Part shown: positions 1 through 64,000 of the stretch, one piece after another
Layout of the letters: every line of letters starts with the position of its first letter
How positions within the stretch are numbered: the first letter of the stretch is position 1
Virus record (IMG/VR): IMGVR_UViG_3300035670_000140
Span: 12,367-76,366 of that record
Direction: 5' to 3' (one strand)
DNA: 64,000 nucleotides
DNA from: a virus
Notes under the pieces: generated by a model
Database searches by the model: none
What the model was told of the DNA's origin: nothing
Seen by the model: the letters and a program-made list of their open reading frames with translations, nothing else
Translations under genes and position numbers: made by a program

Positions 1-1
1 C

Positions 2-913
2 GAATCAATTGCTAAAATTAAATATAATGCCCCAAAATATTTTGGTACACAAGATCGTGCTGTTACTGCTGACGATTATGCTGCTATCGTTAGAAACATT
101 TACCCAGCGATTTCCGACATTATTACGTTCGGTGGAGAAGAAGACGAACCACCTGAGTATGGTAAAGTAAAAATCGTAATCAAACCATCATCTGCTAGCT
201 TCTTATCTTCTACTACAAAGAGAGATATTGTAGCAAAACTGAAGAAGTATATGGTTGCTTCGGTGATTCCAGAAATCATTGATCCATCAATTCTTTATAT
301 CGAAGCAACTAGTAATATCTACTATTCACAATCTATCACCACCCAGAGACCAGAGGAGATTAGAAATAAGGTAGTTTCTGGTGTAGAAGCATATCTAGCA
401 CAATCAACGGTAGAAAAGTTTAACGGAAAGTTTAGATTTAGTAAATTTGTATCAACAATTGATAATTCTGATCGTTCAATCAATTCAAATGCTACAACGA
501 TTAAAATGAGAAAGGATTTCTATCCTCAAATCAATTCTTCATCTTACTACGAGCTTTGCTTCCAGAATCCATTTGACAAAGATTGTGAAGGTCCAACGCT
601 TCAGTCAACAGGATTCAAAGTCACCGAGTTCCCTACCTACACAGTGTATTTCGAAGATAGGGATGGCATAATCGTCCTATATAGAATAGACAGTTTAACT
701 GGTGAAAAAATTACATTAAATGATTCTCTAGGTACAGTAGATTATGACAAAGGCGAAGTTAAACTATACAATTTAACTATCGTTCAAGGTAGTTTTGATG
801 ATAATAAGATTGAAGTACGTGTAAATCCACTTTCTAATGATATCAGTGCTTCAAGAGAAGTGTATCTAGATGTAGATATCAGCAAGAGTAAATTTACTGC
901 GTATCCAGAGTAA
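2..913 (+). CDS. gp6: Baseplate wedge subunit gp6, C-terminal part (5'-truncated by window edge)
   Basis: The frame is open from base 2 (ESIAKIKYNAPKYFGTQDRAVTADDY...GGEEDEPPEYGKVKI), matching the gp6/Baseplate_J 'Q-x-RAVT-x-x-DY' and 'PPEYGKV' motifs. The ORF-track start at 251 is an internal Met. Lies directly upstream of gp7. Confidence 0.92.
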   Translation, partial: ESIAKIKYNAPKYFGTQDRAVTADDYAAIVRNIYPAISDIITFGGEEDEPPEYGKVKIVIKPSSASFLSSTTKRDIVAKLKKYMVASVIPEIIDPSILYIEATSNIYYSQSITTQRPEEIRNKVVSGVEAYLAQSTVEKFNGKFRFSKFVSTIDNSDRSINSNATTIKMRKDFYPQINSSSYYELCFQNPFDKDCEGPTLQSTGFKVTEFPTYTVYFEDRDGIIVLYRIDSLTGEKITLNDSLGTVDYDKGEVKLYNLTIVQGSFDDNKIEVRVNPLSNDISASREVYLDVDISKSKFTAYPE

Positions 914-917
914 TTAG

Positions 918-3900
918 ATGGCTCCAAAGAAGAGAAGGATATCATCCCTGATTGAGTCTCAACTCCCAGGGTTTATAACGACAGAGTATGAAAATTTCTC
1001 TAAGTTTGTAGAAAAGTACTACGAACATCTGGAATCTGCTGGTCAACCACTAGACATAATCTCTAATCTCGACAAGTATAGAGATATAAACTATTACGAA
1101 GAGAATCTACTTAATCAATCAACTAGACTATCATCAAATATTTTAGCTGATTCTACTACAGTTACTGTAGATGATGCAACTTCATTCCCAGAAGAGAATG
1201 GTTATATCAAGATCGGAAGTGAAGTATTATTTTATCAAACTAGAACAGATACTCAATTTTTAGAAGTTTCTAGAGGAGTTAGTGGAAATACAACTCTAGG
1301 AGATCTATACGAGTCATCTTCATTTGTAACAACAGCTGCTGGTCCACATTATACTGGAGATACTGTATACAATGTCAGTAATCTCTTTTTATATGCCTTA
1401 GTAAAGAATTTCGAGCAGACTTATCTTGGTTCTTTCCCAGAAGCATATTTGAAGGGTGAAGTTGATAAGAGAACTTTAATTAAAAATATCAGTAACTTCT
1501 ACAAAGCAAAAGGTACTGATAGATCAGTTAAATTTATTTTTAACTCAATTATTGCTAAGGAACCATCAGATGTTCCAGAAATTTATAACCCAAAAGATTT
1601 TACTTTAAAATCTTCAACATCTGATTGGACAAAAGACTATTCACTGAAGGTAAAGATTAGTAATGGGGATCCAAATAGTCTAATTGGTAATACTATTACT
1701 CAAAATTTAGATGATTATGATACCAGCATTACATTTGCTTCCGCTGTTGTTGATAATGTGATTTTTATCGGCAATGATGGGCAAGATGACTTATATCAGT
1801 TAATTTTAGAACCAAGCACAGTTAATGGTAGATTTGAAGTATATGGCAGAACAACCACTACTAAAACTGTACCAAGTTCATATTCAACTGGTGATAGAAT
1901 TACTGTAAAATCGACATTAGGATTTCCAAAGCAAGGGAAACTTCTAATTGGTGATGAAGTCATTACTTACAATGACAAAAATGCTACTCAGTTTATTATT
2001 GATACTCGTTTAGGCCCAATAAGAAATCATAATTCAAACAAGACTGTCTATCGTTATTCTACTATTTCTAGCAGCAGTGTTAGACTTATTACATTAGGAT
2101 TAATTTATAATCTATCACCAATTAATGCTGCTCCATATTCATCGTCTGGAGAAATGATTCAGGTTTCAGAACCTGGATTTGAAACTTTAGATCCAATTGC
2201 TTTTGATAGAAATATTGGTAGAACTAGATGGTTGATTAATGAAAATCCAATTACAAACTTTGCTGAAATCAAAGGTGTAGAAAGTCCATTTTATTCAGAC
2301 GTTGCTACTGTTCTAGAAGATGAGCAATATTTCTACATCTGTTCCTCATCGTACCCATCTGAGAATATTTTAGTAAATACTAATTACAATGTAACATTAA
2401 GTGACCAAAAGCACCTGAAATTAATCAGAAAACAACCTATTACAACGACTGAAGTTTATCCAACTACAAATAGAGATGTTGGTATTTTTATTGATGGGGT
2501 TCCTGCTTTAGGTTATAAAGATAATGAATCTATTAAGTATGGAAAAATCGTATCATCGAGTATTACTAATAAAGGTGTTTCTTATCAAGCGCCACCATTC
2601 GTTCTTATAAACGAAACTCCAAACAAAGCTAGAGCAATATTGTCTGGTTCTGTTGTAGACTCTATTGAAATTTTAACAGAAGAAGTATTTACAGAAGATC
2701 CTGAAGTAAGAATTACATCTGGTGAAGGTGCTGTGTTAAGACCCGTTATTACTAACGGTAGTATTACTAGTATGGATGTACTTGATCCAGGTCAGTATTA
2801 TTCATCACCTCCTATTATTAGAATTGTTGATACTTTAGGTAAAGGTAATTTTGCTGAGTATGAAGCAGTACTGGACCCTAATGGTTCTATTATAGAAGCT
2901 CGTAAAATAGCAGGAGGAAGATTTTATACAAGAGGTAATACTATCGTAACTGTCGAACCTGTTGGTAAAAATGCTACTGCTAGGGCATCTATTAAAGAAT
3001 GGGTATTCAATAGATACGAAAAATTAAAGAATAACTTAGATAGTGATAACGGAACTGTTTTTGCTAGTTTCGATCCAAGCAAAAACTATGGTTATGCTTA
3101 TGTGGCAAATCCATTGAATGTTCGTAAAAGATCTTATGTTAGTTTGACAGATTTCACATCTGATGATGGATCTGTTCATTCTCCTATTGTAGGATATGCT
3201 TATGATGGCAATCCAATTTACGGACCTTATGGATACGAAGATCCAACAGATTCATCTTCCAATATTGTCAGATTATCTTCTGGTTATCAAATAAAGAACT
3301 CAAGACCAAGCGGACCAGATACTGGAAGATATCCACTAGGTAGTTTTATTGATGACTATAGATGGGTTCCTAGTGTTAATTCTGGTAAAACTGAGTTAGA
3401 TCAAAATAATGGCAGATTCTGTGTAACTCCAGATTATCCAAATGGAGTGTATGCTTATTTTATAACTATAGATTCTAGCGAAACACCTGTATTTCCTTAC
3501 ATTCTAGGTGTAAATTATTACTCTTTACCAGTAGATTCAAATTATAATTCATCTATTTCACAAGATGATATTCCACGTACTTTAAAATCGATTCGTTCTG
3601 ATGTATCAGAAAGAAACGGTAGTGGATTTATTGGATTAATTCAAGATGTAAAAAATGGAAATATAACTTCTGGTTATGTCGAATCATCTTTACCAATTCA
3701 CTCGCCAGGAAATGTTGTATACTTAAATAATTTTGAAACTGGTGGTAGTGGAGCTTCTGTTGTAGTAAATGAAGTTACTGGGAAACCAATTTCTTCAATT
3801 GAATCTATTCAAACAAAAGCTAATAGAATTTCCATTCAAGAAAGTGCCTACTTATTTGATAATGATCTAATTACACAAACTGATGCCGATGGCGCAGTTC

Positions 3901-6900
3901 TAGCTAATGGTAGATTAGTTGGAGATGTTTTTAATGCTAGCGAGTTAGTTTTAAGAAACGTCACTGGTCAGTTTAATTCTATTAGACCAATAGATTCGTC
4001 AACTCAAGTTTATAGATTGGTTCTCAATATTGATTCAAACTTTACAGTAAATTCAACATTAGTACTAAGAAATGACGATGATGAAGTTATTGCTCAAGGT
4101 ATTATTTTAGAAACTATTGTAAGACAAAATTCAGTTAAAGTTAAGTTAACTAGTGGAGATTTTATTGTTACTGAAGACTATTATCTGCGTAGTTCTAATT
4201 TAAGTGATACAAATAGAGCGGAAATTATTTCGTTAGAGTCTTTGAGTAGAGATTTAACACCATTTAACGTACAAGAAAATATTGCTATTGTACAAACATC
4301 ACAACCACATAACTTAGGTGTTGGGGATTCTGTTAATATTGATGTAATTCCTAATGACGCTGTTTCCGAAACTCAATACTATGTAAGAAAAAGACTGTAT
4401 CAGAATGCTGTAGCACTTGCTCCATCACATACTTCTAATATTATTGATCAAGGTATTGGTAGTGCTGATGTTTTAAATTCTGGTAGAGGATATGGTGTAG
4501 GAACATATACAGATGTGGAATTGATATTCCAAGATGTCAATAAAGCAAGAACTAATATTGGCAAACCAGGAGATCTCAATAACGCCAAAGCTACTATTAT
4601 CGTTAGCAATCCTGGTGTTAATGGATCTACTGTAACTTCAGTAATTATAACTTCCAAAGGAAAGGGGTACAGAAAAGGTGATGTTCTCACTGTAGATGAT
4701 GATGATCTTAATAGAAATGTTTCTGATACATCACCACAAAGATTGGTATTAGAAGTTGATCACGTTGGTTTTGCTGCTAATAATACGGTTCTGAAGCTTT
4801 CTAACGTTAATAATATTTCTCAAGATGATTATCTTCAAATAAGTCAAGAAATTGTAAAAGTAGTATCAGTTGATGTAATTAAAAAGGAAGTTGTTGTATC
4901 TAGAGGGCAGCAAAATACAGTTCCTTTAAACCACTATAATGATGCTGAAGTAACATTAAAAGATGGTTTCTATAGATTTGACAATAATTTCAGACCATTT
5001 GGTTCTGACATGTTAAAACCATTCTTGATTTCATATGACGAGAACACACAAAATATTAATGTTGCTTTTGAATATTCCGTTCAAAATCCACAGAAATTAT
5101 CAATCAGCTCTACTTTCTTTGACGAAAGTCTTCCAAAAAAATTAGTTAAGTTTAGATCTGTTGATGAAGCTAATTTCAAATTAGAGTTTTCCACAGATAA
5201 TTCTAATTTCGATACAAATCCAATTATAGAAATACAAAAATATTACAAGTATAATTTTGACGTAGGTCATCCTTCCATGGGAGATACCTATCTAGATTTC
5301 TCTTCGAGTTCTAACTATAATATTTTTACAGAAGAAAAAGAAGTTAGTACAATTGCTCCTGGAAACTCAGGATCATTTGTTTCTATAAAATTGGGATTTG
5401 GTCCTGCTATTGCTAGCAATACATATCAGGAAAGAAAAGCAGTAAACTTCCAGAATTATTTTTATTTCATTAAGGTTTCTCCCGATGTAGATACTGGTCG
5501 ATCATATTTAAAAATTGTTGATGATCCACTTGCTGGTACTAAAAATGTAATCTACACAACTGCTAATAAGTTTGTATATGAATTAGACAAAACTCCATCA
5601 TATGATGGAAGTGGTGTAATGTCTTACACAACAACTGCTAGGAATGCTATTGGTCAAATTAAATCAGTTAGAGTAGTTAACACTGGGGAAAATTATAAAT
5701 TTATTCCTACTGTGTTTGGTGTTTCTCCAGCAGAATCTAATGAAGCTATTGTTGATCCAATATGGGATCCTATATCAAAAGATGTGTTGGGATTTAATAT
5801 TTTAGAGCAAGGTAATAACTATTCTAATCCAATTATTGTAATGAGTGATGGAGATGGAATTGGATTTGAATATGAATGTTTGGTAGAATTAGGAAAAATA
5901 AGACAGATAAAAGTTATTAAAAAAGGTTCTTCTTTTACATATAAACCAACATTTAAAGTTGTAGAATCTAATGTGAAAATCTATATGGAATCCAATAATA
6001 TTGGATCCCCACGAAATGTTAAAATTACAAATCCAGGAAGAGGATTTAATTCAGATCAATCACAACTAAGCACATACAAATCACCAACTACTTTTGTTTT
6101 GAGAAACATAAGTGGAAGATTTTTTGCTGGAGAAAAAATTATTCAACCATCCACAAATGCTACTGCTATAGTAGCAAAAGATGGATGGAGAGAGGGTAGT
6201 AACTTACTCAAAGTTCAAAAAATTACTGGTGTATTTGAAAACGGTACTGTTATTAAAAGTACAAAGGACAATGGTAGATTTGGAACTTTATATGCTCAAT
6301 TATCTACAGAGTTCAAACCAGAAATAAAATCATATGTAGATAACGTAGGTTATTTTACTTCTGATAGAGGTAAATTAAGTAATGCCAATCAAAGATTACA
6401 AGATTCTTATTTTTATCAGGATTACTCATATGTCGTAAAGTCTAAGTCTTCTATTGAAGCTTGGAGAAATCTAATCAAAGAAACTACCCATCCTGCTGGT
6501 TTCTTGATGTTTGGTGAAATGGTTATTGACTCTAAGGCAGAGAGTCAAATGCCTACTGAGCAACAACCAATATCACATTTTAGTGTTATTGAATTAGATC
6601 CAATTCAAATTACATCTATTTCTACTTCTAAGATCTTAACTGTTGTTCAATACAAGTTAGAGTCGTTAATTTTAGAAGATGGTATTGGATCAGTTTCTGT
6701 TGATACATTTGATACTTCCGAAACTCAAACATTTGATGTTAAGTTGTCTCCAGAGTTTAATGGAGACTTTGATCCAGACACAGGTCAGTTAATTGGTAAT
6801 ACATCATTTACTCTTATTAATAGAGCGAATAATACAGCAGTAAGTTTAAATAATTCCCAACAATTAATTGTAACTTTAGATGGTATTTTCCAAGAACCTG

Positions 6901-9900
6901 GAGTATCATATACTGTTTCTGGATCTAATATTATATTCTCCGCTCCACCACTAGGAAAGAGAATTGTAGAAGGTCAAGAAGTCGAAGCTGTTAAGTTTTA
7001 TGGAAGAGCGATTAAGTTTAAAACCCCTTCATTATCATCAAGATACTTTAGAAAAGTAAAATCGATTGCTAATCAATTTGATGGAGTACAGTTCGAATTT
7101 GACTTATATTGGGAAGATGATAATTCATTAGTAAAAACTGATCCCAAAGAAAATTTAATTGTAGCACTCAATAGTGTTGTACAGAAAGCAAGATTAACTG
7201 AGAAAGAACCATTTGGAAATTCTTACAGTATTATTAGATCAGAAGATCCAGCGGTTACTGATAAAATTAGATTTTCCAAACCACCTGTTGATAACGAAGA
7301 TCTATATGGACCTCCAGAAGAAATTCCAGAAAGTCTAAAAAATTACGAAAAATGCTTTATCTATAGCGTCGGTAGTTATGAAAGATTGACTATCAATTCT
7401 AATCTATATGAGTATAGATTTGCTGGACCTTACTTAATTCAGGATGAAGTTACTGGTTCTATTAGAAAAATTGATGAACCTAGATATGCTCTGGTCTTTA
7501 TCGATGGTGTTCTACAAAGAGATGTAGATGCCTATCAAATTGTAGGACCTAACATTACTTTCACTCAAAACTTAAAAGTATATCAAGATCCTAATGGCGA
7601 TAGAATTACTCAAGATGTAAATATTATCTTGATGTATGGTAGAGATGTAGCAAAGAGTTTAACTTTCTATGATTTCGAACCATATACTTTCAATAATACA
7701 TTAATTGTAACTTTAGAAGGTGATGATATTTCTTCCAAATTTATAAAGTTATACAATTTTAATTCGCTAAGTGTTAATTATTTTAAGCAAGATGATACTA
7801 TTGTTGGAAAAGTAATTCGATATACTGAATTAAATAATGACAAAATAGAAATTTTATTCCAAAATCCAAAAAATATTAGTTTAAATCAAAATGAATTAAC
7901 ATTAGTTAACGTATCTAAAAATTCACAAGAAACTGTTTTAGCTGGTAATTATACAATATCATATTATTATAAAACCGATTCTGACGGCGAAAGAGTTTTA
8001 GAAAGAACTATTCCTTCATGGCTTTATGGATCTCAGTTGGGTAATGTAGCTTGGAGCAATAAAAATTCTATGCTTGGCAATCTTTTGCCTGGTGATAGAA
8101 TTTTAATCGATGGAGAAAATGATTTTAGAACTATAATTTCAACACCAGACACTACTAAAACTAAGTCTTACCGAGATGGAGACTTGGTACAAAACGAATA
8201 TTATGCTAATACTAAAACAACAAATTACGAGGGAGACACTCAAGGTGAAGGTCTAAGTATTACGGCAAATGTAAATTCTTTTGGACAAATTACTACATTA
8301 AATGTTTCTGATGTTGATTGGAACCAAAGAGATCTTGATTTATATTTTGAACAAGGAATTCTACTTCAACCAACTGCCTACGAATATTACACAACGCCAG
8401 AAATTCATTTCATTCCCGTTGATGGCAACGGTGGTGGAGCAAAAGCTGAAGTAATTGCTTATGGCGGTCAAATTCTTGATGTTGTATTAATTGATGGTGG
8501 ATCTGGATACACAGCACCACCAAAAGTAGTTGTATCAAGAAGATACAAGAGAATTAAAGAATTAAGTCGTAAAGTTGATTCGTTGACAGTGCTGAATATT
8601 GGTACTGAAATTAGCGTAAAACAAGAGATTGTTTCTGATTCTCAAATCACTATTACTGGTGCTGGAGATATTTCTGGATTTATTTCTGTTGCTACTTTTG
8701 GTGGATTCGTTGCTGGAATAAACAGTGATATCGATATAACAGAAATTGTATTACCATCACCAAAAATTGTGAGGATGACTGACAAGAAATTTGTCAGTGA
8801 ATTTACTGTACAATCTCCAACTATTGAAGTTTATTATATTGATAGATTAATTGATTCTTATGTATCCGTAGTAATTGGCGGCGTTTATGGATTCGAATCT
8901 AGTGCTTCTATTCAAACTATCTCGGTTGACGAATTAACTTCAATTTTCCAAATTAAAGCTAATAAAGCATTTAGACAAGAAAAAGCTGATTCTGTTAATG
9001 GAATTGGAACATTTCTCGATGCTCCAATGGATCTTAATGATGTTATTGCTTTTGTTCCTAATACAGAAAGATTCCCAGATACTCCAAGCAGACTTAGAAT
9101 TGGTCGTGAAGTAATTTACTATACCAACAAGAAGCAAGATCGTTTCTTGGGTTTAACTAGAGGATATCAAGGAAGTCCACTAGAAACACATAATGCTGGA
9201 GATTTAGTATTACATTATCCAGAATTTATTACTATTGTTTCTGGTGGTATCAATACTATCCTCAGTGAAGGAAGTGTTTCTTCCAGTGACATTACTGTTT
9301 TAGAACAAAAGACATCTATTCAATCTATTATAGAAGTTAAGCAATTTGAAGAATCTTATAATGAAATCGATGTTAAACTACAAGTAGAATCTCCTAAAAC
9401 TTTCCAACCAAAAGCTTTACCTTGGATTGCTATTATTCCAAGAGATTCTTATAATATTGTCACCGAAACTTATTCTTCAGTTTCTTATATAACTCCAATT
9501 AATGCTCCATCTGCCCAAGTTGTTGGATCTGTTGTATCTCAAGTTGTTACATTAAATGAAAGAGAAATTCAGTTAACATCTGATCAACAAATTCAATTAG
9601 ATACTTCCGCTGTTATTACATCAGTAAGTATTGGAAATATTGCCGCCACAATATCATCTTCATCGGCACTTGTTTCTTCTTCTTACGAAACAAGTGAAAT
9701 TACACTATCACCTCAAATTCAAGCTGTAAACACTTTCACGACATTCTCCACTCAAATTATAGAAAATGTTCAAACATCAGATTTAGATATCCAATCATAT
9801 AGTTCAACTGTAGTTTCATTAACTTCATTTGCTGGAAATGTAACATCGTTGATCAGTAGAGAAACTGTAAATGATCCATTTGTAATGTATCACAATACAG

Positions 9901-10616
9901 AATTAACAGCTACTGTTGCTGATATTAATACATTTTCTTCAACAGTGACGATGCTTATTGGTGGAGGTTTTGCTTCTGGTTCCACAAGAGAAACTGATTA
10001 CAGATTTTCTTATGTTGATTTCTTGATTGAAGAATATGTGTTAGAAAATTTTATAGTACAAAGAAGTAATAATGTTGTTAATTTAGATACTCCGTATAAT
10101 GAAGTTTTTAATAGAAACGGTTCTTCAATTACTGTTGATAATAAAAATCAATATTCTCCAGAAGGATTTGAAGATTATACTTTAGGAAACGCTGGTCTTA
10201 CTCTAGACATTTATGAATCCACAGCATTTGTTGATACTGGTATAAATTACGGTACTAGCATTAATGATGTAGATTTAATCTATTCTGGATTAACTATAAA
10301 AGACTTTGAAATTCGATCGAATTCAGCTTTTACTTCCAATGGGACTAGATTTAATTTTGGTATACCAACATATCAAACTCCAGTAACTATTTGTGCTGCT
10401 GGTGGATCTATTGGAAATACATTACAAGTTCAAAATACTGATTACTTTAGCAATCCATCTGTTACTGGAATCCCAGTACACTACTTGTTTACTGAATCTG
10501 GCACAGTTCTTTCATATACAGGATTAACACAAACAACATTTACAGGAATTTCTGTTGTTAGGGGGCCCGCATCTATTAACATAAATGATGATATTATTCC
10601 CTTCACAATTGTATAA
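918..10616 (+). CDS. gp7: Giant baseplate wedge initiator, gp7-like (3232 aa), with YHYH-like domain and repeated beta modules
   Basis: Located between gp6 and gp8. N-terminal 'ISSLIESQLPGFI...F..FVEKYYE' and 'LIKNISNFYKAKGT'; internal 'LQDSYFYQDYSYVVKS...HPAGF' typical of cyanophage gp7-like wedge proteins. Confidence 0.8.
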   Translation: MAPKKRRISSLIESQLPGFITTEYENFSKFVEKYYEHLESAGQPLDIISNLDKYRDINYYEENLLNQSTRLSSNILADSTTVTVDDATSFPEENGYIKIGSEVLFYQTRTDTQFLEVSRGVSGNTTLGDLYESSSFVTTAAGPHYTGDTVYNVSNLFLYALVKNFEQTYLGSFPEAYLKGEVDKRTLIKNISNFYKAKGTDRSVKFIFNSIIAKEPSDVPEIYNPKDFTLKSSTSDWTKDYSLKVKISNGDPNSLIGNTITQNLDDYDTSITFASAVVDNVIFIGNDGQDDLYQLILEPSTVNGRFEVYGRTTTTKTVPSSYSTGDRITVKSTLGFPKQGKLLIGDEVITYNDKNATQFIIDTRLGPIRNHNSNKTVYRYSTISSSSVRLITLGLIYNLSPINAAPYSSSGEMIQVSEPGFETLDPIAFDRNIGRTRWLINENPITNFAEIKGVESPFYSDVATVLEDEQYFYICSSSYPSENILVNTNYNVTLSDQKHLKLIRKQPITTTEVYPTTNRDVGIFIDGVPALGYKDNESIKYGKIVSSSITNKGVSYQAPPFVLINETPNKARAILSGSVVDSIEILTEEVFTEDPEVRITSGEGAVLRPVITNGSITSMDVLDPGQYYSSPPIIRIVDTLGKGNFAEYEAVLDPNGSIIEARKIAGGRFYTRGNTIVTVEPVGKNATARASIKEWVFNRYEKLKNNLDSDNGTVFASFDPSKNYGYAYVANPLNVRKRSYVSLTDFTSDDGSVHSPIVGYAYDGNPIYGPYGYEDPTDSSSNIVRLSSGYQIKNSRPSGPDTGRYPLGSFIDDYRWVPSVNSGKTELDQNNGRFCVTPDYPNGVYAYFITIDSSETPVFPYILGVNYYSLPVDSNYNSSISQDDIPRTLKSIRSDVSERNGSGFIGLIQDVKNGNITSGYVESSLPIHSPGNVVYLNNFETGGSGASVVVNEVTGKPISSIESIQTKANRISIQESAYLFDNDLITQTDADGAVLANGRLVGDVFNASELVLRNVTGQFNSIRPIDSSTQVYRLVLNIDSNFTVNSTLVLRNDDDEVIAQGIILETIVRQNSVKVKLTSGDFIVTEDYYLRSSNLSDTNRAEIISLESLSRDLTPFNVQENIAIVQTSQPHNLGVGDSVNIDVIPNDAVSETQYYVRKRLYQNAVALAPSHTSNIIDQGIGSADVLNSGRGYGVGTYTDVELIFQDVNKARTNIGKPGDLNNAKATIIVSNPGVNGSTVTSVIITSKGKGYRKGDVLTVDDDDLNRNVSDTSPQRLVLEVDHVGFAANNTVLKLSNVNNISQDDYLQISQEIVKVVSVDVIKKEVVVSRGQQNTVPLNHYNDAEVTLKDGFYRFDNNFRPFGSDMLKPFLISYDENTQNINVAFEYSVQNPQKLSISSTFFDESLPKKLVKFRSVDEANFKLEFSTDNSNFDTNPIIEIQKYYKYNFDVGHPSMGDTYLDFSSSSNYNIFTEEKEVSTIAPGNSGSFVSIKLGFGPAIASNTYQERKAVNFQNYFYFIKVSPDVDTGRSYLKIVDDPLAGTKNVIYTTANKFVYELDKTPSYDGSGVMSYTTTARNAIGQIKSVRVVNTGENYKFIPTVFGVSPAESNEAIVDPIWDPISKDVLGFNILEQGNNYSNPIIVMSDGDGIGFEYECLVELGKIRQIKVIKKGSSFTYKPTFKVVESNVKIYMESNNIGSPRNVKITNPGRGFNSDQSQLSTYKSPTTFVLRNISGRFFAGEKIIQPSTNATAIVAKDGWREGSNLLKVQKITGVFENGTVIKSTKDNGRFGTLYAQLSTEFKPEIKSYVDNVGYFTSDRGKLSNANQRLQDSYFYQDYSYVVKSKSSIEAWRNLIKETTHPAGFLMFGEMVIDSKAESQMPTEQQPISHFSVIELDPIQITSISTSKILTVVQYKLESLILEDGIGSVSVDTFDTSETQTFDVKLSPEFNGDFDPDTGQLIGNTSFTLINRANNTAVSLNNSQQLIVTLDGIFQEPGVSYTVSGSNIIFSAPPLGKRIVEGQEVEAVKFYGRAIKFKTPSLSSRYFRKVKSIANQFDGVQFEFDLYWEDDNSLVKTDPKENLIVALNSVVQKARLTEKEPFGNSYSIIRSEDPAVTDKIRFSKPPVDNEDLYGPPEEIPESLKNYEKCFIYSVGSYERLTINSNLYEYRFAGPYLIQDEVTGSIRKIDEPRYALVFIDGVLQRDVDAYQIVGPNITFTQNLKVYQDPNGDRITQDVNIILMYGRDVAKSLTFYDFEPYTFNNTLIVTLEGDDISSKFIKLYNFNSLSVNYFKQDDTIVGKVIRYTELNNDKIEILFQNPKNISLNQNELTLVNVSKNSQETVLAGNYTISYYYKTDSDGERVLERTIPSWLYGSQLGNVAWSNKNSMLGNLLPGDRILIDGENDFRTIISTPDTTKTKSYRDGDLVQNEYYANTKTTNYEGDTQGEGLSITANVNSFGQITTLNVSDVDWNQRDLDLYFEQGILLQPTAYEYYTTPEIHFIPVDGNGGGAKAEVIAYGGQILDVVLIDGGSGYTAPPKVVVSRRYKRIKELSRKVDSLTVLNIGTEISVKQEIVSDSQITITGAGDISGFISVATFGGFVAGINSDIDITEIVLPSPKIVRMTDKKFVSEFTVQSPTIEVYYIDRLIDSYVSVVIGGVYGFESSASIQTISVDELTSIFQIKANKAFRQEKADSVNGIGTFLDAPMDLNDVIAFVPNTERFPDTPSRLRIGREVIYYTNKKQDRFLGLTRGYQGSPLETHNAGDLVLHYPEFITIVSGGINTILSEGSVSSSDITVLEQKTSIQSIIEVKQFEESYNEIDVKLQVESPKTFQPKALPWIAIIPRDSYNIVTETYSSVSYITPINAPSAQVVGSVVSQVVTLNEREIQLTSDQQIQLDTSAVITSVSIGNIAATISSSSALVSSSYETSEITLSPQIQAVNTFTTFSTQIIENVQTSDLDIQSYSSTVVSLTSFAGNVTSLISRETVNDPFVMYHNTELTATVADINTFSSTVTMLIGGGFASGSTRETDYRFSYVDFLIEEYVLENFIVQRSNNVVNLDTPYNEVFNRNGSSITVDNKNQYSPEGFEDYTLGNAGLTLDIYESTAFVDTGINYGTSINDVDLIYSGLTIKDFEIRSNSAFTSNGTRFNFGIPTYQTPVTICAAGGSIGNTLQVQNTDYFSNPSVTGIPVHYLFTESGTVLSYTGLTQTTFTGISVVRGPASININDDIIPFTIV

Positions 10617-10625
10617 ATATAAATA
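10612..10625 (+). promoter_or_regulatory. Two overlapping T4-type late promoters (TATAAATA at 10612 and 10618) upstream of gp8
   Basis: Sequence tataaatataaata contains two exact matches to the gp55 late consensus; overlaps the gp7 stop. Confidence 0.75.
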
Positions 10626-10657
10626 AATCAGACAAAACTTTTACAGAGAGATTTTCA

Positions 10658-12511
10658 ATGGCTGCTATTATCTCAGATAAATTTAGAATTTTTAATGCTA
10701 CCCAGTTTCTTGAGTCGCTGTCTGAGGGTTCTTCCGACACTGGCGCTGAACGTACTAGAATGTATTTCTTCGTAGGTCGTCCCCAGCGTTGGGATGCTTA
10801 CATTGAAATCTTCAATAAAAATGCTACTGCCTTTGTGGCAGGCAATGAAGTTTATGTAGGAGCTAATTATGCTTCTGCTACTTTCAAAGGAGTAATTAGA
10901 GAGGTTTACGAAAATTCTCTGTTACTTTATTCTATTGGTCCAGCGACTAATTCTTCTCCTGCTGTTGGTTCTACCCTAAAAGGGTGGAATGGAACTGCTG
11001 ACACTGGAGCAGAAGCAAGAACAGGTGTTTATCGCTATTCTACTGAAGACGTACCACCTGTTCCTCTCGATAACCAAACAGAAAAGTATGATATCTATGA
11101 TGATATCATTGCTGCCAAGAGAATTACAACTGATTTTGCTAGAGCTGTAATTCGTCGTTATAACTGGGATCCATCAGCAAACCCAATTTTTGATATGTGG
11201 AAACCTGATTACTCCTCTACTCCTGGTAGTGGTGGTCAGATTGGCAAACCTGCCGCTAATGGTGCTACCAACATTGCTGATGCTAAGTTCTATGTTCTAA
11301 ATTCTCAGTACGAAGTATTCAAGTGTCTCTATAACGGAGAAGATAAGGTTCCTGGTGGTGCTAACGTAACCAACGAACCAAAAACAACTCCTGCTGCTGG
11401 ACAAGGAACATATTCAGGCGGTATCTTTAAAGAAGATCCTGGTTCAACTGGAGATTATATTTGGAAGTACATGTACACCATCCCAACTGATGATGTACTT
11501 CGCTTCCTTTCAACAGATTTCATGCCAATTGTTCTTCCTACTGATGCTACAAGAATTGCTACAGAAGCTATTGCTACTGCCGACCCAGATGCCGTTGATG
11601 TTGTTTATGTAGAAAATGTAGGAGCTAATCTTCCAAACGGCACTCATTACTCACCAATTCTGGGCGATGGAACTGGTGGTAAAGTAGAAATTGTTGTTTC
11701 TGGTGGTGCTATTACTTCAGCTACAGTTATTGATAATGGTTCGGGATACACCTATGGTAGTATTGCCCTAAAGACTGGTGCTACAGTTGCTGGTGCTCCT
11801 TATGGTCTTTACAGTAATACTGGTCTCACATCAAGCGTTACTGTTGGTGCTACTGCTACTGGTGCTTTAGAAGTTATTATTCCTCCTCAGGGTGGACATG
11901 GTTCTAACTTTGAAGAAGAGCTTAATGCTAAGCGTGTCATGACAAACATTCGTTTGACATACGCTGAAGGATCTGGAGATTTCCCTGTTGATAACGACTT
12001 CCGTCGTATTGGTATTATCAAGGATCCATACGCTTATGGAACTACAACTTTTGCCACCACTTCAACATTGAATGGATTATATGCCATCAAGATCACTGGT
12101 GCTACAGCAGATTTCCAAATTGACGAAACAATTGAGCAAACAACTGCTAGTGGTGGCACTGCTTATGGTACTGTTGTTTCTTGGACATTAGATACTGGCA
12201 ACCCAGGTCCTGGTGGTAGCGGTGTTCTTAAGTACATCCAATCTCCTGCTCTACACACAGATGCTGGTGTTGTAAGACCTTTCGAAGCAAATGTTGCTAA
12301 CGCTATTACTGGTGCTAACTCGCTTGCTTCTGGTACTGTAAATACATCGGTAACTGGTGGAACAGTTCTCCAAGGTGTTGCTTTCAACTCTGGTCTAGCT
12401 ACTCCAGAAATTGACAACAACTCTGGTGAGATCATTTACGTTGAGAACAGAAGACTAATCACTCGTGCTGCTGACCAAATCGAAGATATCAAACTAGTTA
12501 TCGAGTTCTGA
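10658..12511 (+). CDS. gp8: Baseplate wedge subunit gp8
   Basis: Motifs 'MAAIISDKFRIFNATQF', 'VIRRYNW', 'FYVLNSQYEVFKCLYN', 'YIWKYMYTI', 'NDFRRIGIIKDP' and C-terminal 'SGEIIYVENR...DQIEDIKLVIEF'. Confidence 0.92.
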   Translation: MAAIISDKFRIFNATQFLESLSEGSSDTGAERTRMYFFVGRPQRWDAYIEIFNKNATAFVAGNEVYVGANYASATFKGVIREVYENSLLLYSIGPATNSSPAVGSTLKGWNGTADTGAEARTGVYRYSTEDVPPVPLDNQTEKYDIYDDIIAAKRITTDFARAVIRRYNWDPSANPIFDMWKPDYSSTPGSGGQIGKPAANGATNIADAKFYVLNSQYEVFKCLYNGEDKVPGGANVTNEPKTTPAAGQGTYSGGIFKEDPGSTGDYIWKYMYTIPTDDVLRFLSTDFMPIVLPTDATRIATEAIATADPDAVDVVYVENVGANLPNGTHYSPILGDGTGGKVEIVVSGGAITSATVIDNGSGYTYGSIALKTGATVAGAPYGLYSNTGLTSSVTVGATATGALEVIIPPQGGHGSNFEEELNAKRVMTNIRLTYAEGSGDFPVDNDFRRIGIIKDPYAYGTTTFATTSTLNGLYAIKITGATADFQIDETIEQTTASGGTAYGTVVSWTLDTGNPGPGGSGVLKYIQSPALHTDAGVVRPFEANVANAITGANSLASGTVNTSVTGGTVLQGVAFNSGLATPEIDNNSGEIIYVENRRLITRAADQIEDIKLVIEF

Positions 12512-12527
12512 TTTAGATTTTAACCAT

Positions 12528-12534
12528 CTAAATA
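12528..12534 (+). promoter_or_regulatory. Late promoter (CTAAATA)
   Basis: TAAATA core in the intergenic gap about 35 nt before the ATG at 12569. Confidence 0.6.
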
Positions 12535-12568
12535 ATTCTACGATATACTAGTGTAATGGCGGAGTACG

Positions 12569-15500
12569 ATGCCACAGAAGACAAATCTTAATGTATCTCC
12601 TTATTATGATGATTTTGACGTAAATAAAAACTTTTATAAAGTTTTATTTCGTCCTGGATATTCGATTCAAACTAGAGAACTAACTTCTCTACAATCAATT
12701 CTCCAGAATCAAATTGAAAATCATGGTAGGTTTACTTTTAAACAAGGTCAACAAGTAATCCCTGGTGAAGTTGGTTTAAACACCAAACTTGATTACGTTA
12801 AGTTGTCTTCTGTGTCTGAGGTGGCTGTTAGTGAAAACGGTCAGGTTGTATACAAAAAATATGACATTAAACAACTAGTAGACACTCAATTACAAGGACT
12901 TAACTCTGGTGTTATTGGTCAAGTAATTGGAGCAGAATACGGTTCAGAAACTGAAGCTGATATTCTGTTTGTAAAGTACACTACTAGTGGTAATGCTAAT
13001 AATGAATCCACCTTCAGACAGGGAGAAACTCTGGAGGTGGTAAATGGTATTAATACTCCATTGCTGGTTGTTGGAACCGATGGTAGCGTTCTCCCAACTA
13101 GCGTTAACGTAACCGATCCTATCACAGGAGCAGTAGCTACTATTCAAAGCCCAGCGATGGGATATGCTACTGCTGCTGAAGTACAAGAAGGTGTGTATTT
13201 TGTCAATGGATTTTTTGTTAGAAACAGAAAACAACTTTTAATTATTGACAAATACTATAATAAAGCATCAGCAAAAGTTGGATTTGTTATCGAAGAAAAC
13301 ATTGTCACTCCAGAAGAAGACGCTTCTCTGTATGATAATGCTAGAGGATTTTCCAATGCTTCTGCTCCTGGTGCTCACAGATTAAGCATTGATCTTGTTT
13401 TAAAAAGATATGATTATAATGCTACTACAGATAAAAACTTTATCCAACTTTTACAAGTTAATAAAGGTGTAGCAGAAAAGCAAGTAAGAGCAGCAGATTA
13501 CACTCTTCTCGAAGAAACTTTAGCTAGAAGAACTTATGACGAATCTGGTGACTATGTAGTAGATGATTTTAATTTTGATATTAGAGAGTATTATCAGAAA
13601 AATGGAAATGGTGGATTATATAGTCTAAATTCGGAAACTGGTTTAGTCAATATCTATTCGCCAGTTGAAGCAGATAATAAAATGATTCTAGGCGTCAGTG
13701 CTGGTAAAGCATATGTCAAGGGTTATGAAATTGTAAATAAAGAAACTAAGTCTTTAGAGGTTGATAAAGGAAGAGATACTCTAACAAGAGATAACGCAAC
13801 TCTAAAAACCAAAGGACTTCCAGAATTCAATATAACCAACGTTTATGGTAGTGTACCATTGAATACCGTTGGTGATGAATTAACTGGATATCCAACAGTA
13901 ACACTCAATAGTGTTTTTAATGATGGAACTATTGGATTTTCTGGATTACAACCAGCAGATTATTTTAGAACAACTGTTAATAGAAGATCACAATCGTTCC
14001 AGTTAAAGCAAGCGATTAAAACAATCTATGTTCAAGTAATTAACGAGCAACCAACACAAACTACTCAGTTACCAGATACAGTTTGGTTTGTCACAACAAG
14101 AGGAACAGGAACTGTAGAAGGAAAAAGTGCTGTAGTAATTAGTAAAGCAATTGTTAATAGACCAGAAGTTAGTGTTGTTAGCACAGCTGTATTTGCTGAA
14201 TTAACAATTCTTGGTGATAAAGCAGTATTGGATAAATTTATCACAGAATATGATTCTGGAGAAACTGATTTAAGAAGATATATCTACACAACAGAATCTG
14301 GAGTAGAAACATCTACAGACCCATATGGATTCATTGTAGATTACAATAGCAGCATTACTCCTATTGTTGGTGTTGCTAAACCAAAAAATTTAAGACTTCT
14401 AAGCAGAGGATCTGGATTTAATCCCGATACTGATATTGTTATTTCTAGAGGTAGAACTGGTACAAATCAACCATATAATGCTACCTTTGGATTTACATAT
14501 TTTAATCCCGTTTTCTTTACCAAAATTCAATTAGAGAAAGAAATTGAAATTGGAACTTTTGAAAATGGAAAATATATCTTTGGTAGAGAAAGCAAAGCAT
14601 ATGGTGTTATCGAAAATGATAGCACTGGAAATTTTAGTGGTGTTTCTACACTTTTTGTAACTACCCTTTCTGGTAAATTTATTCCTGGAGAAACCATTAT
14701 TGATGAAGCAAATAATGCTATCAAGATTGCTAAAGAAAATACAATTTCTCACTTCACTGTAAACAAGAGAGGTAGCAGCTACAACAGTACATCTGACATT
14801 GTAATCAATGGCGTAACTTTTGATCAATCAAAAATTGAAGTTACATTATATGGTGGTTCTGTAGCAAAAGTTATTGTCAAGAATAGAAGTGCTGTACAAA
14901 CTGTATATTCAAACCCACCTTCAGTTACATTTACTACAGAAACTTCATCACAGTCAGATAAAGCAGTAGTAACTCCAGTTCTTTTTAAAGATACTGTTAT
15001 TACTTACACACCACAGAACGTAAAATCATTTGCTTCAACTTTTAATAATTATAAGTTTACTGCTGATATTGATTTCACTTCAACATCTTATGCTACATAC
15101 ACTCAAATCAGTGACTTTACTTTCTTTGGATCAAAAGGTTCTAAGTATATTGAATGTAATGGATTTGGCGCTGATCTAACTGGTGAACTAGTTCAAGGAG
15201 ACATCATTCAATTTACCGATGCTAATAACGATGTTATCAAGTGTATTGTTCAAAGCGTAACATCACCATCTGGTATCGAAAAATCAAGAATTTATCTTGA
15301 CTACGCTCTACCAGCAAATGTTTCTAATGCTACCATTATTAGGCTTCGTCCAAGAATTTCTAATACATCAGCAACACTAGTATTTCCAACAGGAAGTAAG
15401 CAAGTGGCGTCACTGGTTAGTGATACAAGCAATACCAAGTTTAAGTATCACGCTAGAAAAGATTTTATCACTGATATGTCTGCTAGTGGTGGTAATATTA

Positions 15501-18500
15501 CTTTCACTGCCCAACTTCCAGTTGGTACTCAAAAGTTCGTAGGATTTAATGAGGAAAATTTCTTGGTTACCGTTTTAAGCAAAGGTTCTTCAACCGTTGT
15601 CAATAATGGTGATATTGTTTATATCGATCCCAGATACATTGAAGTTGAAGAATCTTTAGTTAGTGCCAATGAAGTAACAGCTGGCGCTCTTAGAATTAAG
15701 AATCTTCCAACAAGCTATTTTGGTACTATTTTAGATAGCAATTATCCAACACTTAAGTTAACCGCTACTGTCGAAATTGACAAAGCGAGACCAAGATTAA
15801 AAACATCAATTACCAATAAGAGAGTTATTGTTATTCCTAGTGGAGATAGAGTTATTCCACTTAGAGGTCAAGATTACGATTCTGATATTATCGAAACATT
15901 CTCATACTCGGATGTTTACAAATTAAGATATGTTTATGAAGGAACTACCACCAATCCTCCAGTTGTAGATAATGCTGGAAACCTAGTTAGTGGTACTGAT
16001 GTAACATACAAGTATAATTTTGATGATGGACAAAGAGACACATATTATGATGTTTCTAGAATTGTTTTAAAACCAGGATTCGATGCTCCATCTGGACAAC
16101 TAGTAATTGCTTTTGATTATTTCGAGCATTCTCAAGGAGATTTCTGTACAGTAGATTCTTATCTACATGAAGCAGGAGTTCCAGCAGAAGAGATTCCATT
16201 ATTCAACTCATCGGTGAATGGAATTATTTCTTTGAGAGATTGTATTGATTTCAGACCAAAGGTAGATGGTAATTCAACTATTACTGGTTTCCAAGATCAA
16301 TCTATTGTGTCACTATTTGATACAACAGATTATGTGACATTTGTGGGAACAGGTGGTATTCCTACATTGACACCAGCTCCAGATTTTAATCTGCCATTTA
16401 CTATGACATTTAGTGAAAAGCAGTATTTGGATCGTATTGATGGATTATTCCTCACAAAGAAAGGTGAGTTTATTGTAAAAAAAGGAAACTCTTCTCTCAA
16501 TCCATCAAAACCAGAATCAGTTGATGATGCTGTAGCTCTATGCTATCTACATATTCCTGCTTATACTAAGAGCAGCAAAGATGTACGTATTATTCCTGTG
16601 GATAATCGTAGATACACAATGAGGGATATTGGTAAACTTGAGAAGCGTATTGAACGTCTTGAGTATTACACAACACTCAGCATTCTTGAACAGCAAGCAC
16701 TAAACATGCAAGTAAAGAATGAGATTGGTTTGGATAGATTCAAGAGTGGTTTCTTAGTTGATAATTTTGAAACACATAAAGTAGGAAATCTTAAGTCAGT
16801 TGATTATAAGTGTGCTATTGATACCCAACAATCTGTATTAAGACCTCAGGCAAAAGAAGATAGTTTTGCTTTAAAAGAAATTAATACTAGAGAAGATCAA
16901 AGAGTTGTTGCTGGATATAGAGTAAATGATAATGTAGTGACATTGCCATTTACAAATGTTGTTCTATTGAGCAACCAAAATGCCACAACTACTATTAATC
17001 CAAATCCATTTGTTGTCATCCAATATGTTGGAGAATCTATTATTTCTCCACAGCAAGATTCTTGGTATGATCAATCAGTTGCTCCTTTAGTTGTAGACTC
17101 CAATACAAAGATTAATTCTATTTTCTTGGCTAAGCAAGATAGCAATATTCAAGATGCTTATTCAAGTATCTATAATTCATTTATCGTAAACTGGGTTGGC
17201 ATCAATCAGGTATTTGGAAATATTGAATCGTTTGCTAATATAAACAGTGAAGATATCGAATCAACTGTACAGTCTGCTTCGGTAGCTAGTTCTTCAAATG
17301 TAAGTCCACAAAATAACGAAGTTGGTAAAGGCATAGCAACAAAAACAATTGATGAGAAGAAAGTTGCTAGTTCTATTCAATTCTTTGCTAGATCAACACC
17401 AGTTAAGTTTATCATTAATAGACTAAAACCAAATACAAAAGTTTATGTCTTTATGGAAGGCAGAGACATTAATTCGTGGATCATTCCTGATACAAGATTT
17501 ACTGGCGTTGCTGCTAATAGTCTATCTACATTTGGTTCTTCTTTAGTTACTGATTCAAATGGTAACCTCAGTGGTTTAATTTTGATTCCTGCTGGATTAC
17601 CTCCAGTTCCAAATAGTCCTTGGACTGGTAATGTAGATACTGTAAATTATGATGAAGGTAAAGAAGAAGTAAGATTTACTACTGGCGTCAAGACAATTAG
17701 ATTTACTTCAAGTTCTACTGATGAGACTAAAGATAATGTTGATACATATGCTGAAGTTAAGTTCTATGCTACTGGTTTGATTCCAGCAAATCCACCTAGC
17801 ATCACTTCAACATCAGCTGCTTTCTTCAAGTCAAATGAAGGTGTACAGTTAGTTGACAGTAATACAGATAATCCAGTTAAACCAAACCCACTTGCTCAAA
17901 CATTCAAGGTTGAAAACTTTGAAGGTGGTGTTATGGTCACTGGAGTCGATCTTTTCTTTAAGAAAAAGAGTTCAAATATTCCTATTAGAGCATACTTAAC
18001 AGACACTGTTTCTGGAAAGCCTGGTAAGAATATTATTCCTGGCACTCAAATTTCCCTAACACCAGAAACATACTTAAGAGTATATGTTACTGGTGAAAGC
18101 GAAACAATTACACTGTCAAGGGGCGAATTAGTTACTGGAAAGAACTCAAATGCTTCTGGCCCAATTGATAAAGTTTTTGATGGTAATAATGTTAGAGTTG
18201 GTGATGATTCTAGCACAACATTTACATTAAACAAAGAGCAAGTATATACTCTTGTTTTAAACAACCACAATGGCAATTCTTTCTTGGCAAATGAACTGCT
18301 CACTATTCAATCAGTAACCACATTCAATGCTACCAATAACACCAACGTTGGTGTCTTTATTGCTAAAGACTCTGGCAAAGTTGTTGATTTGAGAATTTCC
18401 AGTGTTGGTAGCAATTACGAAACAGCATCTATTACAATCGAAAGTCCACAGCTACCAGGAGGATCTGCTGCTACTGGATCTATCAATGTCTCTGGAGGAA

Positions 18501-20650
18501 AGGTCTACAACGCCGAGATATCGCTCTCTGGTCGTGGTTATACAGAACCGCCATCAGTAGTCATCAAAGGCGTTGGAACAGGCGCTGCTGGCGCTGTGAT
18601 CGAGTCTGTGCTTGAGATAGATACTCCTGCTGTAAGAATGGGTGTTGCTACCGATGTAGAAGGTGTAATTGAGTCAACTACTCCAACTAGATTTAATTTC
18701 AGACATCCAGTTTACCTACAGAATAATTCAGAATATGCTTTAGCAATCGAAACTGATTCGATTGAGTATGAACTATGGACATCAAAATTAGGCGAGATCG
18801 AGATTTCCACTAGCAATGTTGTTACTACTCAACCTGGATTGGGTTCTGTTTATAAGTCACAAAATACAGATAACTGGACTGAAGACTTATTTGAAGATAT
18901 TAAGTTTACTTTATATCGTGCTGAGTTTGATATCAGCAAAGAAGCTGAATTAGAAGTTACCAATGAAAATCTTGGTTATGAACTCTTGAATATTTCCCCA
19001 TTCGAGACCAGTGTTCGTTCAGCAACAAATGCTACTTCACCATTGTTCAAGAACAATAATTCTATTATCAAAGTCAACCACAGAGATAATGGATTTGAAG
19101 ATTCTGGTAAGTCTTATGTATTCTTTAGAAATGCTGAAGATATTGGTGGTATCTCAAATGTTATTCTCAACGGAACTCTTTTTAAAGTAACTAATGGTGG
19201 TATTGATTTTTATAATATTGCTTCGCCAAATAATGCTGGATCTAGTGTTCTTGGTGGAGGAAGCAAAGTCTTAGCTTCATATAACAGAAAGTATGAAAAA
19301 CTATATGCTCAAGTTCCATATCTACAACTAGATGGCACAAAGATTGATTCGTTTGTTTATACAACAAATGTAGTTCCTGTAGATTCCAAAACTACAAATT
19401 ATACTTCATATTCTGTAGAAGATTATGAAAAAACATTTTTGAATGAAGAGCACTTCTTTACAAATCAAAAAATGATTGCTTCAAGAATTAACCAAACAAT
19501 TAATGGTTTACAAAATTCATTGAAGTATAAGTTCAGACTATCATCAACAAATTCAACTTTATCACCAGTAATTGATTTAAGAACTGCTACCGTAAAGACA
19601 GTTACAAACAGAGTTGAGAATGCTACTGGTTATGAAAATCGTTACGGAAAGAGAGATCAAATTTTAACATTCCAACCACTTTATATCTTAACTCTATCTG
19701 TAAGCGGTTCTAATGCTGCTCAAGTTGATGAGAATAAGAGTTTAGTCGGTAGCTTGTCTAAGGCAGAGGGATTTATTACAAACTATGCTAATAATGATGC
19801 TACCATTAGACTAAGAACACAAACTCCATTCCAGCAAGGAGAATCGCTAAGTCTATATGATGAGCAAGGTGTTTTGATTGAATCTGTAGCAATCCAGATT
19901 ACAGCAATTCAAGAAATTGAGTTTAATTTCAGCAAGGGATCAAACGTCATTGCTTATTACCCACAAGACACCGATGTTAATTATTCCAATAAGATTAACG
20001 GTAAAGTAGTTCTGTGGGATGCTGAAGATAAGATTCTTATTATTGAGAATTCTTATTCTCCGATTAATAATAATTATACAGCTACGACTACTAGTGATGT
20101 AGTTTATGCCAGAGATCCTGAAGCGGCAGAACAGCAACCAGATATCTTTAGGGTTGGCGATGTTGTTCAATCAACTGGAGATGATGATCCTATTTTTGTT
20201 GAAATTAATACAATGGACTTTACTACTGGCATTGATTATGTTTCAGAAACAGACGCTTCAAATAGTTCTTCTGTTGCTAAGTATGTAACTAAAGAAATTT
20301 CAATCAATAATCCAGGAACTTCAATTGATGTAAGAACTACTGTAAATCTAACTGATGTAAAAAACATTAAAGTATTCTATAAGATTAGAGAAGCATCCAG
20401 TGCTGTAAACTTTGAAGATATTAACTGGGTTCCATTTAATGTAGATGGAAATCCAAATAATGATGATTTGGCAACACCTACCAATTCAATTTCTGGTCAG
20501 TTTGAAAAGCAATCTGATTACCAAGAACTAATTTATAACGTTTCAAATCTTCCTCAGTTTACTTCTTTTGCTGTTAAGATTATCATGAAAACAGATAATC
20601 CTTCATATGTTCCAAAAATCCAAGATCTTCGTGCTGTAGCTTCATACTAA
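12569..20650 (+). CDS. Large virion structural protein, VrlC-like/DUF4815-like (2693 aa)
   Basis: N-terminus 'MPQKTNLNVSPYYDDFD..KNFYKVLFRPG..IQTRELT.LQSILQNQIE', 'APGAHRL', 'LARRTYDESGDY', 'NRRYTMRDIGKLEKRIERLEYYT.LS.LE', 'RFKSGFLVDNF', 'PLAQTF', C-terminal 'VPKIQDLRAVA'; typical of the cyanomyovirus protein following gp8. Confidence 0.85.
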   Translation: MPQKTNLNVSPYYDDFDVNKNFYKVLFRPGYSIQTRELTSLQSILQNQIENHGRFTFKQGQQVIPGEVGLNTKLDYVKLSSVSEVAVSENGQVVYKKYDIKQLVDTQLQGLNSGVIGQVIGAEYGSETEADILFVKYTTSGNANNESTFRQGETLEVVNGINTPLLVVGTDGSVLPTSVNVTDPITGAVATIQSPAMGYATAAEVQEGVYFVNGFFVRNRKQLLIIDKYYNKASAKVGFVIEENIVTPEEDASLYDNARGFSNASAPGAHRLSIDLVLKRYDYNATTDKNFIQLLQVNKGVAEKQVRAADYTLLEETLARRTYDESGDYVVDDFNFDIREYYQKNGNGGLYSLNSETGLVNIYSPVEADNKMILGVSAGKAYVKGYEIVNKETKSLEVDKGRDTLTRDNATLKTKGLPEFNITNVYGSVPLNTVGDELTGYPTVTLNSVFNDGTIGFSGLQPADYFRTTVNRRSQSFQLKQAIKTIYVQVINEQPTQTTQLPDTVWFVTTRGTGTVEGKSAVVISKAIVNRPEVSVVSTAVFAELTILGDKAVLDKFITEYDSGETDLRRYIYTTESGVETSTDPYGFIVDYNSSITPIVGVAKPKNLRLLSRGSGFNPDTDIVISRGRTGTNQPYNATFGFTYFNPVFFTKIQLEKEIEIGTFENGKYIFGRESKAYGVIENDSTGNFSGVSTLFVTTLSGKFIPGETIIDEANNAIKIAKENTISHFTVNKRGSSYNSTSDIVINGVTFDQSKIEVTLYGGSVAKVIVKNRSAVQTVYSNPPSVTFTTETSSQSDKAVVTPVLFKDTVITYTPQNVKSFASTFNNYKFTADIDFTSTSYATYTQISDFTFFGSKGSKYIECNGFGADLTGELVQGDIIQFTDANNDVIKCIVQSVTSPSGIEKSRIYLDYALPANVSNATIIRLRPRISNTSATLVFPTGSKQVASLVSDTSNTKFKYHARKDFITDMSASGGNITFTAQLPVGTQKFVGFNEENFLVTVLSKGSSTVVNNGDIVYIDPRYIEVEESLVSANEVTAGALRIKNLPTSYFGTILDSNYPTLKLTATVEIDKARPRLKTSITNKRVIVIPSGDRVIPLRGQDYDSDIIETFSYSDVYKLRYVYEGTTTNPPVVDNAGNLVSGTDVTYKYNFDDGQRDTYYDVSRIVLKPGFDAPSGQLVIAFDYFEHSQGDFCTVDSYLHEAGVPAEEIPLFNSSVNGIISLRDCIDFRPKVDGNSTITGFQDQSIVSLFDTTDYVTFVGTGGIPTLTPAPDFNLPFTMTFSEKQYLDRIDGLFLTKKGEFIVKKGNSSLNPSKPESVDDAVALCYLHIPAYTKSSKDVRIIPVDNRRYTMRDIGKLEKRIERLEYYTTLSILEQQALNMQVKNEIGLDRFKSGFLVDNFETHKVGNLKSVDYKCAIDTQQSVLRPQAKEDSFALKEINTREDQRVVAGYRVNDNVVTLPFTNVVLLSNQNATTTINPNPFVVIQYVGESIISPQQDSWYDQSVAPLVVDSNTKINSIFLAKQDSNIQDAYSSIYNSFIVNWVGINQVFGNIESFANINSEDIESTVQSASVASSSNVSPQNNEVGKGIATKTIDEKKVASSIQFFARSTPVKFIINRLKPNTKVYVFMEGRDINSWIIPDTRFTGVAANSLSTFGSSLVTDSNGNLSGLILIPAGLPPVPNSPWTGNVDTVNYDEGKEEVRFTTGVKTIRFTSSSTDETKDNVDTYAEVKFYATGLIPANPPSITSTSAAFFKSNEGVQLVDSNTDNPVKPNPLAQTFKVENFEGGVMVTGVDLFFKKKSSNIPIRAYLTDTVSGKPGKNIIPGTQISLTPETYLRVYVTGESETITLSRGELVTGKNSNASGPIDKVFDGNNVRVGDDSSTTFTLNKEQVYTLVLNNHNGNSFLANELLTIQSVTTFNATNNTNVGVFIAKDSGKVVDLRISSVGSNYETASITIESPQLPGGSAATGSINVSGGKVYNAEISLSGRGYTEPPSVVIKGVGTGAAGAVIESVLEIDTPAVRMGVATDVEGVIESTTPTRFNFRHPVYLQNNSEYALAIETDSIEYELWTSKLGEIEISTSNVVTTQPGLGSVYKSQNTDNWTEDLFEDIKFTLYRAEFDISKEAELEVTNENLGYELLNISPFETSVRSATNATSPLFKNNNSIIKVNHRDNGFEDSGKSYVFFRNAEDIGGISNVILNGTLFKVTNGGIDFYNIASPNNAGSSVLGGGSKVLASYNRKYEKLYAQVPYLQLDGTKIDSFVYTTNVVPVDSKTTNYTSYSVEDYEKTFLNEEHFFTNQKMIASRINQTINGLQNSLKYKFRLSSTNSTLSPVIDLRTATVKTVTNRVENATGYENRYGKRDQILTFQPLYILTLSVSGSNAAQVDENKSLVGSLSKAEGFITNYANNDATIRLRTQTPFQQGESLSLYDEQGVLIESVAIQITAIQEIEFNFSKGSNVIAYYPQDTDVNYSNKINGKVVLWDAEDKILIIENSYSPINNNYTATTTSDVVYARDPEAAEQQPDIFRVGDVVQSTGDDDPIFVEINTMDFTTGIDYVSETDASNSSSVAKYVTKEISINNPGTSIDVRTTVNLTDVKNIKVFYKIREASSAVNFEDINWVPFNVDGNPNNDDLATPTNSISGQFEKQSDYQELIYNVSNLPQFTSFAVKIIMKTDNPSYVPKIQDLRAVASY

Positions 20651-20853
20651 TGAATAGATATCTAAAAGTCGAGGGACATGAAAATCTGGTTCGTGATGTT
20701 AATACTGGAGCGATTATTAATAGAGAAAAGCACGTTTCTAAAAATTTTACCAACACATTTAATAATGTACTTCACGACATAAATACTTTGAAGGAAGAAA
20801 TATCTGAAATTAAACAGCTTCTTAGAGAGATAGTAAGAAATGGCAGTTCTTAG
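20650..20853 (+). CDS. Small cyanophage-type protein with C-terminal coiled coil (67 aa)
   Basis: TAATG overlap with the upstream stop; 'YLKVEGHENLVRDVNTGAIIN' followed by a heptad-like tail. Confidence 0.75.
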   Translation: MNRYLKVEGHENLVRDVNTGAIINREKHVSKNFTNTFNNVLHDINTLKEEISEIKQLLREIVRNGSS

Positions 20854-23800
20854 ATCAGTTGCTAAAACAGACACCTTTGAGATTCAAAGGCAAAAAATTA
20901 ATTTAATCGCTCAAGATGTATATGATGTACAAACCACTGTGGGTGAAGGTGGTTTTAGTTTAAGTAATGGTTCTGTAACTTCTCCTTCCTTATTTTTTAC
21001 TAATCAACCTTCGGTTGGCATATATAAAGGTATTGGAAAATCATTAAATTTAGCTTCCAACGGGAAAGGTATTGTTTCTTTTGAAGAAGATTTTATAACT
21101 GCCTTTCAAGATATAAGATCCTTAATTTCTTCTATTCCAACTGGAACTTCTGGAGTTACAATTTCGAATAGCGGTTCAAATTATAATTCTGGAACATATA
21201 CTAACGTGCCTCTAACAGGGGGGTCTGGAAATTCTGCTTACTCCACAGTAACAGTGTCTCCAATGAATGGTTCTGTTACTTCTGATGGAATTAGATATGT
21301 TGGTGGTACTTATACCAATGTTCCTTTAACTGGCGGCAGCGGTTCTGGAGCTCAGGCTACAATAGTTGTATCTCCTTTTGGGGGTAATGTATCAAATCAA
21401 GGTTCTGGTGGTTCTACAACATCGACTTTTACAAATGTTGCTTTAACTGGCGGCGGCGGTTCTGGTTTATTGGCAACTGTAGTAACATCACAGTTGCCTG
21501 GAGGATCGATCGTAGTTTCATCTGTTACTATTACTAATTTTGGATCTGGAACATATGCTGTAGGAAATATTTTATCTGCTAGTTCTGGATCAATTGGTGG
21601 TGTTACGGGTTTTCAATACACACTTACAGGAGTTGGTGAAGTTTCTTCCGTGACCATCACAAATGGTGGATCTGGATATATTGCTGGAGATATTTTATCA
21701 GCCTCATCAGCAAATTTGGGTGGTTCGGGAACTGGATTTCAATACACTGTAAATAAATTAAATTTTGTTTCCTCTGTTGAAATCACAAATGGTGGCGATG
21801 GATATGTAACTGGAGATGTATTATCTGTTCGTAATTACGAACTATATCCAACAGTAATTAAATACGTAAAATTAGAAGCTACTCAGTTATTATCTTTTTC
21901 TGGAACTTATCCAACATCTGGATTTGCTGTCAATTCCAATTTAACTTTTAATGGACAAACAAGAAGAATTGTAAAAGTTTTTACATCTGGACCAGACATA
22001 ACAGCAGTTAGTGTAGATGCTACATCAGGTTCGATACCATTTCCAGGAGCTGGTCAAACTGCCACATCTGGAGGTCAATCAGCTACTGTTTCTTCATCGT
22101 CATCAGCATTAAATTATTATTTTTCAGATACAGAAAATCCAAATAACGCTTCAGATTGGACAAATATACCAGATTTTACTTTCAGAAGAAATGAAAGATA
22201 TTTGTTTATTCAAAAAGCTTCTTCAAATAATACACATCCACTAAGATTCAGTATCACCAGAGATGGTTTCCACACTTCTGGTGGGGTAACATATAATGGT
22301 TCTGAAGTTAACTATGATTATGTTTTTCCAGGGGCAATTTACACAATAGAAATTATTCCTGATAGTAATACTCCATCTACTTTATATTATTTTTGTGGAG
22401 AAGGAATCACAGATCCATTTAATAATCATTTAGATGAAGGAGGATTTGATAATAAAGAAGGTGTTATTACAGTAAGTGGATCTATAACTCCAAGTTTGGG
22501 TAGTGGTTTCCAATTAGTGTTGGGAAATATAACCGAAGAACAAAATGTTTTAATTGAAAGAACTGGAAACACTTCCATCAAAGATTTGACAGCTACTACA
22601 GGTTTGTTTTCACAAAATCTAACATGTCAACAAAATTTTTCTTTATCTGGTGATTTAACAATAGGTGTAACTAAGTTAACAGTAGATTCTTCTACTGGAG
22701 ATACTTATATTGACGGAGATTTAGAAGTAAACGGAGAATTAAACTTCTTAAACGATGCTTCTTTGGGAGGTACTCTATATATTGATTCTATAAACAATAG
22801 AGTTTCTATCAATAGAGATCCAGATACAACACCACTAACATATGATTTGGAAATAGATGGATCATTATATAATTCTGACAATTCTGTTTTTTCTGCTCAA
22901 TCTGGTACGTATACAAGAATTGGTAGTGGATTATCTGGAACAGAAAAATTACAGGTAGGTGGTTCTATATATTCTTCGGAAAAGTTTTTGGGTTCAACTG
23001 CTGCTACATTACAAAATCCTCAATATAGTTTTTCTGCTAATACGAGACACGGAATACATTTTAATGATGTAGATAAAGAAACCTCCATAGTGTCTAGTAA
23101 CGGAAAGTTACTTGGATTCAAATCGAATCAAATTGATTTTTATAGAAATACAAATTTTAATGTTACAGAAATTACTGAAATTAATTTGAATGGTGGATCT
23201 GGTTACACTGATGGAACTTATAATGGAATATTATTAACTGGCGGAACTGGAAATGGCGCGGCCGCCAATGTTATCGTGGCGTTTTCATTGCCCATTGGAT
23301 CTATATCAACAGTTAATAATATTTCGGCAGCCGATCCATTAAAAGATGTTGGAATTTATACAGTTTATCAGGGAGATTATACCACCATTGGCGATGGCGA
23401 ATATGCCGTATTTGAAATTACAATAGATGGTACTGGTGCTGCTTCTGTAGTAATAATTGAGGGTGGTAGAAAATTTTCTATTGGTGATACTGTTACAGTT
23501 CCAGGAAATGTATTTACTAGTTTAAATATCCTCCAATCTCCACAAGATGTCACATTTACCGTAAATTCATTAACTTCAAATCCAGGAGCTGGTTACACGG
23601 ATGCTACATATGAAAATGTACCTTTAACTGGGGGTTCTGGAACTGGAGCATTTGCTACAATTGTTGTAGAATCTGGTGTTGTAACTGAAGCAATCGTCAC
23701 TAATGCTGGAACGGGATATGTGGTTGGCAATACGTTATCATTTTCACACACGTCTCTACAAGCGATAGTCAATGGTTCTCCAATAACTTCAGTATCTCCG

Positions 23801-25234
23801 ACTACGACAGCTTCATTAAAAATCGAAAAATTAGGAACAATATCAAAAGTTGATATAATTAATTATGGCGATGGTTATATAGTTGGTGATGTATTACAAT
23901 TTAATAATATTGCTGGATCTCCCACATCAACCGCTTCTTTATCCATAGAAGCTGTATCATCAACAACTACCATAACAATAGATAAAAATTTAGGAAATAT
24001 AACAGCATTAACACTAAAAACTACTGGAAGTGGTATTAATGTTGACGATGTTTTATCAATTGATTCTAATAATATTTCTTCTTTAAATAATTCAGATATC
24101 ATTATTTCTCCAGGATCTTCGTCCAGACTTTTGTCAGTTTCTGGCACTGGTGGCATCAAATTGCCAGTAGGCAATTCTACAAATAGACCAGCAGCTACTA
24201 CAGCTGGTATAGTTCGTTATAACACACAGACATCTCAATACGAAGGATCCAACGGAACAAACTTTATTTCTTTAGGTGGAGTTAGAGATGTTGACGGAAA
24301 TACCTATATTATTGCTGAAGAAGAAACTGGAGCTAATGATAATATTTTATATTTTTTCAATGATAACTACAACTCTGCTCGTTTAAATCGTACAGAATTA
24401 GAATTAGTAACATCTACAACTATTTCATCTAAAGATACTGATGGTAAATTCAAATGGAAAGCAAATACAGCATATTCATTAAATGCTTTTGTTTATCATG
24501 AAACTAATCTATATCAAGTAACTACTGCTGGAACTACTGAATCTGTTGCTCCTTCTCATACTACTGGATCAGCAACCAACGGAACTGTAACGTTAAATTA
24601 CATAGGAGATACTTACGGTGATTTAACATTAAAAGCGAAAAATATTAATTTAAATGGTGGATTAACCTTAAGTTCTGCTTTGAAATTATATTCATTAAGT
24701 AACAATTTAGTATTTGAAAATAGTGACAATTCTTTTAAATTTGCTTTTGGTAATATTAGTGGCGTTCCTGATGTCGCTCTTTCAATTTCTAATGCTGGGC
24801 AATTGAGGGTTAACAAAAATTTTGATACATCAAATCCAGAAAATAATATTAATGTAATTGATTACACAGCCAAATTTATAGAATTAGATGACGTTAAAAT
24901 CCAAACTAGCGATCTCACATTAACTAGAGGAGCTACAGATTCTGGCAATATTACTGCCTACAATCCATCAAATTCCAAAGGAGCAAAAATTATAATGGTT
25001 GCTGAAAATACCACAACTGGAGATAGTCATATTGTTGAATATAATATCATTTCTAAAGGAACTGATATATATGTTAATGAATATGGAAATTTAGATACTG
25101 GTATTGAACAATATTCGGTTGTTTGGAATTTCGATCCTTCAAATAATATACAAGGATCTATAACTTTAAATAATTCTTTAACTGCTGGAAACGTTGTTAT
25201 CATTACGTCATCAATTACTCAAATTAAGAAATAA
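20840..25234 (+). CDS. Tail fibre / virion structural protein with Gly-rich repeats (1464 aa)
   Basis: N-terminal 'MAVLRSVAKTDTFEIQRQKIN'; five 'TYxNVPLTGGSG' repeats; cupredoxin-like insert; 'LPVGNSTNRP...GIVRYNT...YEG' fibre motif; CBM-like module. Confidence 0.8.
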   Translation: MAVLRSVAKTDTFEIQRQKINLIAQDVYDVQTTVGEGGFSLSNGSVTSPSLFFTNQPSVGIYKGIGKSLNLASNGKGIVSFEEDFITAFQDIRSLISSIPTGTSGVTISNSGSNYNSGTYTNVPLTGGSGNSAYSTVTVSPMNGSVTSDGIRYVGGTYTNVPLTGGSGSGAQATIVVSPFGGNVSNQGSGGSTTSTFTNVALTGGGGSGLLATVVTSQLPGGSIVVSSVTITNFGSGTYAVGNILSASSGSIGGVTGFQYTLTGVGEVSSVTITNGGSGYIAGDILSASSANLGGSGTGFQYTVNKLNFVSSVEITNGGDGYVTGDVLSVRNYELYPTVIKYVKLEATQLLSFSGTYPTSGFAVNSNLTFNGQTRRIVKVFTSGPDITAVSVDATSGSIPFPGAGQTATSGGQSATVSSSSSALNYYFSDTENPNNASDWTNIPDFTFRRNERYLFIQKASSNNTHPLRFSITRDGFHTSGGVTYNGSEVNYDYVFPGAIYTIEIIPDSNTPSTLYYFCGEGITDPFNNHLDEGGFDNKEGVITVSGSITPSLGSGFQLVLGNITEEQNVLIERTGNTSIKDLTATTGLFSQNLTCQQNFSLSGDLTIGVTKLTVDSSTGDTYIDGDLEVNGELNFLNDASLGGTLYIDSINNRVSINRDPDTTPLTYDLEIDGSLYNSDNSVFSAQSGTYTRIGSGLSGTEKLQVGGSIYSSEKFLGSTAATLQNPQYSFSANTRHGIHFNDVDKETSIVSSNGKLLGFKSNQIDFYRNTNFNVTEITEINLNGGSGYTDGTYNGILLTGGTGNGAAANVIVAFSLPIGSISTVNNISAADPLKDVGIYTVYQGDYTTIGDGEYAVFEITIDGTGAASVVIIEGGRKFSIGDTVTVPGNVFTSLNILQSPQDVTFTVNSLTSNPGAGYTDATYENVPLTGGSGTGAFATIVVESGVVTEAIVTNAGTGYVVGNTLSFSHTSLQAIVNGSPITSVSPTTTASLKIEKLGTISKVDIINYGDGYIVGDVLQFNNIAGSPTSTASLSIEAVSSTTTITIDKNLGNITALTLKTTGSGINVDDVLSIDSNNISSLNNSDIIISPGSSSRLLSVSGTGGIKLPVGNSTNRPAATTAGIVRYNTQTSQYEGSNGTNFISLGGVRDVDGNTYIIAEEETGANDNILYFFNDNYNSARLNRTELELVTSTTISSKDTDGKFKWKANTAYSLNAFVYHETNLYQVTTAGTTESVAPSHTTGSATNGTVTLNYIGDTYGDLTLKAKNINLNGGLTLSSALKLYSLSNNLVFENSDNSFKFAFGNISGVPDVALSISNAGQLRVNKNFDTSNPENNINVIDYTAKFIELDDVKIQTSDLTLTRGATDSGNITAYNPSNSKGAKIIMVAENTTTGDSHIVEYNIISKGTDIYVNEYGNLDTGIEQYSVVWNFDPSNNIQGSITLNNSLTAGNVVIITSSITQIKK

Positions 25235-25239
25235 GTACC

Positions 25240-25746
25240 ATGGCAACTTCCATCAAAACTTTTAATTCAGAAGGTGGGTTTGGAATTAATCAAACCACAA
25301 TTGCTGATGAAAATTTAAATTTACTAAATGTAAATACTTTAGAAATTAAAAATTCAAATTACTTGGATGGAAGTAAAAAGAATTATATTATGAGAGGATT
25401 AAACAGTGGTGTTTTAACCTTAGATAATTTGGCGCCAATTTCTTTAGTATCAAATACCATTAATTTTATAACCGCTCATATTGTGGCAGTAAATCCCAAT
25501 GGTTCTGGTAACTATTCTTTAAAAATAGAATCTACTGTTTCTTGTAGTTCTTCTGGAGATGTCCAAGTTTTATCAGAACTAACTACAATTTTAAAAGATA
25601 GTATTCCCACTGGACAGACATGGACCGTATCTACATATGATACAGGAACAGCAAATCAATTTAGTTATTCCACTAATAGAGGTGGTACTACAGATACAAT
25701 CAAATGGATCTCATCCGTAGAGATTACTTCTGCTATCTGGGTATAA
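25240..25746 (+). CDS. Virion structural protein, hypothetical (168 aa)
   Basis: Open frame 5 nt after the upstream stop; beta-rich S/T/I composition; in the fibre cluster. Confidence 0.7.
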   Translation: MATSIKTFNSEGGFGINQTTIADENLNLLNVNTLEIKNSNYLDGSKKNYIMRGLNSGVLTLDNLAPISLVSNTINFITAHIVAVNPNGSGNYSLKIESTVSCSSSGDVQVLSELTTILKDSIPTGQTWTVSTYDTGTANQFSYSTNRGGTTDTIKWISSVEITSAIWV

Positions 25747-25752
25747 AGAGAA

Positions 25753-25759
25753 CTAAATA
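25753..25759 (+). promoter_or_regulatory. Late promoter (CTAAATA)
   Basis: TAAATA core about 30 nt before the ATG at 25789. Confidence 0.6.
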
Positions 25760-25788
25760 CATTAAGAATAAAAATAGTAGTTTGACAA

Positions 25789-28700
25789 ATGAGTTTAGAA
25801 TTTAATGCTGATAAGCAAATAATTAAAGGTTCTAATCCATCTATTATTGGATCTAGCGAGTTTTCTGTTAGATCTGGAACAGGAGCAAATGAAAAGGAAG
25901 TAATCCGCGCTATTCTAGACTCATCTACAAATCTTCCTAGAGTTGGCATTAATAGAACAGGAAGAAGAATTGAAAGAATTGAAATAAATCAAAACCAAGG
26001 CGGAACTGGTTATACAGTAACACCTTCTGTTTTGATTGATCCACCAACTTTATCTGGTGGCGTACAAGCATTAGCATCAGCTGTTGTTGTAAATGGTTCT
26101 GTTGTTGCTATTATCGTAGACAATCCAGGAGATGGATATGCTACTGCTCCTTCTATTACAATTTCTGGAGGAAACGGTGCTGGGGCAGCTGCTACTGCTT
26201 TTCTAGATACGGTTGATTTTGAACTAGACATCAATGGTGCTATCAGAACATCTACTTCTATCATTTCGGATACTGCTAGAATTCTAAACCTGGATATTGA
26301 AAATTTTGTTACCCCAGACGCCAATTTTAGGGGCCCAAACTTAAAAACCTGGGCAAATAATACTGGTATTCCATGGGCTCCTAGTGTTTCTTTACAAGTA
26401 AATGATTACAGATATTTTGGGCAAAATCTCTATCAAGTATTAGAATCTGGAATTACTGGCACTACTGGACCAATCCATACAGATGGACAGGCATTAAATG
26501 GCACAGTTTTACTAAAACATATTGGTTATAGAGTCAGTGATGTAAATCTTCCACACTATAATCAAACAGGAGATTCTGGCGTTTTCCCTAGATCTATTAC
26601 TCCACTTCTAGGAGATAGATCCGATAAAATTGCCACCACTGAATATGTATTAAATCTTGCTACTAATGATGTTGGTGGTCGTGTATATGTTTCACAGAGC
26701 ATTGGTGATGATCAAAATGACGGTAGATCCGCTGCTGCTCCTGTAAGAACTATTAAGAGAGCATGTCAAATTGCTTCTCAAACAAAAGGTGTAAAAGAGA
26801 CTGTTGTTATTTCTGGTGGAGATTATGTAGAAGATAATCCAATTTCAATTCCACCAGATTGTTCTATTGTTGGTGATAACTTACGTCTAGTTATCGTAAG
26901 ACCAGCAAATCCCAAAAAACACATGTTTAAATTTGGGGATAAAAATTATGTAACTGGTGTCACATTTAGAGATCAAATTGACTCAGCTGGAGATCCCGTT
27001 GCTACGTGGGATTTTGCTATGGTATTTGACGATCGTCAAAGAATTTATTATGATGTAACATCTGGCGGTGATTTTGGTAGAGATTTTTCAATTGGTCATC
27101 AAATATTTGGTCCACCAAGAATTAGAGTTAGATTCCAAACTAATACTGGTTTAGATGCTTTATCAGTAGGGGAGTCTGTAAGAGGTATTAACACTGGTGC
27201 TACTGGTATTGTAAGTGCTGTTACATTCGATACAACAACTGGTCCACAGGCATATGTAAATGGTACTATTGATGTAGATGTTACTGGAGGATCATTTAAT
27301 AATGGCGAAACATTCCAATATGAAATAGGTACAGCACCAAACATTGATACATACGAATTTGTATCTGTAGAGATCACTTCAATTAGGGCAGAAGGAGAAG
27401 TAGTTGATACTGGAACAGATTTATCAACTGCTCTTCCAATTTCTAGAATTGACTTTTCCCAACAAGGAACTCCATTAGTAACTGAAGGTGGATTTGGTTA
27501 TGATGGTAATCCAGAAGATTTGGGCGGAATTATTTTATATACAAACATTCTTTTAGGAAGACAAAATATTCACGACTTTAAAGAAGGTCAAGAAATTTTG
27601 ATTTCTGGAATGCCAACATCTTCGCCAGATTTGTCATTCTTGAATGGAAAAACTAGAATTTACAAAGTCTTGGACGACGCTGATGGTAGATCGAGAAGAT
27701 TTGTAATACCAAAAAAAGTAGCACTAACAGATTCTAATTTTATTCCACCATCTGTTGCTAGTGTTAGATCATATTCTTACTATGTTACTTTAACATTACT
27801 AAATTCCCCAAATAAATTTGATGTTGCTTCTTCTATTAGTAGAAGATTTCAAGATGCTTGTAATTTAATACGAAACAATATCGATTTTATTGTTGACGAA
27901 GCATACTTACAAATATTAGCAGAGTTTTCTAACTTCACTCCGCCAAATGTTTCTAAATGTCGTAGAGATATTGGACATTTTTTAAATGCTATTATTCGTG
28001 ATCTAGAGTATGGTAGCAATTATAACGTAATTGAAGCAGCAAAATACTACGTAGAAAATACTACACAAATTGGATACGTAGATAATGAAATTACTGAGAC
28101 TGTAAGAGCTTTTGATATTGCTAGAAGATTAGCAATCATTGCTATGAGAAATTGGAGAACTGGTAATGGAACAATTTCTGATCCAATTTATACGCCAGTA
28201 TATTCATCATTACAAAGATTTTTCGATAATACAGTAATTACAACGACAGCTGGATCTCCAGCTTGTGCTGATGTAGCAAGTGCTATCGATACTCTTGGTT
28301 ATTTGTTTGTAACTGTACTCACCAATAATACTGCTGATAGATTTTTAGATGCTTCATATTTAATTGCTCGTAATGACGATTTTATTGCTTCTGAGGCTTT
28401 AGGATATACCAAAGCAACATATCCATCCCTTGGTTTATCTGTTCCAGATGAGACTAAGTGTAAAAGAGATATTAAGTATATTTTAGATGCTTTAAGAAGA
28501 GATTTATCTTTAGGTGGTAATGCTGGCATTGTGACTGCTGCCGAAGCATACTTCACGGGAGCACAATTAACAGGAATTCCTACTTCAGAACTTGCTGCTA
28601 CTAGATTTGCTTTCCAAAAAGCAAAAGATCTGGCAATTCTTGCTATGAGAAATTGGAAGACTGGCGACGGAACTGGTCCTACTTATACGAGAGTTTATGA

Positions 28701-31700
28701 GACTACAATTTCCCTATTTACAGATAGTACGATTACTATCGATCCATCCACACCAATCTGTGCTAACGTAGCAGCTGCTATAACTACATCATTTACATTA
28801 TTAGACGATATATTGGCAGGAACAATTCTTCCAGGTGCCACAACGAAGACATATGGAACTCTTTATAATCCAACAATTACATATCCAGATAATACAATTT
28901 ATGATGCTGATAACAAAAGAGTAACGCCAAGAGTTACCTGGGACGAACTTCCTTATATTGAAGCATCTCCGTATACACAAAACTCTTCAATTATTTCATT
29001 CTTGGGAGGTAGTGGTGCTCTTGTTGATGGTAGTAAAGTTGCTCAACCAAACTGTCCATTCCCTGGTCTAGAACCAGATGGATCTGCTACTTATCCAAAC
29101 CAAGGTAAATCAATGGTTGCTTCGGCATTCACCATTGTTTCTTTTGGAGGTATTGGTTATAAAGTTGTTAATGATGGATATACTCAGTTAGTTTCTGTAT
29201 TTGTTATCTTCTGTGCTGATGGCGTTCTTGCCGAAAGTGGTGGTTATGCTTCTATCACAAACTCAGCTACTAACTTCGGTATCTATGCGCTGAGAGCAAG
29301 AGGTTATAACAACTTTGCTTATTCCTTCGACATTGGAACAATTACTAATGTTTCCACAACACCGACTGGAAGAACTATCTTCACAATTGATGGTCTTGGT
29401 AGAGAACCATTAGAACATTATATTGTTAAAATTGATGGTTACAGTAATGTAAATCCAGATATAGAATATTATATTGAAACTGTTGGTGCTGTTACTGTCG
29501 GTCCTCCTTTCTCTGCTCAGGTAACGCTCGAATCTGGAACTGGCGGTGGAGCAGAATTTATTAAAGATGCAACTGGTCAGGCGGTTTCGACTTCAATTGG
29601 AGAATTTTCTGGTAAAACTATCAGACTACACAGACCATCTATTGTTAACTCTTCATCACATACTTGGGAATTCGCTGGGTCTGGCACCAACTATAATGCT
29701 CTTCCAGAAAATGGTGGAGTTAAAGTAGAGGCATACGAGCAAGTAAATGAAGATTATGGAAGAGTTTACGTATCAGGTACAGACGAACTAGGTGACTTCA
29801 AAGTTGGTACTTTTGCTAAAATTGAAAACAGAACTGGTGCTATTACATTCACTGGTACAGTTACTATTTCAGAAGTTGAATTCCTCAAACTAAAAGGTGG
29901 CGATGTTGTTGTTACTGGATTTGATGCCTCCAATACTCTTGGTGGTGCTAACTCAACTGACTCCAAACTACCAACTCAGAAAGCAGTTAAAGATTATATA
30001 ACAAATAATCTTGGTCCTTATATCAACAAACCTTATTCAACAAACGCTGTTCCAAGAGCTCTCGTTGAACTAACAGATTCTGGTAAAATTTCTATTGATC
30101 AGATTCCTGCTCTACGTCCATTCAATGTTTATACTGTACCAAACCAAGCAGCGAGACTATCTATTGAAGGTGCTCTGGCTGGTGACATTGCTATTCAGCA
30201 AGATACAAATCAATCTTTTATTCTGAATAATGATTTAACTAGTCTATTTGCTACATTCCCTGTAGATACAGATTTAGTATTCAATACTGGAGATATTTTT
30301 ACTGGCACACCTTCAACTGGTCAAATACAATCAACTGAGTATAGACAAGGTGTTGTTTATACGATTAATATTACAAATCCAGGTTCTGGTTACACTGCCC
30401 CACCAACGATTACTATTTCTGGTGGAAATCCACAGGTAGGTGCTGTATCGGCAACCGCTACTTGTACGATTGCCAACGGACAAGTAGTAACAGTTACTAT
30501 TACTGAGTTTAATGGATATCTCGGTGGTAAAGGATACACAACACCACCAACAGTAACATTTAGTGCTCCTGGTGGCGCTGGTATTACGGCGACAGGTGCT
30601 GCTCTAATTGAGAGCAGATTATATGGCAGTATTGTCAATAACATCAAAATTTTAGATACTGATACAATTCAGTCAAGTAATTCTCCAGCAGAAACTGTAG
30701 ATGTTAGTAGAGTAGTTAATACATCTTCTTCAGTAAACGGTAACTGGGTATCTCTATCCACTACTCAAATTGCTGCTTCTGATATTACATCTGGAGTTAT
30801 TGATACTAGCAGACTAGCATTTAACTCTGCTGCTGCCAACTCATTCACATTCTTGAGAGGTGATAAATCATATGCTCCAGTTGTTCAGTCTCTAAAAGGA
30901 GCTGAGAATAGATATTTTGCTATTCTAGCACAACAAGCAAATATAGGATCAAGTCAACTAGTATTTACTACTAACTCAAATACATTAAAAGGTCATGAAG
31001 TTGTAAACAATGTAACTGGAATTGCTGCTAACACAAATATTACTGGTGTAGTAACTGCTGCTGGTCTCACCACAATTCAAATTAATAATCCATTGACATC
31101 TGCCATAACAGCAGGAACTGTTATTGAATTTAGAAGAGGATCTTCACCACTGATATTCGAATCTTCTTACACTCAAGGAAACTTTGTAGATTCGATTATT
31201 ATCGTAAATGGAGGAAGTGGTTTTACGAATGGTCAATATTTCGATGTAAGTTTATCTGGTGGATCTGGATCTGGATTAAAAGCAAACATCATTGTTTCTA
31301 GTAATGCTGTAACAGAAATTCTTGTTACTAGTGGTGGCAGTAACTACACAGGCGATTTTAATATCACTTTATCCCCAACAGAAATTGGTGGTGGTGCTGG
31401 TCTAGTTCTAGCAGCAAAAATTAGTACAGTTAATAGAAACTATGCCAACACTTCTATTGATATCAATCGAGTTACAGATCAAACTATTTCAGCCGACCCA
31501 TTTGGAACAGTTGGTGTAGGAAGATTCCTCAAGTCACAGTTCTTCTTGGGAGATGCTGGTAATGGATCTATACAACTTAAAACTGGTGCTGATAGCGGAT
31601 TGGACGCTGACCTACTCGATGGAGCACAGGGTTCCTATTACTTGAACGCCAGCAACTTAAATTCTGGCACAGTATCCGTAGATCGCTTATCTGGTACTTA

Positions 31701-33798
31701 CAACATTAGTATTTCTGGTCAATCTGGTAATACTTTACGTTTGATTACGTCAACTAATAACCCAACATCTTCTCCATCTCCAAGTGCTTTCTCAGCTGGT
31801 ATTATTGCTGACACAAGAAATAACACAGCAGATAGTTTAAGTGATGGAGGAACTCGTCACTTAGTAATGACGCTTAGAAACTTTGGTTCTGGTCTCGATG
31901 CCACAGGGGGCGGAGTAAGACAATTAGCGTTTACCGACAACGATAACTTATGGATTCGTGGTTCTGGATCCACACTAGATGAATTCGGAACTTGGGCTAA
32001 AGTTTGGACATCACTCAATGATGGTACTGGTAGTGGACTTGATGCTGATAGGTTAGCAGGTAGAAGAGGTGTATGGTATCAAAATGCTTTAAACATCAAC
32101 TATGGTTTATTAAGTGACAACAGGATACCAACATACTTAACTGCCAAGACATTTAATAATTCTGTAAAAATTAATACAACTACTAGTAATCCAAGATATA
32201 GAATTTATATTTCTGGTCAATTATTAACTGTTTCTCCTTTCCTTGCTGGTTTAACTGTAAACTTATACAATTCAAACTCACAGGGCGTTGGAACTATTTT
32301 AATCACAAATGTAGAAACATTTGATGATACAAACGATAATGCTAATGACTATACTATTATTACTGGATCTCTACAAACAGGTACTTTTACTGGTGCTCTG
32401 ACTATTGGTACTGCTAGCAATAGAGTAGAATTCCAAGATTACAGTTTAGATATCACTGGTTCATTTGAAACAGCAGAACTCTTTAGTGATACTGGAACAG
32501 CCAAGTTAAGACTTGGTAGAAAAGATGGCAATGCTTCATCTCCTGGCATTTTCTTCAATAGCAGTTCAGCAGCAGCAGATTTTAATGCTTCTATTGTAGC
32601 TTCTGGTGGTAATGGTACAACTGGAAGTGGATCATTAAACGTTACAGTTGGATCTGTAAACAGTCTTACTGTTAACAACAATATTGTTTGGAATGCTGGT
32701 AACGTAACTTTTGCTTCAAATAATGTTGCTAGTACAGCAGTTCTTCGTGATGCTTCTGGTAACTTCTCTGCTGGTACAATCACTGCTAGTGTGACTGGTG
32801 CTGCTTCCTTAAACGTATTGAAAGCAGGTGATTCAATGACAGGTGCTTTAAGCATTAATACTACTGGAGCAGCAGCAGACACTAATTACGAATTACAATT
32901 GTCAGGTTCTGCTGGTGGATGGGTTCAATTCCATAACAGATTAAGTGGAGGAGCTTGGAACCCATTAGTATCTACAGATGATAAAGGTATTATATTTACT
33001 AATGCTGCTGGAGCAGAACCAGGCACTTCTACTGGTAGATTTATTATTGCTCCTTGGTCAAATACAAGTGGTGGATTAGTTGTTTGGAATAATGGTAATG
33101 TAGGCATTAAGAGAAATAATCCGCTCATGCCGCTTGATGTTGGTCCTTCAGCGGGTCCATTCCAATCGGTAGCCAGATTTGGTAACAGCGGAAATGATAT
33201 TATTTTAACCCAAGGTAATGCCATAATTTCACATAATTGTTATTTTAATGGGGGGTGGATTACTACAGGTGCTGGCGGTGGATGTTTATTAGATCTACAA
33301 GGTGGTAGATTCTTATTCCAAACTACAAATACTACTTCATTAGCAGCAGGAGCTACTCCATCATTTAGCAAAACACCACTATCAATTTATAATTCTGGTA
33401 GAGTAACTGTCAATACAGGTACAGAAAATACTTCATATGATCTGTATGTAAATGGTAGCTTTGGTGCTATTTCTAAGTCGTTCGTTATTCCCCACCCATC
33501 CAAAGAAAATTATGAATTACGTTATGGTTCATTGGAAGGACCAGAGCACGGTGTATATGTTCGTGGTAAGTCATCTGATGTTATTGAGTTACCTGATTAT
33601 TGGACTGCTCTTGTCGATGAAAATACCATTACCGTTCAACTCACACCAATCGGAAACCATACATCATGGGTAGATAAGATTGAAGATAACAAGGTCTTCA
33701 TTGGTGGCGGTGAGGCATTCTACTTCGTTCAGGCAATGCGTAAGGATATTGATAAGTTAGAGGTTGAAGTTGAGTTACTTGTACAGGAGGAAGAGTGA
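25789..33798 (+). CDS. Long tail fibre/tailspike (2669 aa): split pectin-lyase-like beta-helix, two phycobiliprotein-like repeats, trimeric fibre motifs
   Basis: Beta-helix start 'VYVSQSIGDDQNDGRS...PVRTIKRA...GDYVEDNP...SIVGDNLR'; fibre motifs 'KIATTEYV', 'SGLDADLLDG', 'VLKAGDSMTGAL', 'LRDASGNFSAGTIT'; C-terminal 'KSFVIPHP...LEGPEHGVYVRG' domain. Confidence 0.85.
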   Translation: MSLEFNADKQIIKGSNPSIIGSSEFSVRSGTGANEKEVIRAILDSSTNLPRVGINRTGRRIERIEINQNQGGTGYTVTPSVLIDPPTLSGGVQALASAVVVNGSVVAIIVDNPGDGYATAPSITISGGNGAGAAATAFLDTVDFELDINGAIRTSTSIISDTARILNLDIENFVTPDANFRGPNLKTWANNTGIPWAPSVSLQVNDYRYFGQNLYQVLESGITGTTGPIHTDGQALNGTVLLKHIGYRVSDVNLPHYNQTGDSGVFPRSITPLLGDRSDKIATTEYVLNLATNDVGGRVYVSQSIGDDQNDGRSAAAPVRTIKRACQIASQTKGVKETVVISGGDYVEDNPISIPPDCSIVGDNLRLVIVRPANPKKHMFKFGDKNYVTGVTFRDQIDSAGDPVATWDFAMVFDDRQRIYYDVTSGGDFGRDFSIGHQIFGPPRIRVRFQTNTGLDALSVGESVRGINTGATGIVSAVTFDTTTGPQAYVNGTIDVDVTGGSFNNGETFQYEIGTAPNIDTYEFVSVEITSIRAEGEVVDTGTDLSTALPISRIDFSQQGTPLVTEGGFGYDGNPEDLGGIILYTNILLGRQNIHDFKEGQEILISGMPTSSPDLSFLNGKTRIYKVLDDADGRSRRFVIPKKVALTDSNFIPPSVASVRSYSYYVTLTLLNSPNKFDVASSISRRFQDACNLIRNNIDFIVDEAYLQILAEFSNFTPPNVSKCRRDIGHFLNAIIRDLEYGSNYNVIEAAKYYVENTTQIGYVDNEITETVRAFDIARRLAIIAMRNWRTGNGTISDPIYTPVYSSLQRFFDNTVITTTAGSPACADVASAIDTLGYLFVTVLTNNTADRFLDASYLIARNDDFIASEALGYTKATYPSLGLSVPDETKCKRDIKYILDALRRDLSLGGNAGIVTAAEAYFTGAQLTGIPTSELAATRFAFQKAKDLAILAMRNWKTGDGTGPTYTRVYETTISLFTDSTITIDPSTPICANVAAAITTSFTLLDDILAGTILPGATTKTYGTLYNPTITYPDNTIYDADNKRVTPRVTWDELPYIEASPYTQNSSIISFLGGSGALVDGSKVAQPNCPFPGLEPDGSATYPNQGKSMVASAFTIVSFGGIGYKVVNDGYTQLVSVFVIFCADGVLAESGGYASITNSATNFGIYALRARGYNNFAYSFDIGTITNVSTTPTGRTIFTIDGLGREPLEHYIVKIDGYSNVNPDIEYYIETVGAVTVGPPFSAQVTLESGTGGGAEFIKDATGQAVSTSIGEFSGKTIRLHRPSIVNSSSHTWEFAGSGTNYNALPENGGVKVEAYEQVNEDYGRVYVSGTDELGDFKVGTFAKIENRTGAITFTGTVTISEVEFLKLKGGDVVVTGFDASNTLGGANSTDSKLPTQKAVKDYITNNLGPYINKPYSTNAVPRALVELTDSGKISIDQIPALRPFNVYTVPNQAARLSIEGALAGDIAIQQDTNQSFILNNDLTSLFATFPVDTDLVFNTGDIFTGTPSTGQIQSTEYRQGVVYTINITNPGSGYTAPPTITISGGNPQVGAVSATATCTIANGQVVTVTITEFNGYLGGKGYTTPPTVTFSAPGGAGITATGAALIESRLYGSIVNNIKILDTDTIQSSNSPAETVDVSRVVNTSSSVNGNWVSLSTTQIAASDITSGVIDTSRLAFNSAAANSFTFLRGDKSYAPVVQSLKGAENRYFAILAQQANIGSSQLVFTTNSNTLKGHEVVNNVTGIAANTNITGVVTAAGLTTIQINNPLTSAITAGTVIEFRRGSSPLIFESSYTQGNFVDSIIIVNGGSGFTNGQYFDVSLSGGSGSGLKANIIVSSNAVTEILVTSGGSNYTGDFNITLSPTEIGGGAGLVLAAKISTVNRNYANTSIDINRVTDQTISADPFGTVGVGRFLKSQFFLGDAGNGSIQLKTGADSGLDADLLDGAQGSYYLNASNLNSGTVSVDRLSGTYNISISGQSGNTLRLITSTNNPTSSPSPSAFSAGIIADTRNNTADSLSDGGTRHLVMTLRNFGSGLDATGGGVRQLAFTDNDNLWIRGSGSTLDEFGTWAKVWTSLNDGTGSGLDADRLAGRRGVWYQNALNINYGLLSDNRIPTYLTAKTFNNSVKINTTTSNPRYRIYISGQLLTVSPFLAGLTVNLYNSNSQGVGTILITNVETFDDTNDNANDYTIITGSLQTGTFTGALTIGTASNRVEFQDYSLDITGSFETAELFSDTGTAKLRLGRKDGNASSPGIFFNSSSAAADFNASIVASGGNGTTGSGSLNVTVGSVNSLTVNNNIVWNAGNVTFASNNVASTAVLRDASGNFSAGTITASVTGAASLNVLKAGDSMTGALSINTTGAAADTNYELQLSGSAGGWVQFHNRLSGGAWNPLVSTDDKGIIFTNAAGAEPGTSTGRFIIAPWSNTSGGLVVWNNGNVGIKRNNPLMPLDVGPSAGPFQSVARFGNSGNDIILTQGNAIISHNCYFNGGWITTGAGGGCLLDLQGGRFLFQTTNTTSLAAGATPSFSKTPLSIYNSGRVTVNTGTENTSYDLYVNGSFGAISKSFVIPHPSKENYELRYGSLEGPEHGVYVRGKSSDVIELPDYWTALVDENTITVQLTPIGNHTSWVDKIEDNKVFIGGGEAFYFVQAMRKDIDKLEVEVELLVQEEE

Positions 33799-34469
33799 TG
33801 GCTATAGGTTATGGAAATACACTGCCAGGTTTAGATAATATAGTTCTTTGTGTTGATGCAGCAAATCCACAAATTTATGTGGCTGGAAATACTACATTTA
33901 CTTTAAACAGTGGTCTTTCTGCTCCATCAAATGGTTATTTTACTTTTGATGGAGCAGACGATAGCATTGGAGTACAAACACAATATTTAAATACTTCATA
34001 TACTGGGAAAACTATAATTGTTGCTGCTTGGATGGATTCTGATGTTATTTTTACATCAAGTTATTATAGAGCTATGATAGGTAGTATTGGAGATAGGAAT
34101 GTTAACTTTTACATTAGAACTAGAGGACCAAATCCAAATGAATATGATTTACATTTTAGCACAGGACCTTCTGGTGCTTATTACGGAACCTTAAGTGCTG
34201 GTATCACTTTAAATACTCAGCAATGGTATATTTTTGCAATCACACAATCCTCATCAGATGGTGCCCATAATTATTATATGAATGGATCTTTAATATCAAC
34301 AAGTCCTTCTACTTGGTATTCTTATGGTCAGAATTCCACAGAATTTTTGGGAAGAGCTGACAACTTTTGGAAGGGTAGAATTGGTTATTGGTATGTTTAC
34401 AATAAAGCTTTTACTACCCAAGAAATTAAAACTCATTACGATTTAACCAAAGGGAGGTTTGGACTCTAA
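33798..34469 (+). CDS. LamG/concanavalin A-like lectin domain protein 1
   Basis: TGATG overlap, with AGGAGG upstream of the ATG at 33798; 'LCVDAAN', 'FTFDGADD', 'YYMNG', 'YNKAFTTQEI...KGRFGL'. Confidence 0.8.
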   Translation: MAIGYGNTLPGLDNIVLCVDAANPQIYVAGNTTFTLNSGLSAPSNGYFTFDGADDSIGVQTQYLNTSYTGKTIIVAAWMDSDVIFTSSYYRAMIGSIGDRNVNFYIRTRGPNPNEYDLHFSTGPSGAYYGTLSAGITLNTQQWYIFAITQSSSDGAHNYYMNGSLISTSPSTWYSYGQNSTEFLGRADNFWKGRIGYWYVYNKAFTTQEIKTHYDLTKGRFGL

Positions 34470-35164
34470 TGGGATTATCTCACAACTACCAAATTCCTAC
34501 TAATGGATTAAAATTATTTGTCGATGAGACTTTAAATCCATTAGGAACTTCTACAGGATTTCAGGGAATTGCTTATGGAGACAATCCGTATAGTGGTACA
34601 TTTTCTGTTCCCCCAACTAGTGTAGAATGGGCAAGAAATATAACTAATATTACAGTAAGTGTTGTTGTATATAAATATGCTACTTCAGTAGGATACGCAA
34701 CACACCCAATCAACATGTGGGGAACTGGTGGCAATGGTTTGGATACTGCTGGATTAGTATTATATAATTTTGGCAATTATCAAGGAAATGGAGGTGATGG
34801 CGATATATCTTTTTATATGGGAGATTTTAATGGCTCTGTCGGTGGTTGGAGAGGACATGGAGTTGCTGGAGGTTCGACCAAAATACAAGTTGGAGAATAT
34901 TATCATGTAGTTTTTCAGTTGGGTGGTGGTATTGGTTGGACTTGGAGAAATGGGCAAAAAGTAGAACAACAAAGCTATCCCAGACCAATAGCAAATAGTA
35001 CTATTGCTGGGTATGGCCAAAATAATTTAAATATTTACGGTCCTTTTCAACAAGATTTTGGTGTAATTAAAAGCGGTCTTTTCTACAATAGAACATGTAG
35101 TGACGAAGAAATTTTATCTCAATTAAATTATTTTAAAAGAAGATATCCAATCTCTAACAGATAA
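34469..35164 (+). CDS. LamG/concanavalin A-like lectin domain protein 2 (divergent)
   Basis: TAATG overlap; 'TNGLKLFVD', 'EYYHVVF', 'WRNG', 'FYNRTCSDEEI...KRRY'. Confidence 0.7.
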   Translation: MGLSHNYQIPTNGLKLFVDETLNPLGTSTGFQGIAYGDNPYSGTFSVPPTSVEWARNITNITVSVVVYKYATSVGYATHPINMWGTGGNGLDTAGLVLYNFGNYQGNGGDGDISFYMGDFNGSVGGWRGHGVAGGSTKIQVGEYYHVVFQLGGGIGWTWRNGQKVEQQSYPRPIANSTIAGYGQNNLNIYGPFQQDFGVIKSGLFYNRTCSDEEILSQLNYFKRRYPISNR

Positions 35165-35176
35165 AGGAGAATTTAA

Positions 35177-35980
35177 ATGGGCTGTTTTTCTGGAGCAAAT
35201 AATTTAATAGAATATCCAGTTTCTGTTATTAATATTAGTAACGTTGTTACTAATGGTCTTCAAATGTATTGGGATGCCGCTAGAAATTTTTCATATGTTT
35301 CTGGCAATTCTCAATGGAATGATATTAGTGGAAATTTAAACAAACCATTCACATTAAGAAGTAATGGGTATGGAAATAATGGAGAGCAAGCTCCATCAGC
35401 AATTGTTTTTTCTGGCGAAGGAGGTGGATCTTTATTATTTGATGGTATAAATGATTTTGGAACTTTAGGAACATCTGCTTCTCCAACAGCAAATTCTCCT
35501 TATACAGCAACATCTAATATTACAGTATGTGTTTGGATGAAAACTACTGACGGAGGAGATAAAGGATTTTGGTCACATTGTAATGGAGGACCAGTAAATT
35601 TATCTTATGGAATTGCTGGAGGAAAAATGAGATATTGGTATTATACCGCTCCTTGGCAAACATTAGATAGTAATGCTTCTATTAATGACGGAAACTGGAA
35701 ATTTTTAGTTTGGGCAAAATCTGGAACTAATATGAAACAATATATAAATGGCTCTTTGGATAGAGATACTACTTTAGTTGGAGATGTTACTGGTCCTCTT
35801 TATAGTTTAGGTTCTCGCTGGGGTCCCTGTAATTCCGATAGTTATGGAGCTGGCACAAACAGTTCTGGAGGAAGTATATTTACAGGAAATTTAGCGATTA
35901 TGATGGCTTATAATAGACAACTTTCTCAAACAGAAGTTAGTCAAAATTTTCAAAGTTTTAAGACTAGATTTGGATTATAA
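35177..35980 (+). CDS. LamG/concanavalin A-like lectin domain protein 3
   Basis: AAGGAG RBS; 'VVTNGLQMYWDAA...SY...WNDISGN', 'FDGINDF', 'YINGSL', 'YNRQLSQTEVSQNF...RFGL'. Confidence 0.85.
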   Translation: MGCFSGANNLIEYPVSVINISNVVTNGLQMYWDAARNFSYVSGNSQWNDISGNLNKPFTLRSNGYGNNGEQAPSAIVFSGEGGGSLLFDGINDFGTLGTSASPTANSPYTATSNITVCVWMKTTDGGDKGFWSHCNGGPVNLSYGIAGGKMRYWYYTAPWQTLDSNASINDGNWKFLVWAKSGTNMKQYINGSLDRDTTLVGDVTGPLYSLGSRWGPCNSDSYGAGTNSSGGSIFTGNLAIMMAYNRQLSQTEVSQNFQSFKTRFGL

Positions 35981-35983
35981 ATA
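35976..35983 (+). promoter_or_regulatory. Late promoter (TATAAATA) opening the fibre/enzyme operon
   Basis: Exact T4 late consensus, 22 nt before the ATG at 36006. Confidence 0.75.
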
Positions 35984-36005
35984 CTCAATAAAAGGCTTGT
36001 AACAA

Positions 36006-38009
36006 ATGGCGAATTCTGATAAGGATATCCTTATAACGCCTAATAAAGGCACTACATCATTACCAGAAGTTAGTTTTGTCGGTCAAGTAAACTCACCGAT
36101 TAGACTTCGTGTGCTTGATGATAACACGTTATCCTTTGAGGGTTCCGCTGGTCAATTATTTTCAATCAATAATAATTTAACGTCAGGAACTATTTTTGCT
36201 GCTTCTGATGTTTCTGGTGTTCCTGGAATAGCATTGGATGCTAATGGAACTCTAAGGTTATCTCCCTTTTCTGGTGGAGTTGCTGTTGGTGGCAATGGAT
36301 ATTTTACAGCAACTGCTAAATTACATGTAAGATCTTCGTCAACTAGCGATGGTGCGGGTCCAATATATCTAGAAAGAACTTCTACTAATCAAGAATGCGC
36401 CATTAACTGGTTAACTAGTGGTGTTAGAAAATGGTGGTTGGGAACTGATAATGATTCTACTGATAACTTCTTAGGAATTTATAAGTGGGATGGAACTGGA
36501 GCAGGATATATACTCTCTTTTGTAGATAATAATCTTGCTATTAATGGAAGAACTCCAACTGCTAGACTCAATGTTTATGGTGATCACAACACAACTCAAT
36601 TACGATTAACGCTCCCAGCAGCAAATAATGGTAGCGGAGCTGGTATTGCTCATTTACAAGCATGGTTGTCTGAACCAGGGCAAACTTGGAATGGCGGTGG
36701 TATTGGTGTTAACGTAACCAATTATTATAGAGGTCTTAATGGATCTGATGCTAACATAGGTACGTTTTTAAATGGTTATACAAACGTTAATAATGATACT
36801 TACTTTCCAAGATTTAATACTAATTTAGGTCAAGCCTATATTAGGATGTATCCTGGTAGCGGTAGCGATGATTTTGCTTTTATTGATTTTATAACATCTA
36901 CCAGAACTGGAACATTTTGGCCAACAACCATGAGGGTAAGAAATGGTTGTGTTTCTATGGGAGGTATTGATATTAATGCTAGCTATAGATTAAATGTAAA
37001 CGGTAATATTAATTTTGTTGGCGATTTATATAAAAATGGTGTTCTGTATGAATCACTACCAGCTCAAAGTAGTTCCACAAGAGGAGCTGTATTAAGATCT
37101 AACGGCACAGCAGCTTATTGGGATAATGACACAGCAGATACATTCACTGGTTCTACTGTCGTTCGTGGTTATACTCTAGGTGGATACCAGAACGCTACTG
37201 CTTGGTTAAATGTTAATAGAACTGACCATGCTAGCGACACAACATATAATTTGGGGGATCAAGTTTCCACTCTTGATGCTTATACTGCTGCTTGTTCCAA
37301 TGGAACATATGCTTATGTATTACATCCAGGAGGAAACTGGTCAGCACAAGGTAGAGAAATTAACCGCTTTAACATGTTAACTGATACTAATGCCGATATT
37401 TCAACACAAATGCTCACAACTAAAGATAGAAACTCTTTGATGAGAAGTAAATTTATTTATGCTTATTCGTTTGGAAATAATCAACCAGAAAGATTTAATA
37501 TTTTAACAGAAACTCCATCACTATTTTTATCCGCATCAGATCAAAATGGTTCTACTGGAGCAAACCCAGCATGTGGATCTGGTGAACTTAGGGGATGGCA
37601 TATGGTTGCTGGCACTAGAGGAAATTATTTAGAATTTACAACAGAGTCTTGGAATTCTTGGTCACCACCAGGACCAGATGGAACTAATAAAACAATTAGT
37701 ACATACACAGGGTTTATGTATTGGAATACTGGTGGGGGATATTCCACAGGCAATGCTTGGAGTAAGCGCCATGATTATAATGGATCTCAATACTTAACTA
37801 TTGGTAAACCAGGGGCAACTGGAGAAGAATCTCTACATACTGGAGAGGTAAAAGGATACATGGTAGGTATGTATAACGGTGCTCAGAATAATCAAGGAGG
37901 TATTATGAATTATGCCAACAATACATTTAGCTTTGTTTCTAGTGTAAATAGTGTTGGACCTGGCGGAAGAGCATCTGCTGCTGGTATTGAATACGGAAGA
38001 GGAGTATAA
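36006..38009 (+). CDS. Fibre-like virion protein with C-terminal beta-propeller-like repeat domain (667 aa)
   Basis: N-terminal 'LSFEGSAGQLFSI...DVSGVP'; fibre motifs 'TAKLHV', 'PTARLNVYG', 'YRLNVNGNINFVGDLYKNG'; C-terminal blade-like repeats (RGYTLGG, YAYVLHPGG, YAYSFG, RGWHMVAG, FMYWNTGG, KGYMVG). Confidence 0.7.
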   Translation: MANSDKDILITPNKGTTSLPEVSFVGQVNSPIRLRVLDDNTLSFEGSAGQLFSINNNLTSGTIFAASDVSGVPGIALDANGTLRLSPFSGGVAVGGNGYFTATAKLHVRSSSTSDGAGPIYLERTSTNQECAINWLTSGVRKWWLGTDNDSTDNFLGIYKWDGTGAGYILSFVDNNLAINGRTPTARLNVYGDHNTTQLRLTLPAANNGSGAGIAHLQAWLSEPGQTWNGGGIGVNVTNYYRGLNGSDANIGTFLNGYTNVNNDTYFPRFNTNLGQAYIRMYPGSGSDDFAFIDFITSTRTGTFWPTTMRVRNGCVSMGGIDINASYRLNVNGNINFVGDLYKNGVLYESLPAQSSSTRGAVLRSNGTAAYWDNDTADTFTGSTVVRGYTLGGYQNATAWLNVNRTDHASDTTYNLGDQVSTLDAYTAACSNGTYAYVLHPGGNWSAQGREINRFNMLTDTNADISTQMLTTKDRNSLMRSKFIYAYSFGNNQPERFNILTETPSLFLSASDQNGSTGANPACGSGELRGWHMVAGTRGNYLEFTTESWNSWSPPGPDGTNKTISTYTGFMYWNTGGGYSTGNAWSKRHDYNGSQYLTIGKPGATGEESLHTGEVKGYMVGMYNGAQNNQGGIMNYANNTFSFVSSVNSVGPGGRASAAGIEYGRGV

Positions 38010-38012
38010 AAA

Positions 38013-38771
38013 ATGGAAAATATATTTTATATTGTCAAAACAACAGACGATCTTTATAAAATCCCAGATCTAAAAATCTATTTTACCAACTATGGTTGGA
38101 CTGTAGTATCTTTTGATAAGAAATATAGCGACTTATTTGTGTCTTCGAAGTTTAAATATTTTGAATTGTCATATGATGATATTTTAGGATTTAAAGCATT
38201 TGGTGACATGAGATCAGAAATAAAAGTAATGGCAGATGATGAGATTGAACAACCATACATTCCATTAGGAACAGAAAGTATACGAGTAAAAATTCCTGTT
38301 ACTGAACATCGTTATAATTGTATTTTAAATTCTATGAAATTGTTTGCTACAATTTTATTAGAAGAAGAATTTGATGATAGATTTAATAAATTAAAATTAA
38401 ATTTTTCTGAATTAGAAAAACAAACTTGGGAACAGCAATTACAAGAAGTTAAAAATTACGAGAATAAATTAGAAACTCCATTACTGAACAGTATATCTAA
38501 AGCAAAAAATATTACTACAGATGAATTAGTTAATTTGATAGTCCAAAAAAAATTAGAATATGATCAAAAATCATCTGAATTATTTGTTAAATTAATTGAA
38601 TTAAAAACTACTTTCAAAGATGTCAATGAGATAGAAAACATGAATTTATTGTACGCTAAATATTTCAACATACAATTATCTTTTACTCAGGAATATAAAG
38701 AATCCCATCCAGAAATTTTTAATGAGAATGGTGGATTTATTGTTCCATTAGGTGTTGGTTACAATTTCTAG
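38013..38771 (+). CDS. Hypothetical protein, tail-fibre-assembly chaperone-like C-terminal half (252 aa)
   Basis: 'ELEKQTWEQQLQEV...TPLLNSISKAKNITTDELVNLIVQK' resembles a motif seen in proteins encoded just downstream of phage tail fibres; 3 nt from the upstream stop. Confidence 0.55.
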   Translation: MENIFYIVKTTDDLYKIPDLKIYFTNYGWTVVSFDKKYSDLFVSSKFKYFELSYDDILGFKAFGDMRSEIKVMADDEIEQPYIPLGTESIRVKIPVTEHRYNCILNSMKLFATILLEEEFDDRFNKLKLNFSELEKQTWEQQLQEVKNYENKLETPLLNSISKAKNITTDELVNLIVQKKLEYDQKSSELFVKLIELKTTFKDVNEIENMNLLYAKYFNIQLSFTQEYKESHPEIFNENGGFIVPLGVGYNF

Positions 38772-38779
38772 TATCTATT

Positions 38780-39535
38780 ATGGCATTATCTGAATCTGAA
38801 CTACACGATTTTCTAGATGAAAATAATTCATCTATGAGCAATTATCAAATTGATCATTTTGTTTTAAGATCACAAGTAACTGATTTTAGACAAGTAAAGC
38901 AATCTCTTCTAGAATTAGAAGGAAGAAAAGATAGCTTGTATCAAACTAAAGTTAATCTAAAAAGAAAAAAAATTACTAGAGATAAAATAGAATATGAAAT
39001 CAAAAATGCTACTGACGAATTTCAGAAAAGATTTTTAGAAGTTGATTTAGAAGAAGTAAATAAAGATATCTATTTTATAGAAAGAAGATTAACAGTACAA
39101 GAAAAAGAATATAATTATTTTGCCGAAAAAATTTATTCTAGATTCAACAGTAAAGAAGAATTAGAAAAATTTTGTAATAATCCAGAAGAAGAACACAAAT
39201 ATTGGATTGCTCGTATGGGCAAACAAGCAGCTATAGATATGATTTCTCTTGGTAGAATTAGCGTTGGTAATATGGATTCTATTGCTATGATGAGCGAAGA
39301 AGATCAAATTCAAACTCTCAAAGTAGCAATTCAATATTCTGGTTTGATGAATGTAGGTATTAATAAGCTACAGCAAGAAATGATTCCATATCTCAAGCAA
39401 GTAGAAAATAATTCTAATAGATTACTTCCTACGTTTGATGGAATTGAAGATAATTTAAATATCAATTTAGTGAATCAATTACAAAATGAAAAGCAAAAAC
39501 TTCAGCTTACCGATAAACCCAAAATCATCGAGTGA
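38780..39535 (+). CDS. Hypothetical helical/coiled-coil protein (251 aa)
   Basis: Long open frame, charged and heptad-rich; 'MSNYQIDHFV...RQVKQSLLEL', 'YWIARMGKQAAIDMIS.GRI..GN'. Confidence 0.7.
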   Translation: MALSESELHDFLDENNSSMSNYQIDHFVLRSQVTDFRQVKQSLLELEGRKDSLYQTKVNLKRKKITRDKIEYEIKNATDEFQKRFLEVDLEEVNKDIYFIERRLTVQEKEYNYFAEKIYSRFNSKEELEKFCNNPEEEHKYWIARMGKQAAIDMISLGRISVGNMDSIAMMSEEDQIQTLKVAIQYSGLMNVGINKLQQEMIPYLKQVENNSNRLLPTFDGIEDNLNINLVNQLQNEKQKLQLTDKPKIIE

Positions 39536-41165
39536 GTTTGTACACGAAACATTTATACCATTTTTAAAAGAACATAAAGATTCTATTTTCGATCTTTACT
39601 TCACTTGTAGAATGCCTCCCTTTGATCAAGATGCTATGGGAGATGTATTTGTTTCAGATCCTAGACAAACAACTTTTGATGCTCTGTACATCTCAAAAGA
39701 ATCTGGTATTCCTTTGTCTGCTACATTTAATAACATTTATGTAAGACCATCTCAAAAGAATCTTGATCTATTCATAGAAAATTTTAAAACCCTGTACGAC
39801 AAAGGAATTCGTATAGTTACTTTACCCCATACTATTTGGGTTTCTACTGGGCAAATACAGAAAGAGTTTCCAGAACTCTACATTAAGAATACTATTCTTA
39901 GAGAAGTTCGTCAAGCAAACGAAATTGTTTCTTTAGCGAAAGCTGGGTTTCATTATATCAATCTCGATAGAGATCTGATGAGGGATCGTGATGCTTTGTT
40001 AGAGATCAAAGAAGCAAAGGATTATTGTGAGTCCATAAACAAACCAATAAAATTATCATTGTTGGTTAATGAGACTTGCTGGGGTGGATGTCCAATTATG
40101 GTAGAACACTATCACTATAACAATACCAGAAAAGATGAAGACCCTCAATTTTTTAATGATCCTATTAGTAGAAATTCTTGCTCTAAGTGGGAAATACTAG
40201 ACCCATCTCATTCTCTCAAAGCAGCAAACCTTCCTCCTTGGAAAAAGGATTGGGAAGAGTTTATTGATCTTGGTATTGATGTATTTAAACTTCATGGAAG
40301 AGAATCCATGATGAGATTAAAAGAATCGATGGATCTTATTGAAAGATGGGATAACAATGAAGAGTTAATGTTCCCTCTGTTTAATGAATATATTGAAAAT
40401 GTTTCTTTACAAGAACGTCCAATCGATATCTGGAGAGAAAAAATTAAGACTTGTAAGTTTGATTGTTGGAAATGTAATTATTGTGAGTCAGTTGTAGAAT
40501 CTAGATTAAAAAAACAAAACAGATTACTTCATCCATTGGTAGAGAATATTATTAAATCTATTGACAACTCAGCTAACCAGAAAGATTATTCTATTCCAGG
40601 TCTCAGTTCTAACAGAGTAAGAACTTTACTTAATTCTATTTGTTCTGATAATAGTATTAAGTATTTGGAAGTGGGTGCTTATCTTGGTAGTACATTCTGT
40701 GCTGCTATAGAAAACAATAATATCAAATCTTATGCTGTTGATAATTGGAAGACTCCCGACCTAAAACCATTTGAAAATAAATTAGTTTTTGCTGGCATTG
40801 CTTCCATAGAAGATTTTAAAAATAATGTAAGTTCAACTAAATCAGGATCAACTGTAAAAATTTTAAATAAAACATGTTTAAAGTTAATTGATGGAGATAT
40901 AGAAGATAAGATTAATTTTGTATTTTATGATGGAGATCATGAATACAATGAACAACTAAAAGCTTTAAACGTCATCAAAGATTTTGTTGATAGTACATTT
41001 GTTTTGATATTAGATGATGCTAATTTCGAAGGTGTTGTTTCTTCTGCTAATCAGTTTATTCTAGATAATAATTTCAAAGTTTTGTTTGAAAGAAAGCTTT
41101 TAAACAAAGTGGAAGATCCTTCAATGTGGTGGAATGGTTTGTATATACTTGTTTTACAAAAATGA
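39486..41165 (+). CDS. U32-family (Fe-S hydroxylase-type) domain fused to class I SAM methyltransferase (Methyltransf_24-like)
   Basis: U32-like motifs 'INLDRDLMRD', 'LLVNETCWGGCP', 'GIDVFKLHGRE', plus C-x3-C-x2-C-x2-C (CKFDCWKCNYC). C-terminal 'YLEVGAYLGST', 'FVFYDGDH', 'LILDD'. Confidence 0.8.
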   Translation: MKSKNFSLPINPKSSSEFVHETFIPFLKEHKDSIFDLYFTCRMPPFDQDAMGDVFVSDPRQTTFDALYISKESGIPLSATFNNIYVRPSQKNLDLFIENFKTLYDKGIRIVTLPHTIWVSTGQIQKEFPELYIKNTILREVRQANEIVSLAKAGFHYINLDRDLMRDRDALLEIKEAKDYCESINKPIKLSLLVNETCWGGCPIMVEHYHYNNTRKDEDPQFFNDPISRNSCSKWEILDPSHSLKAANLPPWKKDWEEFIDLGIDVFKLHGRESMMRLKESMDLIERWDNNEELMFPLFNEYIENVSLQERPIDIWREKIKTCKFDCWKCNYCESVVESRLKKQNRLLHPLVENIIKSIDNSANQKDYSIPGLSSNRVRTLLNSICSDNSIKYLEVGAYLGSTFCAAIENNNIKSYAVDNWKTPDLKPFENKLVFAGIASIEDFKNNVSSTKSGSTVKILNKTCLKLIDGDIEDKINFVFYDGDHEYNEQLKALNVIKDFVDSTFVLILDDANFEGVVSSANQFILDNNFKVLFERKLLNKVEDPSMWWNGLYILVLQK

Positions 41166-41788
41166 AATTATTTGAAATTTTCCCCAACCCAATCTTTATG
41201 GAAACTTGTAATTTTCAAAAAGATGTAAAAAATATTATTCAAAATTTAAATGTCGAGTTTAATCAAAATGAAGTAAGTAATAAATTATTTCATTATGGCA
41301 ATGACTTAAATCAATCGGTTTTATATTTGCCAGTGTTTGAACGATTTAAATTATGGATAGAAAAATGTTGCTATCAATATGTAACAGAAATACTTGGATA
41401 TCATTTAGATGATAAAATTATTGTTACAGACAGTTGGATAAACAAATGTGATGAAGGTGGTTATCAATATCCTCATTATCATACTAATTCATATATCTCA
41501 GGAACATACTATATTAACATACAAGATGGTCATGCTCCTATAGTTTTTAGGCATGATGATAGTTCTACACATATTCCTAAGCAGTCAATTACATTGAAGA
41601 AGCAATCATCGACAAAATATAATTCAGATGTTTTATTTCACCCAAATCCAGGTGAATTATATCTTTGGCAATCTCATCTAACCCACGGGGTACTTGACAA
41701 TAACCTAGATGATAGGTTATCATTATCTATGAATTTCATGCCTTCTGTGGTTTCTAACTACAAGTATGGGTATAAAATCTCGGTATAA
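41162..41788 (+). CDS. 2OG-Fe(II) oxygenase (TIGR02466/2OG-FeII_Oxy_5-like)
   Basis: ATGA overlap puts the start at 41162; 'IFPNPI', 'SWIN', 'PHYHTNSYISGTYY', 'PGELYLWQSHLTHGV', 'RLSLSMN' (HxH...H...R). Confidence 0.88.
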   Translation: MKLFEIFPNPIFMETCNFQKDVKNIIQNLNVEFNQNEVSNKLFHYGNDLNQSVLYLPVFERFKLWIEKCCYQYVTEILGYHLDDKIIVTDSWINKCDEGGYQYPHYHTNSYISGTYYINIQDGHAPIVFRHDDSSTHIPKQSITLKKQSSTKYNSDVLFHPNPGELYLWQSHLTHGVLDNNLDDRLSLSMNFMPSVVSNYKYGYKISV

Positions 41789-41791
41789 ATA
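41784..41791 (+). promoter_or_regulatory. Late promoter (TATAAATA)
   Basis: Exact consensus overlapping the oxygenase stop, upstream of the 59-aa ORF. Confidence 0.7.
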
Positions 41792-41821
41792 TTAACGTTA
41801 TTATTTTTACACAATAAGCAT

Positions 41822-42001
41822 ATGGACACTGAAACACTAAAGAAAAATTTCGAAGATCAACTAGCATCAGCTGATAGACAAATTGCTGAACTAGAAGATA
41901 ATCTAGCAAAAGCAAAAGAGTATCGCCTCAAGCTCCAAGGTGGATTAGAAACCTTAGCACTTCTCAATCCACCAGAAGAAGAAACAACGACCGAAGAATG
42001 A
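41822..42001 (+). CDS. Small acidic coiled-coil protein (59 aa; not in ORF track)
   Basis: Translated by hand: MDTETLKKNFEDQLASADRQIAELEDNLAKAKEYRLKLQGGLETLALLNPPEEETTTEE*. Has its own late promoter and a downstream terminator. Confidence 0.8.
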   Translation: MDTETLKKNFEDQLASADRQIAELEDNLAKAKEYRLKLQGGLETLALLNPPEEETTTEE

Positions 42002-42003
42002 TC

Positions 42004-42040
42004 AAATCCCTACTTCCTAAATAGAAGTAGGGATTTTTTG
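42004..42040 (+). terminator. Rho-independent terminator with CTAAATA loop
   Basis: Perfect 13-bp stem aaatccctacttc / gaagtagggattt, 7-nt loop, T-run at the 3' end. Confidence 0.85.
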
Positions 42041-42051
42041 TATCTAGATAA

Positions 42052-42876
42052 ATGGCACAGCCATCTACAAGACAGGAATTAATTGACTATTGTAAAAGAC
42101 AATTAGGTGCTCCTGTTCTACAGATTAATATTGATGATGCTCAAGTAAGTGATATTATTGACGATGCAATTCAATACTACAATGAACATCATTTTGATGG
42201 GTTAGAAAGAATGTATTTGAAACATCAAATAACTACTGATGATGAGATTAGATTTACCACATCAGATGTAACAACTGTTGCCCCTAATAGCGATGAATGG
42301 GAGAATAGAAATAATTATATTCAAGTTCCCGATCATGTTTTTGGTATTCAAAAAGTATTTGGAGTTTCTTCTAATTGGATTAGAAATGATTTATTTGGTT
42401 TAAGCAATCAATATTTCTTGATGGATATTTTTTCATTCTCGTCGGGATTTGCTTTTGGAAATTTTGACATGTCTAATTATTATATGATTCGTCAGTACTT
42501 TGAAACTTTAGACATGATTGTTAATAGTGGAGCTTTAGTAGAATTTAGATTTACAAAAAGACAAGATCGTTTGTATATCGATATTGATCCTTCTCGTATT
42601 GTTCCTGGTAATTATATTTTGATAGATTGCTGGAGAGCGATAAATCCAGCAGAGTATTCACAAGTTTATAACGACAGTTTTTTAAAGAGATATGCTACCG
42701 CTTTGATGAAAAGGCAGTGGGGAGCAAATCTTATTAAGTATAATAACGTTCAACTTCCTGGTGGTATAACTTTAAACGGTCGTCAAATCTGGGAAGATGG
42801 AAATAATGAAGTTCAGCAATTAGAATCTGATATGCTGAATACTTATTCATTACCACCAATGGATATGATCGGATAA
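42052..42876 (+). CDS. gp13: Neck protein gp13
   Basis: 'PSTRQELIDYCKRQLGAPVLQINIDD', 'FLKRYATALMKRQWGANL.KY...LPGGITLNG'. Confidence 0.95.
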   Translation: MAQPSTRQELIDYCKRQLGAPVLQINIDDAQVSDIIDDAIQYYNEHHFDGLERMYLKHQITTDDEIRFTTSDVTTVAPNSDEWENRNNYIQVPDHVFGIQKVFGVSSNWIRNDLFGLSNQYFLMDIFSFSSGFAFGNFDMSNYYMIRQYFETLDMIVNSGALVEFRFTKRQDRLYIDIDPSRIVPGNYILIDCWRAINPAEYSQVYNDSFLKRYATALMKRQWGANLIKYNNVQLPGGITLNGRQIWEDGNNEVQQLESDMLNTYSLPPMDMIG

Positions 42877-42877
42877 G

Positions 42878-43762
42878 ATGCCTACCAGTCCTTATTTTCC
42901 TACCTACTATCAAGGTCATCCAGGAGAACAAAACCTGGCACAAGATCTTGCCGACGAACAGATCAAGCTGTTTGGAACAGATATTTATTATCTACCAAGA
43001 ACTATTCTTAAAGATAATACACTGGATGATATCATTTATTCCAAGTATCAAGAACAGTTTCAAGTAGAAATGCTTCTACAAAACGTAGAGGGTTTTGGAG
43101 AGCAATCGGAATTTATCAGTAAATTTGGTATTCGTATTACCGATGAAGTTAAATTCATTGTTTCTACTAGAAGATGGGAACAATCAGAAATTCAATATAG
43201 TCCATCTTTGACTGTTCCTGGTAGACCAAATGAAGGGGATCTTTTGTATTTTCCTCTCACAACAGATATCTATGAAATAAAATTTGTAGAAAGAGAGACA
43301 CCATTCTATCAGTTTGGTAAAATTCAATTCTTCATTCTAACTGCCGAAATTTATGAAGTTGGCAATGATCTTATTGATACTGGTGTTCCAGAAATAGATG
43401 AGATAGAAACTCTATTCTCTTCTTCTATGTCATTGATTATGTCTATTGGCGGAACTGGAAATTTTGATGAGGGAGAAATAGTTACTGGATCTACCACAGG
43501 AACAGTAGCTACTGTCATATCTTGGAATCCATCAACAAGATTACTTCAGGTAATCAATAGAGACGGAACGTTCATTACAGGAGAGGCGCTCACAGGCGAC
43601 GACAGTGCCGCTGTATGGTCAATTGGATCATTTGATACTCTAAATAATTCAAACAGTCTCTACGACCAAAATAGAGAGATTGAAGACGAGGCAGATAATA
43701 TTATTGATTGGGGAGAAAAGAATCCTTTTGGTGAGTATGGTAATTTTACAGGTAGTATCTAA
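42878..43762 (+). CDS. gp14: Neck protein gp14
   Basis: 'EQIKLFGTDIYYLPR', 'SKFGI', 'RPNEGDLLYFP', 'FYQFGK', 'E.NPFG'. Confidence 0.93.
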   Translation: MPTSPYFPTYYQGHPGEQNLAQDLADEQIKLFGTDIYYLPRTILKDNTLDDIIYSKYQEQFQVEMLLQNVEGFGEQSEFISKFGIRITDEVKFIVSTRRWEQSEIQYSPSLTVPGRPNEGDLLYFPLTTDIYEIKFVERETPFYQFGKIQFFILTAEIYEVGNDLIDTGVPEIDEIETLFSSSMSLIMSIGGTGNFDEGEIVTGSTTGTVATVISWNPSTRLLQVINRDGTFITGEALTGDDSAAVWSIGSFDTLNNSNSLYDQNREIEDEADNIIDWGEKNPFGEYGNFTGSI

Positions 43763-44565
43763 TGTTAGGATCACATTTTTATAACGAAGCTATTCGTAAA
43801 ACTGTTGTTGGATTTGGAACTCTATTTAATAATATAGAGTTACATAAAAAAGATCCACAAAGCGGCGATATTTTGGAAGTGGAAAAAGTTCCATTAGCAT
43901 ATGGTCCAAAGCAAAAGTTTCTTGCTCGCTTAGAGCAAAATCCAGATGTTGGCAGAAAAGTGGCAATCACTTTACCACGTTTGTATTTTGAAATGACTGG
44001 TATATCATATGATTCTTCTAGAAAAACTAGTCCCGTCCAAAAATTCAAAAACACAGTTGGAGACAACGGCGAAGAACTAAGAGTTCAGTATGTCCCTGTT
44101 CCATACAATATGGAATTCGAGTTGGGAATTATTGCCAAGAGTCAAGATGATGGGTTACAAATCCTAGAACAGATACTACCATACTTCCAACCAAATTTCA
44201 ATATCACTCTCAACATGATTCCAGATATGGATGAGAAGAAAGATATTGCTATTGTTTTAAATAATGTCAATTACGAAGACGATTGGGAAGATGATTATCT
44301 CCAGAGAAGAAGTATTCTTTGGACACTTAACTTCACAGCTAAGTCTTATATCTACGGTCCATTCACTAATACTGGTATTATTAGAAAAGCTATTATTTAC
44401 GAAACATATGGAGATTTGGCAGCAAGCAAGAGAACTGCCGAATATACATATTCTCCTAAAGCACTTGAAGATAACAACAGTGATGGCGTTATCAACGCTG
44501 CCGATGATGAACTTGTAATGTCAACTGATGACTTTGGATTCAATGAAGGTATTACTCTACTATGA
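43762..44565 (+). CDS. gp15: Tail sheath stabiliser/terminator gp15
   Basis: 'FYNEAIRKTVVGFGTLFNNI', 'VPLAYGPKQKFL', 'LPRLYFE', 'QILEQILPYFQP'. Confidence 0.95.
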   Translation: MLGSHFYNEAIRKTVVGFGTLFNNIELHKKDPQSGDILEVEKVPLAYGPKQKFLARLEQNPDVGRKVAITLPRLYFEMTGISYDSSRKTSPVQKFKNTVGDNGEELRVQYVPVPYNMEFELGIIAKSQDDGLQILEQILPYFQPNFNITLNMIPDMDEKKDIAIVLNNVNYEDDWEDDYLQRRSILWTLNFTAKSYIYGPFTNTGIIRKAIIYETYGDLAASKRTAEYTYSPKALEDNNSDGVINAADDELVMSTDDFGFNEGITLL

Positions 44566-44984
44566 GCGAATTTGAAAAGAATATGGAACAAATATTTGAT
44601 ATTGATGTTTCAGCGACAGATGTTGAAAAACCACCTCTTATTAAAAAGAAAAGAGAAGAAAAGAACGATCAAGATAGTGACTACGAATATACTAGAGGTC
44701 AACTATATGATCTAATAGAAAAAGGTCAAGAAGCTTTCAACGGAGCATTGGAAGTTGCTCAGGAATCTGGGCACCCTAGAGCATATGAAGTAGCAGTGAA
44801 TGCCATGAAGCAAGTTGCTGATGTAGCAGATAAACTTATAGATCTTCAGAAAAAAATGAAAGATTTAGATGCTCCAACTAAGACTGGACCAACTACTGTT
44901 AACAATTCTTTGTTTGTTGGATCTACTGCTGATCTCCAAAAGATGATAAAGGAGATGGGCAAAGGTGACGCTGAAGATAAATAA
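44562..44984 (+). CDS. gp16: Terminase small subunit gp16
   Basis: 'DYEYTRGQLYDLIEKGQEA...AQESGHPRAYEV', 'NNSLFVGSTADLQKM'. Confidence 0.93.
   Translation: MSEFEKNMEQIFDIDVSATDVEKPPLIKKKREEKNDQDSDYEYTRGQLYDLIEKGQEAFNGALEVAQESGHPRAYEVAVNAMKQVADVADKLIDLQKKMKDLDAPTKTGPTTVNNSLFVGSTADLQKMIKEMGKGDAEDK
44976..44983 (+). promoter_or_regulatory. Late promoter (GATAAATA)
   Basis: NATAAATA at the end of gp16, upstream of 45004. Confidence 0.6.
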
Positions 44985-45003
44985 TCAATAAAAGTCTAAT
45001 AAG

Positions 45004-45285
45004 ATGAGAATCAAAATTTTAGATGAGGCAGAAATATTAAGCTCTGCTTCAAAAACAGATGTAACTAAAGCATCTGATGTGTATCTATACAATACACATT
45101 CAGATTTAACAGGTTCTGCTTCTACCAGAACTGTTTCTGTTTACGAAGAAGATGGTACTACGGTAGTTGGTAGTTTTGCTTTGACTGTTGGTATTCCTCT
45201 TATTATTCATAAAGAACCCCAACAACAAATTACTGTTGACAGTACATCAAATGTCACAGCTACTAAAGTCGCTTACTTAGGATAA
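45004..45285 (+). CDS. Hypothetical late protein (93 aa, beta-rich)
   Basis: Open frame downstream of a late promoter; TAATG-coupled to the next ORF. Confidence 0.7.
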   Translation: MRIKILDEAEILSSASKTDVTKASDVYLYNTHSDLTGSASTRTVSVYEEDGTTVVGSFALTVGIPLIIHKEPQQQITVDSTSNVTATKVAYLG

Positions 45286-46004
45286 TGGCACAATTTAACT
45301 GGGACGATAATTTTAAATTGAATGTTTCCATGGGCAAAGTCCGTGGTGCTACACCAGTTCATAAGTTTGGTGCTGTGCCAGCGATGTCACAAAGCGCCAC
45401 AGGAACTATCTGGGACAAGAACGATACCGTTTATCCTTGGAGTGCTTTTGATACTGCTGGAGTAATTACTGCTTCTATTGCTAATGCTTCAGACAACGGT
45501 AAGATTGTGACAGTTCTTGGATTGGATAATGACTTTAACGAAGTATCTGATACTTTTACATTATCCAGTACAGCAACTGTAGCAGGCACAGTTTCCTTCC
45601 GTCGTGTGTTTAGAGCATACATTTCAACTGGCACTAATAATGTTGGTGATGTAAATTTTACCAAGAATGGATCTGATGTCTTGAGAATTACTGCTAGTAA
45701 GGGTCAAACTCTTATGGCAATCTACACAATCCCTGCTGGTAAAACTGGATATCTTTATAAGGGAGTTGCTACAGCTCAATCGGGTGCTGATGGTAGCGGA
45801 AACATGTTTGTTAGATACTTCGGTCAAACAGCATTTAGGATCGGTCATTCATTTGAAGTTACTGGTGGTGGGGAATATGATTATGAGTTTGCTTTCCCCA
45901 TTCGTATTCCAGAGAAATCTGATATTGATGTGAGAGTAACAACCAGATCAAACAACGGGCGCTATACAGCAGCATTCGATCTATTACTACTAACAGAGCA
46001 GTAA
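45285..46004 (+). CDS. Hypothetical virion protein (239 aa)
   Basis: 'VHKFG', 'GQTLMAIYTIPAGKTGYL', 'IPEKSDI'; beta-sandwich-like composition, late context. Confidence 0.7.
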   Translation: MAQFNWDDNFKLNVSMGKVRGATPVHKFGAVPAMSQSATGTIWDKNDTVYPWSAFDTAGVITASIANASDNGKIVTVLGLDNDFNEVSDTFTLSSTATVAGTVSFRRVFRAYISTGTNNVGDVNFTKNGSDVLRITASKGQTLMAIYTIPAGKTGYLYKGVATAQSGADGSGNMFVRYFGQTAFRIGHSFEVTGGGEYDYEFAFPIRIPEKSDIDVRVTTRSNNGRYTAAFDLLLLTEQ

Positions 46005-46005
46005 G

Positions 46006-46632
46006 ATGAAAAACTACAAAGAGATCAAACAACTTGCCGAAGAAGCAAAGAAAAAAGAAAAGGAAGAAAAGCGTTTTTGTAAGCTTTGCCAAAAACCAGA
46101 AACAAGAAGTGAGTGCTCTTATGGCGAGAAAGCATGGGATCGTTTTGCTGTTCCAGTTAAGTCAGTAAAGATGGAATCTTATGACAAAGGAGAATATGAT
46201 TATGAAGGTGACATGGCAAAGACTCAATTAAAAGGAGTCATTAGAAATGCTCAGGAACTTCATGATATGCTAAAACCAGATGATAATCTTCCAGAATGGG
46301 TACAGTCTAAAATAACACTTGCTTTTGATTACATTCAAACAGCATCTGATTATATGAAAAGTGTAAATGAAGAATTAGAACTAGATGAATCTACTTGGAC
46401 CAAAAAAGCAGGTCAAAACAAAAACGGTGGTCTTAATGAAAAAGGTCGTAAATCATATGAACGTGAAAATCCAGGCAGTGATTTGAAAGCGCCATCAAAA
46501 GAAAAAGGAAATCCTCGTAGAAAATCATTCTGTGCCAGAATGAAAGGAATGAAAGCAAAGCTGACATCTAAAAAAACTGCCAGAGATCCAGATAGTAGAA
46601 TTAATAAATCACTAAGAGCCTGGAACTGCTAA
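46006..46632 (+). CDS. Modular basic protein, candidate internal head protein (DUF6321-like C-terminal module)
   Basis: 'WTKKAGQNKNGGLNEKGRKSYERENPGSDLK...RRKSFCARMKGMK...NKSLRAWNC'; middle module 'EYDYEGDMAKTQL...LPEWVQSKITLA'. Confidence 0.65.
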   Translation: MKNYKEIKQLAEEAKKKEKEEKRFCKLCQKPETRSECSYGEKAWDRFAVPVKSVKMESYDKGEYDYEGDMAKTQLKGVIRNAQELHDMLKPDDNLPEWVQSKITLAFDYIQTASDYMKSVNEELELDESTWTKKAGQNKNGGLNEKGRKSYERENPGSDLKAPSKEKGNPRRKSFCARMKGMKAKLTSKKTARDPDSRINKSLRAWNC

Positions 46633-46653
46633 CAAAAGTATATAATTTGTTAC

Positions 46654-46681
46654 TTTACATTCTCTAATTTTGATATATAAT
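46654..46681 (+). promoter_or_regulatory. Possible sigma70-type promoter TTTACA-N16-TATAAT
   Basis: -35 at 46654-46659 and -10 at 46676-46681, in the intergenic gap before ORF 46709; the region is AT-rich. Confidence 0.45.
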
Positions 46682-46708
46682 ATCATTACCGTATCAAGGT
46701 AAGACTAA

Positions 46709-46933
46709 ATGGATACTAAAACCTGCCCTAAATGTGGGGCTTGCTGGATTGGGGGTCAACACTTCTGGGCTGGCACAAATAAGAAGGGCAATGAATTAGA
46801 TTTAGCAGGTCTAGTTTGTAATAAATTTGGAGATGATTCCTGTATTAATCCATGCAAAGGAAAAGATGGTGGAGATACGTGGGAAAAAAGATTTGAAGAT
46901 CTACAAAATAACATGGGCAAGAACGATATCTAA
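46709..46933 (+). CDS. Small Cys-rich protein (74 aa)
   Basis: 'CPKCGACW..GQHFW...DLAGLVC...CINPC'; probable metal-binding protein. Confidence 0.75.
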   Translation: MDTKTCPKCGACWIGGQHFWAGTNKKGNELDLAGLVCNKFGDDSCINPCKGKDGGDTWEKRFEDLQNNMGKNDI

Positions 46934-46936
46934 ATA
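46930..46936 (+). promoter_or_regulatory. Late promoter (CTAAATA) upstream of gp17
   Basis: TAAATA core about 24 nt before the ATG at 46960. Confidence 0.6.
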
Positions 46937-46959
46937 TTTTGTAGTGATTTAAACAATTA

Positions 46960-48612
46960 ATGGCTAGACAAGATGATGTATATCTTGGCAATCCGCTGCT
47001 TAAAAAAGCAAACGTTGCTATTGATTTCACAAAAGAACAGGTAGAAGAATATATTAAGTGTAAGAACGACCCTGTTTATTTCACAAAACACTACGTCAAG
47101 ATTGTTTCTCTTGATGAAGGTCTAGTTCCGTTTAAAATGTGGGACTTCCAGGAAGAACTTATTATGAAGTTCCACCAAAATAGATTTAACATTGCTAAAC
47201 TTCCTAGACAGACTGGCAAATCCACTACTGTGGTTTCATATCTTTTACATTATATTCTATTCAATGATAATGTCAATATTGGAATTCTAGCAAACAAAGC
47301 ATCTACAGCTAGAGATCTTCTTGCTAGATTAGCAACAGCATACGAAAACTTGCCTAAATGGATTCAGCAAGGTGTTGTTGTGTGGAACAAAGGTAATATT
47401 GAATTAGAGAATGGATCAAAGATCCTTGCTGCTTCGACATCAGCATCTGCTGTTCGAGGAATGTCATTCAACATTATCTTCTTGGACGAATTTGCTTTCG
47501 TTCCAAACCACATTGCTGATTCGTTTTTTGCTTCTGTTTATCCTACAATTACATCAGGTAAAAGTACAAAAGTTATAATCATTTCAACGCCCCAGGGCAT
47601 GAACCACTTCTATAAGATGTGGACTGATGCTGTTAATGGGAAGAATGGATATACTTTCCACGAAGTACACTGGTCTCAGGTTCCAGGTAGGGATGCTAAG
47701 TGGAAAGAAGAAACTATCAAGAACACATCAGAAAGACAGTTTACTCAAGAATTCGAATGTGAATTTTTAGGATCTGTTGATACTTTAATTTCTGCTCCTA
47801 AGTTAAGAGCATTGACATTTGAAGATCCAATAAGCTCCAATAAAGGATTAGATATTTACGAACAACCAAAAGAAAGATCCGAATATTTGATGACGGTTGA
47901 CGTAAGTCGTGGAATTGGTGGAGACTATTCTGCTTTCATTATATTTGATATAACAACAGTTCCATATAGGATAGTAGGAAAATATAGGAACAATGAAGTT
48001 AAACCTATGCTGTTTCCAAATATTATAAACGATCTTGCTAGAGCATATAATAATGCTTGGGTATTATGTGAAGTAAACGATATCGGTGATCAGGTAGCTT
48101 CTATTTTGAATTACGATCTTGAGTATCCTAATGTGCTCATGTGTGCTATGAGAGGTCGTGCTGGGCAGATTGTGGGGCATGGATTCTCTGGTACTAAAAC
48201 TCAACTTGGAGTTAAGATGAGTATAACAGTCAAGAAGGTAGGTTGTGCCAACTTAAAAAGTATTGTAGAAGATGATAAGTTAATTTTTAATGATTACGAT
48301 ATTATCAATGAGCTTACTACATTCATCCAGAAAAAGCAATCCTTTGAAGCAGATGAAGGATTCCATGATGACTTAGTAATGTGTATGGTTATCTTTGCTT
48401 GGTTGGTCCAGCAAGATTACTTCAAAGAAATGACGGATAATGATGTCCGTAAGAGAATATATGATGAACAGAAAAATCAAATTGAACAAGATATGGCTCC
48501 TTTTGGATTCATTACTACTGGTTTAGAAGGAGACGAAGGTTTCGTAGAGGATGGGTCTTTGTGGGAATATGGTGATACTCAAGAAGACGTAGCTTATATG
48601 TGGAACTACTAA
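46960..48612 (+). CDS. gp17: Terminase large subunit gp17
   Basis: 'YLGNPLLK', Walker A 'PRQTGKST', Walker B 'IIFLDEFAF', 'IISTP.G.NHFY', nuclease 'VDVSRG', 'HDDLVM'. No intein. Confidence 0.97.
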   Translation: MARQDDVYLGNPLLKKANVAIDFTKEQVEEYIKCKNDPVYFTKHYVKIVSLDEGLVPFKMWDFQEELIMKFHQNRFNIAKLPRQTGKSTTVVSYLLHYILFNDNVNIGILANKASTARDLLARLATAYENLPKWIQQGVVVWNKGNIELENGSKILAASTSASAVRGMSFNIIFLDEFAFVPNHIADSFFASVYPTITSGKSTKVIIISTPQGMNHFYKMWTDAVNGKNGYTFHEVHWSQVPGRDAKWKEETIKNTSERQFTQEFECEFLGSVDTLISAPKLRALTFEDPISSNKGLDIYEQPKERSEYLMTVDVSRGIGGDYSAFIIFDITTVPYRIVGKYRNNEVKPMLFPNIINDLARAYNNAWVLCEVNDIGDQVASILNYDLEYPNVLMCAMRGRAGQIVGHGFSGTKTQLGVKMSITVKKVGCANLKSIVEDDKLIFNDYDIINELTTFIQKKQSFEADEGFHDDLVMCMVIFAWLVQQDYFKEMTDNDVRKRIYDEQKNQIEQDMAPFGFITTGLEGDEGFVEDGSLWEYGDTQEDVAYMWNY

Positions 48613-48842
48613 TGGACTTAGCAGATCAGTTTTCATTAGATTATTTGATCTTTAAGGAAAGACAATGTAGAAAATGTGGTAAAACTAAAAGTTTGTTGGA
48701 TGATTTTTATTTAACAAGAAAAAATAGACCTACTGTACTTTCGGCATATTCATATGAGTGTAAAGTATGTACAGTAAAACGAATTGTTGAATCTAGAAAA
48801 AAGAAAAAACAAGATGTTTTGTGGGAATATCCAGACTGGTGA
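48612..48842 (+). CDS. Small zinc-finger protein (CxxC...CxxC)
   Basis: TAATG overlap puts the start at 48612; 'RQCRKCGKTKSLLDDFY...YECKVC'. Confidence 0.7.
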   Translation: MDLADQFSLDYLIFKERQCRKCGKTKSLLDDFYLTRKNRPTVLSAYSYECKVCTVKRIVESRKKKKQDVLWEYPDW

Positions 48843-48881
48843 GTGTTCGTGTTTCATTTCCCCACTTGAAATAGAGAAAAT

Positions 48882-48889
48882 AATAAATA
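48882..48889 (+). promoter_or_regulatory. Late promoter (AATAAATA) upstream of gp18
   Basis: NATAAATA in the intergenic gap; AGGAG RBS follows before 48927. Confidence 0.7.
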
Positions 48890-48926
48890 ATTCTAGATTT
48901 AATCTGGATACCTACAGGAGAAAAAC

Positions 48927-50894
48927 ATGGCAAGTCAAATCTCGCCTGGTATTGTAATCAAGGAACGTGACCTCTCTAATGCCGTTGTAACAAATGCACA
49001 AGCAATTGTCGGTGCTTTTGCTTCAACCTTTCAGAAAGGTCCCGTTGGACAGATTGTAAATATCAGTACACAAAGAGAACTATTAGATATTTTCGGCAAA
49101 CCAAATAATGATAATGCTGAGGATTGGTTTGTAGCTTCAGAATTTTTAAACTATGGCGGTAGACTTGCCTTAGTTCGTGTGGAAACTGGTACTAATTCAG
49201 CAAATAGTGGCAACAATAGTGCTTTAAATGTAAAAAACTCCGCCGACTGGGATGCTGGTCTGGGTGCTGGAGAAACTTTTGTTGCTAAGAATCCTGGTGC
49301 TTGGGGCAACTCACTAAAAGTTATTGTTGCTGATAGAGGTGCCGACCAAATCATCACCCTTGCTACTGCTCCTGCCACACCACCTGTTGCTGGTGGTGCT
49401 GTTACTTTTAACGTTGGTGGAACAACCAAAACAGCAGAAGTAATTTCTTACAACGCCACATCAAAAGTTCTAGTTGTTGTTCTAGATGATCCTTCGGTTC
49501 TAATTACAACATCTAATACTCTAGAAGATGGTGCTACCGACGTTGCTATTACCGAAGCAAAAGATTGGTGGAGTAACACTTCAGTAGATGGTATTGCTCT
49601 TTCTTCAATCGGTCCTCGTCCTGGAACTTCACAGTATGCTGTTGATAGAGGAATCAAGTATGACGAAGTTCACGTTGCCGTTGTAGACAGCACTGGAAAT
49701 ATTTCAGGAACTGCTGGAACAATTATCGAGCGTTTAACTTACCTCTCGAAGTTAGAAGATGGTAAAGGAACAGAGAATCAAGTTTCATACTATAAGACAG
49801 CAATCAACGAGTCTTCTGCTTACATCTATACTGGCGCTACCATCGTCGGTGGGTATGCTCCACTTTCGACTGCTGCTGGCGTAGCATGGGCACAAGATTC
49901 TGGTGATTTAAATTCAGGAGATCTTTTCCGTCTTGCCCTAGCTACTTCGACAGCGTTAGCAGATGGTGCCGATGATTATGCTTATGATTCTGGAGAAATT
50001 GGCGATGCCTATGATCTTTTCCTAGAAACAGAAGAGTCAGAAATTGATTTCGTTCTAATGGGCGGTTCAATGGCATCGGAAGCTGATACAAAATTAAAAG
50101 CAGCTTCTGTAGTGGCGGTTGCTCAAACTAGAAAAGACTGTGTTGCTTTTGTTTCTCCTCACAAAGGTAATCAAATTGCTACTTCGGGTGGAGCGTTGAC
50201 AAGAAGTGTACAGAAGTTAAATACAATCAACTTCTTTAATACTCTTTCTTCAACTTCATACGCTGTGTTTGATAGTGGTTATAAGTACATGTATGATCGT
50301 TTCAACGATAAGTATCGTTGGATTCCATGTAACGGAGACGTTGCTGGTTTGTGTGTTTCTACTTCCGCCACTCTTGATGATTGGTATTCACCTGCTGGTA
50401 CAAATCGTGGTGGTCTAAGAAATGCTGTTAAACTAGCATTCAACCCAACACAAGCTGATAGAGACGAACTCTACCAGGCAAGAATCAATCCTATTGTTTC
50501 TTTCCCTGGATCTGGAGTTATTCTATTCGGTGATAAGACTGCTCTTGCTTCTCCTTCTGCTTTTGATAGAATTAACGTTCGTCGTTTATTCCTCAATATT
50601 CAAAAGAGAGCTGAAGAACTTGCTAAGGGAGTTCTATTCGAGCAAAACGATGCTACAACCAGAGTTGGTTTTGCTTCTGCTCTAAACTCATATATGAGTG
50701 AAGTTCAAGCAAGAAGAGGAGTTACCGACTTCCTCGTGGTTTGTGATGAAACTAACAATACTCCAGAAGTTATTGATAGAAACGAGTTTGTTGCTGAAAT
50801 TTATATCAAACCAACCCGTTCTATCAACTACATCACAGTAACTTTAACAGCTACTAAGACTGGTGTATCGTTTAGCGAAGTTATCGGTGCCTGA
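48927..50894 (+). CDS. gp18: Tail sheath protein gp18
   Basis: 'SPGIVIKERDLS', 'FQKGPV', 'RKDCVAFVSP', 'WYSPAG..RG', 'FDRINVRRLF', 'IKPTRSINYI'. Confidence 0.97.
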   Translation: MASQISPGIVIKERDLSNAVVTNAQAIVGAFASTFQKGPVGQIVNISTQRELLDIFGKPNNDNAEDWFVASEFLNYGGRLALVRVETGTNSANSGNNSALNVKNSADWDAGLGAGETFVAKNPGAWGNSLKVIVADRGADQIITLATAPATPPVAGGAVTFNVGGTTKTAEVISYNATSKVLVVVLDDPSVLITTSNTLEDGATDVAITEAKDWWSNTSVDGIALSSIGPRPGTSQYAVDRGIKYDEVHVAVVDSTGNISGTAGTIIERLTYLSKLEDGKGTENQVSYYKTAINESSAYIYTGATIVGGYAPLSTAAGVAWAQDSGDLNSGDLFRLALATSTALADGADDYAYDSGEIGDAYDLFLETEESEIDFVLMGGSMASEADTKLKAASVVAVAQTRKDCVAFVSPHKGNQIATSGGALTRSVQKLNTINFFNTLSSTSYAVFDSGYKYMYDRFNDKYRWIPCNGDVAGLCVSTSATLDDWYSPAGTNRGGLRNAVKLAFNPTQADRDELYQARINPIVSFPGSGVILFGDKTALASPSAFDRINVRRLFLNIQKRAEELAKGVLFEQNDATTRVGFASALNSYMSEVQARRGVTDFLVVCDETNNTPEVIDRNEFVAEIYIKPTRSINYITVTLTATKTGVSFSEVIGA

Positions 50895-50923
50895 TATCAC
50901 AAACAAACTAGAGGTAAAAAACG

Positions 50924-51553
50924 ATGGCAACTAAAATTAACGAGTTTATCACTACTATTGGGCAAGGTGTCAAGCCCAATATGTTCTCCATTGATATTCA
51001 ATGGCCTAGCACTGGATTTGCTAGTGGACAACCAGACAACAATGATAAGGATCTTACAAATATTCTTTGTAAGTCTGCTGCTCTCCCAGCATCCAACCTA
51101 GGTGTAATTGAAGTTCCTTTCCGTGGTCGTACAGTAAAGATCGCTGGAGATAGAACATTTGATACTTGGACTGCTACATTTTTTAATGATAAGGATATGA
51201 AACTACGTTCATACTTTGAGCAGTGGTTGGAAGCGATGAATACCCATGAAGGTAACTACGCTCCTCTATTCGTTCCTAACCAGACTGATGGTTACATGTG
51301 TGATGTTAAAGTTAAGCAGTTAGAGAAGAACGCTAATACTAGCGGTGGTCAAGTTCTAAGAGAATATATTCTCAAGCACTCTTTCCCAACTAACGTTTCT
51401 CAGATTGATCTTGCTTATGATAGCAATGATCAGGTTGAAGAATTCTCAGTTGAATTCCAATATTCATACTGGTTAGTTCAAGCTCCTACTTCAAGTAACA
51501 TTGAAGGTGGTTCAAGCGGAAGAACTGGTACTTCAAAACTGATCGAAAACTGA
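50924..51553 (+). CDS. gp19: Tail tube protein gp19
   Basis: 'LCKSAALPAS', 'VPFRGRTVKIAGDRTFDTWT', 'FPTNVSQIDL.YD...EEFSVEFQY'. Confidence 0.96.
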   Translation: MATKINEFITTIGQGVKPNMFSIDIQWPSTGFASGQPDNNDKDLTNILCKSAALPASNLGVIEVPFRGRTVKIAGDRTFDTWTATFFNDKDMKLRSYFEQWLEAMNTHEGNYAPLFVPNQTDGYMCDVKVKQLEKNANTSGGQVLREYILKHSFPTNVSQIDLAYDSNDQVEEFSVEFQYSYWLVQAPTSSNIEGGSSGRTGTSKLIEN

Positions 51554-51564
51554 TTAAATAAATA
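51553..51564 (+). promoter_or_regulatory. Late promoter(s) (ATTAAATA/AATAAATA) upstream of gp20
   Basis: Overlapping TAAATA cores immediately after the gp19 stop. Confidence 0.65.
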
Positions 51565-51592
51565 GATCTATAGAATAGATCTACACAATACT

Positions 51593-53290
51593 ATGAGTCA
51601 ACTGTTTGGTTTTTTAATTAACAAAAAGGGGGGATTGAAAGGTCAGTCCCCAATCCCCCCAAATCAAGATGATTCGATGGCCACTGTAGCAGGTGGCTAT
51701 TTTGGCACGTATGTAGATGTTGACGGATCTAATGGAAAAAACGAATACGAATTAATTAGAAGATATCGTGATATGGCGTTACACCCAGAGTGTGACTCTG
51801 CTATTGATGAAGTTGTTAATGAATTTGTAGTTAGTGATGCCGACGATTCTCCAGTAGAAATTGAATTGTCTAACTTAGATGTTAGTGCTGGAGTAAAAAA
51901 TAAAATTAGAGATGAATTTAATTATATTAAAAGACTTTTAAATTTTGATAAGAACGCTCATCAAATTATTAGAAATTGGTACATTGATGGACGTACATAT
52001 TACCACAAAGTAATCGATTTAGACAATCCCAAAAAAGGTATACTTGAGTTACGCTACATTGATCCACTCAAGTTACGTAAGGTAAGACAAAAAATTAAAA
52101 GTGCTGAATCAACTAGTCAGATAGCTAGAGGTACAGCATTAGAATACGATTGGGGAGATTATGTAGATTATTATATTTTTAATCCAAAAGGATTTGCTAA
52201 TAATATTACAGTTTCTGCTTCCTATGATTATGCTTCTTCTCAGGGCATAAAGATAGCATCAGATTCTATTGCTTCTTGTACTTCGGGATTAATGGATTTA
52301 AATAAAAAAATTCCATTAAGTTTCTTACACAAAGCGATTAAATCTCTCAATCAATTAAGAATGATTGAGGACTCGCTTGTTATCTATAGATTGTCTCGTG
52401 CTCCAGAACGTAGAATATTCTACATTGATGTTGGAAATCTACCAAAAATTAAAGCCGAACAATATCTTCGTGACGTGATGGCACGTTATAGAAACAAACT
52501 TGTATACGATGCTAGTACAGGAGAGATTCGTGATGATAAAAAGCATATGTCAATGCTTGAAGATTTCTGGTTACCTCGTCGTGAAGGTGGTAGAGGAACT
52601 GAGATCACTACACTCCCAGGCGGTCAAAACCTTGGTGAGCTCAAGGATGTTGAGTATTTCAAAAAGAAACTTTACAACTCACTCAACTTACCACCTTCCC
52701 GCCTTACGGATGACAACAAGGGGTTTAATCTTGGTAAGACCACAGAGGTTCTCAGGGATGAACTAAAGTTTGCCAAGTTTATCGGTCGCCTCCGTAAGAG
52801 ATTTGGTGAGTTGTTTCATGACATGCTTAAGACTCAACTCATTCTAAAAGGAGTTATTGCTCCAGAAGATTGGGATGATATGGAAGAACATATTCAATAT
52901 GACTTCCTGTTTGATAATCATTTCAATGAACTAAAAGAACAAGAAATGATGTTACAAAGAATTAATCTTGTAACTCAAATGGATCCTTATGTTGGTAAGT
53001 ATTTCTCTGTAGATTATATCCGTCGTCAAATCCTCCAGCAAACCGAGAAGGAGATGAAGGAAATTAATAAACAAATGAAATCTGATATTGATTCTGGTGT
53101 GGCAATAGATCCAACTCAAACAAATATGTTTGATACTATGGATCGCCAGAATGCTGCCTTTGCCCCAGAAATTCAGGATATACAAGCAAAAGATTCAGCA
53201 GAAAGAGAACAAGAAGCTGCTGATGCTAACTTGGATAGAGAAATGAAAAAGATGAAAGCAGCAGGACCAACTACAAAATCTACTAAATAA
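51593..53290 (+). CDS. gp20: Portal vertex protein gp20
   Basis: 'LIRRYRDMALHPECDSAI', 'WYIDGR', 'IYRLSRAPERRIFYIDVGNLPK.KAEQYL', 'EDFWLPRREGGRGTEITTLPGG'. Confidence 0.98.
   Translation: MSQLFGFLINKKGGLKGQSPIPPNQDDSMATVAGGYFGTYVDVDGSNGKNEYELIRRYRDMALHPECDSAIDEVVNEFVVSDADDSPVEIELSNLDVSAGVKNKIRDEFNYIKRLLNFDKNAHQIIRNWYIDGRTYYHKVIDLDNPKKGILELRYIDPLKLRKVRQKIKSAESTSQIARGTALEYDWGDYVDYYIFNPKGFANNITVSASYDYASSQGIKIASDSIASCTSGLMDLNKKIPLSFLHKAIKSLNQLRMIEDSLVIYRLSRAPERRIFYIDVGNLPKIKAEQYLRDVMARYRNKLVYDASTGEIRDDKKHMSMLEDFWLPRREGGRGTEITTLPGGQNLGELKDVEYFKKKLYNSLNLPPSRLTDDNKGFNLGKTTEVLRDELKFAKFIGRLRKRFGELFHDMLKTQLILKGVIAPEDWDDMEEHIQYDFLFDNHFNELKEQEMMLQRINLVTQMDPYVGKYFSVDYIRRQILQQTEKEMKEINKQMKSDIDSGVAIDPTQTNMFDTMDRQNAAFAPEIQDIQAKDSAEREQEAADANLDREMKKMKAAGPTTKSTK
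53283..53289 (+). promoter_or_regulatory. Late promoter (CTAAATA)
   Basis: TAAATA core overlapping the end of gp20, upstream of 53312. Confidence 0.55.
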
Positions 53291-53311
53291 AATATAAGAA
53301 TGAGTTAAGTT

Positions 53312-53506
53312 ATGAGTGATCAACCGCTAGATTCAGAAGTTCTTGATGTTGTCAATTTGATTGCCGACAAAAAGAGAGGCGATGCTTTAGATAAAATTAA
53401 TGATATTTTATTTGCTAAAGCATCAGAAACAATTGATACGTATAAAAAGACTGTTGCCTCAACTTATTTTGATGAACCAACAGACACAACTCTAGAAGAC
53501 CAATGA
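53312..53506 (+). CDS. Small acidic head-region protein (64 aa), positional analogue of prohead core proteins
   Basis: Located between gp20 and gp21; ATGA overlap with gp21. Confidence 0.7.
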   Translation: MSDQPLDSEVLDVVNLIADKKRGDALDKINDILFAKASETIDTYKKTVASTYFDEPTDTTLEDQ

Positions 53507-54147
53507 AACTAATCACAGAGAATATTGAAGATGTAAAAATCCTCATTGAGGAGAAAGGTGGAAAAAAGCAACTCTATATTGAAGGAGTATTTCTTCAAGC
53601 AGAGTTAAAGAATAGAAATGGAAGAGTATATCCATTCAATGTTCTCAGTCGTGAAGTTGAAAGGTATAACGAAGAGTACATTAGACCAGGAAGAGCTCTA
53701 GGAGAACTTGGTCATCCAGATGGACCTACTGTAAATTTGGATAGAGTTTCCCACAAGATTACTTCACTAAGAGCAGAAGGAAATAATTTCATTGGTAAAG
53801 CAAGAATTCTTGATACACCAATGGGTAAGATTGCCAAGAATCTTTTAGATGAAGGAGTTCAACTTGGTGTATCTTCAAGAGGAATGGGTTCCTTAGAAGA
53901 GCAAAATGGTGTGAAATATGTACGTGACGATTTCATGCTTGCTACTGCTGCTGATATTGTAGCAGATCCATCTGCTCCTGATGCTTTTGTACAAGGTATC
54001 ATGGAAGGAAAAGAATGGGTTTGGGATAATGGTATTTTAAAAGAGTACCAAGTTTCTGAATACAAAAAATATATTTCAGAAGCAACCCGCAAAAATATGG
54101 AAGAGAGAACGCTCAAAGTTTTTGAGAATTTCTTGTCAAATCTGTAA
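53503..54147 (+). CDS. gp21: Prohead protease gp21
   Basis: 'MKLITE', 'IEGVFLQ...NRNGRVY', 'ALGELGHP', 'LGVSSRGMGSL', 'DIVADPSAPDAFV'. Confidence 0.97.
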   Translation: MKLITENIEDVKILIEEKGGKKQLYIEGVFLQAELKNRNGRVYPFNVLSREVERYNEEYIRPGRALGELGHPDGPTVNLDRVSHKITSLRAEGNNFIGKARILDTPMGKIAKNLLDEGVQLGVSSRGMGSLEEQNGVKYVRDDFMLATAADIVADPSAPDAFVQGIMEGKEWVWDNGILKEYQVSEYKKYISEATRKNMEERTLKVFENFLSNL

Positions 54148-54150
54148 TTT

Positions 54151-54158
54151 AATAAATA
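54151..54158 (+). promoter_or_regulatory. Late promoter (AATAAATA) upstream of gp22
   Basis: NATAAATA just after the gp21 stop. Confidence 0.7.
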
Positions 54159-54198
54159 ATCATAGAATAATCATTAGAACTTACGAGGGAAAACTCAA

Positions 54199-55374
54199 AT
54201 GTCAGATATGCTAAACGAAAAGTTTGAGGAGTTTGCAAGTGAGCATTCCGCTATCCTTTCTGAGGCTGGCGATTCAATGCCCACAGTAACTGCTTCTGTT
54301 ATTCCTGGAACTCAAGCTGCTACAGGTCAATCCAACACAGCTGTCAACGCTAAAGCAAGTGCTGGCGAAGGAGCTACAGGTCATGCTGCTCCTCTCCAAC
54401 CATCCATTGCTATTGGTCAAAAGGCTCCTGCCGAGGTTAATAGTGTAACCACTACTCCACACGAGCATGATGAAGATGGCGATGAGAACCCAGGCGCTAA
54501 AGCAGCTGCTCCTATTTCTGCTGGCATTTCTGGAGAACCAAATCGTGGTGCTTCAAACACCGATCTTCCTAATGGCACCGCTCCTAAGTTTGGTGCTCAG
54601 ATCGCTTATGGAACCCACGAAGGTCCACATGTAACATATCCAATCAAACCCTCGTTTGAAGAAATTGATATGTCTGCCGATGTTGCTGCTCTAACCGAAG
54701 GTACAGACCTTTCAGAAGAGTTCAAAGAAAAAGCAACTACAATCTTTGAGGCTGCCGTTAAATCAAAACTGTCTGAAGAGTGGAATAAATTAGAAGAACA
54801 GTTTGAAACTAAAGTTTCTGAGCAAGTTGAAGCTGTTAAGAACGAACTTGCTGAGGAAGTACATGGCATCCTCACCTACGCTATCAATAGATGGCTTGAA
54901 GAAAATCAAGTATCTATTGATCGTGGGGTAAGAAATGAGATCACTGAAGATTTTATTGCTGGTCTCAAAAACCTCTTTGAGGAACACTATATTACCATTC
55001 CCGACGAAAAAGTTGATGTCGTCGAAGGAATAACTGAAGATCTTTGTAAGATGGAGGAGCGCCTAAACGAACAGATTGAGCGCAATATTGAACTTCAAAA
55101 TCGTCTTAATGAGTCATCTAAAAAAGTTATTCTGAACCAAGTTTCAGAAGGTCTGGTAGATACACAAAAAGACAAGTTAGCTTCACTTGCTGAAGGAGTT
55201 GAATTTACTTCGGAAGAAGAATTCACTAAGAAACTCACAACTATCAAGGAGTCATATTTCCCTAAGGAAGGTGCTCCTAAGTCAGAAGCTACAGATGAAA
55301 CACCAGTTGAGTCTGAAGAAATTTCACCAGCAATGGCTGTATATCTTCAGGCAATGTCTCGCTGGAATAAGTGA
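54199..55374 (+). CDS. gp22: Prohead core scaffold gp22
   Basis: 'LSEEFKEKATTIFEAAV', 'EDFIAGLKNLFEEHYI.IPDEK', 'KL.TIKESYF'; acidic; located before gp23. Confidence 0.95.
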   Translation: MSDMLNEKFEEFASEHSAILSEAGDSMPTVTASVIPGTQAATGQSNTAVNAKASAGEGATGHAAPLQPSIAIGQKAPAEVNSVTTTPHEHDEDGDENPGAKAAAPISAGISGEPNRGASNTDLPNGTAPKFGAQIAYGTHEGPHVTYPIKPSFEEIDMSADVAALTEGTDLSEEFKEKATTIFEAAVKSKLSEEWNKLEEQFETKVSEQVEAVKNELAEEVHGILTYAINRWLEENQVSIDRGVRNEITEDFIAGLKNLFEEHYITIPDEKVDVVEGITEDLCKMEERLNEQIERNIELQNRLNESSKKVILNQVSEGLVDTQKDKLASLAEGVEFTSEEEFTKKLTTIKESYFPKEGAPKSEATDETPVESEEISPAMAVYLQAMSRWNK

Positions 55375-55378
55375 TCTT

Positions 55379-55386
55379 TATAAATA
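55379..55386 (+). promoter_or_regulatory. Late promoter (TATAAATA) upstream of gp23
   Basis: Exact consensus; GGAG RBS before 55426. Confidence 0.8.
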
Positions 55387-55425
55387 TTATCAATCCACTT
55401 AACTTTCAAACAAACGGAGAAACAA

Positions 55426-56844
55426 ATGTTTAACGCAGAACATCTCCAGGAAAAGTGGTCACCAGTTCTCAATCACGGCGAAGCTCCTGCTATCCAGGAT
55501 CGCTATAAGAGAGCAGTTACCTCTGTCCTCCTGGAAAACCAAGAAAGAGCTATGAGAGAAGAGCGTGGCATCCTCAATGAGGTTGCTGTGAACTCTCTTG
55601 GTGCTGGAACCATTTCACCTGCTGGTTCAGCTCTAGCTTCATCAAACACCGCTGGTCTTGCTGGTTTCGACCCAGTTCTAATCAGCCTAGTTCGTCGTGC
55701 TATGCCTAACCTCATGGCTTACGATATCTGTGGTGTTCAACCAATGAGCGGTCCTACAGGACTAATCTTTGCTATGAGATCTCGTTACGAGAACCAGGGC
55801 GGCGAAGAGGCACTCTTCAACGAGCCTGACACTGGATTCACTGGTGGTTATGACGCTTCACAAGGAGACTATGCTGTTCGTGCTGGCGACGGTACTTCAG
55901 TTGGTGGCGGTTCTACTTCTGATGGTAACAACCCAGCTCTTCTCAATGATTCTTCACCTGGAACCTACGAAGTAGGCACCAAGATGAGCCGTGAAGATCT
56001 TGAGCGTATGGGCGAATCAGGTCGTCTGTTCCGTGAGATGTCATTCAGCATTGAGAAGACTTCTGTTACTGCTCAGTCCAGAGCTCTCAAAGCTGAGTAC
56101 ACTCTAGAACTCGCTCAGGACCTCAAGGCTATTCATGGTCTTGATGCCGAGCAAGAACTCGCTAACATTCTTTCTAGCGAAGTTCTCGCTGAGATCAACC
56201 GTGAAGTTGTTCGTAGAGTTTACAAGGTTGCTAAGAAAGGTGCTCAGAACAACGTTGCTAACGCTGGCATCTTCGACCTCGACGTTGATTCAAACGGTCG
56301 TTGGTCTGTTGAGAAGTTCAAGGGTCTTCTATTCCAGATTGAGCGTGATGCTAACGCTATCGCTCAAGAGACTCGTAGAGGCAAGGGCAACTTCCTCATC
56401 TGCTCAGCTGACGTTGCTTCAGCTCTAGCGATGGCGGGTGTTCTTGACTACACTTCAGGTCTAACTGGTGCTGGTGGTCCTTCCATCGGTCAGGTAGATG
56501 ACACTGGTAACCTCGCTGTTGGTACAATCAATGGCAGAATTAAGGTCTTCGTTGATCCTTATGCTGCTAACCTAAGCGACAAGCACTACTATGTCATCGG
56601 TTATAAGGGCACCTCACCTTATGACGCTGGTCTCTTCTATTGCCCATACGTTCCTCTCCAAATGGTTCGTTCGATCGATCCTAACACCTTCCAGCCTAAG
56701 ATTGGCTTCAAGACCCGTTATGGTATGGTCAGCAACCCATTCGTAACCACCAACGGTGCTTACAATGGTACTCCAGATGGCGAGACCCTCACTGCCAACG
56801 CCAACATGTACTACAGAAGAGTACAAGTTATCAACCTCATGTGA
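55426..56844 (+). CDS. gp23: Major capsid protein gp23
   Basis: 'EKWSPVL', 'FDPVLISLVRRAMPNL.AYD.CGVQPM.GPTGLIFAMR', 'SRALKAEYTLELAQDLKAIHGLDAE', 'FQPKIGFKTRYG'; strongly biased codon usage. Confidence 0.99.
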   Translation: MFNAEHLQEKWSPVLNHGEAPAIQDRYKRAVTSVLLENQERAMREERGILNEVAVNSLGAGTISPAGSALASSNTAGLAGFDPVLISLVRRAMPNLMAYDICGVQPMSGPTGLIFAMRSRYENQGGEEALFNEPDTGFTGGYDASQGDYAVRAGDGTSVGGGSTSDGNNPALLNDSSPGTYEVGTKMSREDLERMGESGRLFREMSFSIEKTSVTAQSRALKAEYTLELAQDLKAIHGLDAEQELANILSSEVLAEINREVVRRVYKVAKKGAQNNVANAGIFDLDVDSNGRWSVEKFKGLLFQIERDANAIAQETRRGKGNFLICSADVASALAMAGVLDYTSGLTGAGGPSIGQVDDTGNLAVGTINGRIKVFVDPYAANLSDKHYYVIGYKGTSPYDAGLFYCPYVPLQMVRSIDPNTFQPKIGFKTRYGMVSNPFVTTNGAYNGTPDGETLTANANMYYRRVQVINLM

Positions 56845-56867
56845 TCAAATACACACAAAGGTTATCT

Positions 56868-56891
56868 GGGGGACTTCGGTCCCCCTTTTTT
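56868..56891 (+). terminator. Rho-independent terminator with C(UUCG)G tetraloop after gp23
   Basis: gggggac-ttcg-gtccccc followed by tttttt; the UUCG loop is typical of T4-type terminators. Confidence 0.92.
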
Positions 56892-56923
56892 GTTGCCTAG
56901 ATATTGTAAAGCATTTAATACCA

Positions 56924-57085
56924 ATGAGAGGATCTGTATCTAAGAATGACATTTTACTGAAACTTTACAAGTTAAAGAATAAACTTTATTCTAAAGACTA
57001 TCATAATTGGAATCAAGATCAATACGATGCTGCCGATACAATGTTAAATGAGATATTCGATCTACTATCAGAATATGCCAGATAA
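56924..57085 (+). CDS. Small hypothetical protein (53 aa)
   Basis: MRGSVSKNDILLKLYKLKNKLYS...LSEYAR; the plausible start lies downstream of the gp23 terminator. Confidence 0.65.
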   Translation: MRGSVSKNDILLKLYKLKNKLYSKDYHNWNQDQYDAADTMLNEIFDLLSEYAR

Positions 57086-57088
57086 ATA
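57081..57088 (+). promoter_or_regulatory. Late promoter (GATAAATA) upstream of gp3
   Basis: NATAAATA 22 nt before the ATG at 57111. Confidence 0.65.
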
Positions 57089-57110
57089 CTAGTGCTACGG
57101 AAAACTTGAT

Positions 57111-57623
57111 ATGGCAGCTGAGTGGTATAAAAAACAAATACAAAATAGAAATTATCTATCTCCATTAGGATTCAAACTTATTTTAGAAAAATTTAGCAGT
57201 GTAGATTTTCTCTGTCAAGAAGTTAATCTTCCTGATATTTCAATGCCATATACAGAAGTTCCTACTAGGTTCAGAAGTTTTCCAATCGTAGCTGGTGGCG
57301 GGGTAGAATACGGAGATTTTTCGGTCAAGTTTATTGTTGACGAAGAATTATTAAATTGGAAATCAATTTTTGATTGGATTAGAAAAAATGGTGTGTCCGA
57401 AGAACACATGCCAAATGAAGAACCAGAGTATAGTGGTGGTCAACTATTCATTTACACATCCAATTATAATATCAACCATGTGATTGATTTCCAAAATCTT
57501 TTTCCAATATCATTGACAGAAATGAATTTTGATGCTACAGCAAATGATGTAGAATACTTTACAGCATCGGTCACTTTCAAGTATACTGGGTATACTATTA
57601 GGAATTCGTCTTTTGATACATGA
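57111..57623 (+). CDS. gp3: Tail completion/tube terminator gp3
   Basis: 'NRNYLSPLGFK', 'VDFLCQEVNLP', 'FIVDEEL.NW..I.DW', 'LFPISL', 'YFTASVTFKY'. Confidence 0.9.
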   Translation: MAAEWYKKQIQNRNYLSPLGFKLILEKFSSVDFLCQEVNLPDISMPYTEVPTRFRSFPIVAGGGVEYGDFSVKFIVDEELLNWKSIFDWIRKNGVSEEHMPNEEPEYSGGQLFIYTSNYNINHVIDFQNLFPISLTEMNFDATANDVEYFTASVTFKYTGYTIRNSSFDT

Positions 57624-58093
57624 AATTTGAACAACTATATGATAAATTTGAAAGAATTAAAAAGGAATGGACAGAAGATAGTTACGTTGAATTTGAATTC
57701 AAAAACAAGCAATACAGTTCTGATCTGGGAAAGATCTCAATGGAGATCCCTTTCCAACATAATAAATACTTAAACCATTACACAGATCTTTCACAGATTA
57801 AAACCAGTCTAGAATTTGAGATTCGTAAACTGGTAAAAGAGAAACGAGAATATTATAGCGGCGAAGCTGACGCTAGAGTTTACGCCGACAAACCTTTTGG
57901 ATCGAGCATCAAAACTGCCGATAAAATGAAAGTTTATCTTGAGTCAGACGAAGACATTATTAACCTAGAAGCAAAGATTAAATATATTGATCAGATTCTT
58001 TTCTTTCTAGACAATGTTTTAAAGATGATTTCTCAAAGAAATTATCATGTGAAAAATGCTATTGAATGGGAGAAATTTATTAATGGAAACTAA
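57620..58093 (+). CDS. uvsY: Recombination mediator UvsY
   Basis: 'IP..HNKYL', 'REYYSGEA', 'YLESDED', 'R.YHVKNAIEW.KF'; directly upstream of uvsW. Confidence 0.9.
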   Translation: MKFEQLYDKFERIKKEWTEDSYVEFEFKNKQYSSDLGKISMEIPFQHNKYLNHYTDLSQIKTSLEFEIRKLVKEKREYYSGEADARVYADKPFGSSIKTADKMKVYLESDEDIINLEAKIKYIDQILFFLDNVLKMISQRNYHVKNAIEWEKFINGN

Positions 58094-59557
58094 ATGTCCC
58101 TTATTAGTGTTAAGAAAAAGAACGAAGTCTATTTACAGATTAGTTCTGAACCACACGTTCATCGTGAGCTAGCAGATTATTTTTCATTCGAGTTACCAGA
58201 AGCAAAATTCTTAAAAAGGCAACCAAGATTTAAATATTGGGATGGTACGATTCATCTGTACTCGCCAGCTACAGGTGAATTGTATGGCGGTTTACTTCCA
58301 CATTTAAAAGAATGGTGTGCTGAAAGAAAATATAATATTGAGTATCAATTAAATGATTGGTATGGTTCTGTAGAAGAAATTAATAAGTTTGTTTCTCCAC
58401 AAGCAGTTGAGGGGTTTATGAATAAAATTTGTAAATACAAACCAAGAGACTATCAATACCTCACTGTTTACAAAGCTTTAAGATATAACAGAGGATTATT
58501 CTTATCACCGACTGGATCTGGAAAGTCGATGATGATTTACAGTATCGTAAGATATTATGCTGCTAACAATAAAAAAATTCTTCTAGTGGTTCCAACTACA
58601 TCACTAGTAGAACAGATGATTAAGGACTTTAAAGATTATGGATGGAATGCTGAGGAATACTGCCATACAATATATTCGGGCAAAGATAAAAATACAGACA
58701 AACCTGTTGTTATCTCCACTTGGCAATCAATCTACAAATTTCCCAAAAAATATTTTGATGACATTGATTGTGTTATCGGTGATGAAGCACACTTATTTAA
58801 GTCAAAGTCACTCACAGGAATTATGACTAAACTTCACAATGCCAAGTATCGTTTTGGTTTTACTGGAACGCTTGATGGAAGTAAGACACACAAATGGGTA
58901 TTAGAAGGATTATTTGGTGCTTGTGAAAAAGTAACTAAAACTGATGATTTAATTAAACAAGGTCACTTATCTAATTTTAGAATTAAAGTTTTAGTTTGTA
59001 AACATGATTATCAGTACTTCGAAGACTATCACGCAGAGATTGAATATCTTGTAACAAATAATAAAAGAAATAATTTAATCAAAAATTTAGTAAAAGATAT
59101 AAGTGGAAACACTTTAGTTCTTTTCAACTACGTTGAGAAACACGGAGAACCATTATTTGATTTAATAAATAGTACTATTGGTGATACACGTAAAGTATTT
59201 TTTGTACACGGCGGAACTGACGTTGAAGACAGGGAAGAAGTAAGAGCAATTACAGAAAAAGAAAATGATGCTGTAATTATAGCTTCTTATGGAACGTTTA
59301 GCACTGGTATCAATATTAAAAAATTACATAATATAATTTTTGCTTCTCCATCCAAATCAAGGGTTAGAAATCTCCAAAGCATTGGAAGAGTATTAAGAAA
59401 AGGGGAAGGAAAAGAAATAGCAACTCTTTATGATATTGCTGATGACATCTCTTCAAATTCAAGACAAAATTATACTCTTAGACATTTAGAAGAAAGAATT
59501 AAAATATATCAAGAAGAAAATTTTAAGTATGAAGTAATACCTATTAATTTAAAATAA
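58094..59557 (+). CDS. uvsW: SF2 RNA-DNA/DNA helicase UvsW
   Basis: 'WDGTIHL', 'PRDYQ', Walker A 'SPTGSGKS', 'IGDEAH', 'GFTGTLDG', 'FSTGINI', 'LQSIGRVLR'. Confidence 0.96.
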   Translation: MSLISVKKKNEVYLQISSEPHVHRELADYFSFELPEAKFLKRQPRFKYWDGTIHLYSPATGELYGGLLPHLKEWCAERKYNIEYQLNDWYGSVEEINKFVSPQAVEGFMNKICKYKPRDYQYLTVYKALRYNRGLFLSPTGSGKSMMIYSIVRYYAANNKKILLVVPTTSLVEQMIKDFKDYGWNAEEYCHTIYSGKDKNTDKPVVISTWQSIYKFPKKYFDDIDCVIGDEAHLFKSKSLTGIMTKLHNAKYRFGFTGTLDGSKTHKWVLEGLFGACEKVTKTDDLIKQGHLSNFRIKVLVCKHDYQYFEDYHAEIEYLVTNNKRNNLIKNLVKDISGNTLVLFNYVEKHGEPLFDLINSTIGDTRKVFFVHGGTDVEDREEVRAITEKENDAVIIASYGTFSTGINIKKLHNIIFASPSKSRVRNLQSIGRVLRKGEGKEIATLYDIADDISSNSRQNYTLRHLEERIKIYQEENFKYEVIPINLK

Positions 59558-59558
59558 T

Positions 59559-59954
59559 ATGGAAGAAGAATTTTATTCAACAATTAAATTAGTAACAGGT
59601 GAAGAATTAGTCTCCAAAGTTTGTTATGTAAACGATGAAGATTGTTTATTCTTAGATCATCCGATGAAGGTTGAAACTGTTAAACAAAAAAAGTCTGGTC
59701 AAACTATTGAAGGATTTATTTTAACAGAATGGATTCATGCCACGTATGATAAATCTTTTATCTTACCTATGAAAAATGTTGTTACAATGACAGAGCTTGA
59801 TAAAAGAATAGAAAGATATTATCTAAGCTTTATTGAAGGAGAGGATCAATCAACAGGTAGAGTGCCTGTTAAAGATATGAAAGGTAGGATGGGATATCTA
59901 GGATCTATACAAGAAACAAAAAAGATCTTAGAAGAAATATATAAAAAAAGCTAA
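59559..59954 (+). CDS. Hypothetical protein, possible Sm-like fold (131 aa)
   Basis: 'FYSTIKLVTGEELVSKV', 'MGYLGSI.E.K..LE.IY'; located between uvsW and gp55. Confidence 0.7.
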   Translation: MEEEFYSTIKLVTGEELVSKVCYVNDEDCLFLDHPMKVETVKQKKSGQTIEGFILTEWIHATYDKSFILPMKNVVTMTELDKRIERYYLSFIEGEDQSTGRVPVKDMKGRMGYLGSIQETKKILEEIYKKS

Positions 59955-59987
59955 AAGATATTATTTGCTTTGAACCCTGACAGAGTT

Positions 59988-60016
59988 ATTCTACTGATTT
60001 TCTGAGGTCTTGTCAA
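59988..60016 (-). promoter_or_regulatory. Antisense sigma70-type promoter TTGACA-N17-TAGAAT
   Basis: Plus-strand tgtcaa (60011-60016) and attcta (59988-59993) read TTGACA and TAGAAT on the minus strand, with a 17-nt spacer. Confidence 0.6.
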
Positions 60017-60021
60017 GCTAC

Positions 60022-60050
60022 TTGACAGTTCGTGTGTTATAGACTATACT
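60022..60050 (+). promoter_or_regulatory. Early/host sigma70-type promoter TTGACA-N17-TATACT driving gp55-gp47-gp46
   Basis: Consensus -35 at 60022-60027, 17-nt spacer, -10 at 60045-60050. Confidence 0.85.
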
Positions 60051-60083
60051 AATCGTACAAGTAAGCAAACCGAAACATGACTT

Positions 60084-60575
60084 ATGACAAAGAAGAACAC
60101 AGAATACTACGTCAATAATAAAGATTTTCTAGACGCCATTACAAAATTTAAAAAACAGGTAAAGCAGGCAGCAAAAGATAACAAGCCTGTTCCCAGGATT
60201 CCTCATTACATTGGTGACTGCTTTTTGAAGATTGCTACACACCTATCATACAAACCTAACTTTGTCAACTACACCTTTAGGGAAGATATGATTTCTGATG
60301 GCGTAGAAAACTGTGTTCAGTACATTAATAATTTTGATCCAGAAAAGTCAAAAAATCCTTTTGCTTATTTTACTCAAATTATTTACTACGCTTTCTTACG
60401 TAGGATTCAGAAAGAAAAAAGACAGCAAGATATTAAAAACAAAATTGTCGAACGATCAGGATATGATCATCTTATGCACACAGACACATTTGATGGTATG
60501 ATGTCTGGAATGAACGCTTCCTATTCCGATATGGGTAGCATTAAAGAAAACATTGAACTTAGAACAAATCGATGA
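60084..60575 (+). CDS. gp55: Late transcription sigma factor gp55
   Basis: 'YVNNKDF', 'YIGDCFLKIATHLSYKPNFVNYTFREDMISDGVENC', 'NPFAYFTQIIYYAFLRRIQKEK'. Confidence 0.97.
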   Translation: MTKKNTEYYVNNKDFLDAITKFKKQVKQAAKDNKPVPRIPHYIGDCFLKIATHLSYKPNFVNYTFREDMISDGVENCVQYINNFDPEKSKNPFAYFTQIIYYAFLRRIQKEKRQQDIKNKIVERSGYDHLMHTDTFDGMMSGMNASYSDMGSIKENIELRTNR

Positions 60576-61618
60576 CTGTCGCTTTAATTACAGATCAACA
60601 TCTAGATGGGCGTAAAGGCAATCTAGCTTTTTGGAACTATTTTAAAAAATTTTATGATGAAGTATTTTTTCCAACTCTGGAACGACAGGGAATCAAGACA
60701 GTCATTGATCTCGGGGATACGTTTGACAACCGCAAAAGCATTGATTTTAATGTGTGGAGTCGGATTCGTCGGACTTATTTTGATCGCCTGGCTAGCATGG
60801 GCATCACTGTACACATGATTCTTGGTAATCATTGTACATATTATAAGAACACCAACGACATCAATTCACCAGATCTTCTTTTAAAAGACTACAATAACAT
60901 TGAAGTTTATTCGAGTCCAGAAACTGTGATGATTGAAGGCACCAAGATTCTGATGATGCCTTGGATTAATTCACAGAACTATGAAGAAACTATGAGGTGG
61001 ATTAATGATACCAGTGCCGAGATTGCTATGGGTCATTTGGAGCTAAATGGTTTCGAAGTTACTCCTGGTTTAAAAATGGATCACGGTATGGATCCTAAAC
61101 TTTTCAGTAAATTTAAACAAGTATTTTCTGGTCATTATCATCATAAATCTTCCAAAGGTAATATTACATACCTAGGAAATCCTTATCAAATGTATTGGGG
61201 TGACTATAAAGACGAGCGAGGATTTCATCTCTATGAACCAAAGACAAATAAACTCAAGCGGATCAAGAACCCTTATGAGATTTTCCAGAAAGTATTTTAC
61301 AATGATGCTACTAATACTCATCTCGATATCTCTGCCGATAAGTATAAAGATACTTTTATTAAGGTTGTAGTTGAAGAGAAAAGAGATTACGAAGAGTTTG
61401 AAAAATTTATAGACTCTCTTTATAATGTTGGTGTACATGACGTAAAGATTGTTGAGAGTTTAGTAACATCTGAAGACAACGATGATGTTTCAATTGAAAT
61501 TAAAGACACTCTAACTCTTCTGAATGAATATGTAGACGAAATTGAAGTCTCTGTTGATAAAGCAGAACTTAAGAAATTAATGAGATCCCTATATATTGAA
61601 AGTTGTGAAGTAGTTTGA
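60572..61618 (+). CDS. gp47: Recombination nuclease subunit gp47 (Mre11/SbcD-like)
   Basis: Metallophosphoesterase motifs 'ITDQH', 'LGDTFDNR', 'LGNH', 'GHLE', 'SGHYH', 'YLGNPY'. Confidence 0.96.
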   Translation: MTVALITDQHLDGRKGNLAFWNYFKKFYDEVFFPTLERQGIKTVIDLGDTFDNRKSIDFNVWSRIRRTYFDRLASMGITVHMILGNHCTYYKNTNDINSPDLLLKDYNNIEVYSSPETVMIEGTKILMMPWINSQNYEETMRWINDTSAEIAMGHLELNGFEVTPGLKMDHGMDPKLFSKFKQVFSGHYHHKSSKGNITYLGNPYQMYWGDYKDERGFHLYEPKTNKLKRIKNPYEIFQKVFYNDATNTHLDISADKYKDTFIKVVVEEKRDYEEFEKFIDSLYNVGVHDVKIVESLVTSEDNDDVSIEIKDTLTLLNEYVDEIEVSVDKAELKKLMRSLYIESCEVV

Positions 61619-61881
61619 TGTATATTCTCACTCTACAAAATAAACCAGATGGGGTTTATTCTGTTTTATCGGATGATGGAGAACATATCATCCCTATTTT
61701 TGAGAGTGAGGACGATGCTGATCGCTATCAAGAAATGTTGGAGGATGAAAAATTAACTCCAAAGCTACAAGTAATAGAAATAGAAGAAGAACTTATTGTT
61801 AATGCTTGTGAAGAACGCTACCACAAGTATGCTATAATAACCAAAGATGACTTTTTGATACCTCCGAAAGATTTGGCATGA
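61615..61881 (+). CDS. DUF3110-like protein (cyanobacterial-type family)
   Basis: 'YIL...DGVYSV...IFESEDDADRY..ML...V.EI..E.I...C' matches my recollection of the DUF3110 pattern; the start may be 61618. Confidence 0.65.
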   Translation: MMYILTLQNKPDGVYSVLSDDGEHIIPIFESEDDADRYQEMLEDEKLTPKLQVIEIEEELIVNACEERYHKYAIITKDDFLIPPKDLA

Positions 61882-63608
61882 TTACTTTTAAAAAGATTCG
61901 TTGGAAGAACTTTTTGTCTACGGGCAACGTCTTTACGGAACTTGATCTGACTTCTCATAGAACAAACTTAATTGTAGGCACTAATGGTGCTGGCAAATCT
62001 ACTGTTCTAGATGCCCTCACGTTTGCTTTGTTCGGTAAACCATTTCGTAAGATCAACAAGCCTATGCTTGTTAATAGTATCAACGAAAAAGATTGTAAAA
62101 CTGAAGTAGAATTTTCTATCGGTAAAAGCGACTATAAAATTGTTCGTGGTATTAAACCAAATATTTTTGAGGTTTATCAAAATGGACAGATGCTTGACCA
62201 GTCATCTACTGCTGTTGATTATCAGAAGCAGCTAGAACAAAATATTTTGAAGATGAACTATAAGTCTTTCACACAGATTGTAGTTCTGGGTTCTTCAACT
62301 TTTGTTCCTTTTATGAGACTACCTGTTGCTCAACGTAGGGAAATCATTGAAGATATATTGGACATTCAAATCTTTTCTGTAATGAATACCAGACTCAAAG
62401 ATAAAGTTCGGGAAAATACAGACGAGATTAAAGAACTTGAATATCAACTTAAGCTTTGTAAAGACAAGATTGAAGTTCAGAAGAACTATATGCTTGAGTT
62501 AGAAAAGCAAACTCAGTCTGAAATCAAAAAGAAAGAAGATAAAATTAAACTATTTGAGTCTAATCAAAAAACGACACTTGATAATATTGTAGATCTTAAC
62601 ACACAAGTTGGTAATTTTAATGATGAACTGGAATCTTTTTCTAACGTAAAGAAAAAGATCAAAGAACTCAATACCTATAGGACAAAGATCCAGCAGAAAA
62701 TTCAAACTTCAAAAAAAGAAGTGGAGTTCTTTATCAATAATCACACATGTCCTACATGTACTCAGGAAATCACTCAAGAAATCCGTGAGAAAAAAATCAA
62801 TGATAGTGATAAAGAATTGATGTCACTTGAGTCTGGATTTTTGAAGCTTGAAGAAACTTTAAAAGAAGAAGAACAGCGTGAGGAAAAGTTCTTGGAACTT
62901 TCTAAAAAAATTGTAGAAACTAATTCTGCTATCACTCAGTTCAATTATGAACTTGCTAGAATTGATTCTGAAATTAGGGAATTGAAAACTGAGATCGATG
63001 AATTAAGTTCTCCAGCTTCTGATAAAAAAGAAGAGTATAAAAAACTAGAAGCATTAGTTTCTCAAAAGAAAACGACTAGCGAAACTTACTTTAATTCTAA
63101 GAAAGATAAAGATACGTTAAATGTTGCTGTTCAACTGCTCAAAGATAACGGAATTAAGAGTAGGATTATTAAAAGATACTTACCAGTGATGAATAAACTG
63201 ATTGGTGATTATCTAAGGAAAATGGATTTCTATGTAAACTTTACTCTGGATGAAAATTTTGAAGAAACAATTAAGTCTAGATTCCGAGACATCTTCACCT
63301 ACGAATCTTTTTCTGAGGGAGAAAAAGCTCGTATCGATATTGCTCTTTTGCTTACTTGGAGAGCTGTTGCTAAGCTTAAGAATAGCGTGGATACTAACCT
63401 TCTGATTCTTGATGAAATCTTCGATGGATCTTTAGACGCTGGTGGTACAGGTGAACTGGGTTGGATTCTTCGTAACTTTGATACCAATACAAATGTATTT
63501 GTAATCAGTCACAAGGAAAATCTAGATGGTAAGTTTGATAGGACAATCAAATTTGATAAGGTAAAAAACTTTAGCATTGCTAATGAGTCCTTGATGGAAA
63601 CCGATTGA
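61878..63608 (+). CDS. gp46: Recombination ATPase subunit gp46 (Rad50/SbcC-like)
   Basis: 'WKNFLSTGN', Walker A 'GTNGAGKST', zinc hook 'CPTC', signature 'FSEGEKARID', Walker B 'LILDEIFDGSLD', 'VISH'. Confidence 0.97.
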   Translation: MITFKKIRWKNFLSTGNVFTELDLTSHRTNLIVGTNGAGKSTVLDALTFALFGKPFRKINKPMLVNSINEKDCKTEVEFSIGKSDYKIVRGIKPNIFEVYQNGQMLDQSSTAVDYQKQLEQNILKMNYKSFTQIVVLGSSTFVPFMRLPVAQRREIIEDILDIQIFSVMNTRLKDKVRENTDEIKELEYQLKLCKDKIEVQKNYMLELEKQTQSEIKKKEDKIKLFESNQKTTLDNIVDLNTQVGNFNDELESFSNVKKKIKELNTYRTKIQQKIQTSKKEVEFFINNHTCPTCTQEITQEIREKKINDSDKELMSLESGFLKLEETLKEEEQREEKFLELSKKIVETNSAITQFNYELARIDSEIRELKTEIDELSSPASDKKEEYKKLEALVSQKKTTSETYFNSKKDKDTLNVAVQLLKDNGIKSRIIKRYLPVMNKLIGDYLRKMDFYVNFTLDENFEETIKSRFRDIFTYESFSEGEKARIDIALLLTWRAVAKLKNSVDTNLLILDEIFDGSLDAGGTGELGWILRNFDTNTNVFVISHKENLDGKFDRTIKFDKVKNFSIANESLMETD

Positions 63609-63643
63609 GGTGCTATACATAGTGTGTACCCCTCATCAGAACG

Positions 63644-63820
63644 ATGAACACCCCCAACTGGCAGCATCATTCCAAGAAGGAACAGAAACGCCACCTGAAA
63701 CCACAGGCACTGAGACAAGCCCGTAAGAGGCGCAACCAGTTGAAAAAGCGTCTACTCGGACCCTCTGGCACCCCCAGGGGGTCTTATAGTATGAGCATCA
63801 ACACAGAGACCTATGTTTAA
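63644..63820 (+). CDS. Small highly basic protein (58 aa; not in ORF track)
   Basis: Translated by hand: MNTPNWQHHSKKEQKRHLKPQALRQARKRRNQLKKRLLGPSGTPRGSYSMSINTETYV*. Confidence 0.6.
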   Translation: MNTPNWQHHSKKEQKRHLKPQALRQARKRRNQLKKRLLGPSGTPRGSYSMSINTETYV

Positions 63821-64000
63821 CAAAGAAATCAAAGGAAACCTTGCTCGTCTTCTGGCAACCGAAAACTTGGTTATTGAGCATAAGAAAGTTCCTACTGCTT
63901 CTTTTGATGTGGTTCGTAGGGTATTGACTCTGCCTCTTTGGGAAAAGGCAAGCTCTACTGTATATGATCTTCTTGTTGGTCATGAAGTAGGTCATGCCCT
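63813..64000 (+). CDS. HEXXH metallopeptidase/CobT-like protein, N-terminus (3'-truncated by window edge)
   Basis: MFNKEIKGNLARLLATENLVIEHKKVPTASFDVVRRVLTLPLWEKASSTVYDLLVGHEVGHA; the frame stays open to the window edge. Confidence 0.85.
   Translation, partial: MFNKEIKGNLARLLATENLVIEHKKVPTASFDVVRRVLTLPLWEKASSTVYDLLVGHEVGHA

Follow-up and report, generated by a model that had tools for sequence, protein, structure and literature searches.

A mobile late-transcribed cassette of T4-like cyanophages combines a fibre-like protein with a propeller-like domain, a helical partner and a putative U32-like hydroxylase–methyltransferase fusion

Introduction

The U32 family is almost exclusively bacterial or archaeal (PMC10990095). 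Its members UbiU/V, RlhA and TrhP provide the basis for analogy to Fe-S, prephenate-dependent, O2-independent aromatic hydroxylation (PMC10990095, PMC6599085, PMC5727448), and the only characterised macromolecular substrates are tRNA U34 and 23S rRNA C2501 (PMC6599085, PMC5727448). In the known pathways the U32 enzyme hydroxylates first, and O-methylation or a comparable step comes next. In Bacillus, yrrM adjoins the U32 genes yrrN and yrrO. The B. subtilis yrrM-yrrN-yrrO set (TrmR plus TrhP1/TrhP2, which convert tRNA ho5U to mo5U) joins a U32 hydroxylase to a COMT-like O-methyltransferase (OMT) and offers the closest functional parallel to a hydroxylate-then-methylate unit.

A second point of reference is fibre assembly. 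The T4 helpers gp57A and gp38, like other phage fibre chaperones, are small, late proteins encoded beside the fibre gene.

Here we examine a locus from a marine T4-like cyanophage. The DNA analysed, referred to as the window, is a 64,000-nt stretch (positions 12,367 to 76,366) of IMG/VR record IMGVR_UViG_3300035670_000140. An original prediction had read part of it as a single late operon encoding a fibre, a chaperone-like ORF and enzymes that may hydroxylate and then methylate the fibre or another virion part.

Locus organization and late transcription

The predicted ORFs, gaps, overlaps, promoter motifs, terminator and AT-rich stretches were all found in place, as follows.

35976..35983, + strand: T4-type late promoter core TATAAATA; the ATG of the 667-aa gene follows after 22 nt
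36006..38009, + strand: gene for the 667-aa fibre-like protein, whose C-terminal half is phrog_1417
38013..38771, + strand: gene for the 252-aa protein (p252; T4-GC352, phrog_1604), with low GC and rapid divergence
38780..39535, + strand: gene for the 251-aa all-helical partner (p251; T4-GC353, phrog_1409)
39486-41165, + strand: gene for the 559-aa fusion of a U32-like domain and a methyltransferase (U32-MT; N-domain 39486..40520, C-domain 40581..41165)
41162..41788, + strand: 2OG-Fe(II) oxygenase gene, from its ATG (PF13759/TIGR02466)
41784-41791, + strand: second TATAAATA, before the 59-aa ORF
41822-42001, + strand: 59-aa ORF (phrog_580), neck region
42004..42040, no strand given: strong hairpin terminator (13-14 bp stem plus T-run) that ends the late unit ahead of gp13

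The genes are closely packed. Gaps of 3 nt and 8 nt separate the 667-aa gene from the 252-aa gene and the 252-aa gene from the 251-aa gene, the last 50 nt of the 251-aa gene double as the beginning of the U32-MT gene, and the 2OG gene is joined to the U32-MT gene by an ATGA overlap (41162-41165). GC content falls to 0.25-0.27 over 38000-39500 and to 0.26-0.28 over 40500-41500, against 0.34-0.40 in the surroundings.

The count of TATAAATA in the window showed no enrichment (6 found, 8.7 expected); the significance of the motif lies in its position and conservation. In 40 of 51 related loci, an ATAAATA core precedes the fibre-like gene by 24-31 nt. No such core was found before the inner genes of related loci (0/47, 0/71, 0/80 and 0/33), leaving the propeller gene as the only one so preceded. 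Consistent with a T4-type late transcription unit, the P-HM2 orthologues PHM2_098-101, of which PHM2_098 corresponds to the 667-aa gene, were measured as Late (PMC5082946 supplement). The conserved core and these orthologue timings together support late expression of the unit, as had been predicted.

The membership of the unit differs in part from that prediction. The 59-aa ORF, originally placed in the operon, has its own ATAAATA core in 27 of 56 loci, and S-PM2 encodes a homologue directly before gp13 while lacking the cassette; we therefore assign this ORF to the conserved neck region. The identity of the 2OG oxygenase is clear (PF13759, 65.9 bits against a cut-off of 27; TIGR02466, 64.5 against 62.5), but its constant membership is not borne out: among 68 loci the gene lies directly after the methyltransferase in 24, elsewhere in the locus in 8 and is absent from 36. 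The 2OG oxygenase is an optional, loosely linked add-on to the cassette.

Conservation and mobility of the cassette

Linkage of the enzymes to this fibre type in other genomes, on which the original prediction staked itself, was upheld by a survey of gene neighbourhoods: the propeller domain, which is the C-terminal half of the 667-aa protein, co-occurs with the 251- and 559-aa proteins as a cassette; of the other proposed members, the 252-aa protein keeps its place and diverges quickly, and the 2OG oxygenase is inconstant. Counts for the propeller domain, p251 and U32-MT were identical: of ~464 cyanophage records that bear gp13, each was found in 123, and these divide by name as 77/38/8 every time. 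The three also occur together in nearly all of 80 IMG/VR metagenomic loci (propeller in 51/51; p251 adjacent to or overlapping U32-MT in 68/73). Gene order is conserved as propeller, 252-type, 251-type and U32-MT, corresponding to T4-GC351-354. T4-like structural regions tend to keep their gene order in any case, which counts against the functional reading proposed below.

We interpret the cassette as an accessory module that is transcribed late and moves horizontally among T4-like cyanophages. It adjoins denV in P-SSM4, is missing from the same site in S-PM2, and contributes genes to those unique to one of the co-isolated phages P-HM1 and P-HM2 (PMC3037559 Table S5). Divergence of its parts is correlated (propeller versus methyltransferase, rho 0.75), with rho about 0 against gp13.

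Cyanomyovirus genomes are mosaics with many morons, and this block moves as a unit, so its genes could be functionally unrelated passengers, with the enzyme an auxiliary metabolic gene that lies downstream of a fibre gene by chance; the 2OG gene illustrates how loose linkage between neighbours can be. We consider such hitch-hiking improbable. Co-occurrence has been kept despite propeller divergence to ~25% identity, moves to other genome positions and 4-8 kb insertions that part p251 from the enzyme, and, judging by the counts, one part without the others appears in no record. The whole block also shares a single late-promoter core, and its gene overlaps are conserved.

Outside the cyanophages, Ralstonia jumbo phages also encode a p251-U32 pair, with a collagen-like fibre gene and a virion structural gene around it. 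This second lineage speaks for a virion-related role; its lack of both the propeller and the methyltransferase domain speaks against the fibre as target. Distant cellular homologues (~25-28% identity) stand alone, with none of the partners.

The fibre-like protein and its small neighbours

The 667-aa protein has a lineage-specific N-terminal half rich in Gly, Ser, Asn and Thr, within which residues 42-108 share 57% identity with an S-SKS1 'baseplate wedge subunit'. The C-terminal half (approximately residues 340-667) belongs to a 'sericin-like', putative beta-propeller domain family (T4-GC351, phrog_1417; residues 357-664 match at E 3e-58). Sequence searches of Pfam and the PDB gave no match to this propeller part. 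An atlas model of the protein (whole-protein pLDDT 0.61) gave TM 0.75-0.81 to Kelch propellers and phage Gly_rich_2 and sericin-like clusters, and about 0.8 to propeller-lectin clusters. Thus the C-terminal half looks like a beta-propeller in the predicted structure, in agreement with the propeller-tipped fibre of the original prediction.

Together with the 667-aa protein (median 32% identity), p252 is among the fastest-evolving parts of the locus. It matches phrog_1604 (E 7e-38), had no match in Pfam or the PDB, and was detected in 47 loci with the propeller gene on one side and p251 on the other, sharing 22-40% identity; tblastn found it in only 41 phage records.

The AF2 model of p251 (pLDDT 84) consists of long helical hairpins of coiled-coil type. 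Structure comparison returned no specific PDB relative: its likeness to prefoldin-type chaperones was generic and within noise (Z 9.0), and its BFVD matches were uncharacterised phage proteins only, including one from Ralstonia RP12 (TM 0.72-0.83). Although p251 and p252 resemble gp57A, gp38 and other fibre chaperones in size, timing and position, they have no sequence or specific fold relationship to them. Moreover, p251 tracks the enzyme rather than the fibre: it shares the same 126-record distribution with U32-MT and is also present in the Ralstonia phages that lack the propeller. We found no specific evidence for the proposed chaperone-like role of either protein; p251 is built of helical hairpins, no relative of it is known, and it may serve as an adaptor or partner subunit.

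A U32-like barrel fused to an O-methyltransferase

Among the genes of the neighbourhood, U32-MT is conserved best, with a median identity of 72%. In its AF2 model (pLDDT 91.4), residues 1-278 align with the U32 protein Mk0906 (PDB 5D88) at Z 17.1 and rmsd 3.2 A over 227/247 residues. 5D88 was the top match of 48,161 PDB chains and the sole non-methyltransferase among the 50 best listed (down to Z 12.8).

Sequence searches did not assign the U32 family: neither Pfam, NCBIfam nor the PDB gave a sequence match to U32. PF01136 did not match the N-domain alone even at E up to 10, was found in none of 20 distant relatives, and gave no hit when all six frames of the complete 76-kb record were scanned, although 8 control genomes scored. 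In a profile-profile comparison by hhalign, the 61-sequence family of the phage protein weakly matched E. coli UbiU/UbiV/RlhA/TrhP (a template profile of only 4 sequences) at P 3.6e-4 and 37% probability, through 108 co-linear columns covering strands 3-6. The U32 claim of the original prediction therefore stands by structure and not by the PF01136 model. We conclude that the predicted structure, with weak profile-profile agreement, identifies the N-domain as a divergent U32-like barrel.

The domain both resembles and departs from the family. It has the barrel fold of Mk0906, and a conserved Glu and then Cys residues appear to follow the equivalent strand. U32 hydroxylases bind a [4Fe-4S] cluster through four conserved Cys. 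Here seven Cys are invariant, in a spacing unlike that of the E. coli proteins: C198, C202 and C232, spaced C-x3-C...C where the canonical arrangement is C-x6-C-x16-C, and an extra cluster, C323-x3-C327-x2-C330-x2-C333. Unlike known U32 proteins, it is phage-encoded, fused to an OMT and paired with a phage-specific helical protein. By analogy, the barrel is a putative Fe-S protein and hydroxylase.

The C-domain matches PF13578 (Methyltransf_24; 31.5 bits against a cut-off of 26.3) and, in fold, MeT1, TomG, SafC, SpnH, TrmR and COMT (Z 14.8-15.9). Conservation reaches 90% or more at E395/G397/G401, D419, D482, D510/D511 and N513, residues that probably represent SAM motif I and a metal-binding Asp/Asp/Asn triad. 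These features, which are those of COMT-type OMTs (TrmR/YrrM, SafC, TomG, MeT1, SpnH), and the predicted Rossmann OMT fold indicate that the C-domain is a class I, cation-dependent OMT, with predicted activity. It differs from solved OMTs in its fusion to a U32-like barrel and in its low identity to them (~10-14%), and its fold matches would fit substrates of any of four classes, namely proteins, RNA, sugars and catechols.

Proposed chemistry and target

The fusion of a U32-like barrel to an OMT makes the hydroxylate-then-methylate chemistry of the original prediction coherent. The barrel would act as an Fe-S, prephenate-dependent, O2-independent hydroxylase of an aromatic ring, as do UbiU/V, RlhA and TrhP. 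With hydroxylase and OMT in one chain, the expected conversion would be aromatic C-H to C-OH to C-OCH3. On this analogy, from which we infer both the hydroxylase activity and the order of reactions, the 559-aa enzyme probably hydroxylates and then O-methylates a target.

One candidate target is RNA. As a single-chain analogue of TrhP plus TrmR (YrrM), the enzyme could hydroxylate and O-methylate a pyrimidine C5 in tRNA or rRNA (ho5U to mo5U or similar) and so tune late translation, in which case it would be tied to the fibre gene by genetic linkage only. The Bacillus gene arrangement and the two RNA substrates of the U32 family fit this idea, as do the TrmR structures, which match the C-domain at Z 14.8-15.2, level with the best hits, and the JGI name 'O-methyltransferase YrrM' given to some homologues. 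That level is shared with sugar and catechol OMTs, and Pfam places the domain in PF13578 rather than in a TrmR-type family (Methyltransf_3). The B. subtilis pathway uses separate genes without fibre or helical partners, and an RNA enzyme would not be expected to occur one for one with a propeller and a helical partner specific to phages. Late expression, the Ralstonia version without a methyltransferase domain, and the lack of tRNA genes and Rfam matches within the window also argue against RNA, which we regard as an unlikely target.

A small molecule has similar appeal: a quinone, aromatic metabolite or sugar-linked group could be hydroxylated and O-methylated, as by UbiU/V and UbiG in ubiquinone synthesis (UbiU/V precedent, PMC10990095), perhaps yielding a ligand or cofactor bound by the propeller protein. 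In structure, the methyltransferase domain comes closest to OMTs that act on small molecules or sugars (MeT1, TomG, SafC, SpnH), and the distant cellular homologues adjoin reductive dehalogenases, a B12-radical-SAM/PqqD protein and DAHP synthase, the last belonging to the shikimate route to prephenate. Those homologues, however, are remote and without the partners, the cassette holds no other biosynthetic genes, and strict coupling to p251 and the propeller is left unexplained unless the propeller binds the product. We doubt this reading to much the same degree.

The propeller, p251 and the enzyme are gained, lost and diverging together and are expressed late with virion parts, and therefore the most likely target is the propeller/fibre. 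The enzyme would modify either this protein or a component produced for it, and p251 would be the adaptor or partner. We infer this target tentatively, as a plausible reading that falls short of probable. To our knowledge, characterised U32 substrates are all RNA bases or a quinone, with no protein among them, and the three published cyanomyovirus virion proteomes apparently all come from phages without the cassette; both points count against the fibre. If the reading is true, phages may have in this cassette a new means of tailoring a part of the virion.

The cassette is a single late unit inserted beside gp13

Recomputing the layout from the sequence returned the six ORFs, their spacing, two T4-type late promoter motifs (TATAAATA), the terminator hairpin and the low-GC stretches just as the original prediction described them. 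The source record is 76 kb long and comes from a T4-like cyanomyovirus. The features are as follows.

35976, forward: TATAAATA late promoter motif
36006–38009, forward: 667-aa protein with a candidate propeller in its C-terminal half
38013–38771, forward: 252-aa protein
38780–39535, forward: 251-aa protein
39486–41165, forward: 559-aa fusion of a U32-like barrel and an O-methyltransferase (U32-MT)
41162–41788, forward: 2OG-Fe(II) oxygenase
41784, forward: second TATAAATA motif
41822–42001, forward: 59-aa ORF
42004–42036: terminator hairpin

The first two junctions among the first five genes are gaps of 3 and 8 nt; the third is a 50-nt overlap and the fourth an ATGA overlap. The 59-aa ORF had been assigned to the same unit, an assignment that comparison with S-PM2 overturned. 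In this phage, whose gp13 is the closest to that of the window (75% identity), three small virion structural proteins are followed by a homologue of the 59-aa ORF and then by gp13, with no cassette between them. The comparison identifies the five genes at 36006–41788 as inserted and assigns the 59-aa ORF to the neck region. The equivalent position in the window (33795–35980), between a 2669-aa giant protein and the cassette, encodes three successive small proteins (224, 231 and 267 aa) with Laminin_G_3/concanavalin-like domains; the three genes there in S-PM2 are annotated as virion structural proteins. In P-SSM4, denV follows the block. Of the co-isolated phages P-HM1 and P-HM2, only one has the clusters corresponding to the four cassette genes (T4-GC351–354), as listed by Sullivan et al. 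2010 (PMC3037559 Table S5). The coordinates in that table are those of P-HM2, which carries the cassette; P-HM1 does not.

The cassette block is a single late unit. In 40 of 51 loci, an ATAAATA core precedes the propeller gene by 24–31 nt, and none was found within 80 nt upstream of the inner genes (252-type, 0/47 loci; 251-type, 0/71; U32-MT, 0/80; 2OG oxygenase, 0/33). During P-HM2 infection of Prochlorococcus MED4, the orthologue PHM2_098 is classed as ‘Late (E)’ and PHM2_099–101 as ‘Late (D)’ (PMC5082946, supplementary file 3). These data support the late timing first proposed from the promoter motif. The motif count alone proves nothing, since the window contains no excess of TATAAATA (6 copies versus 8.7 expected). 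All six copies lie on the coding strand; those outside the cassette include an overlapping tandem pair at 10612/10618 (10612–10625) and a single copy at 34670–34677 within the 231-aa gene. The terminator hairpin scores on both strands and may act bidirectionally, and no minus-strand gene faces it.

Three genes travel together

That the cassette genes co-occur across phages was borne out for three of them. U32-MT is present in 126 GenBank phage records (77 Synechococcus, 38 Cyanophage, 8 Prochlorococcus and 3 Ralstonia), the 251-aa protein in 126 with an identical breakdown, and the propeller domain in 123 (77/38/8). At the level of counts, the three genes therefore co-occur one-for-one and, given ~464 cyanophage records with gp13, the module is carried by roughly a quarter of sequenced cyanomyoviruses. 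Across 80 IMG/VR loci, the propeller gene was present in all 51 with enough upstream sequence. The 251-aa gene adjoins or overlaps the enzyme gene in 68 of 73 loci, the remainder having it displaced by an insertion (3) or off the contig (2). The slot between the propeller and 251-aa genes holds a fast-diverging 252-type gene, found in 47 loci and in only 41 GenBank records. Over 1,700 metagenomic proteins belong to the four-gene module.

The 2OG oxygenase, originally counted as a cassette member, is not constant: it comes immediately after the enzyme gene in 24 of 68 loci, occupies another position within the locus in 8 and is missing from 36. In S-CAM4 it is upstream of the propeller gene, and in P-SSM4 it is 3 kb away.

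Divergence is correlated among cassette parts (propeller versus methyltransferase, rho 0.75; methyltransferase versus U32-like domain, rho 0.66) and uncorrelated with gp13 (rho ~0), for loci that are related to one another and identities measured only against the window. Of the whole neighborhood, the U32-like domain shows the strongest conservation, with a median identity of 72% versus 54% for gp13. The propeller (median 32%) ranks with the least conserved parts, as would be expected of a part that contacts the host.

The 559-aa protein joins a divergent U32-like barrel to an O-methyltransferase

Characterized U32 enzymes are Fe-S, prephenate-dependent, O2-independent hydroxylases that act on aromatic rings; the family comprises twelve subfamilies, most of them uncharacterized, and is considered almost exclusively bacterial or archaeal (PMC10990095, PMC6599085, PMC5727448). 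The U32 assignment made for the 559-aa protein found no backing in sequence searches and stood at the level of fold. Its only family match is Methyltransf_24 (residues 394–511). No U32 match was obtained in Pfam (E up to 10), NCBIfam or PDB sequence searches (phmmer), including those that used the N-terminal domain alone or a 61-sequence profile, nor in Pfam for 20 distant relatives. An AlphaFold2 model built on the 61-sequence family alignment is confident (pLDDT 91.4), and its residues 1–278 superpose on the U32 protein Mk0906 (5D88) with Z 17.1 and an rmsd of 3.2 Å over 227 of 247 residues. Among 48,161 PDB representatives, 5D88 was the top match and the only one to the N-terminal domain within the best 50, which extend down to Z 12.8. 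A profile–profile comparison with the four characterized E. coli U32 enzymes (UbiU, UbiV, RlhA and TrhP) gave a weak, co-linear match (P 3.6e-4, probability 37%). On the basis of the superposition and this profile match, the modeled N-terminal domain is a deeply divergent U32-like barrel.

Seven cysteines are invariant across 61 relatives: C198, C202, C232 and the cluster C323-x3-C327-x2-C330-x2-C333. The first three appear to follow a conserved glutamate after the same strand as in canonical U32 proteins, with different spacing. Foldseek searches with the whole model returned mostly barrel-plus-Rossmann matches with rmsd above 20 Å, and pyruvate kinase- and PRMT5-type folds were set aside. 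We also rejected an alternative fusion to the 251-aa protein, the N-terminal extensions of three longer U32-like proteins being unrelated to it.

The upstream start of the U32-MT gene at 39486 is real, because the first barrel strand lies within the overlap, homology in other phages begins at residue 2–6 and P-HM2 annotates the long form. In the S-CAM4 (7148–8731) and P-SSM4 (7124–8689) loci, the GenBank starts are ~30–50 codons too late, so that the barrel loses its first strand and helix. An upstream, overlapping start is supported in both by homology and by the model.

In the model, residues 366–559 match the cation-dependent O-methyltransferases MeT1, TomG, SafC, SpnH, TrmR and COMT, tied at Z 14.8–15.9, and retain SAM motif I, a putative acidic ribose-binding residue and an Asp/Asp/Asn triad. 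The chemistry most consistent with the two domains would be conversion of an aromatic C-H to C-OH and then to C-OCH3. Its target could be RNA, as in TrhP–TrmR, but the region holds no tRNA genes and no Rfam family, and we regard this as unlikely. Tailoring of a small molecule by the same two domains seems comparably improbable.

Partner proteins and the likely target

The C-terminal half of the 667-aa protein is the cyanophage ‘sericin-like’ protein (T4-GC351, phrog_1417). An atlas model of modest confidence resembles Kelch-type propellers and phage Gly_rich_2 and lectin-propeller clusters (TM ~0.8), which makes the predicted propeller fold a lead. The 251-aa protein is confidently modeled as all-helical with long hairpins. 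It has no specific PDB relative (best Foldseek E 0.16), and its structural matches are solely uncharacterized phage proteins, one of them from Ralstonia phage RP12. Coiled-coil hairpin relatives found by VIA were generic (Z up to 9.8, within helical noise), and a chorismate-mutase-like fold found no support. No informative match was obtained for the 252-aa protein. Comparison ruled out the 251- and 252-aa proteins as paralogues of each other, and neither proved to be an extra U32 subunit.

That the enzyme is strictly co-inherited with the propeller and transcribed late with it, and that its gene has a conserved overlap with the 251-aa gene, together suggest that its job is connected with the propeller protein. 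We tentatively favor this reading, covalent tailoring of the propeller protein being its most likely version. More doubtful is the specific proposal that the 251-aa partner recruits the fusion, which then puts a methoxy group on an aromatic residue (Tyr, Trp or His) of the propeller protein inherited with it. Mere hitch-hiking of the enzyme, at odds with this same evidence for a connection, strikes us as the least probable explanation. Published virion proteomes (S-SM1, S-PM2 and Syn9) apparently all come from phages without the cassette. Under the methoxy-group proposal, the 2OG oxygenase, where present, might serve as an O2-dependent alternative hydroxylase for day-time infection; such a pairing with a U32-like enzyme would echo the dual pathways TrhP/TrhO and UbiUV/UbiIHF.

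Homologues outside cyanophages

In the Ralstonia jumbo phages RP12 and RP31, a 251-type gene immediately precedes a U32-like gene that is not fused. Both lie near genes for a collagen-like tail fibre and for a virion structural protein; no methyltransferase or propeller was found nearby. In RP31, a DUF401/CitMHS-like membrane-transporter-type protein (ORF135; 7031–8071 of the locus), unusual for a phage, comes right after the U32-like gene.

A more distant U32-like group of 410–450 aa occurs in MAGs. The complete Dehalogenimonas sp. chromosome CP139473.1 encodes three seven-cysteine copies (~25–28% identical), two directly downstream of reductive dehalogenase genes, one of these followed by a B12-binding radical-SAM/PqqD protein, and a third adjoining DAHP synthase. 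These proteins may be an uncharacterized accessory of organohalide respiration. An Arcobacteraceae MAG contig carries two distant-group genes in tandem (83–3384), reminiscent of the UbiU/UbiV and TrhP1/TrhP2 pairs. On a contig binned in a Thaumarchaeota MAG (6665–9323), a Gly_rich_2-domain protein is encoded two genes upstream of a distant-group U32-like gene. This contig is tightly packed on one strand, with preceding ORFs of 1355 and 604 aa, and looks viral; the arrangement may be a remote echo of the fibre–enzyme pairing. None of the cassette partners was found beside the distant cellular genes in Dehalogenimonas or other MAGs, and these contexts are therefore hardly informative for the phage system.

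Significance

In the ocean, a large fraction of Prochlorococcus and Synechococcus cells are killed by marine T4-like cyanophages, whose machinery for recognizing hosts is little understood. To our knowledge, ‘hypothetical’ is the only annotation that the four-gene module has received since 2010, when the T4-GC clusters were defined. Its genes carry that label in GenBank, and our literature search found no paper linking U32 enzymes with cyanophages. Rather than an entirely new category of system, the module is a known kind of enzyme in a new form, accompanied by partners specific to phages. Within it, a propeller protein that evolves quickly is coupled to an unrecognized U32 branch fused to an O-methyltransferase, encoded by the best-conserved gene in the neighborhood. 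P-HM1 and P-HM2, without and with the cassette, form a natural pair that makes the question of its target directly testable. An RNA or metabolite target would mean a new auxiliary function; with the fibre tip as target, both the kind of virion tailoring and the substrate class for U32 chemistry would be new. Were a methoxy group indeed placed on the propeller, the U32 family would gain its first protein substrate and its first phage member, and a receptor-binding tip tailored by an enzyme would occur in about one in four sequenced marine cyanomyoviruses.
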